From: Eledone cirrhosa
Taxonomy: Eukaryota
DNA: 64,000 nt
Assembly: GCA_964016885.1 (NCBI GenBank)
Contig: OZ024742.1
Location: 368,466,001-368,530,000, forward strand
Reading direction: 5' to 3'
Shown: positions 1 through 64,000 of the stretch, piece by piece
How positions within the stretch are numbered: position 1 is the stretch's first letter
How the letters are laid out: every line of letters starts with the position of its first letter
Notes under the pieces: model-generated
What the model saw: only the letters and a program-made list of their open reading frames with translations
Database searches by the model: none
What the model was told of the DNA's origin: nothing
Program-made: the position numbers and the translations under genes

Positions 1-3000
1 ACTACCAATACTACAGCCACTACTACTATCACTACCAATACTACAACCACCACTACCATCACTACCAATACTACTACCACTACTACCATCACTACCAATA
101 CTACAGCCACTACTACCATCACTACCAATACTACAGCCACTACTACTATCACTACCAATACTACAACCACCACTACCATCACTACCAATACTACAACCAC
201 CACTACCATCACTACCAATACTACAACCACCACTACCATCACTACCAATACTACAACCACCACTACCATCACTACCAATACTACTACCACTACTACCATC
301 ACTACCAATACTACAGCCACTACTACCATCACTACCAATACTACAGCCACTACTACTATCACTACCAATACTACAACCACCACTACCATCACTACCAATA
401 CTACAACCACCACTACCATCACTACCAATACTACAACCACCACTACCATCACTACCAATACTACAACCACCACTACCATCACTACCAATACTACTACCAC
501 TACTACCATCACTACCAATACTACAGCCACTACTACCATCACTACCAATACTACAGCCACTACTACTATCACTACCAATACTACAGCCACTACTACCATC
601 ACTACCAATACTACTACCACTACTACCATCACTTCCAATACTACAACCACTACTACCATCACTACCAATACTACAACCACCACTACCATCACTACCAATA
701 CTACAACCACTACTACCATCACTACCAATACTACAACCACTACTACCATCACTACCAATACTACAGCCACTACTACCATCACTACCAATACTACAACCAC
801 CACTACCATCACTACCAATACTACAACCACTACTACCATCACTACCAATACTACAACCATTACTACCATCACTACCAATACTACAACCACCACTACCATC
901 ACTACCAATACTACAACCACTACTAGCATCACTACCAATACTACAACCACCACTACCATCACTACCAATACTAGAACCACCACTACCATCACTACCAATA
1001 CTACAACCACCACTACCATCACTACCAATACTACTACCACTACTACCATCACTACCAATACTACAGCCACTACTACCATCACTACCAATACTACAGCCAC
1101 TACTACTATCACTACCAATACTACAGCCACTACTACCATCACTACCAATACTACAGCCACTACTACCACCACTACCAATACTACAACCACTACTACCATC
1201 ACTACCAATACTACAGCCACTACTACCATCACTACCAATACTACAGCCACTACTACCATCACTACCAATACTACTACCACTACTACCATCACTACCAATA
1301 CTACAGCCACTACTACCATCACTACCAATACTACAACCACTACTACCAACACTACCAATACTACAACCACTACTACCATCACTACCAATACTACAGCCAC
1401 TATTACCATCACTACCAATACTACAGCCACTACTACCACCACTACCAATACTACAGCCACTACTACCACCACTACCAATACTACAGCCACTACTACCATC
1501 ACTACCAATACTACAGCCACTACTACCATCACTACCAATACTACAACCACTACTACCAACACTACCAATACTACAACCACTACTACAATCACTACCAATA
1601 CTACAACCACTACTACCATCACTACCAATACTACAACCACTACTACCATCACCACCAATACTACAGCCACTACTACCATCACTACCAATACTACTACTAC
1701 CACTACCATCACTACCAATACTACAACCACTACTACCATCACTACCAATACTACAGCCACTACTACCATCACTACCAATACTACAACCACTACTACCACC
1801 ACTACCAATACTACAACCACTACTACCATCACTACCAATACTACAACCACCACTACCATCACAACCAATACTACAACCACTACTACCATCACTACCAATA
1901 CTACAACCACTACTACCATCACAACCAATACTACAACCACTACTACCATCACTACCAATACTACAACCACTACTACCATCACTACCAATACTACAACCAC
2001 TACTACCATCACTACCAATACTACAACCACTACTACCATCACTACCAATACTACAACCACTACTACCATCACTACCAATACTACAGCCACTACTACCATC
2101 ACTACCAATACTACAACCACTACTACCATCACTACCAATACTACAACCACTACTACCATCACTACCAATACTACAACCACTACTACCATCACTACCAATA
2201 CTACAACCACTACTACCATCACTACCAATACTACAACCACTACTACCATCACTACCAATACTACAACCACTACTACCATCACTACCAATACTACAACCAC
2301 TACTACCATCACTACCAATACTACAACCACTACTACCATCACTACCAATACTACAACCACTACTACCATCACTACCAATACTACAACCACTACTACCATC
2401 ACTACCAATACTACAACCACTACTACCATCACTACCAATACTACAACCACTACTACCATCACTACCAATACTACAGCCACTACCATCACTACCACTACTA
2501 CCATCACTACCAATACTACAGCCACCACTACCATCACTACCAATACTACAGCCACTACTACCATCACTACCAATACTACAACCACCACTCCCATCACTAC
2601 CAATACTACAACCACTACTACCATCACTACCAATACTACAGCCACTACTACCATCACTACCAATACTACAACCACCACTCCCATCACTACCAATACTACA
2701 ACCACTACTACCATCACTACCAATACTACAACCACTACTACCATCACTACCCATACTACAGCCACTACTACCATCACTACCAATACTACAACCACTACTA
2801 CCATCACTACCAATACTACAACCACTACTACCATCACTACCCATACTACAGCCACTACTACCATCACTACCAATACTACAACCACTACTACCATCACTAC
2901 CAATACTACAACCACTACTACCATCACTACCCATACTACAGCCACTACTACCATCACTACCAATACTACAACCACTACTACCATCACTACCAATACTACA

Positions 3001-6000
3001 GCCACTACTACCATCACTACCAATACTACAACCACCACTACCATCACTACCAATACTACAACCACCACTACCATCACTACCAATACTACAACCACTACTA
3101 CCATCACTACCAATACTACAGCCACTACTACCATCACTACCAATACTACAGCCACTACCATCACTACCAATACTACAACCACTACTACCATCACTACCAC
3201 TACTACTACCACTACTACCATCACTACCAATACTACAACCACCACTACCATCACTACCAATACTACAACCACCACTACCATCACTACCAATACTACAGCC
3301 ACTACTACCATCACTACCAATACTACTACCACTACTACCATCACTACCAATACTACAACCACTACTACCATCACTACCAATACTACAGCCACTACCATCA
3401 CTACCAATACTACAGCCACTACTACCATCACTACCAATACTACAGCCACTACTACCATCACTACCAATACTACAACCACTACTACCATCACTACCAATAC
3501 TACTACCACTACTACCATCACTACCAATACTACAACCACTACTACCATCACTACCAATACTACAACCACTACTACCACCACTACCAATACTACAACCACC
3601 ACTACCATCACTACCAATACTACAGCCACTACTACCATCACTACCAATACTACAACCACTACTACCATCACTACCAATACTACAGCCACTACCATCACTA
3701 CCAATACTACAGCCACTACTACCATCACTACCAATACTACAACCACTACTACCATCACTACCAATACTACAGCCACCACTACCATCACTACCAATACTAC
3801 TACCACTACTACCATCACTACCAATACTACAACCACTACTACCATCACTACCAATACTACAGCCACTACCATCACTACCAATACTACAGCCACTACTACC
3901 ATCACTACCACTACTACCATCACTACCAATACTACAACCACTACTACCACCACTACCAATACTACAACCACCACTACCATCACTACCAATACTACAACCA
4001 CTACTACCATCACTACCACTACTACCATCACTACCAATACTACAACCACTACTACCACCACTACCAATACTACAACCACCACTACCATCACTACCAATAC
4101 TACAACCACTACTACCATCACTACCAATACTACAGCCACTACTACCATCACTACCAATACTACAACCACTACTACCATCACTACCAATACTACAACCACC
4201 ACTACCATCACTACCAATACTACAGCCACTACTACCATCACTACCAATACTACTACCACTACTACCATCACTACCAATACTACAACCACTACTACCATCA
4301 CTACCAATACTACAGCCACTACCATCACTACCAATACTACAGCCACTACTACCATCACTACCAATACTACAACCACTACTACCATCACTACCAATACTAC
4401 AGCCACCACTACCATCACTACCAATACTACAGCCACTACTACCATCACTACCAATACTACTACCACTACTACCATCACTACCAATACTACAACCACTACT
4501 ACCATCACTACCAATACTACAGCCACTACCATCACTACCAATACTACAGCCACTACTACCATCACTACCAATACTACAACCACTACTACCATCACTACCA
4601 ATACTACAACCACTACTACCATCACTACCAATACTACAGCCACCACTACCATCACTACCAATACTACAGCCACTACTACCATCACTACCAATACTACAAC
4701 CACTACTACCATCACTACCAATACTACAGCCACCACTACCATCACTACCAATACTACAACCACTACTACCATCACTACCAATACTACAGCCACTACCATC
4801 ACTACCAATACTACAGCCACTACTACCATCACTACCAATACTACAACCACAACTACCATCACTACCAATACTACAGCCACTATTACCATCACTACCAATA
4901 CTACAACCACCACTCCCATCACTACCAATACTACAGCCACTATTACCATCACTACCAATACTACAACCACAACTACCAACACTACCAATACTACAACCAC
5001 TACTACCATCACTACCAATACTACAGCCACTACTACCATCACTACCAATACTACAACCACTACTACCATCACTACCAATACTACAGCCACTGCTACCATC
5101 ACTACCAATACTACAACCACAACTACCATCACTACCAATACTACAGCCACTACTACCATCACTACCAATACTACAACCACCACTCCCATCACTACCAATA
5201 CTACAGCCACTACTACCATCACTACCAATACTACAACCACCACTCCCATCACTACCAATACTACAACCACTACTACCATCACTACCAATACTACAACCAC
5301 TACTACCATCACTACCAATACTACAACCACTACTACCATCACTACCAATACTACAACCACCACTCCCATCACTACCAATACTACAACCACTACTACCATC
5401 ACTACCAATACTACAACCACTACTACCATCACTACCAATACTACAGCCACCACTACCATCACTACCAATACTACAACCACTACTACCATCACTACCAATA
5501 CTACAACCACTACTACCATCACTACCAATACTACAACCACCACTCCCATCACTACCAATACTACAGCCACTACCTTCACTACCAATACTACAACCACTAC
5601 TACCATCACTACCAATACTACAACCACTACTACCATCACTACCAATACTACAACCACCACTCCCATCACTACCAATACTACTACCACTACCATCACTACC
5701 TATACTACAGCCACTACTACCATCACTACCACTACTACCAATACTACAGCCACCACTCCCATCACTACCAATACTACCAATACTACAGCCACTACTACCA
5801 TCACTACCACTACTACCAATACTACAGCCACCACTCCCATCACTACCAATACTACCAACACTACAGCCACCACTCCCATCACTACCATTACTACCAATAC
5901 TACAACCACTACTACCATCACTACCACTACTACCAATACTACAGCCACCACTCCCATCACTACCACTACTACCAATACTACAGCCACCACTCCCATCACT

Positions 6001-9000
6001 ACCATTACTACCAATACTACAGCCACTACTACCATCACTACCACTACTACCATCACTACCAATACTACAACCACTACTACCATCACTACCAATACTACAA
6101 CCACCACTACCACCACTACCAATACTACAGCCACTATTACCATCACTACCAATACTACAACCTCTACTACCATCACTACCAATACTACTACCACTACCAT
6201 CACTACCAATACTACAACCACTACTACCATCACTACCAATACTACAAACACTACTACCATCACTACCAATGCTACAACCACTACTACCATCACTACCAAT
6301 ACTACAACCACCACTCCCATCACTACCAATACTACAACCACTACTACCATCACTACCAATACTACAACCACTACTACCATCACTACCAATACTACAGCCA
6401 CTACTACCGTCACTACCAATACTACAACCACTACTACCATCACTACCAATACTACTACCACTACTACCATCACTACCAATACTACAGCCACTACTACCAT
6501 CACTACCAATACTACAGCCACTACTACCATCACTACCAATACTACAGCCACTACAACCATCACTACCAATACTACTACCACTACTACCATCACTACCAAT
6601 ACTACAGCCACTACTACCGTCACTACCAATACTACAACCACTACTACCATCACTACCAATACTACTACTACCACTACCATCACTACCTATACTACAGCCA
6701 CTACTACCATCACTCTCAATACTACAACCCCTACTACCATCACTACCAATACTACAACCCCTACTACCATCACTACCAATACTACAACTCCTACTACCAT
6801 CACTACCAATACTACAACCACTACTACCATCACTACCAATACTACTACTACCACTACAATCACTACCAATACTACTACTACCACCACTACCAATACTACA
6901 ACCACTACTACCGTCCCTACCAATACTACAACCACTACTACCATCACTACCTATACTACAGCCACTACTACCATCACTACCAATACTACAACCACTACTA
7001 CCACCACTACCAATACTACAACCACTACTACCGTCACTACCAATACTACTACTACCATCACTACCAATACTACAACCACTACTACCATCACTACCAATAC
7101 TACAACCCCTACTACCATCACTACCAATACTACAACCACTACTACCACCACTACCAATACTACAACCACTACTACCGTCCCTACCAATACTACAACCACT
7201 ACTACCATCACTACCTATACTACAGCCACTACTACCATCACTACCAATACTACAACCACTACTACCACCACTACCAATACTACAACCACTACTACCGTCA
7301 CTACCAATACTACTACTACCATCACTACCTATACTACAACCACTACTACCATCACTACCAATACTACAACCACTACTACCACCACTACCAATACTACAAC
7401 CACTACTACCGTCACTACCAATACTACTACTACCATCACTACCAATACTACAACCACTACTACCATCACTACCAATACTACAACCACTACTACCATCACT
7501 ACCAATAATACAACCCCTACTACCATCACTACCAATACTACAACCACTACTACCTTCACTACCAATACTACAACCACCACTACCATCACTACCAATACTA
7601 CAACCACTACTACCATCACTACCAATACTACAACCACTACTACCTTCACTACCAATACTACAACCACCACTACCATCACTACCAATACTACAACCACTAC
7701 TACCATCACTACCAATACTACAGCCACCACTACCATCACTACCAATACTACAACCACCACTACCATCACTACCAATACTACAGCCACTACTACCTTCACT
7801 ACCAATACTACAACCACCACTACCATCACTACCAATACTACAGCCACTACTACCATCACTACCAATACTACAACCACTACTACCATCACTACCAATACTA
7901 CTACCACTACTACCATCACTACCAATACTACTACCACTACTACCATCACTACCAATACTACTACCACTACTACCATCACTACCAATACTACAGCCATTAC
8001 TACCATCACTACCAATACTACTACCACCACTACCATCACTACCAATACTACAGCCACTACTACCATCACTACCAATACTACAACCACTACTACCATCACT
8101 ACCAATACTACAACCACTACTACCGTCCCTACCAATACTACTACCACTACTACCACCACTACCAATACTACAGCCACTACTACCATCACTACCAATACTA
8201 CAACCACTACTACCATCACTACCAATACTACAACCACTACTACCATCACTACCAATACTACAACCACTACTACCATCACTACCAATACTACAACCTCCAC
8301 TACCATCACAACCAATACTACAACCACTACTACCATCACTACCAATACTACAACCACCACTACCATCACAACCAATACTACAACCACTACTACCATCACT
8401 ACCAATACTACAACCACTACTACCATCACTACCAATACTACAACCACTACTACCATCACTACCAATACTACAACCACTACTACCATCACTACCAATACTA
8501 CAACCACTACTACCATCACTACCAATACTACAGCCACTACTACCATCACTACCAATACTACAACCACTACTACCATCACTACCAATACTACAACCACTAC
8601 TACCATCACTACCAATACTACAACCACTACTACCATCACTACCAATACTACAACCACTACTACCATCACTACCAATACTACAACCACTACTACCATCACT
8701 ACCAATACTACAACCACTACTACCATCACTACCAATACTACAACCACTACTACCATCACTACCAATACTACAACCACTACTACCATCACTACCAATACTA
8801 CAACCACTACTACCATCACTACCAATACTACAACCACTACTACCATCACTACCAATACTACAACCACTACTACCATCACTACCAATACTACAACCACTAT
8901 TACCATCACTACCAATACTACAACCACTACTACCATCACTACCAATACTACAACCACTACTACCATCACTACCAATACTACAACCACCACTCCCATCACT

Positions 9001-12000
9001 ACCAATACTACAACCACTACTACCATCACTACCAATACTACAACCACTACTACCATCACTACCAATACTACAACCACTATTACCATCACTACCAATACTA
9101 CAACCACTACTACCATCACTACCAATACTACAACCACTACTACCATCACTACCAATACTACAACCACTACTACCATCACTACCAATACTACAACCACTAC
9201 TACCATCACTACCAATACTACAACCACTATTACCATCACTACCAATACTACAACCACTACTACCATCACTACCAATACTACAACCACTACTACCATCACT
9301 ACCAATACTACAACCACTACTACCATCACTACCAATACTACAGCCACTACTACCATCACTACCAATACTACAGCCACTACCATCACTACCACTACTACCA
9401 TCACTACCAATACTACAGCCACCACTACCATCACTACCAATACTACAGCCACTACTACCATCACTACCAATACTACAACCACCACTCCCATCACTACCAA
9501 TACTACAACCACTACTACCATCACTACCAATACTACAGCCACTACTACCATCACTACCAATACTACAACCACCACTCCCATCACTACCAATACTACAACC
9601 ACTACTACCACCACTACCAATACTACAACCACTACTACCATCACTACCAATACTACAACCACTACTACCATCACTACCCATACTACAGCCACTACTACCA
9701 TTACTACCAATACTACAACCACTACTACCATCACTACCAATACTACAACCACTACTACCATCACTACCAATACTACAGCCACTACTACCATCACTACCAA
9801 TACTACAACCACTACTACCATCACTACCAATACTACAGCCACTACCATCACTACCACTACTACCATCACTACCAATACTACAGCCACTACTACCATCACT
9901 ACCAATACTACAGCCACTACTACCATCACTACCAATACTACAGCCACTACTACCATCACTACCAATACTACAGCCACTACCATCACTACCACTACTACCA
10001 TCACTACCAATACTACAGCCACTACTACCATCACTACCAATACTACAGCCACTACCATCACTACCACTACTACCATCACTACCAATACTACAACCACTAC
10101 TACCATCACTACCAATACTACAACCACTACTACCATCACTACCAATACTACAACCACTACTACCATCACTACCAATACTACAACCACTACTACCATCACT
10201 ACCAATACTACAACCACTATTACCATCACTACCAATACTACAACCACTACTACCATCACTACCAATACTACAACCACTACTACCATCACTACCAATACTA
10301 CAGCCACTACTACCATCACTACCAATACTACAGCCACTACCATCACTACCACTACTACCATCACTACCAATACTACAGCCACTACTACCATCACTACCAA
10401 TACTACAACCACCACTCCCATCACTACCAATACTACAACCACTACTACCATCACTACCAATACTACAGCCACTACTACCATCACTACCAATACTACAACC
10501 ACCACTCCCATCACTACCAATACTACAACCACTACTACCATCACTACCAATACTACAACCACTACTACCATCACTACCCATACTACAGCCACTACTACCA
10601 TTACTACCAATACTACAACCACTACTACCGTCACTACCAATACTACAACCACTACTACCATCACTACCAATACTTCCAATACTACAGCCACTACTACCAT
10701 CACTACCACTACTACCAATACTACAGCCACCACTCCCATCACTACCAATACTACCAATACTACAGCCACCACTCCCATCACTACCATTACTACCAATACT
10801 ACAACCACTACTACCATCACTACCACTACTACCAATACTACAGCCCCACTCCCATCACTACCACTACTACCAATACTACAGCCACCACTCCCATCACTAC
10901 CATTACTACCAATACTACAGCCACTACTACCATCACTACCACTACTACCATCACTACCAATACTACAACCACTACTACCATCACTACCAATACTACAACC
11001 ACCACTACCACCACTACCAATACTACAGCCACTATTACCATCACTACCAATACTACAACCTCTACTACCATCACTACCAATACTACTACCACTACCATCA
11101 CTACCAATACTACAACCACTACTACCATCACTACCAATACTACAACCACTACTACCATCACTACCAATACTACAACCACTACTACCATCACTACCAATAC
11201 TACAACCACCACTCCCATCACTACCAATACTACAACCACTACTACCATCACTACCAATACTACAACCACTACTACCATCACTACCAATACTACTACCACT
11301 ACTACCATCACTACCAATACTACAGCCACTACTACCGTCACTACCAATACTACAACCACTACTACCATCACTACCAATACTACTACTACCACTACCATCA
11401 CTACCTATACTACAGCCACTACTACCATCACTCTCAATACTACAACCCCTACTACCATCACTACCAATACTACAACCCCTACTACCATCACTACCAATAC
11501 TACAACCCCTACTACCATCACTACCAATACTACAACCACTACTACCATCACTACCAATACTACTACTACCACTACAATCACTACCAATACTACTACTACC
11601 ACCACTACCAATACTACAACCACTACTACCGTCCCTACCAATACTACAACCACTACTACCATCACTACCTATACTACAGCCACTACTACCATCACTACCA
11701 ATACTACAACCCCTACTACCATCACTACCAATACTACAACCACTACTACCACCACTACCAATACTGCAACCACTACTACCGTCCCTACCAATACTACAAC
11801 AACTACTACCATCACTACCTATACTACAGCCACTACTACCATCACTACCAATACTACAACCACTACTACCACCACTACCAATACTACAACCACTACTACC
11901 GTCACTACCAATACTACTACTACCATCACTACCAATACTACAACCACTACTACCATCACTACCAATACTACAACCCCTACTACCATCACTACCAATACTA

Positions 12001-15000
12001 CAACCACTACTACCTTCACTACCAATACTACAACCACCACTACCATCACTACCAATACTACAACCACTACTACCATCACTACCAATACTACAACCACTAC
12101 TACCTTCACTACCAATACTACAGCCACTATTACCATCACTACCAATACTACTACCACTACTACCATCACTACCAATACTACAACCACTACTACCATCACT
12201 ACCAATACTACAACTACTACTACCATCACTACCAATACTACAACCACTACTACCTTCACTACCAATACTACAACCACTACTACCTTCACTACCAATACTA
12301 CAACCACTACTACCATCACTACCAATACTACAACCACTACTACCATCACTACCAATACTACAACCACCACTACCATCACTACCAATACTACAGCCACTAC
12401 TACCATCACTACCAATACTACAACCACTACTACCTTCACTACCAATACTACAACCACTACTACCTTCACTACCAATACTACAACCACTACTACCTTCACT
12501 ACCAATACTACAGCCACCACTACCATCACTACCAATACTACAACCACTACTACCATCACTACCAATACTACAGCCACCACTACCATCACTACCAATACTA
12601 CTACCACCACTACCATCACTACCAATACTACAACCACTACTACCATCACTACCAATACTACAACCACTACTACCATCACTACCAATACTACAACCACTAC
12701 TACCGTCCCTACCAATACTACTACCACTACTAACACCACTACCAATACTACAGCCACTACTACCATCACTACCAATACTACAGCCACTACTACCATCACT
12801 ACCAATACTACAACCACCACTACCATCACTACCAATACTACAGCCACTACTACCATCACTACCAATACTACAACCACCACTACCATCACTACCAATACTA
12901 CTACCACTACTACCATCACTACCAATACTACAGCCACTACCATCACTACCAATACTACAGCCACTACTACCATCACTACCAATACTACAACCACCACTAC
13001 CATCACTACCAATACTACTACCACTACTACCATCACTACCAATACTACAGCCACTACCATCACTACCAATACTACTACCACTACTACCATCACTACCAAT
13101 ACTACAACCACCACTACCATCACTACCAATACTACAGCCACTACTACCATCACTACCAATACTACAACCACTACTACCATCACTACCAATACTACAACCA
13201 CCACTACCATCACTACCAATACTACAGCCACCACTACCATCACTACCAATACTACAGCCACCACTACCATCACTACCAATACTACAACCACCACTACCAT
13301 CACTACCAATACTACAGCCACCACTACCATCACTACCAATACTACAACCACTACTACCATCACTACCAATACTACAACCACCACTACCATCACTACCAAT
13401 ACTACAGCCACCACTACCATCACTACCAATACTACAACCACCACTACCATCACTACCAATACTACAACCACCACTACCATCACTACCAATACTACAACCA
13501 CCACTACCATCACTACCAATACTACAGCCACCACTACCATCACTACCAATACTACAACCACCACTACCATCACTACCAATACTACAACCACTACTACCAT
13601 CACTACCAATACTACAACCACCACTACCATCACTACCAATACTACAGCCACTACTACCATCACTACCAATACTACAACCACCACTACCATCACTACCAAT
13701 ACTACAGCCACCACTACCATCACTACCAATACTACAGCCACCACTACCATCACTACCAATACTACAGCCACTACTACCATCACTACCAATACTACAGCCA
13801 CTACTACTATCACTACCAATACTACAACCACCACTACCATCACTACCAATACTACAACCACCACTACCACCACTACCCATGCTACAGCCACTACTACCTT
13901 CACTACCACTACTACAGCCACTACTACCATCACTACCAATACTACAGCCACTACTACCATCACTACCAATACTACTACCACTACTACCACCACTACCAAT
14001 ACTACAGCCACTACTACCATCACTACCGATACTACATCCACTACTACCATCACTACCAATACTACAGCCACTACTACCATCACTACCAATACTACAACCA
14101 CCACTACCATTACTACCGATACTACAACCACCACTACCATCACTACCAATACTACAACCACTACTACCATCACTACCAATACTACAACCACTACTACCAT
14201 CACAACCAATACTACAACCACTACTACCATCACTACCAATACTACAACCACTACTACCATCACTACCAATACTACAACCACTACTACCATCACTACCAAT
14301 ACTACAGCCACTACTACCATCACTACCAATACTACAACCACTACTACCATCACTACCAATACTACAACCACTACTACCATCACTACCAATACTACAACCA
14401 CTACTACCATCACTACCAATACTACAACCACCACTACCATCACTACCAGTACTACAGCCACTACTACCATCACTACCAATACTACAACCACTACTACCAT
14501 CACTACCAATACTACAACCACTACTACCATCACAACCAATACTACAACCACTACTACCATCACTACCAATACTACAACCACTACTACCATCACAACCAAT
14601 ACTACAACCACTACTACCATCACTACCAATACTACAACCACTACTACCATCACAACCAATACTACAACCACCACTACCATCACTACCAATACTACAGCCA
14701 CTACTACCATCACTACCAATACTACAACCACTACTACCATCACTACCAATACTACTACCACTACTACCATCACTACCAATACTACAGCCACTACTACCAT
14801 CACTACCAATACTACAACCACTACTACCATCACTACCAATACTACAACCACTACTACCATCACAACCAATACTACAACCACTACTACCATCACTACCAAT
14901 ACTACAACCACTACTACCATCACAACCAATACTACAACCACCACTACCATCACTACCAATACTACAACTACTACTACCATCACAACCAATACTACAACCA

Positions 15001-17950
15001 CTACTACCATCACTACCAATACTACAACCACCACTACCATCACTACCAATACTACAACTACTACTACCATCACTACCAATACTACAACCACTACTACCAT
15101 CACTACCAATACTACAACCACCACTACCATCACTACCAATACTACAACTACTACTACCATCACTACCAATACTACAACCACTACTAACATCACTACCAAT
15201 ACTACAACCACCACTACCATCACTACCAATACTACAACTACTACTACCATCACTACCAATACTACAACCACCACTACCATCACTACCAATACTACAGCCA
15301 CTACTACCATCACTACCAATACTACAGCCACTACTACCATCACTACCAATACTACAACCACTACTACCATCACTACCAATACTACAACCACTACTACCAC
15401 CACTACCCATACTACAACCACTACTACCATCACTACCAATACTACAACCACTACTACCATCACTACCAATACTACAACCACTACTACCATCACAACCAAT
15501 ACTACAGCCACTACTACCATCACTACCAATACTACAGCCACTACTACCATCACTACCAATACTACAACCACTACTACCATCACTACCAATACTACAACCA
15601 CTACTACCACCACTACCCATACTACAACCACTACTACCATCACTACCAATACTACAACCACTACTACCATCACAACCAATACTACAGCCACTACTACCAT
15701 CACTACCAATACTACAGCCACTACTACCATCACTACCAATACTACAGCCACTACTACCATCACTACTAATACTACTACCACTACTACCACCACTACCAAT
15801 ACTACAACCACTACTACCATCACTACCAATACTACAACCACTACTACCATCACTACCAATACTACAACCACTACTACCATCACTACTAATACTACTACCA
15901 CTACTACCACCACTACCAATACTACAACCACTACTACCATCACAACCAATACTACAGCCACTACTACCATCACTACCAATACTACAACCACTACTACCAT
16001 CACAACCAATACTACAGCCACTACTACCATCACTACCAATACTACAGCCACTACTACCATCACTACCAATACTACAACCACCACTACCATCACTACCAAT
16101 ACTACAACCACTACTACCACCACTACCAATACTACAACCACTACTACCATCACTGCCCATACTACAACCACTACTACCATCACTACCAATACTACAACCA
16201 CTACTACCATCACTACCAATACTACAGCCACTACTACCATCACTACCAATACTACAACCACTACTACCATCACTACCAATACTACAACCACTACTACCAT
16301 CACTACCAATACTACAACCACTACTACCACCACTACCCATACTACAACCACTACTACCATCACTACCAATACTACAACCACTACTACCATCACTACCAAT
16401 ACTACAGCCACTACTACCACCACTACCCATACTACAACCACTACTACCGTCACTACCAATACTACAACCACTACTACCATCACTACCAATACTACAACCA
16501 CCACTACCATCACTACCAATACTACAGCCACTACTACCATCACTACTAATACTACTACCACTACTACCACCACTACCAATACTACAACCACTACTACCAT
16601 CACTACCAATACTACAACCACTACTACCATCACTACCAATACTACAACCACTACTACCATCACTGCCAATACTACAACCACTACTACCATCACTACCAAT
16701 ACTACAGCCACTACTACCATCACTGCCAATACTACAACCACCACTACCACCACTACCAATACTACAGCCACTACTACCATCACTACCAATACTACAGCCA
16801 CTACTACCATCACTACCAATACTACAACCACCACTACCATCACTACCAATACTACAGCCACTACTACCATCACTACTAATACTACTACCACTACTACCAC
16901 CACTACCAATACTACAACCACTACTACCATCACTACCAATACTACAACCACTACTACCATCACTACCAATACTACAACCACTACTACCATCACTACCAAT
17001 ACTACAGCCACTACTACCATCACTACCAATACTACAACCACTACTACCATCACTACCAATACTACAACCACTACTACCACCACTACCAATACTACAACCA
17101 CTACTACCATCACTACCAATACTACAACCACTACTACCATCACTACCAATACTACAACCACTACTACCATCACTACCAATACTACAACCACTACTACCAT
17201 CACTACCAATACTACAACCACTACTACCATCACTACCAATACTACAGCCACTACTACCATCACTACCAATACTACAGCCACTACTACCATCACTACCAAT
17301 ACTACAACCACTACTACCATCACTACCAATACTACAACCACTACTACCACCACTACCAATACTACAGCCACTACTACCGTCACTACCAATACTACAACCA
17401 CTACTACCATCACTACCAATACTACAACCACTACTACCATCACTACCAATACTACAACCACTACTACCACCACTACCAATACTACAGCCACTACTACCGT
17501 CACTACCAATACTACAACCACTACTACCATCACTACCAATACTACAACCACTACTACCGTCACTACCAATACTACAACCACTACTACCATCACTACCAAT
17601 ACTACAGCCACTACTACCGTCACTACCAATACTACAACCACTACTACCATCACTACCAATACTACAACCACTACTACCGTCACTACCAATACTACAACCA
17701 CTACTACCGTCACTACCAATACTACAGCCACTACTACCGTCACTACCAATACTACAGCCACTACTACCATCACTACCAATACTACAACCACTACTACCAC
17801 CACTACCAATACTACAGCCACTACTACCATCACTACCAATACTACAACCACTACTACCACCACTACCCATACAACTACCACTACTACCATCACTACCAAT
17901 ACTACAACCACTACTACCACCGCTACCCATACTACAACCACTACTACTAC
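1..17950. repeat. 30-bp tandem satellite (ACTACCAATACTACAACCACTACTACCATC), ~600 copies, truncated by window start
   Basis: Period of 30 is directly visible. Most indels are multiples of 3. All long ORF-track entries here (LQPLLPSLPI, GSDGSSGCSI, poly-V) are translations of this unit. Confidence 0.97.
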
Positions 17951-17984
17951 AAACAGTACTACAAGTCTATATATAGTCTGTCTT

Positions 17985-18212
17985 AAGCCAGGAGTCTCGT
18001 TAGACCAGTACTTATTCCGCTTTCATGGCGTGAAGCGACTGAGAGTACAAGACTATCCCCTGGACAGGACGCCAGTCCATCGCAGGTTTAAACACCCAGC
18101 TATTACTGGTACTCATTTTCAGTGGAGTATACTGGAGCAACGTGAAATGAAGTGTCGTGCTCAAGAACGCAACACGCAGCCCAGGAATCGAACCCACGAC
18201 ATTATGATCGTA
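17985..18212 (-). mobile_element. tRNA-derived SINE with CORE-like body (family A)
   Basis: The minus strand has B-box GGTTCGATTCC, then gttcttgagcacgacacttcatttcacgttgctccag. Homologous to copies at 21288, 36200 and 37360. Confidence 0.8.
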
Positions 18213-18344
18213 CATCCAATACTACTAATATAATTACCACCAATACCACTATAGTAATTATTGGCCACTAGAGCCAGAATATTTAGGGGCCACGCAGATC
18301 CGAACTACCCTAAACACCACCACGCTAATATCACTAATAATAGT

Positions 18345-18522
18345 TGTTTCTACTTTTGGCACAATGCCAGCAATTACCCAGTACATTACTTGTACTTTAT
18401 TTATTCGACCCCGTAAGGATGAAAGGCAAAGTTAACCTCGGCGGGATTTGAACTCAGATCATAAAGGGAGGTAACTCTATGCTTCAAAGCATGGCGCCTG
18501 ACCCTCTACCGATACTGCCAAT
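18345..18522 (-). mobile_element. tRNA-derived SINE (family B)
   Basis: Reverse complement of the gagttcaaatcccgccgaggttaactttgcctttcatccttacggggtcgataaaataaagtaccag body repeated many times in the window. Confidence 0.85.
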
Positions 18523-18529
18523 CACATAT

Positions 18530-18735
18530 AGTTTCTGATATAGGCACAAGGCCAACAATTTTGGGGAGGGGGAATCCGATTAAATCAACCTCAGTACATT
18601 ACTGGTACTTTATTTTATCGACCCCGTAAAGTTGAAAGGCAAAACTAATATCGGTGGATTTTGAACTCAGAACGTAAAGGGACGTAAGTATATGACACAA
18701 AGCATGTTGTCCGACGCTCTACCGATTACCGTCAA
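18530..18735 (-). mobile_element. tRNA-derived SINE (family B)
   Basis: Second adjacent diverged copy of the same body. Confidence 0.8.
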
Positions 18736-18777
18736 ATCACAAGTAATAACTGTTTATTTTATTTGTCACACCGGCAT

Positions 18778-19835
18778 CGGGTGGGTGCTCTACTACCACC
18801 CCTTATTGTGACACGGGTGGGTGCTCTACTACCACCCCTTATTGTGCCACGGGTGGGTGCTCTACTACCACCCCTTATTGTGACACGGGTGGGTGCTCTA
18901 TTACCACCCGTTATTGTGACACGGGTGGGTGCTCTACTACCACCCCTTATTGTGACACGGATGGGTGCTCTACTACCACCCGTTATTGTGACACGGGTGG
19001 GTGCTCTACTACCACCCCTTATTGTGACACGGGTGGGTGCTCTACTACCACCCCTTATTGTGACACAGGTCGGTGCTCTACTACCACCCGTTATTGTGAC
19101 ACGGGTGGGTGCTCTACTACCACCCCTTATTGTGACACGGGTGGGTGCTCTACTACCACCCCTTATTGTGACACGGGTGGGTGCTCTACTACCACCCGTT
19201 ATTGTGTCACGGGTAGGTGCTCTACTACCACCCCTTATTGTGACACGGGTGGGTGCTCTACTACCACCCCTTATTGTGACACGGGTGGGTGCTCTACTAC
19301 CACCCGTTATTGTGACACGGGTGGGTGCTCTACTACCACCCCTTATTGTGACACGGGTGGGTGCTCTACTACCACCCCTTATTGTGACACAGGTCGGTGC
19401 TCTACTACCACCCGTTATTGTGACACGGGTGGGTGCTCTACTACCACCCCTTATTGTGACACGGGTGGGTGCTCTACTACCACCCCTTATTGTGACACGG
19501 GTGGGTGCTCTACTACCACCCGTTATTGTGTCACGGGTAGGTGCTCTACTACCACCCCTTATTGTGACACGGGTGGGTGCTCTACTACCACCCGTTATTG
19601 TGACACGGGTGGGTGCTTTACTACCACCCGTTATTGTGACACGGGTGGGTGCTCTACTACCACCCCTTATTGTGACACGGGTGGGTGCTCTACTACCACC
19701 CGTTATTCTGACACGGGTGGGTGCTCTACTACCACCCCTTATTGTGACACGGGTGGGTGCTCTACTACCACCCCTTATTGTGACACGGGTGGGGCACCAC
19801 TGCCACCCGTAGTAGTGACACGGGTGGGGCACCAC
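18778..19835 (+). repeat. 36-bp GC-rich minisatellite (GTGACACGGGTGGGTGCTCTACTACCACCCCTTATT), ~29 copies
   Basis: Directly visible tandem unit; translates as a 12-residue period. Confidence 0.95.
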
Positions 19836-19939
19836 TACCTCCTCTTAAAAAGACCACTAATACTACCACCACTACTACTACTTTACATATCTCGACATAG
19901 CAGAGTATTTTATGTATGAGGATTGCATGGTGTAGAGAG

Positions 19940-19985
19940 AGAGGAGAGTGGGGGACAGAGAGAGAGGAAGACAGATACAGGGAGG

Positions 19986-20061
<76 letters not shown>

Positions 20062-20930
20062 GAGAAAATCAGAGAGAGGTGGGTGAAGAAGGAGAGTGTG
20101 GTGAAAGAGAGACTGTGAAGGGGAAAAAAGTGATTAGAGATGTGTATATGTTTGTGTGTGTATGTTGGTGTGTATGTTTGTGTGTGTGTGTATGTGTGTG
20201 TGTATGTTTGTGTGTATGTTTGTATGTGTGTATGTTTGTGTGTGTATGTTTGTGTGTGTGTATGTTTGTGTGTATGTTTGTGTGTGTGTGTATGTGTGTG
20301 TGTATGTTTGTGTGTATGTTTGTGTGTGTTTGTGTGTATGTTTCTGTGTGTATGTTTGTGTGTGTATGTTTGTGTGTGTGTATGTTTGTGTGTATATGTG
20401 CATGTGTGTGTGTGTGTGTGTATGTTTGTGTGTGTGTATGTTTGTGTGTGTATGTTTGTGTGTATGTTTGTGTGTGTATGTGTGTGTGTATGTTTGTGTG
20501 TACGTTTGTGTGTGTGTTTGTGTGTATGTTTGTGTGTGTATGTTTGTGTGTGTATGTTTATGTGTGTGTATGTTTGTGTGTATGTTTGTATGTGTGTATG
20601 TTTGTGTGTGTATGTTTGTGTGTGTATGTTTGTGTGTGTGTATGTTTGTGTGTATGTTTCTGTGTGTATGTTTGTGTGTGTATGTTTGTGTGTGTGTATG
20701 TTTGTGTGTGTATGTTTGTGTGTGTGTATGTTTGTGTGTGTATGTTTGTGTGTGTATGTTTGTATGTGTATGTATGTTTGTGTGTGAATATGTATGTTTG
20801 CGTGTGTATATTTCTGTGTGTATGAATGTTGGGAGTGTGTTTGTGTGTGTGTATGCTTGTGCGTGTGTGTATCTCTGTATGTATGTTTGTGTGTATCTAT
20901 ATGATTGCGTGTGTGTATATTTGGGTGTAT
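19940..20930. repeat. (GA)n and compound (TG)n/TATGTTTG microsatellite block
   Basis: Directly visible. Confidence 0.9.
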
Positions 20931-21189
20931 AATATATATTTTTTCTTATAATTCTTCCCTTACATTTCCTTACACCCTAATATTGACCTCTCTCTCTTCT
21001 TCCTTTAAATAATGACACTAATATTTATTTAAATTTACCTAGCGTCTAAATGTAACGATCCTTTTCAACTTTACCTCATCCTCATTAACATATTCATCCT
21101 AACATTTGAATTGCTTTCACTATTCAAACAGAACTTAAAACGATAAGTTCTTGTTTTTGAATATGTCACTATCTGTAAAACAACTTTTG

Positions 21190-21236
21190 TATTTTATCTG
21201 ATGAGTGCGTACCCATGAAATATATATAATAAAATA
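21190..21236 (+). ncRNA. Minimal type I hammerhead ribozyme motif
   Basis: Stem I TATTTTAT/ATAAAATA, core CTGATGA (21198-21204), stem II GTG/CAT, GAAA, palindromic stem III ATATATAT, AUA cleavage triplet ending at 21228. Confidence 0.65.
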
Positions 21237-21287
21237 AATATGGTTTTATAAAGATAGCTTCCATTTATTAATATTATTGATCTAATT

Positions 21288-21483
21288 GGAGGCACGTAGC
21301 CTAGTGGTAAGGACTTACGATCATACCGTTGTGGGTTCCATTCCTGGGTGTGGCGTTCTTGAGCAAAACACTTCATTTCACGTTGCCCCAGTATACTCAG
21401 CTGAAAATGAGTACCAGGAATAACTGTGGGCTTAACCCTGCGATGTCCATGAAACTCGGATAAGCACCGGCTTATGACAGACT
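21288..21483 (+). mobile_element. tRNA-derived SINE (family A)
   Basis: A-box-like tagcctagtgg, B-box-like ggttccattcc, then ttcttgagcaaaacacttcatttcacgttgc. Confidence 0.8.
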
Positions 21484-21487
21484 TTAG

Positions 21488-21554
<67 letters not shown>

Positions 21555-21592
21555 AAAAAGTAAAAGAAAATGCTGTCACACCTCTATTTTTT

Positions 21593-21634
<42 letters not shown>

Positions 21635-21994
21635 AATAATCATATTCTCAAAAATATATACACTCACATATATAATAGTTGCTTTTGATGTGGTAAAGCC
21701 TATAACAAGTAAAGCTCAACCTATTATGCAAACGAAAATGTGCATTAAAATGCATCTGCCAATGAAAATTGCATTAAATTATGCAGCTAATGTGCAAAAT
21801 AAATAAAAATCGATACACAAGTTGCTTATGTTTGATGTTTCGGTGTATATATTTTCTATATTGTTTTATGTATCATGTATATACATATACATGTATATAT
21901 ATTTTTATATAATGTATTTATATTGTTTCCAATATTGATATTTCTCATGTTTGGTTTTCACTGCTGTTTATGCATACACATACATATATGTATG

Positions 21995-22031
<37 letters not shown>

Positions 22032-22128
22032 ATATATGTATACACACACACACACACAGACACACACACATATATATATATATGTGTGTGTGTATGTGTG
22101 TGCAGATATGTATGTATATATATGCATG

Positions 22129-22165
<37 letters not shown>

Positions 22166-22177
22166 GCACACACACAT

Positions 22178-22214
<37 letters not shown>

Positions 22215-22372
22215 TCACTTTATCTCTTTATGTATATACATGTGGGTTGGTGTGTATATATATATATATGATGTGTTTAGTATGTATGCAGGTATCTATT
22301 TATCTATTTATCTATCTATCTATCTATTTATTTATCTGTCTATCTATCTATCTGTACATATATATTTATAAA

Positions 22373-23457
22373 CTAGCAGTGGTACCCGGCGTTGTACGGG
22401 ATAAGGTATTTTCGAACGCGGGCCGCCAACAGAACTAATCGTGGAAAAACTGCATGCCAGGACAATATGTAAAGTAAATAAACCGAATACTCTGATGGCT
22501 GGATAATCTAAGATTTTCCTCGATGAAGCAGGAAAAATGCAGGTTTTCACCTAATACGAACCCTAGGAGATCAAGAAAATGAATTTTTTTTATATGTATA
22601 ATATGCTTTGAAATTTCGGGAAAATCGGCTAGATGTAACGCCTCAAAAAAGCCCTAAAAAGCTGAAAATAAATGAAGTTTTTCACCTAATGCCGACTCTA
22701 GGCCATAAAAAAGCTGGATTTTCTTTGCTCACGGTATGAAAAAGAGACTGACTAATACATAGTTACAATTTCAAAGAAATCGGTTTGACGTAACGCCTAA
22801 AAAAAACCATAAAAAGCTGGAAAAACGCAGTTTTTCACGTAATGCGGGCCCTAGGGGATCAAAAAGTTGAATTATAAGTAATACACATGTAAAGTTTAAA
22901 AAAGATCGGTTGGGTACTTCTCGGGTTTTACACACACACACACACACACATACATACACACATGCACACATACACACATACATACACACATGCATACATA
23001 CATACATACATGAACACGACTAGTTAGGTAATTACTAGTACAATCCATTAATGGAACAATAAAAATATGTAAAACATTCCAAAAATTCTGCATCTAATAA
23101 CTGCATATACACTTGTAGAGATACAAAGCATATACACATGCACACATTTCACTCAAAACATACACATCCACATATACAATAACATCCATACCTGCACACA
23201 CATGCGTTCATACATACATACATATCTACCTAGTTGATGTTGTGTAAATTCCAATGAGAGAGTCTTGTATCTATGTTAGAAACCGACTCTTTCTCTACAG
23301 GCAAATATTTGCGAAATTACAAAACCAGAAGAACATACATACATACATACATACATACATACATACATACATACATACATACATACATACATACATACAT
23401 ACATACATACACACATACATACATCCTTCCTCAGTTTTATATATATACATATATAGA
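22373..23457 (-). mobile_element. Non-autonomous Helitron
   Basis: The minus strand starts A|TCTATATATG and ends with the GC hairpin CCCGTACAACGCCGGG followed by ...CTAG|T. This gives the canonical TC...CTAG termini in an AT target, with no TSD. Confidence 0.75.
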
Positions 23458-23890
23458 TTAAAATAACAGATTAAAGTTTAAGCAAAGAATCGCTGCTTTC
23501 ACCCTTAACGGGATCTTCTGAAACAAAAAAAAAATCAATCTGTGAACGCAGAAGTAAATATTTCGAAAAACGTTGCAACCGAAGGAAAACAGGAAGACGA
23601 TACTTTGGTTCGTGAAGACGTTCCCTGGCAATGAACGGATAATAGCGAACATAGTACGTCATCAATGTTCGTCAGAATGTCGTAATGCAGACAGCCAGGC
23701 ATACAGACAGATATTATAAGAGCACTACGGAGATGGATAACCGGCGCCTAACACCCCTTTAACAACAGAAAATTGAAAAATAAAAGCCGCAGTCAATATC
23801 TTTACACCGCAAGGAATATATAAATGCAAGTTTTAAGTCAATCGGAGTAGAAATGTGGATTTGTATAGACTTTGCAAAAATGAGAACACA

Positions 23891-23968
<78 letters not shown>

Positions 23969-23972
23969 GACA

Positions 23973-24021
<49 letters not shown>

Positions 24022-24166
24022 ACACACACACACAGACACACACACACACACAGACACACACACACACACACACACATATAAATATATATCACCCCACTCT
24101 CAATCGTGAACCTAATACCAACATTGTACTGCACTCTTTGTTATTGTTTTTGTTTTTTTTTCTTTG

Positions 24167-24251
<85 letters not shown>

Positions 24252-24261
24252 ACATATATAT

Positions 24262-25218
24262 ACTAGACATGAAAAATGCGCAAGCTCAAAAGTGCCACAA
24301 AATGTTATAATAAACCTTCAAAAGTGTGGGACTAGAGTTGTTGCTAAAAAATATTGTAATCATTATATATCGTACATTCTGTGGCATCCTTTATAAAAAT
24401 AGCTTAAACCAACGAAGCCTTTATTTTTACGCTATTTCACTTAGTTAATTCTTAGAGTGTAACATATAAAAATATGATTTACAACTATAAAATAAATTAA
24501 TTAATATAATAACAGAGCTGCGGAGCTGAAATTTAGGAAATAATGGAGTATCGGATCCTGAGTTGGAGCCAGTCAATTTTTGACCGACTCCGCAGCCCTG
24601 TATAATACATTTCATATTAAAGTTATTAATAAACCTATTTTACACTTCATGCAAATTACCACGAGATATTGATATTAGATATAAGATACAGCGCAATATC
24701 TACAGCTGTAAAAGTACGAAAGCGAAGTAATAATAAGTGGCTTAAGGTAATTCCAATATGAAAGTTTGTAGTGATAAAAATTTGATAATGCAATACGATT
24801 GTTAATATTATAGTTCTATGAAAATGTAACAATAGATAACTAAATTATTTTACTATTAGTATATTTAAGAAATTATCATTATAGATTTGATCGTTCATAT
24901 AAGCATCATATTAAGTTTCAACACAATTATTTTGTTACTATGAGTATATGATAATAATATTACGTAATTATTTATAGCTGTTATTACATTAAACATAGAT
25001 GTATTTATTTTTATATGTTACACTCTAAGAATTAACTAAGTGAAATAGCGTAAAAATAAAGGCTTCGTTGGTTTAAGCTATTTTTATAAAGGATGCCACA
25101 GAATGTACGATATATAATGATTACAATATTTTTTAGCAACAACTCTAGTCCCACACTTTTGAAGGTTTATTATAACATTATGTGGCACTTTTGAGCTTGC
25201 GCATTTTTCATGTCTAGT
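24262..25218. repeat. Fold-back element: ~210-bp inverted repeats (24262-24472 / 25007-25218)
   Basis: The arms are near-perfect reverse complements (actagacatgaaaaatgcgcaagc... / ...gcttgcgcatttttcatgtctagt). Confidence 0.9.
24513..24600. mobile_element. hAT-type MITE
   Basis: TIRs CAGAGCTGCGGAG / CTCCGCAGCCCTG. Flanking 8-mers TATAATAA / TATAATAC match 7/8, consistent with an 8-bp TSD. Confidence 0.7.
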
Positions 25219-26879
25219 TTAATATTTTTTTAAGGCAACGCTTGTAATAACTCTAGTTAAACAGGATATATATTAATAATAAATTATCGTTGTAATGTAA
25301 TTAGATTATGTAATTGTTATTATAAATTATCTTATAAATATTAGTGTAAGATGTATAAAAATATTTTCAGACTTTTAATATAAACAACTACAAAAAACAA
25401 TCAATATTAAATCAATATATTATACATAATAGAAAACATAAAATATACAATACAAAAACAAAATATTTACATACATTTGCAATTATCAGTGTATATACAT
25501 TTTCTTTATATTCCCTGAGCAAATTAATAAGATTTGTTTTTATTGTACATAATTTGATGACTTGTTGGAGTGTATTAAAAGATAGCAACAATTTGTGATT
25601 AAATTGTTATCTTAAGCAACTCACTTTTTAATAGTTGTTGGCTGAGCGAAATTGTAAAAGCCTATGAGCAAATATAAAAAAAAATACACAAACAACATTT
25701 CCTTGTGTTATTACAACATTAGATAAAATAATTGAGCAATTATTGAAACAATTCAATTTGAAAGTCGTCTAGTGACAGTGTATTACTGGTACTTTATTTT
25801 ATCGACCCCGTAACGATGAAAGGCAAAAATGCAAATGCTTAAAATTTAAATTGCCTTAATTCTATCGTCTGCTGTTTCATTAAAGGGAGATTATCGTCTG
25901 TATTTAATTCTATCGTCTACTGTTCCACTAAACAGATATACCTCCACTATCGTCTCTATTTATACATTTTAACTTATAACTTATACACATTTGATTTGAA
26001 ATATTTTATCTAGTCCCCCCTCTCAATATTATGATGATTTCTTTCGAATGAAACAGTTCTAGTCCTGTAGAAGCCATTTATATATATAATTGAACTGAGT
26101 TAAAAATTCACAATATTTATAATTAAATAAGCTCATATATATATGTGTGTATTTATCTGTTTATTGTATTATATATAATGTGTGTATATACAGGATGTCC
26201 CCCAAAAATATATACACACTTCAACAGCATTCTAATAACTATTGCCTGTACAGGTAATCAAAGTGTCAATCGAATGTTAGTTTCGTGTTTTAACAGTACA
26301 AATTTACAATACACACATAAAACCAGTGTATATACATACATGAATGTGTATACACATACATGAATGTGTATATACAATATATATGTATATATATATAGAC
26401 ACATATATTCACGGTGCAACGGTACATTAAAATATAGATGCGGGAGAGGGGGTGTATATATAGGGGCGCTGGGGATAAAGGAGTGTAAAGCGTGTGTAAT
26501 TGATATATTGAAGGAGAGGAGCGTGCAGCGATAGAGTAACAAATATATAGAGAGGGGGAGAGATGGTATTGAAGGGGAGGAGTGCAAAGCGAAAGAGTAA
26601 GAGATATATATAGAGACGGAACAGATAGAGAGAAACAGGCGTAAGTAACAGTGGAAGAGATATAGAGAGAGGTACTCTGATTGGTTGAAAATTAGCCAAT
26701 GACATACGATCACCACCACCACGGCTATCCCCGAAAAATTTTTAAAGAAGCTAGGCATATATGTTAGAACACGAAAAGTGAACATTCTGTGTTTCACACT
26801 TTTCGTGTTCTAACAGATATTTAAATGTAAACAGGATATGTTAGGCCCTTGTGACATTGGAATAGCTTCACACCTGTAA

Positions 26880-27260
26880 TAAAACATACACAAACATACA
26901 GATACACACAAGCATACATACACACACAAACATACATACACATACAAATATACATACACATTCAAACATACACCCAAATATACACACACAAACACACTCC
27001 CAAACATAAATACACACATAAATATACACACGCAAACATACATACTCACACGCAAACACACACAAATATACACAAACACACACACATACACACACAAACA
27101 TACACACACACACAAATAAAACATACACACAGAAACATACACACAGACATACACACAGACATACACACACAGACATACACACACAAACATACACACATCT
27201 CTAATCACTTTTTTTCCTTTCACAGTCTCTCTTTCACCACACTCTCCTTCTTCATCCACA

Positions 27261-27292
<32 letters not shown>

Positions 27293-27445
27293 CCCCACTC
27301 TCCCCTCTCTCTCTGTCCCCCACTCTCCCCTCTCTCTACACCATGCAATCCTCATACATAAAATACTCTGCTATGTCGAGCTATGTAAAGTAGTAGTAGT
27401 GGTGGTAGTATTAGTGGTCTTTTTAAGAGGTAGTGGTGCCCCACC
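26880..27445 (-). repeat. Inverted copy of 19813-20930 (unique spacer + GA + TG block)
   Basis: 27340-27440 is the reverse complement of 19820-19935, and 27190-27260 of 20080-20150. Confidence 0.9.
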
Positions 27446-29346
27446 CGTGGCACAATAACGGGTGGTAGTAGAGCACCCACCCGTGTCACAATAACGGGTG
27501 GTAGTAGAGCACCCACCCGTGGCACAATAACGGGTGGTAGTAGAGCACCCACCCGTGGCACAATAACGGGTGGTAGTAGAGCACCCACCCGTGCACTATA
27601 ACGGGTGGTAGTAGAGCACCCACCCGTGCACTATAACGGGTGGTAGTAGAGCACCCACCCGTGTCACAATAAGGGGTGGTAGTAGAGAACCCACCCGTGT
27701 CACAATAACGGGTGGTAGTAGAGCACCCACCCGTGTCACAATAAGGGGTGGAAGTAGAGCACCCACCCGTGGCACAATAACGGGTGGTAGTAGAGCACCC
27801 ACCCGTGTCACAATAAGGGGTGGAAGTAGAGCACCCACCCGTGGCACAATAACGGGTGGTAGTAGAGAACCCACCCGTGTCACAATAAGGGGTGGTAGTA
27901 GAGCACCCACCCGTGTCACAATAAGGGGTGGTAGTAGAGAACCCACCCGTGTCACAATAACGGGTGGTAGTAGAGCACCCACCCGTGTCACAATGAGGGG
28001 TGGAAGTAGAGCACCCACCCGTGGCACAATAACGGGTGGTAGTAGAGAACCCACCCGTGTCACAATAACGGGTGGTAGTAGAGAACCCACCCGTGTCACA
28101 ATAACGGGTGGTAGTAGAGCACCCACCCGTGTCACAATAAGGGGTGGTAGTAGAGAACCCACCCGTGTCACAATAAGGGGTGGTAGTAGAGAACCCACCC
28201 GTGTCACAATAACGGGTGGTAGTAGAGCACCCACCCGTGTCACAATAAGGGGTGGTAGTAGAGCACCCACCCGTGTCACAATAAGGGGTGGTAGTAGAGC
28301 ACCCACCCGTGTCACAATAAGGGGTGGAAGTAGAGCACCCACCCGTGACACAATAAGGGGTGGTAGTAGAGCACCCACCCGTGTCACAATAACGGGTGGT
28401 AGTAGAGAACCCACCCGTGCACTATAACGGGTGGTAGTAGAGAACCCACCCGTGCACTATAACGGGTGGTAGTAGAGCACCCACCCGTGTCACAATAACG
28501 GGTGGTAGTAGAGAACCCACCCGTGCACTATAACGGGTGGTAGTAGAGCACCCACCCGTGTCACAATAACGGGTGGTAGTAGAGAACCCACCCGTGGCAC
28601 AATAAGGGGTGGTAGTAGAGAACCCACCCGTGCACTATAACGGGTGGTAGTAGAGAACCCACCCGTGCACTATAACGGGTGGTAGTAGAGCACCCACCCG
28701 TGGCACAATAACGGGTGGTAGTAGAACCCCGACCAGTGTCTCAATTAAGGGTGGCAGTAGAGCCCCCACCCGTGTCACAATAACGGGTGGTAGTGGTTCC
28801 CCACCCGTGTCTCAATAACGGGTGGTAGTGGGTCCCCAAACTTGTCACAATAAGGGGTGGTAGTAGAGCCCCCACCCGTGTCACTATAACTGGTGGTAGT
28901 AGAACCGCCACCCATGTCACAATATGGGGTGGCAGTGGTGCCCCACCCGTGTCACAATAAGAGGTGGCAGTAGAGCCCCCACCCGTGTCACAATAACGGG
29001 TGTTAGTCGTTCCCCACCCGTGTCACAATAACGGGTGCTAGTGGTTCCCCACCCGTGTCACAATAACGGGTGGTAGTGGTGCCCCACTCGTGTCACAATA
29101 ACGGGTGGAAGTAGAGCACGCAACCGTGTCACAATAACGGGTCGTAGTGGTGACCCAACCCGTGTCACAATAAGGGGTGGCAGTGGTGCCCCACCCGTGT
29201 CACAATAAGGGGTGGCATGGTGCCCCACCCGTGTCACGATAAGAGGTGGCAGTGGTGCCGCACCCCTGTCACAATAACGGGTGGTGGTAGAGCCCCCACC
29301 CGTGTCACAATAAGGGGTTGGTAGTAGAGCCCCCACCCGTGTCACA
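27430..29346 (-). repeat. 36-bp minisatellite, inverted orientation, ~53 copies, degenerate beyond ~28720
   Basis: Reverse complement of the 18778-19835 unit. Confidence 0.95.
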
Positions 29347-29347
29347 A

Positions 29348-29505
29348 AACGCCATGTTTTGACGCGAAGTGTTACGGCCCTTTCCATTCTGAGTTCAAAT
29401 CCTGCCGATGTTAACTTTGCCTTTCATCTTTACAGGGTGGATAAAATAAAGTACCAGTAATGCACTGGGATAATTGCTGGCCTTGTCCCAAAAGTAGGAA
29501 CAATT
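29348..29505 (+). mobile_element. tRNA-derived SINE (family B), 5'-truncated
   Basis: gagttcaaatcctgccgatgttaactttgcctttcatc...aaataaagtaccag. Confidence 0.8.
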
Positions 29506-29854
29506 ATTATATATATATATGGACAATGTACGAAGCAGAATGTTCAGAGTTTGAAGCGATGAGAATCTATGTAATTATATGAGTATAAAGAAAGTGCTGT
29601 AGCACAGAAATGGTGTAAAGATTATAAATTAGGGTGAACTACCGGTATGAAGATTTGAACACCATATTTTCCAGATGGCGGCTAGAAGACATCTGAAAGA
29701 TATGGGCTTACAATTCCTCACGGTGGCCAATGACAAATTTTTTTTTCGTCTTTTAAAGGTCTTCACCCAATTTCATAACCAATCTTTATAGTATTTCTGC
29801 GCCTGGATACTCACTTTATACTCATAAAATTAAATAAATATATGTTAAATATAT

Positions 29855-29941
<87 letters not shown>

Positions 29942-30067
29942 CATACAGAAAACGCCAACATCAACAGTTTTGCAAGAGATGTCAACTTGAATGGACAGGT
30001 TATTTTTATCTAAAGACATTTTTCCAATTCCAACCTGTCCCTTCAATCTATCTTATTTCTCATTCTT

Positions 30068-30103
30068 TCTTCTGATGAAGGATTAGCGTCCGAAACGTTG
30101 AGA
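30068..30103 (+). ncRNA. Minimal type I hammerhead ribozyme motif
   Basis: Stem I TCTT/GAGA, core CTGATGA (30072-30078), stem II GGA/TCC, GAAA, palindromic AACGTT, GUU triplet. It lies in a ~250-bp unique block between (TA)n runs. Confidence 0.6.
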
Positions 30104-30180
30104 CCCTCTTCCTGCTATTTTAAGCGTTAACCTAATATATTCCTTCCATATACTGTACCGATTGTGTTGTTATTTCTCTT

Positions 30181-30253
<73 letters not shown>

Positions 30254-30339
30254 TATATGAAGTAATTCCATCGGAAAAGTCCAGGAAAAAAGAGTGCTCT
30301 ATGTAGGCAACAGAGCTTAATTATTATTATTATGTAATA

Positions 30340-30710
30340 AACAACATAAGGCAATTATTCCATTTACCAGTGGTTTCTTAAAAGCAAAAGGTTTTGCTTT
30401 CAATCCTCAGAATGAAAAAATCCTGGTTTGTTTATTGAATTTGGATTATAAAAACAAAAATGCAATCTATATGAAAGTGAGGCTGGAGAAGGGAGAAGGA
30501 AAGGAAAAATAAAATAAAACTACACATGCAAACACACACACAAAAAAACACAAAAGCATACTTACACACACATACATATATACATATATATATGCACGCA
30601 TACATATATACATATACACATATATATAAAACGTACACTTACATACACATATATACACACATATACACATACATACATTAATACATATACACACACACAC
30701 ACACACGCAT

Positions 30711-30747
<37 letters not shown>

Positions 30748-31152
30748 CATATACACACATACACATACACACACATACACATGTGTGTGTACAAGCATAC
30801 ACATACACAAACATAGCCATACACACACACATATATATACACATACATACATTCACACAAACATACAAAACGTACATACATACATGAATGCACTCCTCTA
30901 CATATTCACACACGCAAATAAATATAAGAAAAAAATATATATATATATATATTAAAAAATTTTTGACACCGATACATGACCCAGCTAACAGGACAGACAC
31001 GCGTGGTAAGTAATACACACAAAAGCACGTATATATAGTAGTAAAGTAATAAAGCAACATAAGGCAATTATTCCATTCACCAGAGGTTTCTTAAAAGCAA
31101 AAAATGTTTCCTTCAATCTTCAGAATGAAAAAAATGAAAAAAACCTGGTTTA
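30340..31152 (+). repeat. Direct repeat pair (~90 bp; 30340-30430 and 31055-31152)
   Basis: aacataaggcaattattccatt.accag.ggtttcttaaaagcaaaa...cagaatgaaaaaa...cctggttt occurs twice. Confidence 0.8.
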
Positions 31153-31207
31153 TCCACATATACATACATATACACACACAAATATACATATATATACACA
31201 TACACAT

Positions 31208-31284
<77 letters not shown>

Positions 31285-31531
31285 CATATATACACATACA
31301 TATATATACATATATATATACACACAAAGGTATGTGAAGGGCAAAAAAATGTCTTATATATATATATATATATATAAGCAAGATGTATGGTAGGTCGTAT
31401 GTGAATCGCGATGATCACGTCTGACCTACCAAATATGCGACGGTAGCTAGTTAAGCTCTATGCGTATAAGCAGAGCAGAAATATTAATGAAAAAGAACAA
31501 AGGAACTATTATGACATTATAACAAGTTTAT

Positions 31532-31578
31532 TGCCGACAGCCGTTTCGTCCGACCACATGGTGGGACATTTCAAGGCA
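31532..31578 (-). ncRNA. Hammerhead-like motif with variant core, followed by AATAAA
   Basis: Minus strand: TGCC-TTGAAAT-GTCC(caccatgtggtc)GGAC-GAAA-CGGCT-GTC-GGCA-ATAAA. The stems and GUC triplet are present, but the core deviates from CUGANGA. Confidence 0.55.
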
Positions 31579-32310
31579 TATAACATTTGATTGTAAGTTC
31601 ATTATTTACATCAACGTATCACTTAAGACTAGCAGTTTGAAATTGTGGTATACATCAGCAGCTCCGCTTGTATATTTGGGATCTATATTCTAAGGGGGCT
31701 CTTTTATATTAGTTGTCGGAATTGTAAATGGGATGGGTTATGGGGAGTTAAGAGAATTTGAAAATGGCCTGAGAGTCAAGGATTGAAGGTTAAAAATTAG
31801 ATAATTTATAATTTACGCATTAAAAGTAAAAGACTTGGGATCTCATAGAAGCACCTTAAAAAATCCCTCAATAAGTGCATAAAGCTTACAAGCCCCAATA
31901 AACTTAACAAACTAGAAGAGATTAAGAGACTAATAAAATAAAATAAAATAAAAAAATAAAGATATAAAGTTTCCCTAAAAAAATATAAAGTTTCCCAAGA
32001 AGTTCCCTCGAGAGAAAAAAATTTCTTTCGAAAGAAAAAAAAAAAACTTTCTTCCCCAGAGATCTCGTTAAAAAATTTTCGGAAAATTTACGAAGTTTTG
32101 ATAATCTCTACTAAGTTGAAAGAAACTAATCAATTAAAGGTTAATTCAAAAAGCCTTCAATAAACCCCTCAGAAAAGGCCCCTTTAATATTTTTAATAGG
32201 AACCTCCTCCGAGAGACCCTTCGAAGAATTAAAATTTTAGAGACCCTTTAAGGATATATATAAACGAATTGAGGAAAATTATAAATTAAAAGTTAAAAAT
32301 TACGGGGGAA

Positions 32311-33388
32311 GAAAAATGCGTACAGCAAAAAAATATAATATTGTTGGAATATAAACCTTTAAAAATACAGGACAAGAAACTAAAATAAAACTTTAAAAGA
32401 ATAGGACAAGAAACTAAGATAAAACTTTAAAAGAATAGGACAAAAAACTAAGATAAAACTTTAAAGAATTGGATAAGAAATAAAAAATTTTACAATAATA
32501 TTAGTGGCAAAATTTTTATTGGTAAAAAATCGAGTTCCACATTCATAGGCTCTGGGTTCCACATTCAGAGGTCGTCGTCAGACCGGGGGATCATTTTATC
32601 CTGGTTTGAACACCAATTGGGCCATAACCATACCCCTATTTCATCATTCGGCGACACGCCTCATGTGTCATGCATAATGTGAATGGACCCATGGGCCCAT
32701 GAGCACAGATCTTGAGCAGCAGCGGACGGTCTTGTCATCCCGCTCATCCTTGATCTTGACCAACCCGTCCATCTTCTCCTTGCATCTTGTCCTTGAGTTC
32801 AAGTCCGGCAGTCTAGATGAATGCGTGCCACAGCTTTCTGGTACAGGAAGGGGGAGCAGGAGGACTGGAGGGATGACGGGACAGAGGTAGGGAGGACCGG
32901 TGGTTGAGGGAGGTGCCGTAGTCGGTGGTCAGAGTCGACATCTTGTCCCGGTCGTCTTCTCCATCTTCGTCTGGTGTTGCGGGACCAGAAGTGCATTCTT
33001 GGAGGAGACCTGCAGCTGCATCGGCCAATTCTTCTTGCAATGGTCATTCTGACGGAGCAGAACTGCTCAGCCAACCAACCCCAACCAGAACCAACCGCTC
33101 AGGGGCAACGCACAATGAGAGCATGACAATTATTATGCACTAATCAAGAAGATACTGGAGCATAGCACAGGAAACGAATAAAAAAATGTTGTCACTAATA
33201 TTATTGTAAAATTTTTTATTTCTTGTCCAATTCTTTAAAGTTTTATCTTAGTTTCTTGTCCTATTCTTTTAAAGTTTTATCTTAGTTTCTTGTCCTATTC
33301 TTTTAAAGTTTTATTTTAGTTTCTTGTCCTGTATTTTTAAAGGTTTATATTCCAACAATATTACTTTTTTTTGCTGTACGCATTTTTC
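32311..33388. repeat. Fold-back element: ~210-bp inverted repeats (32311-32521 / 33177-33388), each with ~34-bp subrepeats, enclosing a GC-rich spacer
   Basis: The arms are reverse complements. The subrepeat ggacaagaaactaagataaaactttaaaagaata occurs 3-4 times per arm. Confidence 0.9.
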
Positions 33389-34209
33389 TATCTGGTCTAC
33401 TATTTTTTAAGGCAATGCAAGCAACAACTATCTAATAATTAAATTATCATAGTGAATTACTGACAAGTGATTGACATTTTAAAGTTCTTTTGAGTATAAT
33501 TGCAATCTAGTTGAGGCAACTGGCTTAATGACAAAGCTAGTAAATCATGAATGCATTTGAGATGATTAGTGCATAAAAGTGAATTGGTGAAACTTGTGCA
33601 TTTCAATGGTGTTACAACAATAGATGTAAGTTATATAGTAGTAATACTTTATCATTTTAACTTTTTAGAATGGACAAAAACCCATGCAAATAAATTACTT
33701 TGACTGCAGTGGTTCTCTCCAATTTACTTACAAAGCAAAACGTGGTCAAATACTTTATCATCTCTGATAAAATGCCCATTGAATCACATTGAATCGGATG
33801 CATGGAATTCCTCATAAAATGCACCTATGAATCGGAAGCCATCACATATATCAATGGATATAGGGAGTTGTTCACACTGGAAGACCATCACTTCATTTGT
33901 GACTTCATCAGTTATCTCCACAATTGTCTCAGACACCCAATGCCATTGATGAGAGGTGATCCAATGTGTGAGCATGTAACTAATCTTATAGAAGTTGTTA
34001 TCGACCACCTAGCTTTTAGTGACATTTGACTGATTTGACTGATAATGATGTATTTTTAAAAAGTATGTGTACATTCTTGTTACTATTTTAAGGCAATGCA
34101 AGCAAGAACTATTTAATAAAATTTAAATTTAAAAATGACCATTGTGCATTACTAGTATGATGACATTTTATTAAGTCACAAAATTAGTCAGTCAGCCATA
34201 GAACAAGGA

Positions 34210-34963
34210 TCAGGTGGCAAAAACATTGGCAAAAATTTGTGTCAATTTAAGATTTCCAACATTGTTCAAATGAATCATATCTGGTTTGAAGTCAGATTTG
34301 TCAAATTTTGACCAATTTTCAATGTTGTGAAGATTGGGTAAGTTCAATTTTTGAATCATTTCTTTCATGCAGTAATTAAACTTTTCCAAACGAGAATTTC
34401 TCTTGCCCAAGTCATTTTTATTTTCAATTACACTTTGTGGACGTGGAATGACACCACTGTAGAAAATGGGTGTACAGTGGTGCTTTTCCGCTATTTTCTG
34501 TAGCCTTGCAAAGAGACTCTTCCCCTGTTTTTCCGGTTTTGTGCCTCGAATGGGCACTTTGTCCTTAATTTACAAATAAATGATTAATAAAAAATACTTG
34601 GGCAAAAATGATTGTATTACTTTGCACAGCTTTGTAGTGCCAACGATGCGACGAGTATTCAGATCATTAGAGCCGAAATGAACCACCAATACTTTCACAA
34701 AAGGACAACAGATAACAATGTTGGCGATTAACATTACCTGGCCCTGACGGGCCCCAGGTATACAAAATATCTAAGTATTTTTGTTGGTATGATAAGTAAA
34801 TACATTTGAATTAATATTTTTATACCTTCTGATCATTCGATTTCGCCACATTTCTAATTATGGATTTGTAAAAACTGGCATGAATGTGAATTTGATCAGT
34901 CCAATTGCCCGATTTTAGTGAAAAGTTTTGATTCGAAATGGAAATACTCCATTTCCGTGCCAT
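34210..34963 (-). CDS. Three-exon SGNH/GDSL-type hydrolase (esterase), 213 aa; exons 34963-34826, 34770-34621, 34563-34210
   Basis: Manual splicing at two phase-0 GT-AG introns (55 and 57 nt) gives an open frame from ATG to stop. The SGNH blocks are in order: (YK)SIIRNV, FCIPGAR, VVHFGSNDL, IFYSGVIPRP, DMIHLNNVG. Confidence 0.75.
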
Positions 34964-36199
34964 GGAAAAAATGAATAAGCCGATCAAAAGCCGCGAAACA
35001 TCATTTTTAATTAAGCGAAATTAGTGGATGCAAATCTCAGAAAATATTGTACACTATTCGCACCTATCGCACTATTCGCACCTATCGGTACAAAAATATA
35101 GCGCACTATTCGCACCTATCGGTACAAAAAATCGCACGACTCTTAATAATACTAGAAGTGCAAACTATCTGTTGAATACCTGGTATATGAAGAGCAACCG
35201 ATACGATCGGTCGGCGATCGGTCTTGAAGAAGAATGAAGAATGAAGTGAAATTTTGGTCTGGTTGTTGTCATCGGTGTTTCGCAGAGATGCCGGCACGAA
35301 TAAAGGTGTCAGTGACACAAAGTTGTCCGCTTGAACAAAGGTGTCGGTCCGACAAAGGTGTCAGTCAGACAGACAGTCAGACAGTGTCACAGTCGGTGCG
35401 ACAAAGCGATCGATGCGATAAAAAATGTTTAACTCACATGTTTACCTATATTTTCGCAACTATTGATAGATTGGTACAAAAAATAGCTTTGATAATAAAC
35501 ATAAATTTTTAACGAAGTATTTAAAAAGCATTTTAGCAGTGAAAAGTGAAGTAATGTTTCACACTGACGCAAGTAGGGCCGTTCAGAAATGACGTAGTCA
35601 ATTAGGAGGAGGGGATTCGGCGATTTGACTACATTTGACTAACGTAATCACACTCACAAGAGTTCCGCCGAAAAAAATTCGTCATTTCTGGATTACCTCC
35701 CCTAGCGTCACGCTTACTACTCACTCACTTGAACACAAGATTTATCAGCAAACTTTGATTATAAACTTTTTCCCGCTGGACCAAATTTCTAGATTTTTAA
35801 GCCAAAAGATGCGTAATGATCTACTGTTCATGCTCATATAAGTTTTATCTCAGTTAAATAAAGTAGAGCCGCGCTGTACTGTCGTAAACAGACGATTGCC
35901 AACGAAAACACGACCACAACAATATTACTAAACGGACTACCGTCCGTTTAGGATGAAATAAATATGTTTTATAAATATAGTTTCCATTTGTTAATATCGT
36001 ATATCTACTCCAAATATTTGTCGAGTGCTTTATATCAGTTATAAAAATATTTACTTGCTGTATCCCAACAATTTAAATAGAACTTTTGCATATATATATA
36101 TATATATATAATATATATATATAAAGGAACGATCGACTTTCGTCAAATCGGACCGAGGAAACAATGCTTCCGTTGGTTATTCCAATTGCTAATACTATC

Positions 36200-36345
36200 T
36201 ATCGGTCGCAACTCCAGGTAAAAGGAGCAACATGAAGTAAAGTGTCTTGCTCGGGGACATAACGCATCGCCCGGTCCGGGAATCGAACTCACAACCTCAC
36301 GATTGCGAATTCAGTTCTCTAACCACTGAGCCACGCGCCTTCACA
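36200..36345 (-). mobile_element. tRNA-derived SINE (family A)
   Basis: The minus strand has tggctcagtggttagag (A box) and gagttcgattccc (B box), then gagcaagacactttacttcatgttgctcc. Confidence 0.8.
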
Positions 36346-36480
36346 TAAGACGTCGGATGGAAAGCTTTACCGTATTTGTCCCACCTAATTGCGCGCTCTG
36401 AATTCAAATCCCGCCGAGGTCAACTTTGCCTTTCATCTTTTCGAGGTCGATAACAAAAGTCCAGTACTGGGGTCGATTCT
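36345..36480 (+). mobile_element. tRNA-derived SINE (family B) fragment
   Basis: ttcaaatcccgccgaggtcaactttgcctttcatc. Confidence 0.75.
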
Positions 36481-36649
36481 TCCTCTATAGAAAAAATCTG
36501 CTGTGTTCAGACCTGGAGAGGGTTGGGCTCCACCAGGTTTAAATGTGCCCTGGACACGCCGTATGACGGGGCCTCTACGATTCCACAAGGAGTTATGGGT
36601 TCTTTATCCTTTATCCTATACACAGAGAGAGGAAGAGAGAGAGAGAGAG

Positions 36650-36741
<92 letters not shown>

Positions 36742-37359
36742 TGAGAGAAATTAGTTATTTGTAGAGATAAACATGAAATTAATTAAATAAATAAAAATAA
36801 ATCCTTGCTAATTGATAGAATAACCGATCCCGATATCGAACGATGTAAATTATTTAAGCAAATCCATACGTAAGATCCCCAAAATTACTATTTACAATAT
36901 AACTTTTAAAACTTGTTGAAAACATCGAACATTCTCTTTTTGTACGAATATTTCTATAATATATATTTTTATATACATACATTTTTATATACATACATAC
37001 TTGGATGTAAGTATATGGCAGACAAGAAAATAGACAAACAGACAGATAAATGGCTATATAAGTAGATGGAATGTTTCTATATAAGGAATGTGAACAGTTG
37101 AGGAAAGAAGTTAATAATGAAATACTTCATATTCCTTTAAGATTATTTACAAGTTAGCAATAATTGCTTGTTGAAACTGATTCTAAAGTTTACTGGAAGC
37201 TTTCGGGATATTTATGGAGATGTAGCTTCGAAGGTTCGGCTTTAAGTAGACAGGGATGTTGGTACTCCGTCGCTACAATGAAGAGTATTCCAGCTGTTTG
37301 ATCACTGAAACAGCGGGCTATTGACATCAACGTATAAGTAGCTGAGCATTTCACAGATA

Positions 37360-37555
37360 TGTACATCCTCTACCCCTGGACAGGACGCCAGTCCATTGCA
37401 GGGTTAAACTCTCGGCTATTGCATTTTCAGCTGAGTATACTGGAACAACTTAAAATAAGGTGTTTTGCTGAAGAACACAACACACAACCCAGCCCAGATA
37501 TCGACCCCACGATCGTAAGTCCAACACTCTTGCTACTAGGCCACGTGCCTCCACT
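37360..37555 (-). mobile_element. tRNA-derived SINE (family A)
   Basis: cccctggacaggacgccagtccat...tactggaacaac...ccacgtgcctcc matches 17985-18212 and 21288. Confidence 0.75.
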
Positions 37556-37594
37556 TCTAGGCAATGAAAAATATATATGTAATTCACCAACTTC

Positions 37595-37735
37595 CCGTAG
37601 CCTTGTCACACACTGTGCCACGTTGAACCTGGCTGAGAACTCCACGGAATACTCAGCCAATTGCAAGTTAATGTTATGAACAGGCTGTTCCGTTGAACGA
37701 ACAACTGGATCATTGGTCAGTAAAACCAACGGAAG
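37595..37735 (+). repeat. Dispersed repeat (SINE 3' part); further copies at 37262-37357 (-), 38295-38460 (+) and 40460-40520 (+)
   Basis: Shared ctgagaa.t.c...gg..t.ctcagcca.tt...gttaat...ctg.tc.gttga.cgaacaactgga motif. Confidence 0.6.
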
Positions 37736-37813
37736 TACAACACATTTTTCCAGGATGTCTTACAAATGTCAAATTAACATATGGCTTTGTAATCATTAGG
37801 TCCTAGGTTTGAT

Positions 37814-38222
37814 CCCGCTAGATGGCGGGCAAGTGTCATTCTATCACGGTAGATGGCGGGCAAGTGTCATTCTATCTCGCTAGGGAGCGGGAAAGTGTCA
37901 TTCTATCCGGCTAGATGTCGGGCAAGTGTCATTCTATCCCGCTAGATGGTGGGCAAGTGTCATTCTATCCCGCTAGGGGGCGAGCAAGTGTCATTCTATC
38001 CCGCTAGATGGCGGGCAAGTGTCATTCTATCCCGCTAGGGAGCGGGAAAGTGTCATTCTATCCGGCTAGATGTCGGGCAAGTGTCATTCTATCCCGCTAG
38101 ATGGTGGGCAAGTGTCATTCTATCCCGCTAGATGGCGGGAAAGTCTCATTCTATACCGCAGGGTGACATCTTGAGCAAGTGTCATTCTATCCCGCTAGGT
38201 GCTGGGCTAATGTCATTACTAT
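37814..38222 (+). repeat. 31-bp minisatellite (CCCGCTAGATGGCGGGCAAGTGTCATTCTAT), ~13 copies, inside a SINE
   Basis: Period 31. It starts right at a B-box-like ggtttgatccc and contains CORE-like gggcaagtgtc. Confidence 0.9.
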
Positions 38223-38824
38223 AGCGCCACCTGTTGACCCAGAATGAAGCAGGGTAGATATAAACTGTTTGGAATCAATTAGATGAATATCTGTAATTCA
38301 AAGACATAGCTTTGTCAAACATTGTTACACCGAATCTCCCTGAGAATTACGTTAAGAGTACACCTGCCTGTGGACTGTTCAGCCAATTACATTAATTTCG
38401 GGAGAAGCCTGATCAGTTGATCGAACAACTGGAACACGCATCGTCAAAACCGACGGAGATCCATTCGAGTCCATTAAATATCTAAATCTTTGTGAACATT
38501 TCCAATTGTCATATTGGAAGTATCGATAAGCAAGTTGGAGCTATTGAAATTCAGATCAAAGGGAATTAGAAGTTAGTAAAGTTAATGATTAGCCAACAGT
38601 AGTCACGTGATTAATAAAAATCGATTGTTAAAGAATATTTGTTTTATTGTTGACCTGTGTAACGTTCATTCACAACAAACTACATATTGTTCTTTAGTTT
38701 TACATTTCTCACTTCAGAGAAACAAACCGGTTGGCTTAAGAAGCATTGGAACATTTGAAATATGAAATGTTGTTATCCCAACGAAAATGACCATATTAGT
38801 TATATAGCAAGGAGGGTAACTCTC

Positions 38825-39612
38825 CAAATATCGGTCGCTCTTTGACAGGTTTGCGGTCGAGACCGTATCTGTGGAGACTTCCGGTGTCTTTGGCCCTAGA
38901 ACCACCTCCCTACTCACCACCATCGACGTCTGGTGTCCTTGGCCCTAGGACCACCTCCCAACTCACCACCATCGACCTCTCCTTGGCCCAAGGACCACCT
39001 CCCAACTCACCACCATCGACCTCTCCTTGGCCCAAGGACCACCTCCCAACTCACCACCATGGACTTCTCCTTGGCTCTAGGACCACCTCCCAACTCACCA
39101 CCATCGACCTCTCCTTGGCCCTAGGACCACCTCCCAACTCACCACCATCGACCTCTCCTTGGCCCTAGGACCACCTCCCAACTCACCACCATCGTCCTCT
39201 CCTTGGCCCTAGGACCACCTCCCAACTCACCACCATCGACCTCTCCTTGGCCCTAGGACCACCTCCCAACTCACCACCATCGACCTCTCCTTGGCCCTAG
39301 GACCACCTCCCAACTCACCACCATCGACCTCTCCTTGGCCCTAGGACCACCTCCCAACTCACCACCATCGACCTCTCCTTGGCCCTAGGACCACCTCCCA
39401 ACTCACCACCATCGACCTCTCCTTGGCCCTAGGACCACCTCCCAACTCACCACCATCGACATGGAGGTGGCTACCGGCAGGTGTGAGCCTCGCCAGCTGG
39501 AATGGCTCTTCCAACACCTCCCACTCACCATCCTCCGGAGAAACGCCTTCTCTGTTCTGCCCACCGGGGCCTCGGTGTGGCCAGCGCATGGGACCCCATC
39601 TCCTTATAATAA
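38825..39612 (+). pseudogene. 3' fragment of a CRE-like non-LTR retrotransposon (C-terminus of the restriction-like endonuclease region)
   Basis: Translation KYRSLFDRFAVETVSVETSGVFGPRTTSLL...EPRQLEWLFQHLPLTILRRNAFSVL resembles the VETxGxxGP...FQRLSLAIQRGNAxSIL C-terminus of CRE-clade elements. Ends in TAATAA. Confidence 0.65.
38885..39460 (+). repeat. 44-bp minisatellite (CTCCTTGGCCCTAGGACCACCTCCCAACTCACCACCATCGACCT), ~13 copies
   Basis: Period 44 is directly visible. Confidence 0.93.
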
Positions 39613-40021
39613 TGAGAGATGGGGAGAGCGAGAGAATAGAGGCAGTGAGTGAAAGAGGGAGATGGGGAGAGTGAGAGAGACAGAGGGGGTGAGTGAAGGA
39701 GAGAGGTGGGGAGAGTGAGAGAGACAGAGGCAGTGAGTGAAAGAGATAGAGTGAGAGAGACAGAGGCAATGAGTGAAAGAGAGAGGTGGGGAGAGAAGAG
39801 TGATTGAGGCAGTAGTATTATTAACGGTTAAGTGGTTTATCTTCTCATATGTTGAAAGCTAAACAATAGCTGAGAAAATGGGATAAATGACCCCAGGAGA
39901 CAGAGGCACCTGCAACAAAATAAACTCCACAGATTTCGGAGGCTCCTCTATCCTGGTTTTCGATCTCCAGGGGTTACGTTACCCAATTTTCTCATATTAT
40001 TTTTAGTGGTTGCTTGTAGTA

Positions 40022-40212
40022 AGGCGGTGGATTGGCAGTATCGGTAGAGGGTCAGACGCCATGCTTTGGCACATAGAGTTACGGCGCTTGCCATTCTGAG
40101 TTCAAATCCCGCCGAGGTTAACTTTGCCTTTCATCCTTACGGGGTCGATAAAATAAAGTACCAGTAATGCACTGGGTAATTGCTGGTCTTGTGCCAAAAA
40201 AGTAGAAACAAT
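40022..40212 (+). mobile_element. tRNA-derived SINE (family B), full length
   Basis: ggcggtggattggcagtatcggtagag...gagttcaaatcccgccgagg...gtagaaac. Confidence 0.85.
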
Positions 40213-40219
40213 TATTTTT

Positions 40220-40425
40220 AGTGGTTGCCAATATCGGTAGAGCGTCGGATGACATGCTTTGCGGCATATAGATACGTCCCTTCACGTTCAAATCCCGCTG
40301 AGGTTATATTTGCCTTTCTTCCTTACGAGATCGATAAAATAAAGTACCGGTAATGCACTAGAGTCGATTCCATCAACTTCTGCCTCCTTTCAAATTGCTG
40401 GTCTTGTGCCTAAAATAGAAACCTT
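40220..40425 (+). mobile_element. tRNA-derived SINE (family B)
   Basis: Adjacent diverged copy. Confidence 0.8.
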
Positions 40426-40529
40426 TATATACATCTGTAATAAAAAAAGGTTCAACCATGCTGGATCTCCCTGAGAATAACATTAAGGGTTCACATGTCT
40501 GTGGAATGCTCATCCCTATTAATGTAATT

Positions 40530-40700
40530 GTTTCTACGTTTGGCACAAGGCCAGAAATTATCCCAGTGTATTACTGGTACTTTATTTTATTAACCCTGTA
40601 AGGATGAAAGGCAAAGTTAACCTCGGCGAGATTTGAACTCAGATCATAAAGGGTTGTAACTCTTTGCTGCAAAGCATGGCATCCAACCCTCTACCGATAC
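40530..40700 (-). mobile_element. tRNA-derived SINE (family B)
   Basis: Close match to 18345-18522. Confidence 0.8.
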
Positions 40701-41308
40701 ATCTTAATATAATAAACAGGCTGATCCATAATCATCGTCCATTTTCCACACTAGCATGGGTTAGGTGAGTTGTCCCGTCGTGAGACAACCAAGTCGGGGT
40801 AACATATTTTGCTCACATAGAACTAGTTTCGGCTTAGTTTCTACAACTAGATACCCTTCCTCACGCCAACCACATTCACAGTGTGGACTGGGTGCTTTTT
40901 CTCGTCTCACCAGCACGACCACTTTACTGTGTAGACTGGGTGCTTTTTGTGGTGACTCCTACACGACCACTTTACAGTGTCCGCTGGGCGGTTATTGTAA
41001 TAATATCAGATAGAACACAAGACAGTCATGTATGTAATATTGTTTAGAGAAGAAAGAATATGACAATTTATAATTTCCTCGCTACATTACACCAAAAATA
41101 TAATCCAAATCATCCTGAATCTTAATGTTTTGTTAATGTGATGCAGAAACTATAATGTTGATATGAAATAATGGCTTCCTGGATATACACTGGTGAATAA
41201 TGTGCATATAATTGATGTATATATATATATACATTATATATATATATATATTATATATAATAGATGTATATATAGAGAGCCTTGCAAGCAGGGAAAAGCG
41301 GACGTAAA

Positions 41309-41346
<38 letters not shown>

Positions 41347-41443
41347 ATTATATATATATATATATTATATATAATAGATGTATATATAGAGAGACTATAT
41401 ATATTATATATATATTATATATATATATATATTATATATATAT

Positions 41444-41576
<133 letters not shown>

Positions 41577-41779
41577 AATATATATATATATATATTATAT
41601 ATATATATATATATAATATGTTGAGAAGGTAACACACCAGAGAGAGATATATAGTGCGTTATCAATAATACAGGGAAAAAACCACCAGTGTATGGAATCT
41701 ATAACCTATGAAAGGCAGACTATAGACACGATAATTAAAAATATAAATTAAAGCGTAAATAAATACCTCTATAACTATA

Positions 41780-41864
41780 TTACACACGTACAAATCCAAA
41801 GATATGTTTCACCAAAAAATTTGTTGAAAGAAATGGTCTAGTCTCGGTTCATCAGCGTGTGTAA
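41780..41864 (-). ncRNA. Type I hammerhead ribozyme (left-arm copy)
   Basis: Stem I TTACACACG/CGTGTGTAA (9 bp), CTGATGA, stem II ACC/GGT, GAAA, stem III hairpin, GUA triplet. Confidence 0.75.
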
Positions 41865-42221
41865 GGCCATACATTTCAGACAACACTAAGAGAATTTTAC
41901 AATTGACTGTCCAGCTACACGTGGGAGAGAGAAGTCACAGCGTGTTTAAGGGCAGTGAACCAGTGGCTTCTGAGAGACGAACTGCTAGAAAGGGCAGCCC
42001 AAAGCCACTCAGAGAAGTGTGCTCAACCAAACAGAGAAAGGAAAGACTGTTATTAGGAGCGAAATATCACGATAAATTAACGGAGGCTGCCCTTTCTAGC
42101 AGTTCGTCTCTCAGAGGCCACTGGTTCACTGCCCTTAAACACGCTGTGACTTCTCTCTCCCACGTGTAGCTGGACAGTCAATTGTAAAATTCTCTTAGTG
42201 TTGTCTGAAATGTATGGCCTT

Positions 42222-42302
42222 ACACACGCTGATGAACCGAGACTAGACCATTTCTTTCAACAAATTTTTTGGTGAAACATATCTTTGGATTTGTACGTGT
42301 GT
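42222..42302 (+). ncRNA. Type I hammerhead ribozyme (right-arm copy)
   Basis: Stem I ACACACG/CGTGTGT, CTGATGA 42229-42235, stem II ACCGAGA/TTTTGGT with G-U pairs, GAAA 42274-42277, stem III ACATATC-tttg-GATTTGT, GTA 42293-42295. Confidence 0.75.
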
Positions 42303-42564
42303 TATATAGTTATAAAGGTATTTATTTACGCTTTAATTTATATTTTTAATTATCGTGTCTGTAGTCTGCCTTTCATAGGTTATAGATTCCATACACTGGT
42401 GGTTTTTTCCCTGTATTATTGATAACGCACTATATATCTCTCTCTGGTGTGTTACCTTCTCAACATATTATATTTTAAAGGGCTCAGGATCTCTTCCCCT
42501 TTGAGCACATTATTTACAGGGAATAACGACGGCCTATGCCTCCGTTAATTTATCGTGATATCGT

Positions 42565-42602
<38 letters not shown>

Positions 42603-42651
42603 AATATATTATATATATATATATAATATATATTATATAATATATATATAT

Positions 42652-42718
<67 letters not shown>

Positions 42719-42803
42719 ATATATATTATATATATATTATATATATATAATATATTATATATATATATAGTCTCTCTATATATACATCTATTATATATTA
42801 TAT

Positions 42804-42847
<44 letters not shown>

Positions 42848-42927
42848 ATTATATATATATATTATATATATATATTATATGTATATATTATATATATATA
42901 TTATATATATATATTATATATATATTA

Positions 42928-42996
<69 letters not shown>

Positions 42997-43190
42997 ATTG
43001 ATGTATATATAGAATAATTATCGTTTCTATATTTATTTCTTAGTTTTAATAATAATGAGACTATATATATATTTATACACATGGCATATATATAAATATA
43101 TATGTGTGTGTGTATGCATGTGTTTGCATATGTATATATATATGTATTTATTTACACGGTAGTGTACATATAAATGCGCGTGTGTGTGTC

Positions 43191-43221
<31 letters not shown>

Positions 43222-43299
43222 TTATTGATTCGATAAATAGATATAAATATATATATATATACACACACAAACACACATATAATATATATATACACACAA

Positions 43300-43394
<95 letters not shown>

Positions 43395-43547
43395 TTTGTA
43401 TTTCTAGCTAAACAGTTACAAGTTTCAAACTGACTTGAAGGCGTGTCCAGATGTGTTTTCACGTAATAGTTAACGCAATCATACTGTATCTGATACTATT
43501 TATATATGTATGTATCTATCTATTAATATATCATAGATATATCATAT

Positions 43548-43765
43548 ATGGCAAGAAATGTGCAAGCATGGGAAGTCTTAACAGACACAGAACCCACAGT
43601 CAATACCAAGCAGTGGAAAGTCGCAGAGGAGCTAATAGTTGCCATGTGTGTGGCAGAGGGTGCAAGACTTTGGCCGGTTTAAAGAGCCACATTCGTGCCT
43701 CACATTTTTGAGCATTTTCTCGAGTGATGGCAATACTCGAACGCAAGTTTGCGGCCATCATACAG
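43548..43765 (+). pseudogene. 3' fragment of a LINE (RTE-like) with C2H2 zinc finger
   Basis: GKKCASMGSLNRH...CHVCGRGCKTLAGLKSHIRASH*, followed by a short tail. 5'-truncated at an AT-rich run. Confidence 0.55.
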
Positions 43766-44186
43766 GCTATGCACAATTTTATTATCGGTACTGGCAATAT
43801 TTATTACAGTACTGTTGAAGTACGTATACGTGTTTTGGGGAGACCCTGTGTGTATATATATATATATATCATATGTGTGTATATATATATATATATATCA
43901 TATGTGTGTATATATATATATATATTTCTTTTATTTGCCACTAGGGCATCAAAAGTGGGACAAGTACAAAGGGGGGAGTTTACACAAAAAGGCGTCCTCA
44001 ATAAGGAGGAGGCAATAACAAAATATAAAAATAAAATAAGATATAACAAAAAATAAAATTTTTAACAAAATCCTCAATAGAGAGGAGGCGCCTTGGGGGG
44101 TCGCACACACCCCCGAAAAAAGTGTGCAACCCTTCTCCTCAGGAGCACAGAGAAGGGGTGCTCCCTTGGTCTTTCATCTTCCTCAC

Positions 44187-47100
44187 CTATAGTCTGATGT
44201 AGAGTGAAGGCCCATTCACACGGGCCATTCTCGCCACTTTCACCCATCTTTCATAGAAACGGCTGGGCTGCAGCACCTCTCTCTCCATCCTGATCCTTCT
44301 TCCGAAATGATATCGGAAGAAACGGACCAGTTGTTGGCCAGAGAGAAAGGTGCCCGACCTCAGTCCTTTCAGACGCGTCCACCATACAACCTCTTTCGCC
44401 ATGGCTATTACGCACAGAAACACCGCCTCTGCTTCATCTTTGAAGGGGGGAGGCGGCTTGATCATTACAATAGACTCGGTGGTCAACCGGATCGGTCCCA
44501 CCCTTGACAGCAGTTGTTCGACATAGCCCCACAGATCGGCTACGCCCGAGCAGTGTACTAATGCGTGTGCAACGGTTTCCTCGTCGCACACGCATCTGGG
44601 ACAGATCTTTTTGGCGGGGTCCCTACCCGGGCGCCCGTGTCTGTAGAGCCTTTCTCGAACGGGTAAAGCCCCTCGGTAGCACTGCCAGGCCAGGGACTTC
44701 TGGAAGTTGTCCATAGGTCCCGGGCTGAATGTCCTACCGAACAGGCTGGCCAGTTCGTCCTCCTCCATGTCTAGGGCTTCTCCGAGGGCGTCGTCGCACC
44801 TGCTGCGCACCAGCCCTCTATAGAATGTTGCGGTGGAGTCTCCACTGATAACCGGATCCGCCTGCCAGAGGGCGGTGAGCGCCTGGGCACACTCAGTGTG
44901 CCAGGCGCCCAGTTTTCTCGGTCTTTGCTTGACCCAGGATTGCAGCTCGGTGAGTGAGACGAGTCTGGGAAAGGTTCGTCTCACAAACGAGGCCCACACC
45001 GGTTGTCCGGTGAGGAATACGTAGAGGTGCCGTAGCCTTAATGCGTGTTTACGCATCATTAGCCACGGCATCCCCAGCCCTCCTTTCGAAGGGTGTTGAC
45101 AGCAGATGGATCTCCTCACCATAGGAGCCCGCCTCTTCCAAAGGAATTGGAAGAGCGCGCGCTCCATCTTGGTGAGGGTTTCCCTTGGGCAGGGCACTAC
45201 GGTCAGGCGGTAGTAGATGACGGACGCTATGTAGGTGTTCGCCACCTCCGCCCGACCTTTCAGGGATAGTTTGCAACTGGCCCACTTCTGGGTCAGTGCA
45301 AACACCCTGTTCGTAACCTCCGCCCAGTTTTTCTCCACCTGGAGGTCCGGTCCGAACCAGACCCCGAGCAACTTCACCGGGCCCTCCGTCCAGCGTCCGA
45401 CGACGCTATCGGAGGGCATCGGTCTGCCCCTCCACGTGCCGAGTTGCAAACCGATCGACTTGTCCCGGTTCAGCTTAGCCCCTGTGAACTTTTCGTACTC
45501 CTCCAGTAAGGTGCCGACCGCCTCGATTTCGGAGGCCGTCGACACCATTACTGTCACGTCATCGGCGTAGGCCGACACCGCTTTCCGCAATCCCGGTTCC
45601 AAAGGGATGCCCTGCAACAACTCCAACTTCCGCAGTAGTGGCTCGAGAGTCAACACATACAGAAGGGAGGAGAGAGGGCACCCTTGTCGGATGGACCGCG
45701 CGATTTTGAACGGCTCCGAGAGGTAGCCGTTCACCTTGACCCTGGAGCAGATGCGGCTGCTGTGCATAGCAGTGATCCAGCCCCTGAAAACGGGTCCGAA
45801 GCCTGCCGCCGCTAGCACCGCATCCAGGTAACCATGGTCGACCCTATCGAACGCCTTAGATTGATCCAAGTTGATCAGAGCCCCACCAAAGCCGGGTTCG
45901 TTCCCAACCCTCTCTATGATGTATCGCATGAGGTGGAGGTTGTCATGGATGGACCTGGACGGGATAGCGCATGTCTGCGCATCTCCCACCAGGTTGCCCA
46001 CGACAAGCGCCAACCTCTTTGCTAGCACCTTGGCCAAAATCTGTAACTCTGTATTTAGCAGTGTTATGGGCCTGAAGTTACTTATTTCGTCCCCCTTGTT
46101 CTCGTCCTTCCTCACTAGCGTGACTACGCCCTTGGTCACAGTACAGGGAATTCTCCCGTTCTGTTGCCAGTTGCAGTAGACCGCCTCGAGGAGATCGGGG
46201 AACAAGTCCGGCATAGCTAGATATAATTCGTAAGGAAGACCATCGAGACCCGGGGATTTGCGTTTGCCGCATTGGCTCAGCACGTCCTCTATCTCAGCGG
46301 CCGAAATCGGCTCCTCGCAGGACTTCGCCTCCCTGTCCGAGAGGCGCGGCAGGCCGTCGAGGTATGGACCGAAGTCCACGTTCCCAACCGGCTCCCCGCC
46401 CCTCCCGAACAGTCGGGCAAAGTGCCTTTGAAAGGCCTCACACATCTGCTTAGGCTCAAGAATCGCCCGTCCATCCAGGTCTTGCAAAGACCGGATGGTG
46501 GATTTAGTTCCACTGTTGGCCTCTGTCACGCGGGCCCAGCTAACAGCTTTGGTCCCCTCGTTCCCTAGAGCACGTATTTTACTTCGGACAACGCAGCCTT
46601 CGTGCTTCGCGTCGAAAAACTGGCTCAAAGCCGTTCTCGACGCTAGCACTCTGGCCACGTCGCCGCTTCTAATTGCCTCTTCTACTCTATCTATTAGCTC
46701 CCTTTCCTTCCTATTCCTATCCGCAGCTAGAACCTTACTAAATTCTATCGAGACTACTCTAATCTCTCTCTTTGGAGATACCCATCACCTGCTGTTGACG
46801 ATCGCTCCAGTCAACCGTTCCTTAACTAACGTACTAATCCGATTCCTGTAGGCTCTACTTGCCGGCAAGGACAAGTTGAGCTTCCAGTAACCGGGGCCCT
46901 GTCTATGAGTTCTGTCAAGGTTGACCATGCAGGTCACTAATTTGTGGTCTGAATAGCCAACAATGCGCATTTTTGGACAACTTAAAAAGTCCTTATCCTT
47001 AATTCTAACTAAGAACCTATCTAGGTACGACCTAGATGATCCGCTACGATTTGCCCAAGTCCAGGTTGGCGCAGTCGGAAAATCTAGTCGATATCTATCG

Positions 47101-47624
47101 GCCAGGTCAAATCGACCGATTAACCCTTTGAGGCTATTACACCCCTCTCTATCGGGGCAGGCCCCTACGTAGTCCCAGCGTGCATCTAGGATACCATTCC
47201 AGTCCTCCACTAATAGCAAGGAGCGGGACGTCCCTAGAAAAGTCTCCAGACGATGGAAGAAGTCCGGCCGCATTGACCCGAAAGGGCCGTAGGCGGCTAC
47301 CAACCTAAACGCTCCGCCTTTACCACTGCCAAGGTCCAGAACCACTAGTCGACCCTCCGGGTACAAATGTACCATCTGTGTTGCGAGACCCAGATGTTTT
47401 TGCAGCAGAACGACAACTCCACCCCCACCTCCGGGCTGACAGAGAGATGCGTGCATCTCAAAGTCATCAAAGGTGGGGGCCAGCTGTCGCACGTTGCTGA
47501 TCCGGGCCTCGCAAATAACCATCACATCTATACGTTGTGACCTGAGGTCATTTAGAAGCATTGCTTGCTTCCAAGTTGAGCCCAGGCCACGCGCATTTAA
47601 ACAGCCTACTCTTAGCATAGCCAT
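44187..47624 (-). pseudogene. ORF2: APE endonuclease + reverse transcriptase, one in-frame TGA at 46785-46787
   Basis: CLNARGL, DWN, YLDRFLV and YSDH (APE); KSPGLDG, NFRPITLLN, LDQSKAFDRV, RQGCPLS and AYADD (RT); CPRC...ETVAHALVHC. The two ORF-track pieces are in the same frame. Confidence 0.93.
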
Positions 47625-47648
47625 GTTGGTGGTGAAGAGAAAAGGCAC

Positions 47649-49437
47649 TTACCTCTCTGCGTCCCGGGTATCGGGCTGCACAATTTCCATTAGGGTGGGG
47701 GATGGGTTGTTGGGTGGGGTGGTGGTTTGTGGAAGTGTGTGGGCATCAGTGTGTTGTGTGGTTGGGGAGCTTGGAGTTGTGAGGGTGTTTGGGGAGGGGG
47801 TGGGATAGTTTTTTAGGAGGACGCGGTTAATGGGCCCGACGCAGGGGGGACCCACGTCCTCTTTAAAATTGTTTTTTAAAGTTTTATAGGTGTCCTGTGG
47901 GGCCTTAATCATTTTGAGGTGGGGGAAATCCCCTGCCTGGGTGAAGTTAGGCCCTTGTGTTTTTATTAGATTGTTGTTGTACACAATGTTTAACAGTTTT
48001 TTGTTTCTTGTATTTATGTATGTGTATGCATGTTTTTGTTTTTGTGTGGTGTTTTTTGTTTGCTGTTGTGAGCTCTTTTGTGTTGGTGTCAGTGTTATGT
48101 TTTGGGGAGGGGTTTTTTTCATTTGTGTGTCTGAGGTGTGTTTTCTTTTTTTTCTTTTGATTGTGTGGAAGTGCTCCTCCTCGTCTGACGACGAACTAGG
48201 GTCATCTTCCGCGTTGGAGGGGAGGGGTATATTTTCGGGTTGTGTTTGCGGTACGGGTGTTTCGGAAATTGTTTTTGTTTTTTGAGTGGAGGGGATGGGT
48301 CGGACATTGTTTTGTTTTGGTTTGAGCTGTGGTGGTTGTTTTTGTAGTGGTAGTTGTGGTGATTGTGTTGGTTGTGCAGTTGTTGGTGGTGTAGGCAGGA
48401 TTGGGGTTTTCTTATTAAGTTGGGGACAGACAGCCCTCAGGTGACCTCTGGTTCCGCAGAGGTAACACGAGGGCCGTCTACCCTCAACGGTAATGTTGAT
48501 GAAGGTTAGATCATCCAGTATGACGCGTTCAGGGATCTGGGCGATCCTTTCGGGCCTCATTTGAACTACAAGTTCGAGGCTCGTTCCACTGAACGCGTCA
48601 CCCGATGCCTTTCCCATGGACACCAGCATGTCATCCTCCAGGTCCAGAAAACCTGTCAAAACCCACCATATGTCCATAATCGGCAGGATGGTGTGGATTT
48701 TTATTTTTTGTGTTCTTCTACCCATGTACGTAGGGTAGAAGGTGTATGCGGTGGATGTGATTGGTTTGATGGACAGTTTCACTGCTGTGTCCCTGTCCTT
48801 CATGAGAATGGATAGACTCCCGTAGAGTCTATCCTTCTGAATGAAGGTGATGTCCTTCATGACGTCTTTTAAAACCAGCTCTATCTCGCTCTGTGATGGT
48901 TGAGCTGGTTTTTTACTTTTGTTCGAGATTGTCCTAAACATGACCGTGTTTAGGAGTCTCTGGCTTTTTAGTTCCGGGGGGGAATGGATTGTGAATGAAC
49001 CATTTTCCCCGTACACTATATATTTTTTCGCATCCGCCAGTAGCTCCTTCGCTTTTTGTTATATCTACTGGCAGATAGTCGAGGGTTTTCCTTGTCGTCT
49101 CGGCGAAGGAGAAATTTTGTTTGTTTGTGTTGTTGTTGTCGTTGGTGGTGTTGTTGTTATCATTGTTGTTGTTGTCACCGTTATTGGTCTTGTTGTTGTT
49201 ATTGTTATTGTTATTGGTGTTGTTTTCGTCCGTCGCATTGTTGTTGTTGTTGCTGTTGCTGCTGGTTCTTTGGGTTGTTGCCATGGCAACGTCAAGTTGT
49301 CGGTTAACAGGTGGAGAGAATTCTTCCTCTGGCTGACCTATCTTCTTGACCTCTGCTACTGTGACAGTGGCAGGGGGAAGCTGTAAGTTCATCTTCCCCT
49401 TTCCTCCTTCGAATTTTGGTGAAGAAGCTTCGGCCAT
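47649..49437 (-). pseudogene. ORF1 (gag-like, CCHC zinc knuckle), frameshift near 49020
   Basis: CYLCGTRGHLRAVC knuckle. The N-terminal part (MAEASS..., Asn-rich) is in a different frame. Confidence 0.85.
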
Positions 49438-49669
49438 TTAAAAAAATATTGACTTTTCAACAAGAAAAAACTTTTTTTAACTATTTCGCCTAAAGGCGTA
49501 GAATATTTTGAGAGACTGACCAGATCAAAGTTTGACCTGGCAGTCCCTCTACAAAATGGTACAAAAATTAAAGTTATCAGACAAGAATTTCTATAGAAAT
49601 TTAAACAGAACTTACTCAGCAAGTTATACGCGTGTGTCCATCCCAGAGATAGATAGAGAGATGTATATA

Positions 49670-50002
49670 TATATATCATAAAACATGTCTATAGAATCAC
49701 AAGATAAAATATATACTATTTCCTCTCCCAATTAGCATAATTAACTATATAAAAAATCAAATAGACCAGGCTATAAGAATGAGGCTTCTATGAAGAAATC
49801 TCCGACAAAGAACCAAAACTAGCCCTTCGCGTCGGCCGTAGCGGAATATTTATCGAATATTTCGACAGCGTAATCGCCCAGATACAGTCAACTAAACAGA
49901 ATTAGGTCTATTCGATTTTTTATATAGTTAATTATGCTAATTGGGAGAGGAAATAGTATATATTTTATCTTGTGATTCTATAGACATGTTTTATGATATA
50001 TA
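49670..50002. repeat. Fold-back: ~97-bp inverted repeats (49670-49767 / 49905-50002)
   Basis: Near-perfect reverse complements with a 137-bp spacer. Confidence 0.88.
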
Positions 50003-50096
50003 GCTCTGATTATTTAATTTATTAATTTTTCATTGAGCCACAAAGTGACCAGTTGCAAAACACGTATATGTATATATATGTATATATATATGTAAA

Positions 50097-50167
<71 letters not shown>

Positions 50168-50254
50168 TTATATATATATATATAGTTATACTTGGGGAGG
50201 GTCATATTTGTGTAATATTGCCAGAATTAATAACAGAACACACTCACTGGTCTC

Positions 50255-51600
50255 ACATGCAATAGGGGCTAGTATCAAAACTACCCTAAAGGGCCACATA
50301 TTCAAGTTCAACGAGAAGATCTACACCCAAAATGAGGGAGCAGCCATTGGCGTCAGCATAGCTGGTGATGTTGCAAACCCTTTTATGGTATGGTGGGAAA
50401 GGAAACTTAAAGTTCTCCATAGACCTCATCATTTACTCTCGTTACGTAGACGATATCAATATAGTTATAAGAACACCCTCACTAGAGAGCACTAACAAGT
50501 TTGATTTAGAACGTAGCACAATGGAAAGCATCCAGCAGATAGCTAATTCCATACACCAGAGTATAACTGTAACTATCGACTACCCTTCCAAACACCCTAA
50601 CAATAGACTACCTGTATTAGACACGGAACTCTGGATTAACACTATAGACGAGAGAGCCCAAATTCTCCACTCACACTATGCTAAACCCATGGCCTCCAAA
50701 TACCTGATACTCAAAAACTCAGCAATGTCCAGTAGTGTTAAGTTTAATATTCTGATCGCAGATTTGGTACGAGTGATGAAGAATGTGTCCCGCATGTGCG
50801 ACCCAACAGAAATGGAAAGACACATCCAACACTTCATCAACCGCATGCAGTTCTCTAGCTAGAACCAAAGAGACAGAATCAGAGTATACGAAGGAGCCAT
50901 GGAGAAGTATAAGACCCTCATAGAACTGGACATGAAAGGAATTTTCCCACTATACAGCAGCAAATCCTGGAATAGCTTAGATAGGGCCAGACATAATATA
51001 GGGAAAGCCACCTCATGGTACGACAACCAGAGATACTAGAGTGTCATGTTTGTGGATGCTACCCCTGGAGGGAAATTAGCTTACCAGTGTAGAAAGGCCC
51101 TGAAAAAGACCCACTTAAAGGTTAAGGTGGTAGAAAAGCCAGGAACCACCATAAAATCCCTGATCAGCAAAACCTACCCTTTTAAGAAAACCCACTGTAC
51201 CAATAGGAAATGTATCATATGTAAGGTAAACCTCCGGATAAACTGTAAAACTAGAAACGTAGTCTATAGCATAAGATGTACAGAGGGTACTTGCAGAAAG
51301 ATGACAACAACATACATAGGCGAAACAGCTCGTAGCATAGGTGAAAGGATAGACCAACACTGGGGGGAATTAAAAGGACGAAAAAACGGGTCAGTACTAT
51401 ACGAACATGCCAGACAACAACACGACGGTAACATAGACAACATAGAAATTAGAATAATATCTAAACATAGAAATGACCCAGCAGATAGGCAAATCAGAGA
51501 GGCCAGTGAAATAGAACTTAGAAGGCCAAGACTAAACAGAAAGAATGAATGGAATAACAACAACACCCAAACAAACAACACTGACCTAAGAGAAGTATAA
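50255..51600 (+). pseudogene. PLE reverse transcriptase + C-terminal GIY-YIG endonuclease (frameshift and stops)
   Basis: FKFNEKIYTQNEGAAIG, YSRYVDDI, LPVLD, HYAKP; linker CTNRKCIIC; NVVYSIRC...YIGETARSIGERIDQH...REASEI...PRLN. Confidence 0.9.
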
Positions 51601-51882
51601 ATAAATAAATAAATAAATAGATAAATTAATAAATAAATAAATACATACACAAGCACAATAACAACAAACACATAAACACACACTAGTAAACATAGAATAT
51701 ATTAACCAATACACAGTCACCCAATCACGAACACACATCAAACAAAACACTATACACACACGCAAACGCATGCGCAAAGAAGACAAAATAAAATAAACAA
51801 ACAAACAAATAAATAAATAAATATATAAACAGACTAAATAAAGATGGCGTAGAAATACAATGCAACGGGAGGAATATATAGC

Positions 51883-51924
51883 ACCACTGACGATGTTGCA
51901 GATGTGCAACGAAAGAACTTTGAT
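51883..51924 (+). ncRNA. Hammerhead ribozyme motif in PLE 3' region
   Basis: CTGACGA-T-GTTGCA(gatg)TGCAAC-GAAA-GAA-CTT; stem I is weak (ACCA/TGAT). Confidence 0.6.
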
Positions 51925-52206
51925 AAACTATATATATGTGTTTGTGTCTATATTGTATCTGTATTATTTTTGACCGTTGATCAGTCAATGGCAATATTGA
52001 GGACCGAATAAATTAGATTACCGATATAAAAGACACAGAAGCGAAAAGCGAAAACCAACCAAACAGTGAGTGTGTTCTGTTATTAATTCTGGCAATATTA
52101 CACAAATATGACCCTCCCCAAGTATAACAATATTTGTTTCGACACACGATTTCATATAAAAAACCTCGCAAAACTAATTAGTCACCGTTATATATATATA
52201 TATATA

Positions 52207-52392
52207 GGGCGGTGGATTAGCAGTATCGGTAGAGGGTCGGACGCCATGCTTTCCAGCATAGTTACGTCCCTTTACGATCTGATTTCAAATCCCGCCGAGG
52301 TTGACTTTGCCTTTCATCCTTACGGGGTCGATAAAATAAAGTACCAGTAATGCACTGGGTAATTGCTGGCCTTGTGCCTAAAGTAGAAACAG
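52207..52392 (+). mobile_element. tRNA-derived SINE (family B), full length
   Basis: Matches 40022-40212. Confidence 0.85.
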
Positions 52393-52472
<80 letters not shown>

Positions 52473-52487
52473 TATATATATGCATAT

Positions 52488-53180
52488 ATACAAAGTGTTA
52501 AAACTATCAAATTTTAGTTTAGAACATTTATTACCTGACAATTGTTTCTTCCAGAGGGAAGTCTGGAATCATCAGTGCCAATGAATGTCGAAACATGTAA
52601 CTAGAATCCTAGTCATTTAGAACATGTAGGGTACATAGTTGTTATTAGTGTCAAAGGCATCATGTGGAGATTCAGGAGTTAAAAAGATGTTCTGCTTGAA
52701 AGAATACAATTACAGGCAGCACTGGTTGGAAGTATAATAGGTATAAGTAAAAGTAAAAAGCAAAAAATATGTTTATTTCAACCTTCATACATGCCATATT
52801 GATGGTATTAACTCCTGCATTGTACACCAATTGTTCCTCCTTATAACTTCTTTCCCTGTGTTTTTTGCTTGTGTTTTTTCTTTGCTTGTGCTTTTTTTTG
52901 CTTGTGCTTTTTACTTTTACTTATACCTATTACACTTCCAACCAGTGTTGCCTGTAATTGTGTTCTTTCAAGCGGAACATCTTTTTAACTCCTGACTCTC
53001 CACATGATGCCTTTGACACTAATAACAACTATATACCCTAAATGTTCTAAATGACTAGGATTCTCGTTACATGGTTCGACATTCATTATGCTCCGATGAT
53101 TCCAGACTTCCCTCTGGAAGAAACAATTGTCAGATAATAAATGTTCTAAACTAAAATTTGATCGTTTTAACACTTTGTAT
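52488..53180. mobile_element. Non-coding fold-back element (arms 52488-52762 / 52905-53180) with a hammerhead motif in each arm
   Basis: Diverged reverse-complement arms. Left arm, minus strand (52533-52578): CTGATGA-TTCCAGA(cttccc)TCTGGAA-GAAA-CAATT-GTC. The right copy (53091-53133) has core CCGATGA. Confidence 0.8.
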
Positions 53181-53290
53181 CTCGGCTCTGTAAAACACTT
53201 GACAATTTGCATCGAGCCTTTTGTCATACCGGTTACCGGCTAATACTTGGTACTACCCTACATATGTATAGTTATATCAAACATATATAA

Positions 53291-53326
<36 letters not shown>

Positions 53327-53461
53327 GCATATATATATGTGCCTATATATATATATATATATATTTATATATGCATATATATATATGCATATATATATAT
53401 ATATATGCATATATATATATATATATGCATATATATATATATATATGTGCCTATATATATA

Positions 53462-53537
<76 letters not shown>

Positions 53538-53904
53538 TATGATATATATATATATATATATATATGTTGTATTCCTCTCGGTACTCGCAGAGAAAACACA
53601 ACGAGTTATATCAAATAATTTGTGTAATTTGCGAAACAACCAAAACGCCCCTCCTCGCAGTAGCCGAATAACATAAAGTAAGTAATCTGTGACCGAGTTT
53701 TTAACACCAACGCTGACCGACTGCCCAGGTCACGTGACCCATATGCAAATGTGTGAGCACGTGCAAACCGAACAAAACGAATTTAACAGTCCATACAACA
53801 ATGAGGTTGTGAGTTCGATTCCCAGTACATACAATACCTCCCCACCGAAATTGATGCGACAAAAGAAGCATCAACAGCAAAGTCTCTCTGGGGATTTACG
53901 AGTT

Positions 53905-56466
53905 CTCTTGGACACATTGGATATTGGGCGCTCGCTTCCATCAGGATAGCGATGAAACAGGACTGCTCCAATACCAACGTTTGACGCGTCGCAAGCCAGT
54001 CCCAAAGTTTTGTTTGGATCGAAGTGTATCAGAACTCGATCCGATGAAAGCACATTTTTCAACTGATCGAAAGCTGACTGTTCTTCATCTCCCCACTTCC
54101 AAGTAGTCGTTTTTTTAGTAAGGCAATAGAGTGGCTCTACCATGATGGCCAGGTTTGGGATAAACTTTCCATGGAACTGAACTGAACCCAGGAAAGACTT
54201 CAAGCTTGAGACGTTCGTTGGAGGTGGCATCTTTAAAACTGTTTCGACCATGGATCCCTTCAGCCGACAAGGTGTGTCCAAGGTATTCCACACTGGGTAG
54301 TGCAAACTGGCACTTGTCACGGCGACATCTGAGTCCTTTGTCGCACAGACGTGTGAGCAGACACTTTAGGTTGTTCAGGTGATCGTTTGCATCTTTCCCA
54401 CTGACGAGCATGTCGTCCTGGAAGACGGCCACACCAGGTAGATCTTGAGTCAGGTTTTCCATGATCTCCTGAAAGTAACCAGGTGCTGACTTGATTCCGA
54501 AAGGGAGTCGTTCCTGCAGGAGCACCCCACGGTGAGTGCTGAGTGCAAGCCTGCGTTGACTTTCTGGAGCCAGCTTGATCTGATTATAGGCATCAGCAAG
54601 ATCAATCTTTGTGTATCCGAATCCACCTCCGAGCTTCTGCATCAGTTCCTCTGGGAGTGGCATTGGATGACGATGATCTGCAAGTTGGTCATTAATTCCC
54701 ACAGAGTAGTCACCACAAATCCGTAGTTTGGGCTTCAGGTTGCCTGAAGTATGTGCTTTACGAATCGGTACCACTGGTGTTCCGTATTCGTTGAACTGTA
54801 TTGGCTTCCAGATTCCTTTGGCGATGCCTTCTTCGTAACCTTTGGCCAGGTCATCACGAAGAGCAAACGGGACCGGGCGTGCCTTGTGAAAGACCGGTGT
54901 CGCGTCCGACTTGAACTTCACTTCCAATTCGAAGTCATTAAGACATCCCAATTCTTGCTTGAAGAGATCTGGGAATTCATCACACATGTTGTGACAATCT
55001 CGTTGCATGGAAATATAGAGCTCATTTGAGGTCTTTGGATGCATCACTTCTGCACCCTCACTCTTGGTCTGGCTGTCTATGCTTTTCAATCCTAGAGCAT
55101 TGTCCACGGAAATTCCCAGAGTCTGGATAGCGTTTCGTCCCAGCAAATTAAGATCAGGGATCTTGGTGATGATGTAGGGTATTGAATTCCGTTTACCGGT
55201 CGTTGGATCCTTGGTTTGGCCTATGAAAGTTCCCAGAACGGGCAGGTTGTGCTTGCTGGCAGATTCAAACCGATGTTTGACATCTTGCAGCTTCGGTTTT
55301 CCTAATTGTTTCCAAACTGACAAGGAAACAAAATTGCCTGTAGTAGCTGTGTCCAATTCCATTGTGAAAAGTCTGTTCTGGATTGTTATTGGCACATTCA
55401 AACTATGAGTATCGTGGGGAACTTCACCAAGGATCGCCTTGACTAGCTCAGCTTTCGTGATTCTTTTCACGTAATTCAGTGAGCGATGATTACGTTGCTG
55501 ATGCTGTTTCTTTCTACACACCGCTTGCAAATGTCCCTTTTTGTCACAAAAATGACATTTGGCTTCTTTGAAGGGGCAGTCTGTCGCTTTGTGGGCCTTT
55601 CCACATCGGTAGCACATCTCCTGGTCTGTGGAATAAGACTGCTGATAGTTCTTTCGAGGACCCTTGTTCTTGTTCTGCTGGACCTTGTAGACTTGCTTGG
55701 TTTTGGAACCGTAAACAGTTTCCTTGGCAACCTTTGCTGCGTCTTCGGTCCCGGTGGCAACTTTGACAGCACGGGCGAAATCTAGTTCTGTATCCTTGAT
55801 CTTGAAAATAGCCTTCAACACAGCTTCATTATTGACAGAACATATAAATCTCTGTCTTAGAGCTTCATCTTGTGGATTTGTGATCGAAGGAAAATCACAG
55901 GTAGCTGCATCCTGACGTATACGTGCTGCCAGCTCCTGGAGAGTTTCGCCTGGCTTCCGTTGCATGTCACTCCAGAACTTGAAACGTTCTCTCACAATGA
56001 AAAGTTTTGGGTCGAACTGTTCATTCATAAAATCAACAATTTCGTCCATTGTTAACTTGTTGATATTCTTAGGCGGATTTTGGTGAGCAGCTAGATTTGC
56101 AAGTTGTTTGTAGATAGCCACCGTCTGATTAGTCAGGAACACTTGTGCCATGCGTTGCTCGGGTACAGCGTTAGCAGCCACAAACGTGCAGAATCTTGAC
56201 CAGTAATCAGGCCATAGTTCTGTTGCTGAATCAAAAGCAGCAAATGGTGGGATGAATGCTGTTGGTGTCGAAGCAACTGGCGACGCCAATAAACTCTGTT
56301 GTTCAGAATCTCGAGCACCAAACAGTTTTATCAGAGTGTCCATATCTTTCTTGTGTTGTTGCATTTGTTGTTCCTGTTGTTGCATTTGTTGTTCCTGTTG
56401 TTGCATTTGTTGTTCCATCTGTTCTCTAAACAACTTTATTAGCTCCGCTGTTTGTTGTTCCGCCAT
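53905..56466 (-). pseudogene. gag-protease-RT-(partial RNase H) polyprotein, frameshift near 54255
   Basis: CYRCGKAHKATDC and CHFCDKKGHLQAVC knuckles, protease ELDTA, RICGDY, KIDLADAYNQI, RLPFG, FQDD, YLGH, LACDASNVGIGAVL. Breaks off after ERPISNVSK. Confidence 0.92.
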
Positions 56467-56488
56467 GTTTTTGTGATAAACAATTTCC

Positions 56489-56577
56489 CGGCAATGTAGG
56501 TAAATCCTATCGGCAATGTAGGTAAATCCTATCGGCAATGTAGGTAAATCCTATCGGCAATGTAGGTAAATCCTATC
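56489..56577. repeat. 22-bp tandem repeat x4 in Gypsy 5' leader
   Basis: CGGCAATGTAGGTAAATCCTAT repeated four times between the PBS and the gag ATG. Confidence 0.9.
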
Positions 56578-56882
56578 GTCGACGCCAATGAACTCTGTTG
56601 TATTCCTCTCGGTACTCGCAGAGAAAACACAACGAGTTATATCAAATAATTTGTGTAATTTGCGAAACAACCAAAACGCCCCTCCTCGCAGTAGCCGAAT
56701 AACATAAAGTAAGTAATCTGTGACCGAGTTTTTAACACCAACGCTGATCGACTGCCCAGGTCACGTGACCCATATGCAAATGTGTGAGCACGTGCAAACC
56801 GAACAAAACGAATTTAACAGTCCATACAACAATGAGGTTGTGAGTTTGATTCCCAGTCCATACAACAATATATATACACATA

Positions 56883-56924
<42 letters not shown>

Positions 56925-57340
56925 CATCTTGGCATTCAAATTCCGAATGTTGATCTATCTACATACAGTGACTTATTTTTTATGTACATATATTGATTTC
57001 CTTTTATATACACATTCATACACACTCCAGTGTATATATTTATATATACACATACCGCGCATGTATTTAAATTCATACGCATACACATATACATAGCATG
57101 TGTATTTGTGTGTGTATGTATGTGGGTGTCTGTATGTGTATGCGTATGTGTATATGTGTGTGTGTGTGTTGCCGGTAGTACTACTAGTACTACCCTATGG
57201 AAACATGTTTAGCCTGCAACATTACACAACATTATATACACAATCCGTCAATGGCTTTTTCAATAGAAAGTGATTTTTTGTTGAATCTATATATAGATGT
57301 ATTTCAATGGATCAATGGATATATTTGTACATACACACAC

Positions 57341-57416
<76 letters not shown>

Positions 57417-57527
57417 ATATCTGTGTGTGTGTGTATGTGTGTGTGTGTGTCTGTGTGTGTGTGTACATATATATCGTGAAATATATAAATATACATTCAC
57501 ATATATTTATGTATTTTAATCTATCTA

Positions 57528-57661
<134 letters not shown>

Positions 57662-58157
57662 AATACAATAACAGAGATAGTTTAAAGCTAAACTCTGACT
57701 GGTAACCATCTCACTCAACAAACATTAGGTTATATTAAAATATAAACCCAATTTAAGTGTTTGGGGTGCTAACAATATGTATAATGTGGAAAAACCAGTT
57801 GTATTATTTTATGAGATATAATTAAAGTTAAAGTATATCTCTCTTTCCAAACAATTGTTTCATTATAAGTTTTCTACAAGTTTGGGAGAATGTTTCCAGT
57901 TTATGCAGAAGCCTAATATATATTCATGTAAGAATATATTTAGGTGGGCACTTATAAATCATCAGTGGAAGCCCGTTAAACTTTGATATAAGAAAACAAT
58001 TTCTTACCGCTGTCAAAAATCATGTCCGTAAAGTTGGTCTCTCTCACCTCGAATGACCGCTAAATTTGAAATTCCAGCAGTTTTTGACTGAGGAAGTATC
58101 ATAGCGACACGAAGCGGGAAGGGGAGACAACCCACGAAATGAGGAAAAAAATAATAA

Positions 58158-58662
58158 TATACACGCGGGTTAATTAGTTTTTTTGAATACATTATCAATC
58201 CAACGTGTTTAAGAACTCAATTGAAAATAAAAAAAATAAATATATGCTTGTATAAATTACACATGCATATAGATATTTTCTTAGGCTAAATCAGAAGTTG
58301 TACCCGAATAAGAACCGCTTCTCATAACCGCAGTAAATGCAGAAAGTTATGCTATAAAGGGCAAATGGGAATATAATTCTCCGGCCGAATTATTAAGAGT
58401 AAAATATAAAACACACGCGGGTTAATTAGTTATTTTAAAACCAATATTAATTTCTCGTGTAAAGAACTTAATTAATAAAAGAAAATAAATACATATATGC
58501 ATGTAATTATATACGTAGGCATATATATATATTTTCCTAGGCTAAAAAACAGAGAAGTTACAACCAAAAAAAGCCACAATATTTCACAACAGTAATAAAT
58601 ACGGAAAGTCAAATTCATAAGGTACCTGGAAATAAACACCTCTGGCCATTCAAGAGTAAATA
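58158..58662 (+). repeat. Diverged ~252-bp tandem duplication
   Basis: acacgcgggttaattagtt...ttaggctaaa...agaagtt...ccggcc...aagagtaaa occurs at 58161 and 58413. Confidence 0.8.
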
Positions 58663-58680
58663 TTTAATACAATAACAGAG

Positions 58681-58751
<71 letters not shown>

Positions 58752-59234
58752 TTAAGTCGTTTGGAAGCCTCGACAATGCAAATGGGTAAATCTCCGGGTA
58801 ACAAGGTCCGGTGGTGGAGAGAGAGATGTAAGTGGGTGTACGTTGAGATGCGTGGTGTGTATAAGATGTGTGAGATGTGTAGAATGAAGGGAAGAGTATA
58901 AAGGATAAAAATAAAATTAAAATAACAACACAAGAGAGAGTTACCTCGGGAGAGATTTAATAGTCCCTATATATTTCGGATTCACATCCATCAACTGGGG
59001 TTTTTTCGGGGTGGGGGAAAAGGTTGTCTGTCGGACAACTCGGAACGCGTCTTTCGCTGTTTGTTGATTTGAATATCTGAGGTATTCGGCAGAGCGCGCG
59101 TGCGCGTGAAATGGGGTCGGTCGTACAGAGGTCAGCGGCCGAATGAGGGAGTGGGATGGCGCTAGCTGTCAGTCCATTCTCTGCCTGTTTGTTAAATGTT
59201 ACTGTGTGTGTGTGCGTGTGTAGTTGTCTCGCTT

Positions 59235-59297
<63 letters not shown>

Positions 59298-59436
59298 GTT
59301 GCCTTGTTCATCTGTATTGGCAGTGTAGTATGTTCGTATGGTGGAATGCTACTGTGTGTGTGCGTGTATGTGTGTAGTTGTCTCGTTTGCGTGTGTGTGT
59401 GTGCGTGTGTTGTGCGTTGTTGCATCGCTTGTTAAC

Positions 59437-60111
59437 TTAAACCAGCCATTTCGTTTCGCTTCTCTCTGATCGGTTGTTTATTTGCGGTTGCAGTCGTTTG
59501 ATAAAAAGCGCTTCCTTGATACGTAGCGTGCCGACGTTTCTTTCAGTCGCTAGAATTGTGACAATGGGCCTTCCGTCTTTGTTTCCGCATTTGTCTATGT
59601 GTTTCCGGAAAGACGAGGCCTTGGTTTTAGTGTGTTCCTTGATCCGGATGTGCAAAGGTCGAATTGTGCTACCTATGTAGTATTGGTTGCACCTGTCACA
59701 TTCTATCTTATACACGACGTATGTGCGTAGGCAACAGTTAGCATGGCGTATCGGGCAGTCTCTGAGGGAGCATGCGTCAGTAGATTTTTCGGGTTTCCTG
59801 GAGAGGCATCTTCGCAGGGAGGGGCCCGAGTGGGCCAGGTGGATGTCGAGGCCCTCCCTCCGTATAGCCTTGCGGATAGCGTTGGTGGTTTTCTCGCCCA
59901 GGTGTGGCATTTTAAGGAAGCACTTGCCTTGGGTGCTTCTCTGTCTCTTGCGTCTGGCGTCTCCTATTCTGTCTGTGATCGAGGTAGGGTACCCGTTCGT
60001 CTCCAGCACCTCGAGGAATCGCTTGGTATGAGTGACACCACTCGCGGGATCGTTGCATCTGTTTTTGATTCGCGCGATCTCGTTCGTGATGTATCCTCTT
60101 TTGGCACTGTT
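59437..60111 (-). pseudogene. PLE RT thumb + Cys linker + GIY-YIG endonuclease (C-terminal fragment)
   Basis: LETNGYP, CSLRDCPIRHANCCLRTYVVYKIECDRCNQYYIGSTIRPLHIRIKEH...LRIKEALFIKRLQPQIN. Confidence 0.9.
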
Positions 60112-60199
60112 GAAGGGAAGAGTATAAAGGATAAAACTAAAAATAAAAATAACAACACAAGAGAGAGTTACCTTGGGAGAGATTTAATAGAAATGGGCC

Positions 60200-60653
60200 A
60201 ACGCTGGCTGCCAAATTATTTTCCTGAAACGCTGCCTAAAAAACGATGTCATCCCCAACACCATCAAGAGGGATCCACTGCAACTTCTACAGAAAGGCAG
60301 CCTGCAGGGACCTATTCGTTCACTACAAATCCGCCCTCCCTAACAGTGCCAAAAGAGGATACATCACGAACGAGCTCGCGCGAATCAAAAACAGATGCAG
60401 CGACCAATACTACATAGGTAGCACAATTCGACCTTTGCACATCCGGATCAAGGAACACACTAAAACCAAGGCCTCGTCTTTCCGGAAACACATAGACAAA
60501 TGCGGAAACAAAGACGGAAGGCCCATTGTCACAATTCTAGCGACTGAAAGAAACGTCGGCACGCTACGTATCAAGGAAGCGTTTTTTATCAAACGACTGC
60601 AACCGCAAATAAACAACCGATCAGAGAGAAGCGAAACGAAATGGCTGGTTTAA
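60200..60653 (+). pseudogene. Internally deleted copy of the same PLE ORF
   Basis: N-terminal-type motif QIIFLKRCLKNDVIPNTI is fused to thumb FYRKAACRDLFVHYKSALP, which is fused to YYIGSTIRP. Confidence 0.85.
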
Positions 60654-60804
60654 GTTAACAAGCGATGCAACAACGCACAACACACGCACACACACACACA
60701 CACACACACGCAAACGAGACAACTACACACATACACGCACACACACACAGTAGCATTCCACCATACGAACATACTACACTGCCAATACAGATGAACAAGG
60801 CAAC

Positions 60805-60857
<53 letters not shown>

Positions 60858-61385
60858 AAGCGAGACAACTACACACGCACACACACACACAGTAACATTT
60901 AACAAACAGGCAGAGAATGGACTGACAGCTAGAGCCATCCCACTCCCTCATTCGGCCGCTGACCTCTGTACGACCGACCCCATTTCACGCGCACGCGCGC
61001 TCTGCCGAATACCTCAGATATTCAAATCAACAAACAGCGAAAGACGCGTTCCGAGTTGTCCGACAGACAACCTTTTCCCCCACCCCGAAAAAACCCCAGT
61101 TGATCGATGTGAATCCGAAATATATAGGGACTATTAAATCTCTCCCAAGGTAACTCTCTCTTGTGTTGTTATTTTTATTTTATCCTTTATACTCTTCCCT
61201 TCATTCTACACATCTCACACATCTTATACACACCACGCATCTCAACGTACACCCACTTACATCTCTCGCTCCACCACCGGACCTTGTTACCCGGAGATTT
61301 ACCCATTTGCATTGTCGAGGCTTCCAAACGACTTAAAGATATTTACTTATTGTTCCACAATGCTTCAAGCAAACTTCAATACTCT

Positions 61386-61470
<85 letters not shown>

Positions 61471-61789
61471 ATATTAAATAAATGGAAACTATATTTATAA
61501 AACAATATTTATTCTATTATATATATTTCAAGGATACCAACATTTTGGTACGTTATCATCAGATAAAATACAAAATGTTTTATAAATATTTGACATAACC
61601 TAGGATAATATACCTTAACGGTTCAAGTTATCCCTGGAAAGTTATTATTGAATATTTACTCCAGAAACTTGTCGAGTGCGCTGAATCAGTTATAAACATT
61701 TATATTTATTTGTTGTATTTCCAACAACTTAAATATCCTTTCTACTTATATATATATATATATTTGTTTGTGCTCAGTGTTTGTCTTGT

Positions 61790-62852
61790 CTATTCTTGAA
61801 CTATATATATATGTGTATGTATGTGTGTATGTGTGTCTGTGTGTGTGTGTGTATGTGTGTCTGTGTGTATAGATAGAAGTATACGTTTATTTGGAGGTGA
61901 AGGTACGAGAGAGAAGTGTAGTCAATAGAGCCCCCCCCCTTCTTCATAAGGAATACAATACAATATAAGCTATATCTATTGTAAAGGCAAGTAATGGAAC
62001 AAACAAATATGCAAATATTGTTGGCTTGCATAATTATCGTAATGACTGTAGCATGGGACTGCACAGACACACATACATATACATGCATACACACACACAC
62101 ACACACACATATACATACATACACAGACACACACATATACATACATACACAGACACATACATACACATATACACGCATATACATACACATACACACACAT
62201 ATATCTGTGTATGTATATATATATATATATGCGTGTGTAGATATGTATATATAAATATATATAGATACATATATATGTATGTGTGAGTGTGTGAGTGTGT
62301 GTGTCTGTATGTGTGTGTAAATACACACATAACCACATATATATATATATGTGTGTATGTGTGTGTATGTGTGTGTTTGTGTGTGTGTGTATGTATGTGT
62401 ATGTATGTGTGTGTATACACATTCACACATAACCATATAACCCTTTTTTAATGTGTTTCTTCACCCCCTCCCCTTCCTATTGAAACAAACATGTTCTACC
62501 CTGGGCTCGTGCTATCTATCTCCCCCTCCCTCTCTCAACCTTACGCCACCCCCATCTCTCTCTTCCATCTCTCTCTCTCCCCCTGCCAGTCTCTCCCTCT
62601 CTCCCTTCCATCTCCCCCCTCTCTCACCTCCTCTCCCCCCTCTCTCTCTGTTTTCCTAAACCAGCTCTCCAAATATCTATGTATTTATCATTTATCTCAC
62701 TACCTGATATATATATATATATACACATATATATATATATATATATACACATATATACATATATATATGTATATACATATATATATATACATATATATAT
62801 ACACATATATATAGACACACATATATATATATATATATATATACATATATAC

Positions 62853-62909
<57 letters not shown>

Positions 62910-63068
62910 TATATACATATACATATATATGTATATGTATATATATACATATATATATATATACATATATATATATACATATATATATATACATATATAT
63001 ATACATATATATATATGTATGCATGTATATATATATACATATATATATATGTATACATATATATATAT

Positions 63069-63152
<84 letters not shown>

Positions 63153-63177
63153 GTATACATATATATATATATACATG

Positions 63178-63228
<51 letters not shown>

Positions 63229-63392
63229 AATACCTACATATGATACCTTTTTTTTTAAATAAAATAGATTTTTCATCGATTTATCGCCATATTTTTTGTT
63301 TCATATTTCGATCTTATGATTTCGATTATTTTGAAAGCCTTTTATATGTTTTGAATTGTATTGAAGGAATATTATCTATATGTATATATATG

Positions 63393-63475
<83 letters not shown>
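61790..63475. repeat. Compound (TA)n/(CA)n/(TG)n/CT-rich microsatellite block
   Basis: Directly visible. Confidence 0.9.
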
Positions 63476-63477
<2 letters not shown>

Positions 63478-63487
63478 GATCGCGACG

Positions 63488-64000
63488 CTGATGGTGATGG
63501 TGACGATGGTGAGGATAAGGATTATGGTGATGATGGTGATGGTGATAGAGGTGGTGGTGGTGATGGTGGTGGTGGTGATGGTGGTGATGGTGGTGATGAT
63601 GATGGTGATGATGGTGGTGGTGGTGGTGGTGGTGGTGGTGGTGGTGGTGGTGGTGGTGGTGGTGGTGGTGATGGTGGTGGTGATGGTGGTGATGGTGGTG
63701 ATGGTGATGGTGGTGGTGATGGTGGTGGTGGTGATGGTGGTGATGGTGGTGGTGGTGGTGGTGATGATGGTGATGGTGATGGTGGTGATGGTGGTGGTGG
63801 TGGTGGTGGTGGTGGTGGTGGTGGTGGTGATGGTGATGGTGGTGGTGATGGTGGTGGTGATTGTGGTGGTGGTGATGGTGGTGATGGTGGTGGTGGTGGT
63901 GGTGGTGGTGATGGTGGTGGTGGTGATGGTGGTGGTGATGGTGGTGGTGGTGGTGTTGGTGGTGGTGGTGGTGATGGTGGTGGTGGTGATGGTGGTGGTG
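63488..64000. repeat. (GGT/GAT)n trinucleotide repeat running off the window end
   Basis: Directly visible. Confidence 0.95.

Follow-up and report, generated by a model that had tools for sequence, protein, structure and literature searches.

An Amplified Element with an Intron-Containing Esterase-Like Gene and a Probable Penelope-Type Tail in Eledone cirrhosa DNA

Positions 31378-35954 of the 64,000-nucleotide stretch of Eledone cirrhosa DNA analysed here (the window) hold a copy of a young, many-copy element with an intron-containing esterase-like gene (Table 1). It is likely a non-autonomous, (TA)n-targeting cargo retroelement of the Penelope-like (PLE) type, and we put the probability of this reading at about 0.55. 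A preliminary description of the DNA had proposed one mobilised PLE unit lacking reverse transcriptase (RT). Many copies, retained introns, absence of RT from the part seen and a Penelope-type tail agree with that proposal, but the element is not one unit running from (TA)n to (TA)n. It is possible, although we would not call it probable, that the family represents a class of Penelope cargo vehicles not described before, which occurs outside rotifers, is amplified, lacks RT and carries several genes. Such vehicles would target (TA)n, would have been recently active in several related species, and would have a fixed 5' module at one end and a hammerhead tail at the other, with a spliced esterase and additional genes in between, as a chromosome-internal Terminon counterpart spreading intron-containing genes via RNA. 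We found no published description of such an element family.

Table 1. Features of the element and its right-hand neighbour (window positions)
Feature	Positions	Strand
Element in the window	31378-35954	gene, hammerhead and tail on -
3' terminal segment after polyA signal, adjoining (TA)n	31378-31527	-
Terminal hairpin, 9-bp stem (within 3' terminal segment)	31388-31431	
Variant type I hammerhead, then AATAAA	31527-31578	-
AT- and homopolymer-rich 3' region, no ORF recognised	31579-32309	
Fold-back left arm, 208-nt inverted repeat with 34-nt subrepeats	32310-32517	+
GC-rich (0.52) spacer, decayed reading frame from 33043	32518-33181	-
Fold-back right arm	33182-33389	-
Short intergenic direct repeat, copy 2	33398-33500	
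Another short open frame of 74 aa, unrecognised, flanked by the direct repeats	33784-34008	-
Short intergenic direct repeat, copy 1, past esterase polyA signal	34081-34170	
Esterase polyA signal AATAAA	34172-34167	-
Three-exon SGNH/GDSL esterase-like gene, 213 aa	34210-34963	-
Exons	34963-34826, 34770-34621, 34563-34210	-
Introns, GT-AG, 55 and 57 nt	34825-34771, 34620-34564	-
Short upstream repeats, 18/34-nt period	35041-35130	
Structured segment closed by 11-bp inverted repeat	35585-35690	
5' module common to all three forms, ending in 10-bp hairpin (35928-35951)	35680-35954	
Outside element: fragment of separate very-high-copy hammerhead-bearing (TA)n repeat	35955-36089	-

Contigs from four of the 14 listed public runs (X1, X4, X5 and X6) were compared with the window. 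These runs carry three organism labels (A, B and C) and belong to two studies, and eight contig records per run are listed out of more than 85,000 pieces. In run X6, 10 of the 30 bins had no cover, among them 31330-31506 and the larger part of the gene; its empty parts and those of X5, which is thin at 31684-32214, were not counted as absence. The size and uneven depth of X4 would fit an RNA library, and no inference on expression was drawn from it.

Dinucleotide runs in the 64-kb window leave a 4,714-nt gap at 31376-36090, which ranks second in length after a gap containing an L1-like element (44-49 kb). This gap had been read as a block of about 4.7 kb bounded by (TA)n. The dinucleotide-free gap exists, but the right boundary at 36090 does not hold, and its framing by (TA)n on both sides is incidental. 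Contigs of three runs match up to 35954 and then continue for 23, 27 and 196 further letters, none listed as fitting the window, which shows that the element exits the window at 35954 and that the family continues elsewhere. The adjoining repeat at 35955-36089 reaches a summed depth of about 5e5 in X1, is 77% identical to 61641-61763 and has related units at 61466-61750 and 21190-21275. It is broken off immediately ahead of its own ribozyme core, and its junction to the element is a 3-nt shared sequence. The left end at 31378 was read in the window copy, contig ends in (TA)n being left out of the comparison. Within the window, no repeat of more than 12 nt is common to head and tail of the block, which thus form no pLTR pair, the family extending past 35954; they are not inverted copies of each other, and neither matching terminal repeats nor a tandem arrangement of the unit was found there.

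Single-copy occurrence had been named as an argument against mobility, and the block proved to be many-copy. Body contigs in X1, the deepest run, have depths of 560-1,262, compared with 6.2, 8.8 and 15.8 for three diverged records that resemble single loci. Body identity is 98.7-99.4% in all four runs, across organism labels. Three forms were recovered, namely a long form and two internally deleted forms with joints 33539>35680 and 34392>35679. Their depths add up (584 + 622 = 1,206 against 1,247-1,262 seen; adding 643 gives 1,849 against 1,753-2,161 seen), and the short form with joint 33539>35680 occurs in three of the four runs (labels A, B and C). The right arm of the 11-bp inverted repeat starts at 35680, the breakpoint common to both deletion forms, and the fold of 35555-35700 has a z of -2.59. 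Splicing was rejected as the origin of the two deletions, the ends of which read GT..TT and AG..AT. DNA transposons, too, typically give rise to deletion series that retain both sides, and we count the two-sided series against the PLE reading.

The spliced SGNH gene described on the minus strand was recovered as a 642-nt ORF free of internal stops once the two GT-AG introns are removed; the unspliced frame ends after 47 aa. GC content is 0.18-0.19 in the introns versus 0.36-0.43 in the exons. Gapless deep contigs cover both introns in X1, X4 and X5 (X6 has no cover there), so the introns are kept in the multiplied DNA copies, as had been proposed. The Ser, Gly, Asn and DxxH of blocks I, II, III and V are present in order in the spliced translation, and block I reads Y-K-S, not the canonical G-D-S. 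Matches to known families were weak: Pfam Lipase_GDSL_3 matched below cut-off (E 0.004), and two Atlas GDSL clusters scored 0.92 and 0.91. Exons 2 and 3 were searched separately because intron 2 contains a stop. The only PDB hit of exon 2, a weak one (E 1.5), was the ORF1-encoded protein 4c1b, which we take to be zebrafish ZfL2-1; blocks II and III align (CxPGAR and vvHxGxND). Exon 3 had no homolog in protein searches that included two large protein collections, and its single-sequence structure model has a mean pLDDT of 47. A metagenome locus, L001, was rejected as a relative; it reads like the end of an unrelated aldo-keto reductase.

Amplification of a host esterase gene by tandem or segmental duplication, with the surrounding repeats incidental, appears very improbable. 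In its favour stand the introns and polyA signal of the gene and the fact that the two major differences listed in the coding region are both synonymous; moreover, because only one locus was seen, dispersal of the copies is what we infer. However, the two large protein collections yielded no homolog, the closest solved relative is, weakly, a retrotransposon ORF1 protein, the flanks are unrelated repeats, and forms from which the gene has been deleted are amplified to the same depth as the full one.

The self-cutting-RNA-like tail lies in (TA)n and, judged by its sequence, is of Penelope type. A hammerhead-like motif with AATAAA and a terminal hairpin against (TA)n had been noted previously, and both were found (motif 31578-31532, AATAAA 31532-31527). 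The motif has three stems with a short self-complementary helix III (stem I of 4 bp, stem II of 4+3 bp, a quasi-palindromic loop III) and a GUC triplet. U3-A8, a short helix I and a long helix II have been described in hammerheads of PLEs (PMC4209133). The core in the window is non-canonical, combining U3-A8 covariation, a natural variant already known, with a further departure at position 9 for which we found no published description. Rfam made no hammerhead call at 31532-31578, and its hits in the window were set aside as microsatellite noise. When the island was simulated 500 times under an order-2 Markov model, equally good motifs occurred in 9 simulations, and in 0 when AATAAA within 14 nt was also required, with a descriptor that had been loosened once the motif was known. 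The hammerhead's own fold is unremarkable (z -0.67), and the fold of the 143-nt tail (z -1.81) was equalled in 11 of 200 shuffles. No other part of the window matches the tail. Other hammerhead-bearing remnants are common in the window (four by scan and a fifth by eye), so a tail beside any given block is not rare. A scan hit at 55277, inside a gypsy-like ORF, was taken as chance.

The imperfect hammerhead core and the hairpin 10 nt from the 31378 end would also suit one unit moved as DNA, in which a Helitron or cut-and-paste element had taken in a Penelope tail near its end and the ribozyme was a passenger; intron retention and two-ended deletion forms require no RNA step. We consider this improbable. 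Helitrons carry a Rep/Hel gene and end in CTRR after a short GC-rich hairpin, but the 31378 end has no CTRR and its hairpin spans 44 nt. A ribozyme and AATAAA beside a (TA)n end form the layout of a PLE tail, and X1, which covers all 30 bins, is over-represented on the 3' side, with summed depths of about 10,000 at 31438 and 31587, the pattern expected of 5' truncation.

Linkage of tail to gene is supported by equal depth in two runs. At 31438 the tail has a depth of 38.1 in X4 (spacer 40.5) and 8.89 in X5 (spacer 7.9-9.0), and position 32261, left of the fold-back, has a depth of 8.25 in X5. These values argue against the main rival, in which an ordinary Penelope tail of greater age (31378-32300) has next to it, or within it, a young esterase-carrying DNA-transposon derivative that resembles Mutator/foldback elements or Helitrons and covers about 32310-35954 and more. 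No contig among the listed records spans tail to gene, and identity falls to 86-93% in all four pieces listed to the left of 32300, versus about 99% for the body, a contrast that the rival would explain. The 3' region is polymorphic among copies, with 11-15 variant contigs at listed sites left of 32100 versus 1-3 in the body. In X4, depth at 31684-32214 is ten-fold above the spacer, indicating that this part has other relatives. The fold-back already described was confirmed as two 208-nt arms, 97% complementary, each with about four copies of a 34-mer, and the rival gains from a subrepeat arm that begins at 32310 and has a depth of 67 at 32347 in X5, more than twice that of the spacer. Mutator/foldback transposons have long terminal inverted repeats at both ends and a 9-11-bp duplication. 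Here, flanks read in the window show no target-site duplication outside the arms, the partner of the left arm is internal (33389), the listing gives no fit to the arm for the 196 letters by which record 15 continues, and the block contains no transposase frame. Fish Helitrons do carry intron-containing SGNH genes (PMC4021074), but on balance we regard the presence of two neighbours as unlikely.

PLEs prefer (TA)n and retain introns (PMC8557442), and they move intron-containing genes in trans, with microhomology at 5' junctions and internal deletions (PMC3846280). For a Penelope-type cargo element we propose movement in trans by the reverse transcriptase and endonuclease of another element. Transcription driven by the 5' module may yield an unspliced (or antisense) RNA that extends across the gene array as far as the tail. 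The hammerhead, for which a short, self-complementary loop III predicts activity in the dimer alone, would trim tandem or read-through RNA, and it may be dead in the window copy. The GIY-YIG/RT protein of an autonomous PLE would recognise the tail, nick (TA)n and prime cDNA. Synthesis of the window copy may have halted at the 35928-35951 hairpin, the end then joining the neighbouring repeat by microhomology. The shorter forms would result from template jumps that landed at the base of the structured segment (35680), and they could be amplified because they keep both ends. The esterase would then be a retroelement-type membrane or RNP cargo and not a host gene.

Terminons (giant Athena retroelements of bdelloid rotifers) are defined by RT and telomere attachment. 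They share with the present element co-oriented accessory ORFs including a GDSL/SGNH esterase and a 3' hammerhead (PMC6431247, PMC5408684), and the Terminon-like label given earlier is apt to that extent. The label fails in that RT and telomere attachment are absent: the 3'-terminal 4.6 kb has no RT, the reverse-complement telomeric repeat after the ribozyme is missing, (TA)n replaces the telomere, and copies are many. No RT, telomeric repeats or matching terminal repeats were found in the part of the element within the window; thus, the element is not a Terminon. In Adineta vaga, RT-less intron-containing genes with PLE termini were proposed to move in trans, with microhomology junctions, palindromes and internal deletions as here (PMC3846280). 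Those were one-off host-gene copies enclosed by a matching pair of pLTRs and accompanied by target-site duplications (Arkhipova et al. 2013; PMC3846280), whereas here we see an amplified family with deletion derivatives common to three labels, a (TA)n target and no pLTR pair in the window.

The type I fold, short helix I, long helix II, U3-A8 and self-complementary loop III recur in the minimal hammerheads that metazoan PLEs and non-LTR retrozymes possess (PMC4209133; bioRxiv 10.64898/2026.07.22.740005), and the departure at core position 9 is additional here. Non-LTR retrozymes are non-coding tandem units with one hammerhead each; the present element exceeds 4.5 kb, carries a gene and is not tandem in the window. 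The texim genes of fish Helitrons are likewise multicopy, intron-containing SGNH genes, related to CR1-type esterases and mobilised by a transposon, but have up to 15 exons with a Helitron coding region nearby (PMC4021074), whereas the present gene has three exons, no accompanying Rep/Hel and a tail of PLE type. Unlike the CR1/L2/RTEX ORF1 esterase (4c1b), with which it aligns as above, the gene is stand-alone and spliced, has Y-K-S in block I and has no downstream ORF2. Helitron and Mutator/foldback hallmarks are missing from the part in the window, the far end lying beyond it: the 31378 end has no CTRR, the block has no Rep/Hel frame, and the 208-nt arms are internal and without duplication.

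Intron retention and gene carriage by PLEs are an open question, and the gene-spreading trick has been described mainly in rotifers, where the known Penelope cargo cases are low-copy. With its many near-identical copies, three forms and two-intron reporter gene, such a young family would permit a direct test of unspliced versus antisense templates, of the cis ends required and of the role of the ribozyme. It would also add, for an animal genome in which (TA)n abounds, a route by which genes are duplicated with their introns, and one more instance of the esterase common to unrelated mobile elements. If the main rival is true, an unannotated esterase-carrying transposon of modest interest remains.

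No open frame in the block within the window exceeds 119 aa, and RT gave no hit. The spacer frame found no homolog in a protein search; its four listed differences from other copies comprise two synonymous changes and two stops present only in the window copy. The 74-aa frame had no match in protein searches, and a PLAT-like impression gained by eye was supported by no tool. The two direct repeats share a 34-nt core and are 94% identical, and the short upstream repeats reported earlier were also found. Elsewhere in the same window, a GIY-YIG PLE remnant occurs at 59440-60183, with a Pfam match above cut-off.

The block first bounded at 31378-36090 is a real, young, many-copy, intron-retaining mobile element that carries an esterase gene. 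Parts of it are present in ten sequencing runs from six studies. Four public runs (X1, X4, X5, and X6; three organism labels, two studies) were compared with it, all as contigs, whose depth does not equal copy number and is read as ratios only. In X1, gene-region contigs have depths of 560-584 (34363-35650) and 1,247-1,262 (33697-34392), compared with 6-16 for three diverged single-locus-like records; the island is thus not single-copy. The depth steps in X1 are explained by two joints, 34392>35679 (depth 622) and 33539>35680 (depth 643), the latter recurring in X6 and in X5 (255 letters on the shorter side in X5). Added up, these depths give 1,206 and 1,849, in agreement with the 1,247-1,262 and 1,753-2,161 observed, indicating one long form plus two forms with internal deletions, comparable in abundance. 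Both deleted forms share a breakpoint, which lies where an 11-bp inverted repeat closing a stable fold (z -2.59) has its inner edge. In each of the four runs, listed contigs of the body (fold-back, spacer, gene, and 5' part) share 98.7-99.4% identity with the window, indicating a young family, and in X1, X4, and X5 contigs pass through the introns without a gap. Diverged sister contigs in X1, upstream of the esterase (34870-35110, depth 267) and in the 5' module (35799-35884, depth 442), hint at a possible second subfamily.

The esterase frame (minus strand) is a stop-free 213 aa in three exons with two GT-AG introns of 55 and 57 nt; left unspliced, it meets a stop after 47 aa. SGNH blocks occur in order (block I as Y-K-S with the serine kept, then PGAR, HFGSND, and DMIH), in keeping with the spliced SGNH gene of the preliminary description. 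External support for this putative SGNH/GDSL identity is weak but consistent across sources. Pfam Lipase_GDSL_3 gave E 0.004, under the cut-off, and Atlas matches were two unnamed eukaryotic clusters (0.96, 0.93), then GDSL clusters (0.92, 0.91). Protein searches with the esterase sequence passed no homolog, and the one PDB match to exon 2 was an ORF1-encoded protein (4c1b, E 1.5). Among the 40 of 240 rows listed, neither of the two major differences in the esterase coding sequence changes an amino acid; the GC-rich spacer (32518-33181) has two synonymous differences and two stops confined to the window copy, which suggest a possible second gene. At 33788-33791, where a 74-aa frame ends, the window has four consecutive bases that other copies do not share, and X4 depth drops there from 45 to 13. 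All three further features described earlier are present, namely the fold-back (208-nt arms, 97%), the upstream repeats, and the terminal hairpin, and the 4,714 nt lack any dinucleotide run, as had been noted.

The right boundary proposed at 36090 had to be moved. Matching ends at 35954 in X4, X5, and X6 contigs, which run on for a further 196, 23, and 27 letters that the listing does not place in the window; this departure at the junction with a foreign unit indicates that the window copy is 5'-shortened. The element extends from 31378 to beyond 35954, and the remainder belongs to a separate hammerhead-unit family. The junction has three shared bases beside a 10-bp hairpin. Sequence to its right has a summed depth of about 5e5 in X1 and matches a 285-nt hammerhead unit between (TA)n arrays (61466-61750; also 21190-21275), of which the island carries the 5' part, ending just before the ribozyme core. 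In this very-high-copy, retrozyme- or solo-pLTR-like unit of about 285 nt (35955-36089 in the island), stem I runs into a self-complementary arm of about 25 bp. The block itself is not a retrozyme by the description in a preprint (10.64898/2026.07.22.740005).

The hammerhead-like motif reported in the tail folds as type I at 31578-31532 (stem I 4 bp, stem II 4+3 bp, GUC), followed by AATAAA. Its loop III has four bases, self-complementary with G-U pairs. The core has U3-A8, a natural variant among Penelope-like element (PLE) hammerheads (PMC4209133, PMC3088659), and departs further at position 9; alternatively, an A run is one base short. An Rfam search did not call it. In 500 simulated islands, with a search pattern fitted after the motif was seen, any relaxed match occurred in 49, an equally good one in 9, and an equally good one with AATAAA in 0. 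A scan of the window found four further convincing hammerheads (21198+, 30072+, 30410-, 31123-), and a fifth additional core can be made out at 61562. Tails of this kind are therefore frequent in the window, as expected of a (TA)n site rich in PLEs, but their frequency makes adjacency weaker evidence.

The tail likely belongs with the gene. Every bin is covered in X1, which also has a 3' excess; depth at 31438 equals that of the spacer (38.1 vs 40.5 in X4, 8.89 vs 7.9-9.0 in X5); position 32261 has a depth of 8.25 in X5; and the block has no internal (TA)n. Against linkage, none of the listed contigs bridges tail and gene, identity is 86-93% in the four pieces listed to the left of 32300, variant contigs there number 11-15 vs 1-3 in the body, and 31684-32214 is ten-fold deeper in X4. 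The 3' kilobase is, at a minimum, common to older relatives. X4 depth is 4 over the gene, rises to about 400 at 31684-32214, and is 38 past AATAAA; over 31330-35954 this profile would suit a transcript with 3' bias that terminates at the tail, should the X4 library be RNA.

We favor, at a probability of roughly 0.55, a non-autonomous PLE-type cargo element moved by Penelope machinery. PLEs keep introns, prefer microsatellites, and have hammerheads inside terminal repeats (PMC8557442, PMC6765202), and work on Adineta PLEs describes an intron-containing gene moved in trans, along with internal deletions, palindromes, and junctions at microhomology (PMC3846280). The leading alternative is a young derivative of a DNA transposon adjoining an old PLE tail; Helitrons carry intron-containing SGNH genes in fish (PMC4021074). 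Under the PLE reading, the element would be transcribed, cleaved, recognized by a helper, and inserted by target priming. The proposed likeness to Terminons stands for esterase cargo with a 3' hammerhead (PMC6431247, PMC5408684); unlike Terminons, the block yielded neither RT nor telomeric repeat when these were sought. In the literature we found no description, rotifers aside, of an amplified PLE derivative that lacks RT and carries an esterase; a curated Repbase/Dfam entry may exist.

The window is AT-rich animal DNA, dense in microsatellites and transposon remnants, and its features suggest that it may come from an octopus. Its two Penelope-like remnants, one with GIY-YIG above the Pfam cut-off (59440-60183), are possible helper families, although their tails did not match the island tail.

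Features in the window surrounding the element
Feature	Position	Strand	Remarks
L1/Tx1-like element, near-complete	44187-49437	minus	ORF1, endonuclease, RT frames, by eye
Gypsy-like remnant	54-56 kb		label from ORFs by eye
Penelope-like remnant	50362-51600 (50-52 kb)		label from ORFs by eye
Penelope-like remnant, partial tandem	59437-61200 (59-61 kb)		GIY-YIG domain present
Hammerhead unit, two copies (90% over 88 nt)	30330-30440, 31045-31160	minus	type I
Minimal hammerhead, core 30072, without loop III	29940-30185	plus	250 nt long, a (TA)n array on either side

The paired hammerhead units have a canonical core, a 7-bp stem I, and a long stem II; they share the orientation of the island tail, with a microsatellite between them, and in the one at 31123 the triplet is GUG. 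The minimal hammerhead piece looks like a solo Penelope tail. An 18-kb array of a 30-nt unit (1-17947) stays open as a Thr-rich reading frame thousands of codons long and may be either a satellite or a mucin-like exon. A 36-nt minisatellite forms two inverted arrays (18778-19847 and 27429-29351) with similar flanks.

Follow-up and report, generated by a model that had tools for sequence, protein, structure and literature searches.

The window, by which we mean the whole 64-kb stretch analysed here, carries on its minus strand a predicted gene of 213 codons, obtained by joining three exons in silico (34963-34826, 138 nt; 34621..34770, 150 nt; and 34210..34563, 354 nt). These are separated by two predicted GT-AG introns in phase 0, of which the first (34771..34825, 55 nt, GTATAA...CTTAG) has a length that is not a multiple of 3 and the second (34564..34620, 57 nt, GTAATA...TTAAG) holds an in-frame TAA. 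This gene model, coordinates and translation included, had been set out in an earlier note on this DNA, and it was reproduced in full. The introns are of 18-19% GC and the exons of 36-43%, and contigs of four runs, of unspecified kind, contained no joint at either intron, which speaks neither for nor against splicing. The same note took the product for an SGNH hydrolase, an assignment that is supported by motif order and, only weakly, by profile. Indeed, S34, G52, N81, D191 and H194 fall in the SGNH order, with block II (the G of PGA) and block III (GxND, here GSND) in the second exon and block V (DxxH, here DMIH) in the last, while the G-D-S of block I is absent and reads YKS. The last exon resembles Pfam Lipase_GDSL_3 (E=0.0038, 18 bits, under the curated cut-off of 27), the ESM Atlas neighbours of its counterpart in a parent copy (see below) are GDSL clusters with scores of 0.95-0.89, and its AlphaFold model, built from that exon alone, has a pLDDT of 47; the first and second exons, scanned singly, had no Pfam match. 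Searches with such short queries make for weak negatives: with the last exon, 1.84 billion representatives gave nothing at E<=0.001, and neither 49 candidates of longer proteins nor viral contigs held a homologue; single exons had no convincing match in the PDB and only weak partial matches in phages, and an alignment search with the exon that bridges NADAR and SGNH in the parent gene (see below) yielded 0 of 29 candidates.

What had been described as a stand-alone gene in a gene desert turns out to be part of a high-copy repeat. It lies within a 3.65-kb non-autonomous rolling-circle element of HLE2 type (32310..35953, minus strand); at its 3' end the window copy is ~6 nt shorter than the family. 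Read in gene orientation, the element starts with TCC, and its 3' end consists of the inverted 12-mer followed by a T run and CTGG. A terminal hairpin with a 9-bp stem and a 4-nt loop (35929..35950, minus strand) adjoins the 5' TC on its inner side and carries a compensatory G-C/C-G swap in a sister family; next to it is a 12-bp subterminal inverted repeat (35917..35928, minus strand). The 3' partner of this repeat (32335..32346, minus strand) matches at 11 of 12 positions in the window copy and lies some 30 nt short of CTGG, with which the family ends. A search with the region across the 3.0-Gb genome returned 40 near-full matches at 93-100% identity among the 40 scored of 574 candidates, and one with the last exon 150 scored matches among 303 candidates; the exact 5' terminus occurs 412 times (control 0), and most of 20 copies with long flanks match the window from 32310 to 35954 and diverge beyond. 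The loci fetched include at least 108 distinct full copies of the gene, about 1% diverged, and neither intron is missing from any of the 108. Of 71 distinct 5' flanks, 69 have an A next to the element, and of 51 3' flanks, 50 have a T. Apparent duplications in 31 two-ended copies are short TA-rich overlaps, with 7 of the 31 lacking any, and the one empty paralogue outside microsatellites has no target duplication. Taken as sequence features, the ends, the insertion between A and T and the copy number are those expected of a rolling-circle element. Two other identities were tried and rejected: a MITE with terminal inverted repeats, since the 208-bp repeats described next are internal to the element, and a LINE fragment, because of the introns, the absence of a reverse transcriptase and the linkage to a RepHel enzyme.

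The element has other contents. The 208-bp inverted repeats (32310-32517 and 33182-33389, within 32310..33389) are copies of its 3' end, and the segment between them (32518-33181) is inverted in 3 of 38 orientable long loci, with 8 more unscored, which suggests recombination between the repeats. On the plus strand a 119-codon ORF (33670..34029) holds two stops in the window copy and is open in most copies (at least 110 codons in 108 of 122 loci, counted without removing duplicates); it has no convincing Pfam match and is possibly another cargo gene.

Where did the gene come from? Among 20 further loci, two have Rep/helicase frames directly 5' of the gene, and the locus G000:C28 holds an element of ~12.6 kb that matches the window element from its 5' end to element position 1107 and then again from 1093 to the 3' end. 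The G000:C2 copy likewise matches on either side of this junction, and the sequence removed amounts to 8,985 bp by comparison with the C28 copy and 9,094 bp with the C2 copy. The junction itself (34850..34864, minus strand) is an imperfect microhomology of ~15 bp, and an identical 18-nt junction is found in 91 of 108 chimeric copies. Upstream of it, codons 1-34 (34862..34963, minus strand) encode the N-terminal end of RepHel as found in the parent, with the Ser at the block I position among them; downstream, comparison with the parent identifies 34826..34861 (minus strand) as the remainder of parent exon 3, the SGNH part past GDS. Where RepHel reads ...ASFYKSKKRN and the parent esterase ...YIVGDSIIRN, the window reads ...ASFYKSIIRN, and its codon for the Ser agrees with that of RepHel. 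YKS thus stands in place of GDS because codons 1-34 come from RepHel and were joined on by deletion, and a Ser would have been left at the nucleophile position because both sides read S-x-x-R-N. The earlier note had read YKS correctly and missed the junction; the original gene has GDS. The same deletion would have removed the first core strand, the Gly-Asp and a whole NADAR domain.

We consider it very probable that a predicted NADAR–SGNH gene of five exons, cargo of an HLE2 Helitron, supplied its 3' half to the window gene, which an internal deletion of ~9 kb joined in frame to RepHel codons 1-34 and which is likely a non-functional passenger. A single deletion at the imperfect microhomology, during copying or repair, would keep the frame, and the RepHel of intact relatives, acting in trans, would then have made more than 100 copies of the short element, which had both ends left. 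Loss of the first strand and of Gly-Asp would inactivate the esterase, and the introns would survive because rolling-circle copying involves no RNA step.

A more adventurous proposal is that the chimera is a working new gene, in which the SGNH domain came under the RepHel promoter and start, RepHel residues took the place of the first strand and the product aided the spread of the element. There is something to be said for this: the junction is in frame with Ser at the nucleophile position, the derivative outnumbers the parent type by 108 to 7 (both lower bounds), the ATG is present in 108 of 108 copies, and 47 of these are intact, the others including 33 with frameshifts, 51 with an internal stop and 16 with a broken splice site. 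The substitutions, however, are neutral. Across the 108 copies, which differ on average by 0.9% from the commonest letter of each column, we observed 403 nonsynonymous, 147 synonymous and 29 nonsense changes, where the non-coding parts lead one to expect 436.9, 150.3 and 32.7; the omega-like ratio is 0.94 (p 0.56), being 0.87 for singletons and 1.14 for the shared variants, and splice dinucleotides changed 10 times against 7.4 expected. Any transposon shows neutral change once inserted, and the existence of one useful copy would be compatible with it. Deletions are rarer in coding sequence (0.62 per kb per copy) than in the flanks (1.63), a point in favour of function, though the contrast is biased by copies found partly through protein search and by flanks that hold repeats, and in-frame ones show no excess (14 of 43 vs 33 of 82). 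Each of the catalytic residues S, G, N, D and H is the same in 104-107 of the 108 copies, which at a divergence of only 0.9% is uninformative. In addition, another subfamily, which by deletion has lost most of the gene (8 of 20 loci jump from element position ~278 to 1565), has spread as well, block I Gly-Asp and the strand before it have been lost, a protein that works in trans would give no advantage to the very element encoding it, and microhomology alone accounts for the frame. We regard a working chimera as unlikely.

The earlier note had offered a choice between mobile-element cargo and a domesticated host gene and had asked for a dN/dS comparison among copies. Cargo is the branch that survives. 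A domesticated, stand-alone gene can point to the intact frame and canonical splice sites of the window copy. Against it, the gene sits within intact transposon ends in more than 100 near-identical copies, its last exon finds no homologue in the representatives searched, and the window copy differs from its family by three nonsynonymous changes (found in 3, 1 and 1 copies) against two synonymous ones. Domestication strikes us as barely credible, and the window gene itself is probably debris.

If the window gene is a passenger, the interest moves to its parent, a predicted gene of five exons and 335 codons downstream of RepHel. There are 7 parent-type copies among 10 candidates, which is a lower bound, and block I reads GDS in 6 of the 7 and GDL in one. 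In the C2 copy (L141:3611-5001), splicing in silico at four GT-AG introns (55, 217, 54 and 57 nt) leaves a frame of 335 codons open; of the others, three are full-length and frameshifted, one is partial and open over the last three exons, and two could not be parsed. Both window introns are present in the parent gene too. This bears on the suggestion that the supposed introns are AT-rich insertions and the gene a broken esterase of LINE type that never had introns, a reading that fits the want of any junction read at either intron and that we nonetheless hold to be very unlikely, since all four interruptions in the parent are GT-AG and three of them of 54-57 nt, their removal restores both the 335-codon frame and a continuous NADAR alignment, and 0 of 108 copies lack either intron. 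The 217-nt intron, the second of the NADAR part (L141:3987-4203), contains A/T-run repeats, which may be a small inserted element. Two GDS-bearing, parent-type derivatives of 3.9 kb also lie ~12 kb apart in opposite orientation at 18.34-18.36 Mb of G000:C1 (L146-L148).

Upstream of GDS the parent frame runs into the C-terminal motif of NADAR, and two further exons precede it. Parent exons 1 and 2 align collinearly with Pfam NADAR (E 0.0023 and 0.067, below the curated cut-off), and a six-frame scan of the genome with PF08719 gave a single NADAR match, in a parent copy (E 5.7e-4, one of four candidates, likewise sub-cut-off). Compared with a profile built from five phage proteins, of which four belong to Pfam NADAR, the spliced NADAR part of the C2 copy scores 72.4 bits, continuously over residues 6-144, while the best unspliced frame reaches 29.2 bits and the best of 200 shuffles 6.3; this score favours the first NADAR exon, matches to which seeded the profile. 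The E(H), the K(+7) and the last-strand E of NADAR are present in the parent by motif position, not structure; these E, K and last-strand E residues have been described as catalytic (PMC11543638, PMC11125620, in the parts accessible). As judged from sequence, then, the parent gene is a predicted YbiA-type NADAR fused to an SGNH domain.

The element that carries this gene is, by its domains and ends, a predicted HLE2 Helitron. Its copies on C28 and C18 match Helitron_like_N (E 1e-25), PIF1 (1e-24) and UCH (4e-9), and DUF6570 is found in the RepHel of the sister family, ~86% identical to the parent, and in 30 of 35 database homologues. HELIANO treats DUF6570 as an HLE2 marker and reports UCH to be enriched in subgroups c/d (PMC11417382, accessible text). 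The features shared with HLE2 are thus a parent with Rep, PIF1 and both ends, UCH, DUF6570 (in the sister), subterminal repeats, a stem-loop and the lack of a target duplication. The insertion site is the exception, being A and T instead of the T and T typical of HLE2, and the TC...CTGG/CTAG ends also set the element apart from HLE2 with UCH as so far outlined. The stem-loop lies at the 5' end, as in the HLE2-reverse type of HELIANO (PMC11417382, same text), whereas the A and T target resembles that of proto-Helentrons and HLE1, and the CTRR end that of proto-Helentrons (PMC4067079, PMC5148889, as far as accessible). Canonical HLE1 was ruled out by the hairpin at the other end and by DUF6570 and UCH, and a Helentron in the strict sense because UCH follows the helicase and no AP endonuclease domain (Exo_endo_phos) was found behind it in the stretches scanned. 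None of the parent copies examined has an unbroken RepHel, and a family at 59% identity has open RepHel frames of ~2,230 codons. The RepHel N-terminus (L246:2150-7861 and the parent copies) bears, ~60 codons past the likely start Met, a hydrophobic stretch followed by CVELNPGP, a motif that resembles 2A and is common to the parent family and its sister.

SGNH cargo in Helitrons is already known from texim, and NADAR–SGNH adds a fusion to it. Like the gene described here, texim/teximY of fish Helitrons is a multi-intron, multicopy SGNH cargo that not all Helitrons need. Testis expression is known for texim; it differs in lying upstream of the Helitron coding region, with up to 15 exons, where ours lies downstream of RepHel with 5, and, comparing by description, in that the accessible text mentions no N-terminal NADAR for it (PMC4021074). 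The present gene is a second instance of SGNH in a Helitron, apparently distinct from texim. For NADAR the nearest parallels are in Ectocarpus Gypsy Pol and oyster Tx1 ORF1, which hold YbiA-type cargo as the parent does; these carriers are retrotransposons with an RNA intermediate, in contrast to a DNA rolling-circle element, and in the parent NADAR is part of a separate, intron-containing gene fused to SGNH (PMC12477816, accessible part). In a literature search, with most subscription papers lying outside it, no account of a Helitron that carries NADAR came to light; HELIANO, in its accessible text and one supplement file (PMC11417382), mentions neither NADAR nor SGNH, nor does the accessible part of PMC13282606.

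The esterase of the LINE ORF1 protein of ZfL2-1 shares the SGNH order, has a similar S-G-N spacing (S143/G165/N195 vs S34/G52/N81 here), and is a LINE ORF1 domain behind a coiled coil, which the window SGNH is not (PMC3905857, accessible part). A LINE ORF1 esterase would be expected to be intronless and to lie upstream of a reverse transcriptase, whereas the window gene has introns and is linked to RepHel. The resemblance to LINE ORF1 seen in the earlier note holds at the motif level only: pairwise comparison with a LINE-ORF1-like SGNH protein of the host (L271) gave 2.6 bits, which is not significant against a shuffle maximum of 4.7. The frame of that host protein (L271:1414-2814, G000:C18) has 466 codons and no intron; it encodes a Cys-rich segment, what is probably a coiled coil and an SGNH domain with GCS as block I, and it is the sole PF13472 match in the genome scan.

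What might the parent gene do? It could well be a recently captured host gene that hitchhikes without service to the element, and we would put the chances of this somewhat short of even; such a history would be compatible with a dead window copy. Four introns suit capture from genomic DNA, the cargo is absent from the sister elements C13 and C10, whose ends are near-identical, and from the 59%-identity families, and the full frame is open in only one of five spliceable parent copies, with one further open 3' part. Against this, searches of the genome found no host donor copy, their only NADAR and bridging-exon matches lying in the element family, and both domains recur as cargo of unrelated transposons (PMC4021074, PMC12477816, PMC3905857, accessible parts), a recurrence that suggests a common use. 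No diverged NADAR–SGNH relative was found among ten related elements.

We favour, as the most likely mechanism for the parent gene, an accessory enzyme, neither domain of which would be needed for transposition: its SGNH part would act as an esterase or a membrane binder and, more speculatively, its NADAR part would take ADP-ribose off guanines in the DNA intermediates of the element. NADARs do remove ADP-ribose from guanine in vitro, and the clam enzyme CARP-1 adds such marks to guanine (PMC11543638, accessible part). By analogy with phage NADARs that act against DarT1, an extension, and one on which we would place a small bet only, is that NADAR–SGNH serves animal HLE2 elements as a counter-defence, erasing host guanine ADP-ribose from ssDNA or circular intermediates, with the window gene as its fossil. 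Were this true, nucleic-acid ADP-ribosylation would be an anti-transposon defence in animals. A genome search for a guanine ADP-ribosyltransferase of the Scabin/pierisin type returned no match, in a setting where the controls were also unmatched.

For those who annotate genomes, the lesson is that a clean multi-exon gene with its catalytic residues present can be a transposon deletion junction in more than 100 copies. For biochemists, the interest lies with the parent NADAR–SGNH gene, for which the C2 copy described above provides an open frame that is directly assayable. Elsewhere in the window, positions 1-18000 are occupied by ~18 kb of TAC-rich microsatellite with a GC skew of about -0.94, and inspection of the translations by eye assigns 44187-49058 (-), 54115-56550 (-), 50166-51600 (+) and 59437-60653 (+) to fragments of LINE (endonuclease/reverse transcriptase), Gypsy-like gag-pol and Penelope-like kind. 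At 24249-26826 there is also a derivative of 2.6 kb, 98-99% identical, that stems by internal deletion from a second HLE2 family; in long copies of that family the Rep-PIF1-UCH frames, of ~2,230 codons, are open, and the derivative has its own 5' hairpin and a 221-bp internal inverted repeat.
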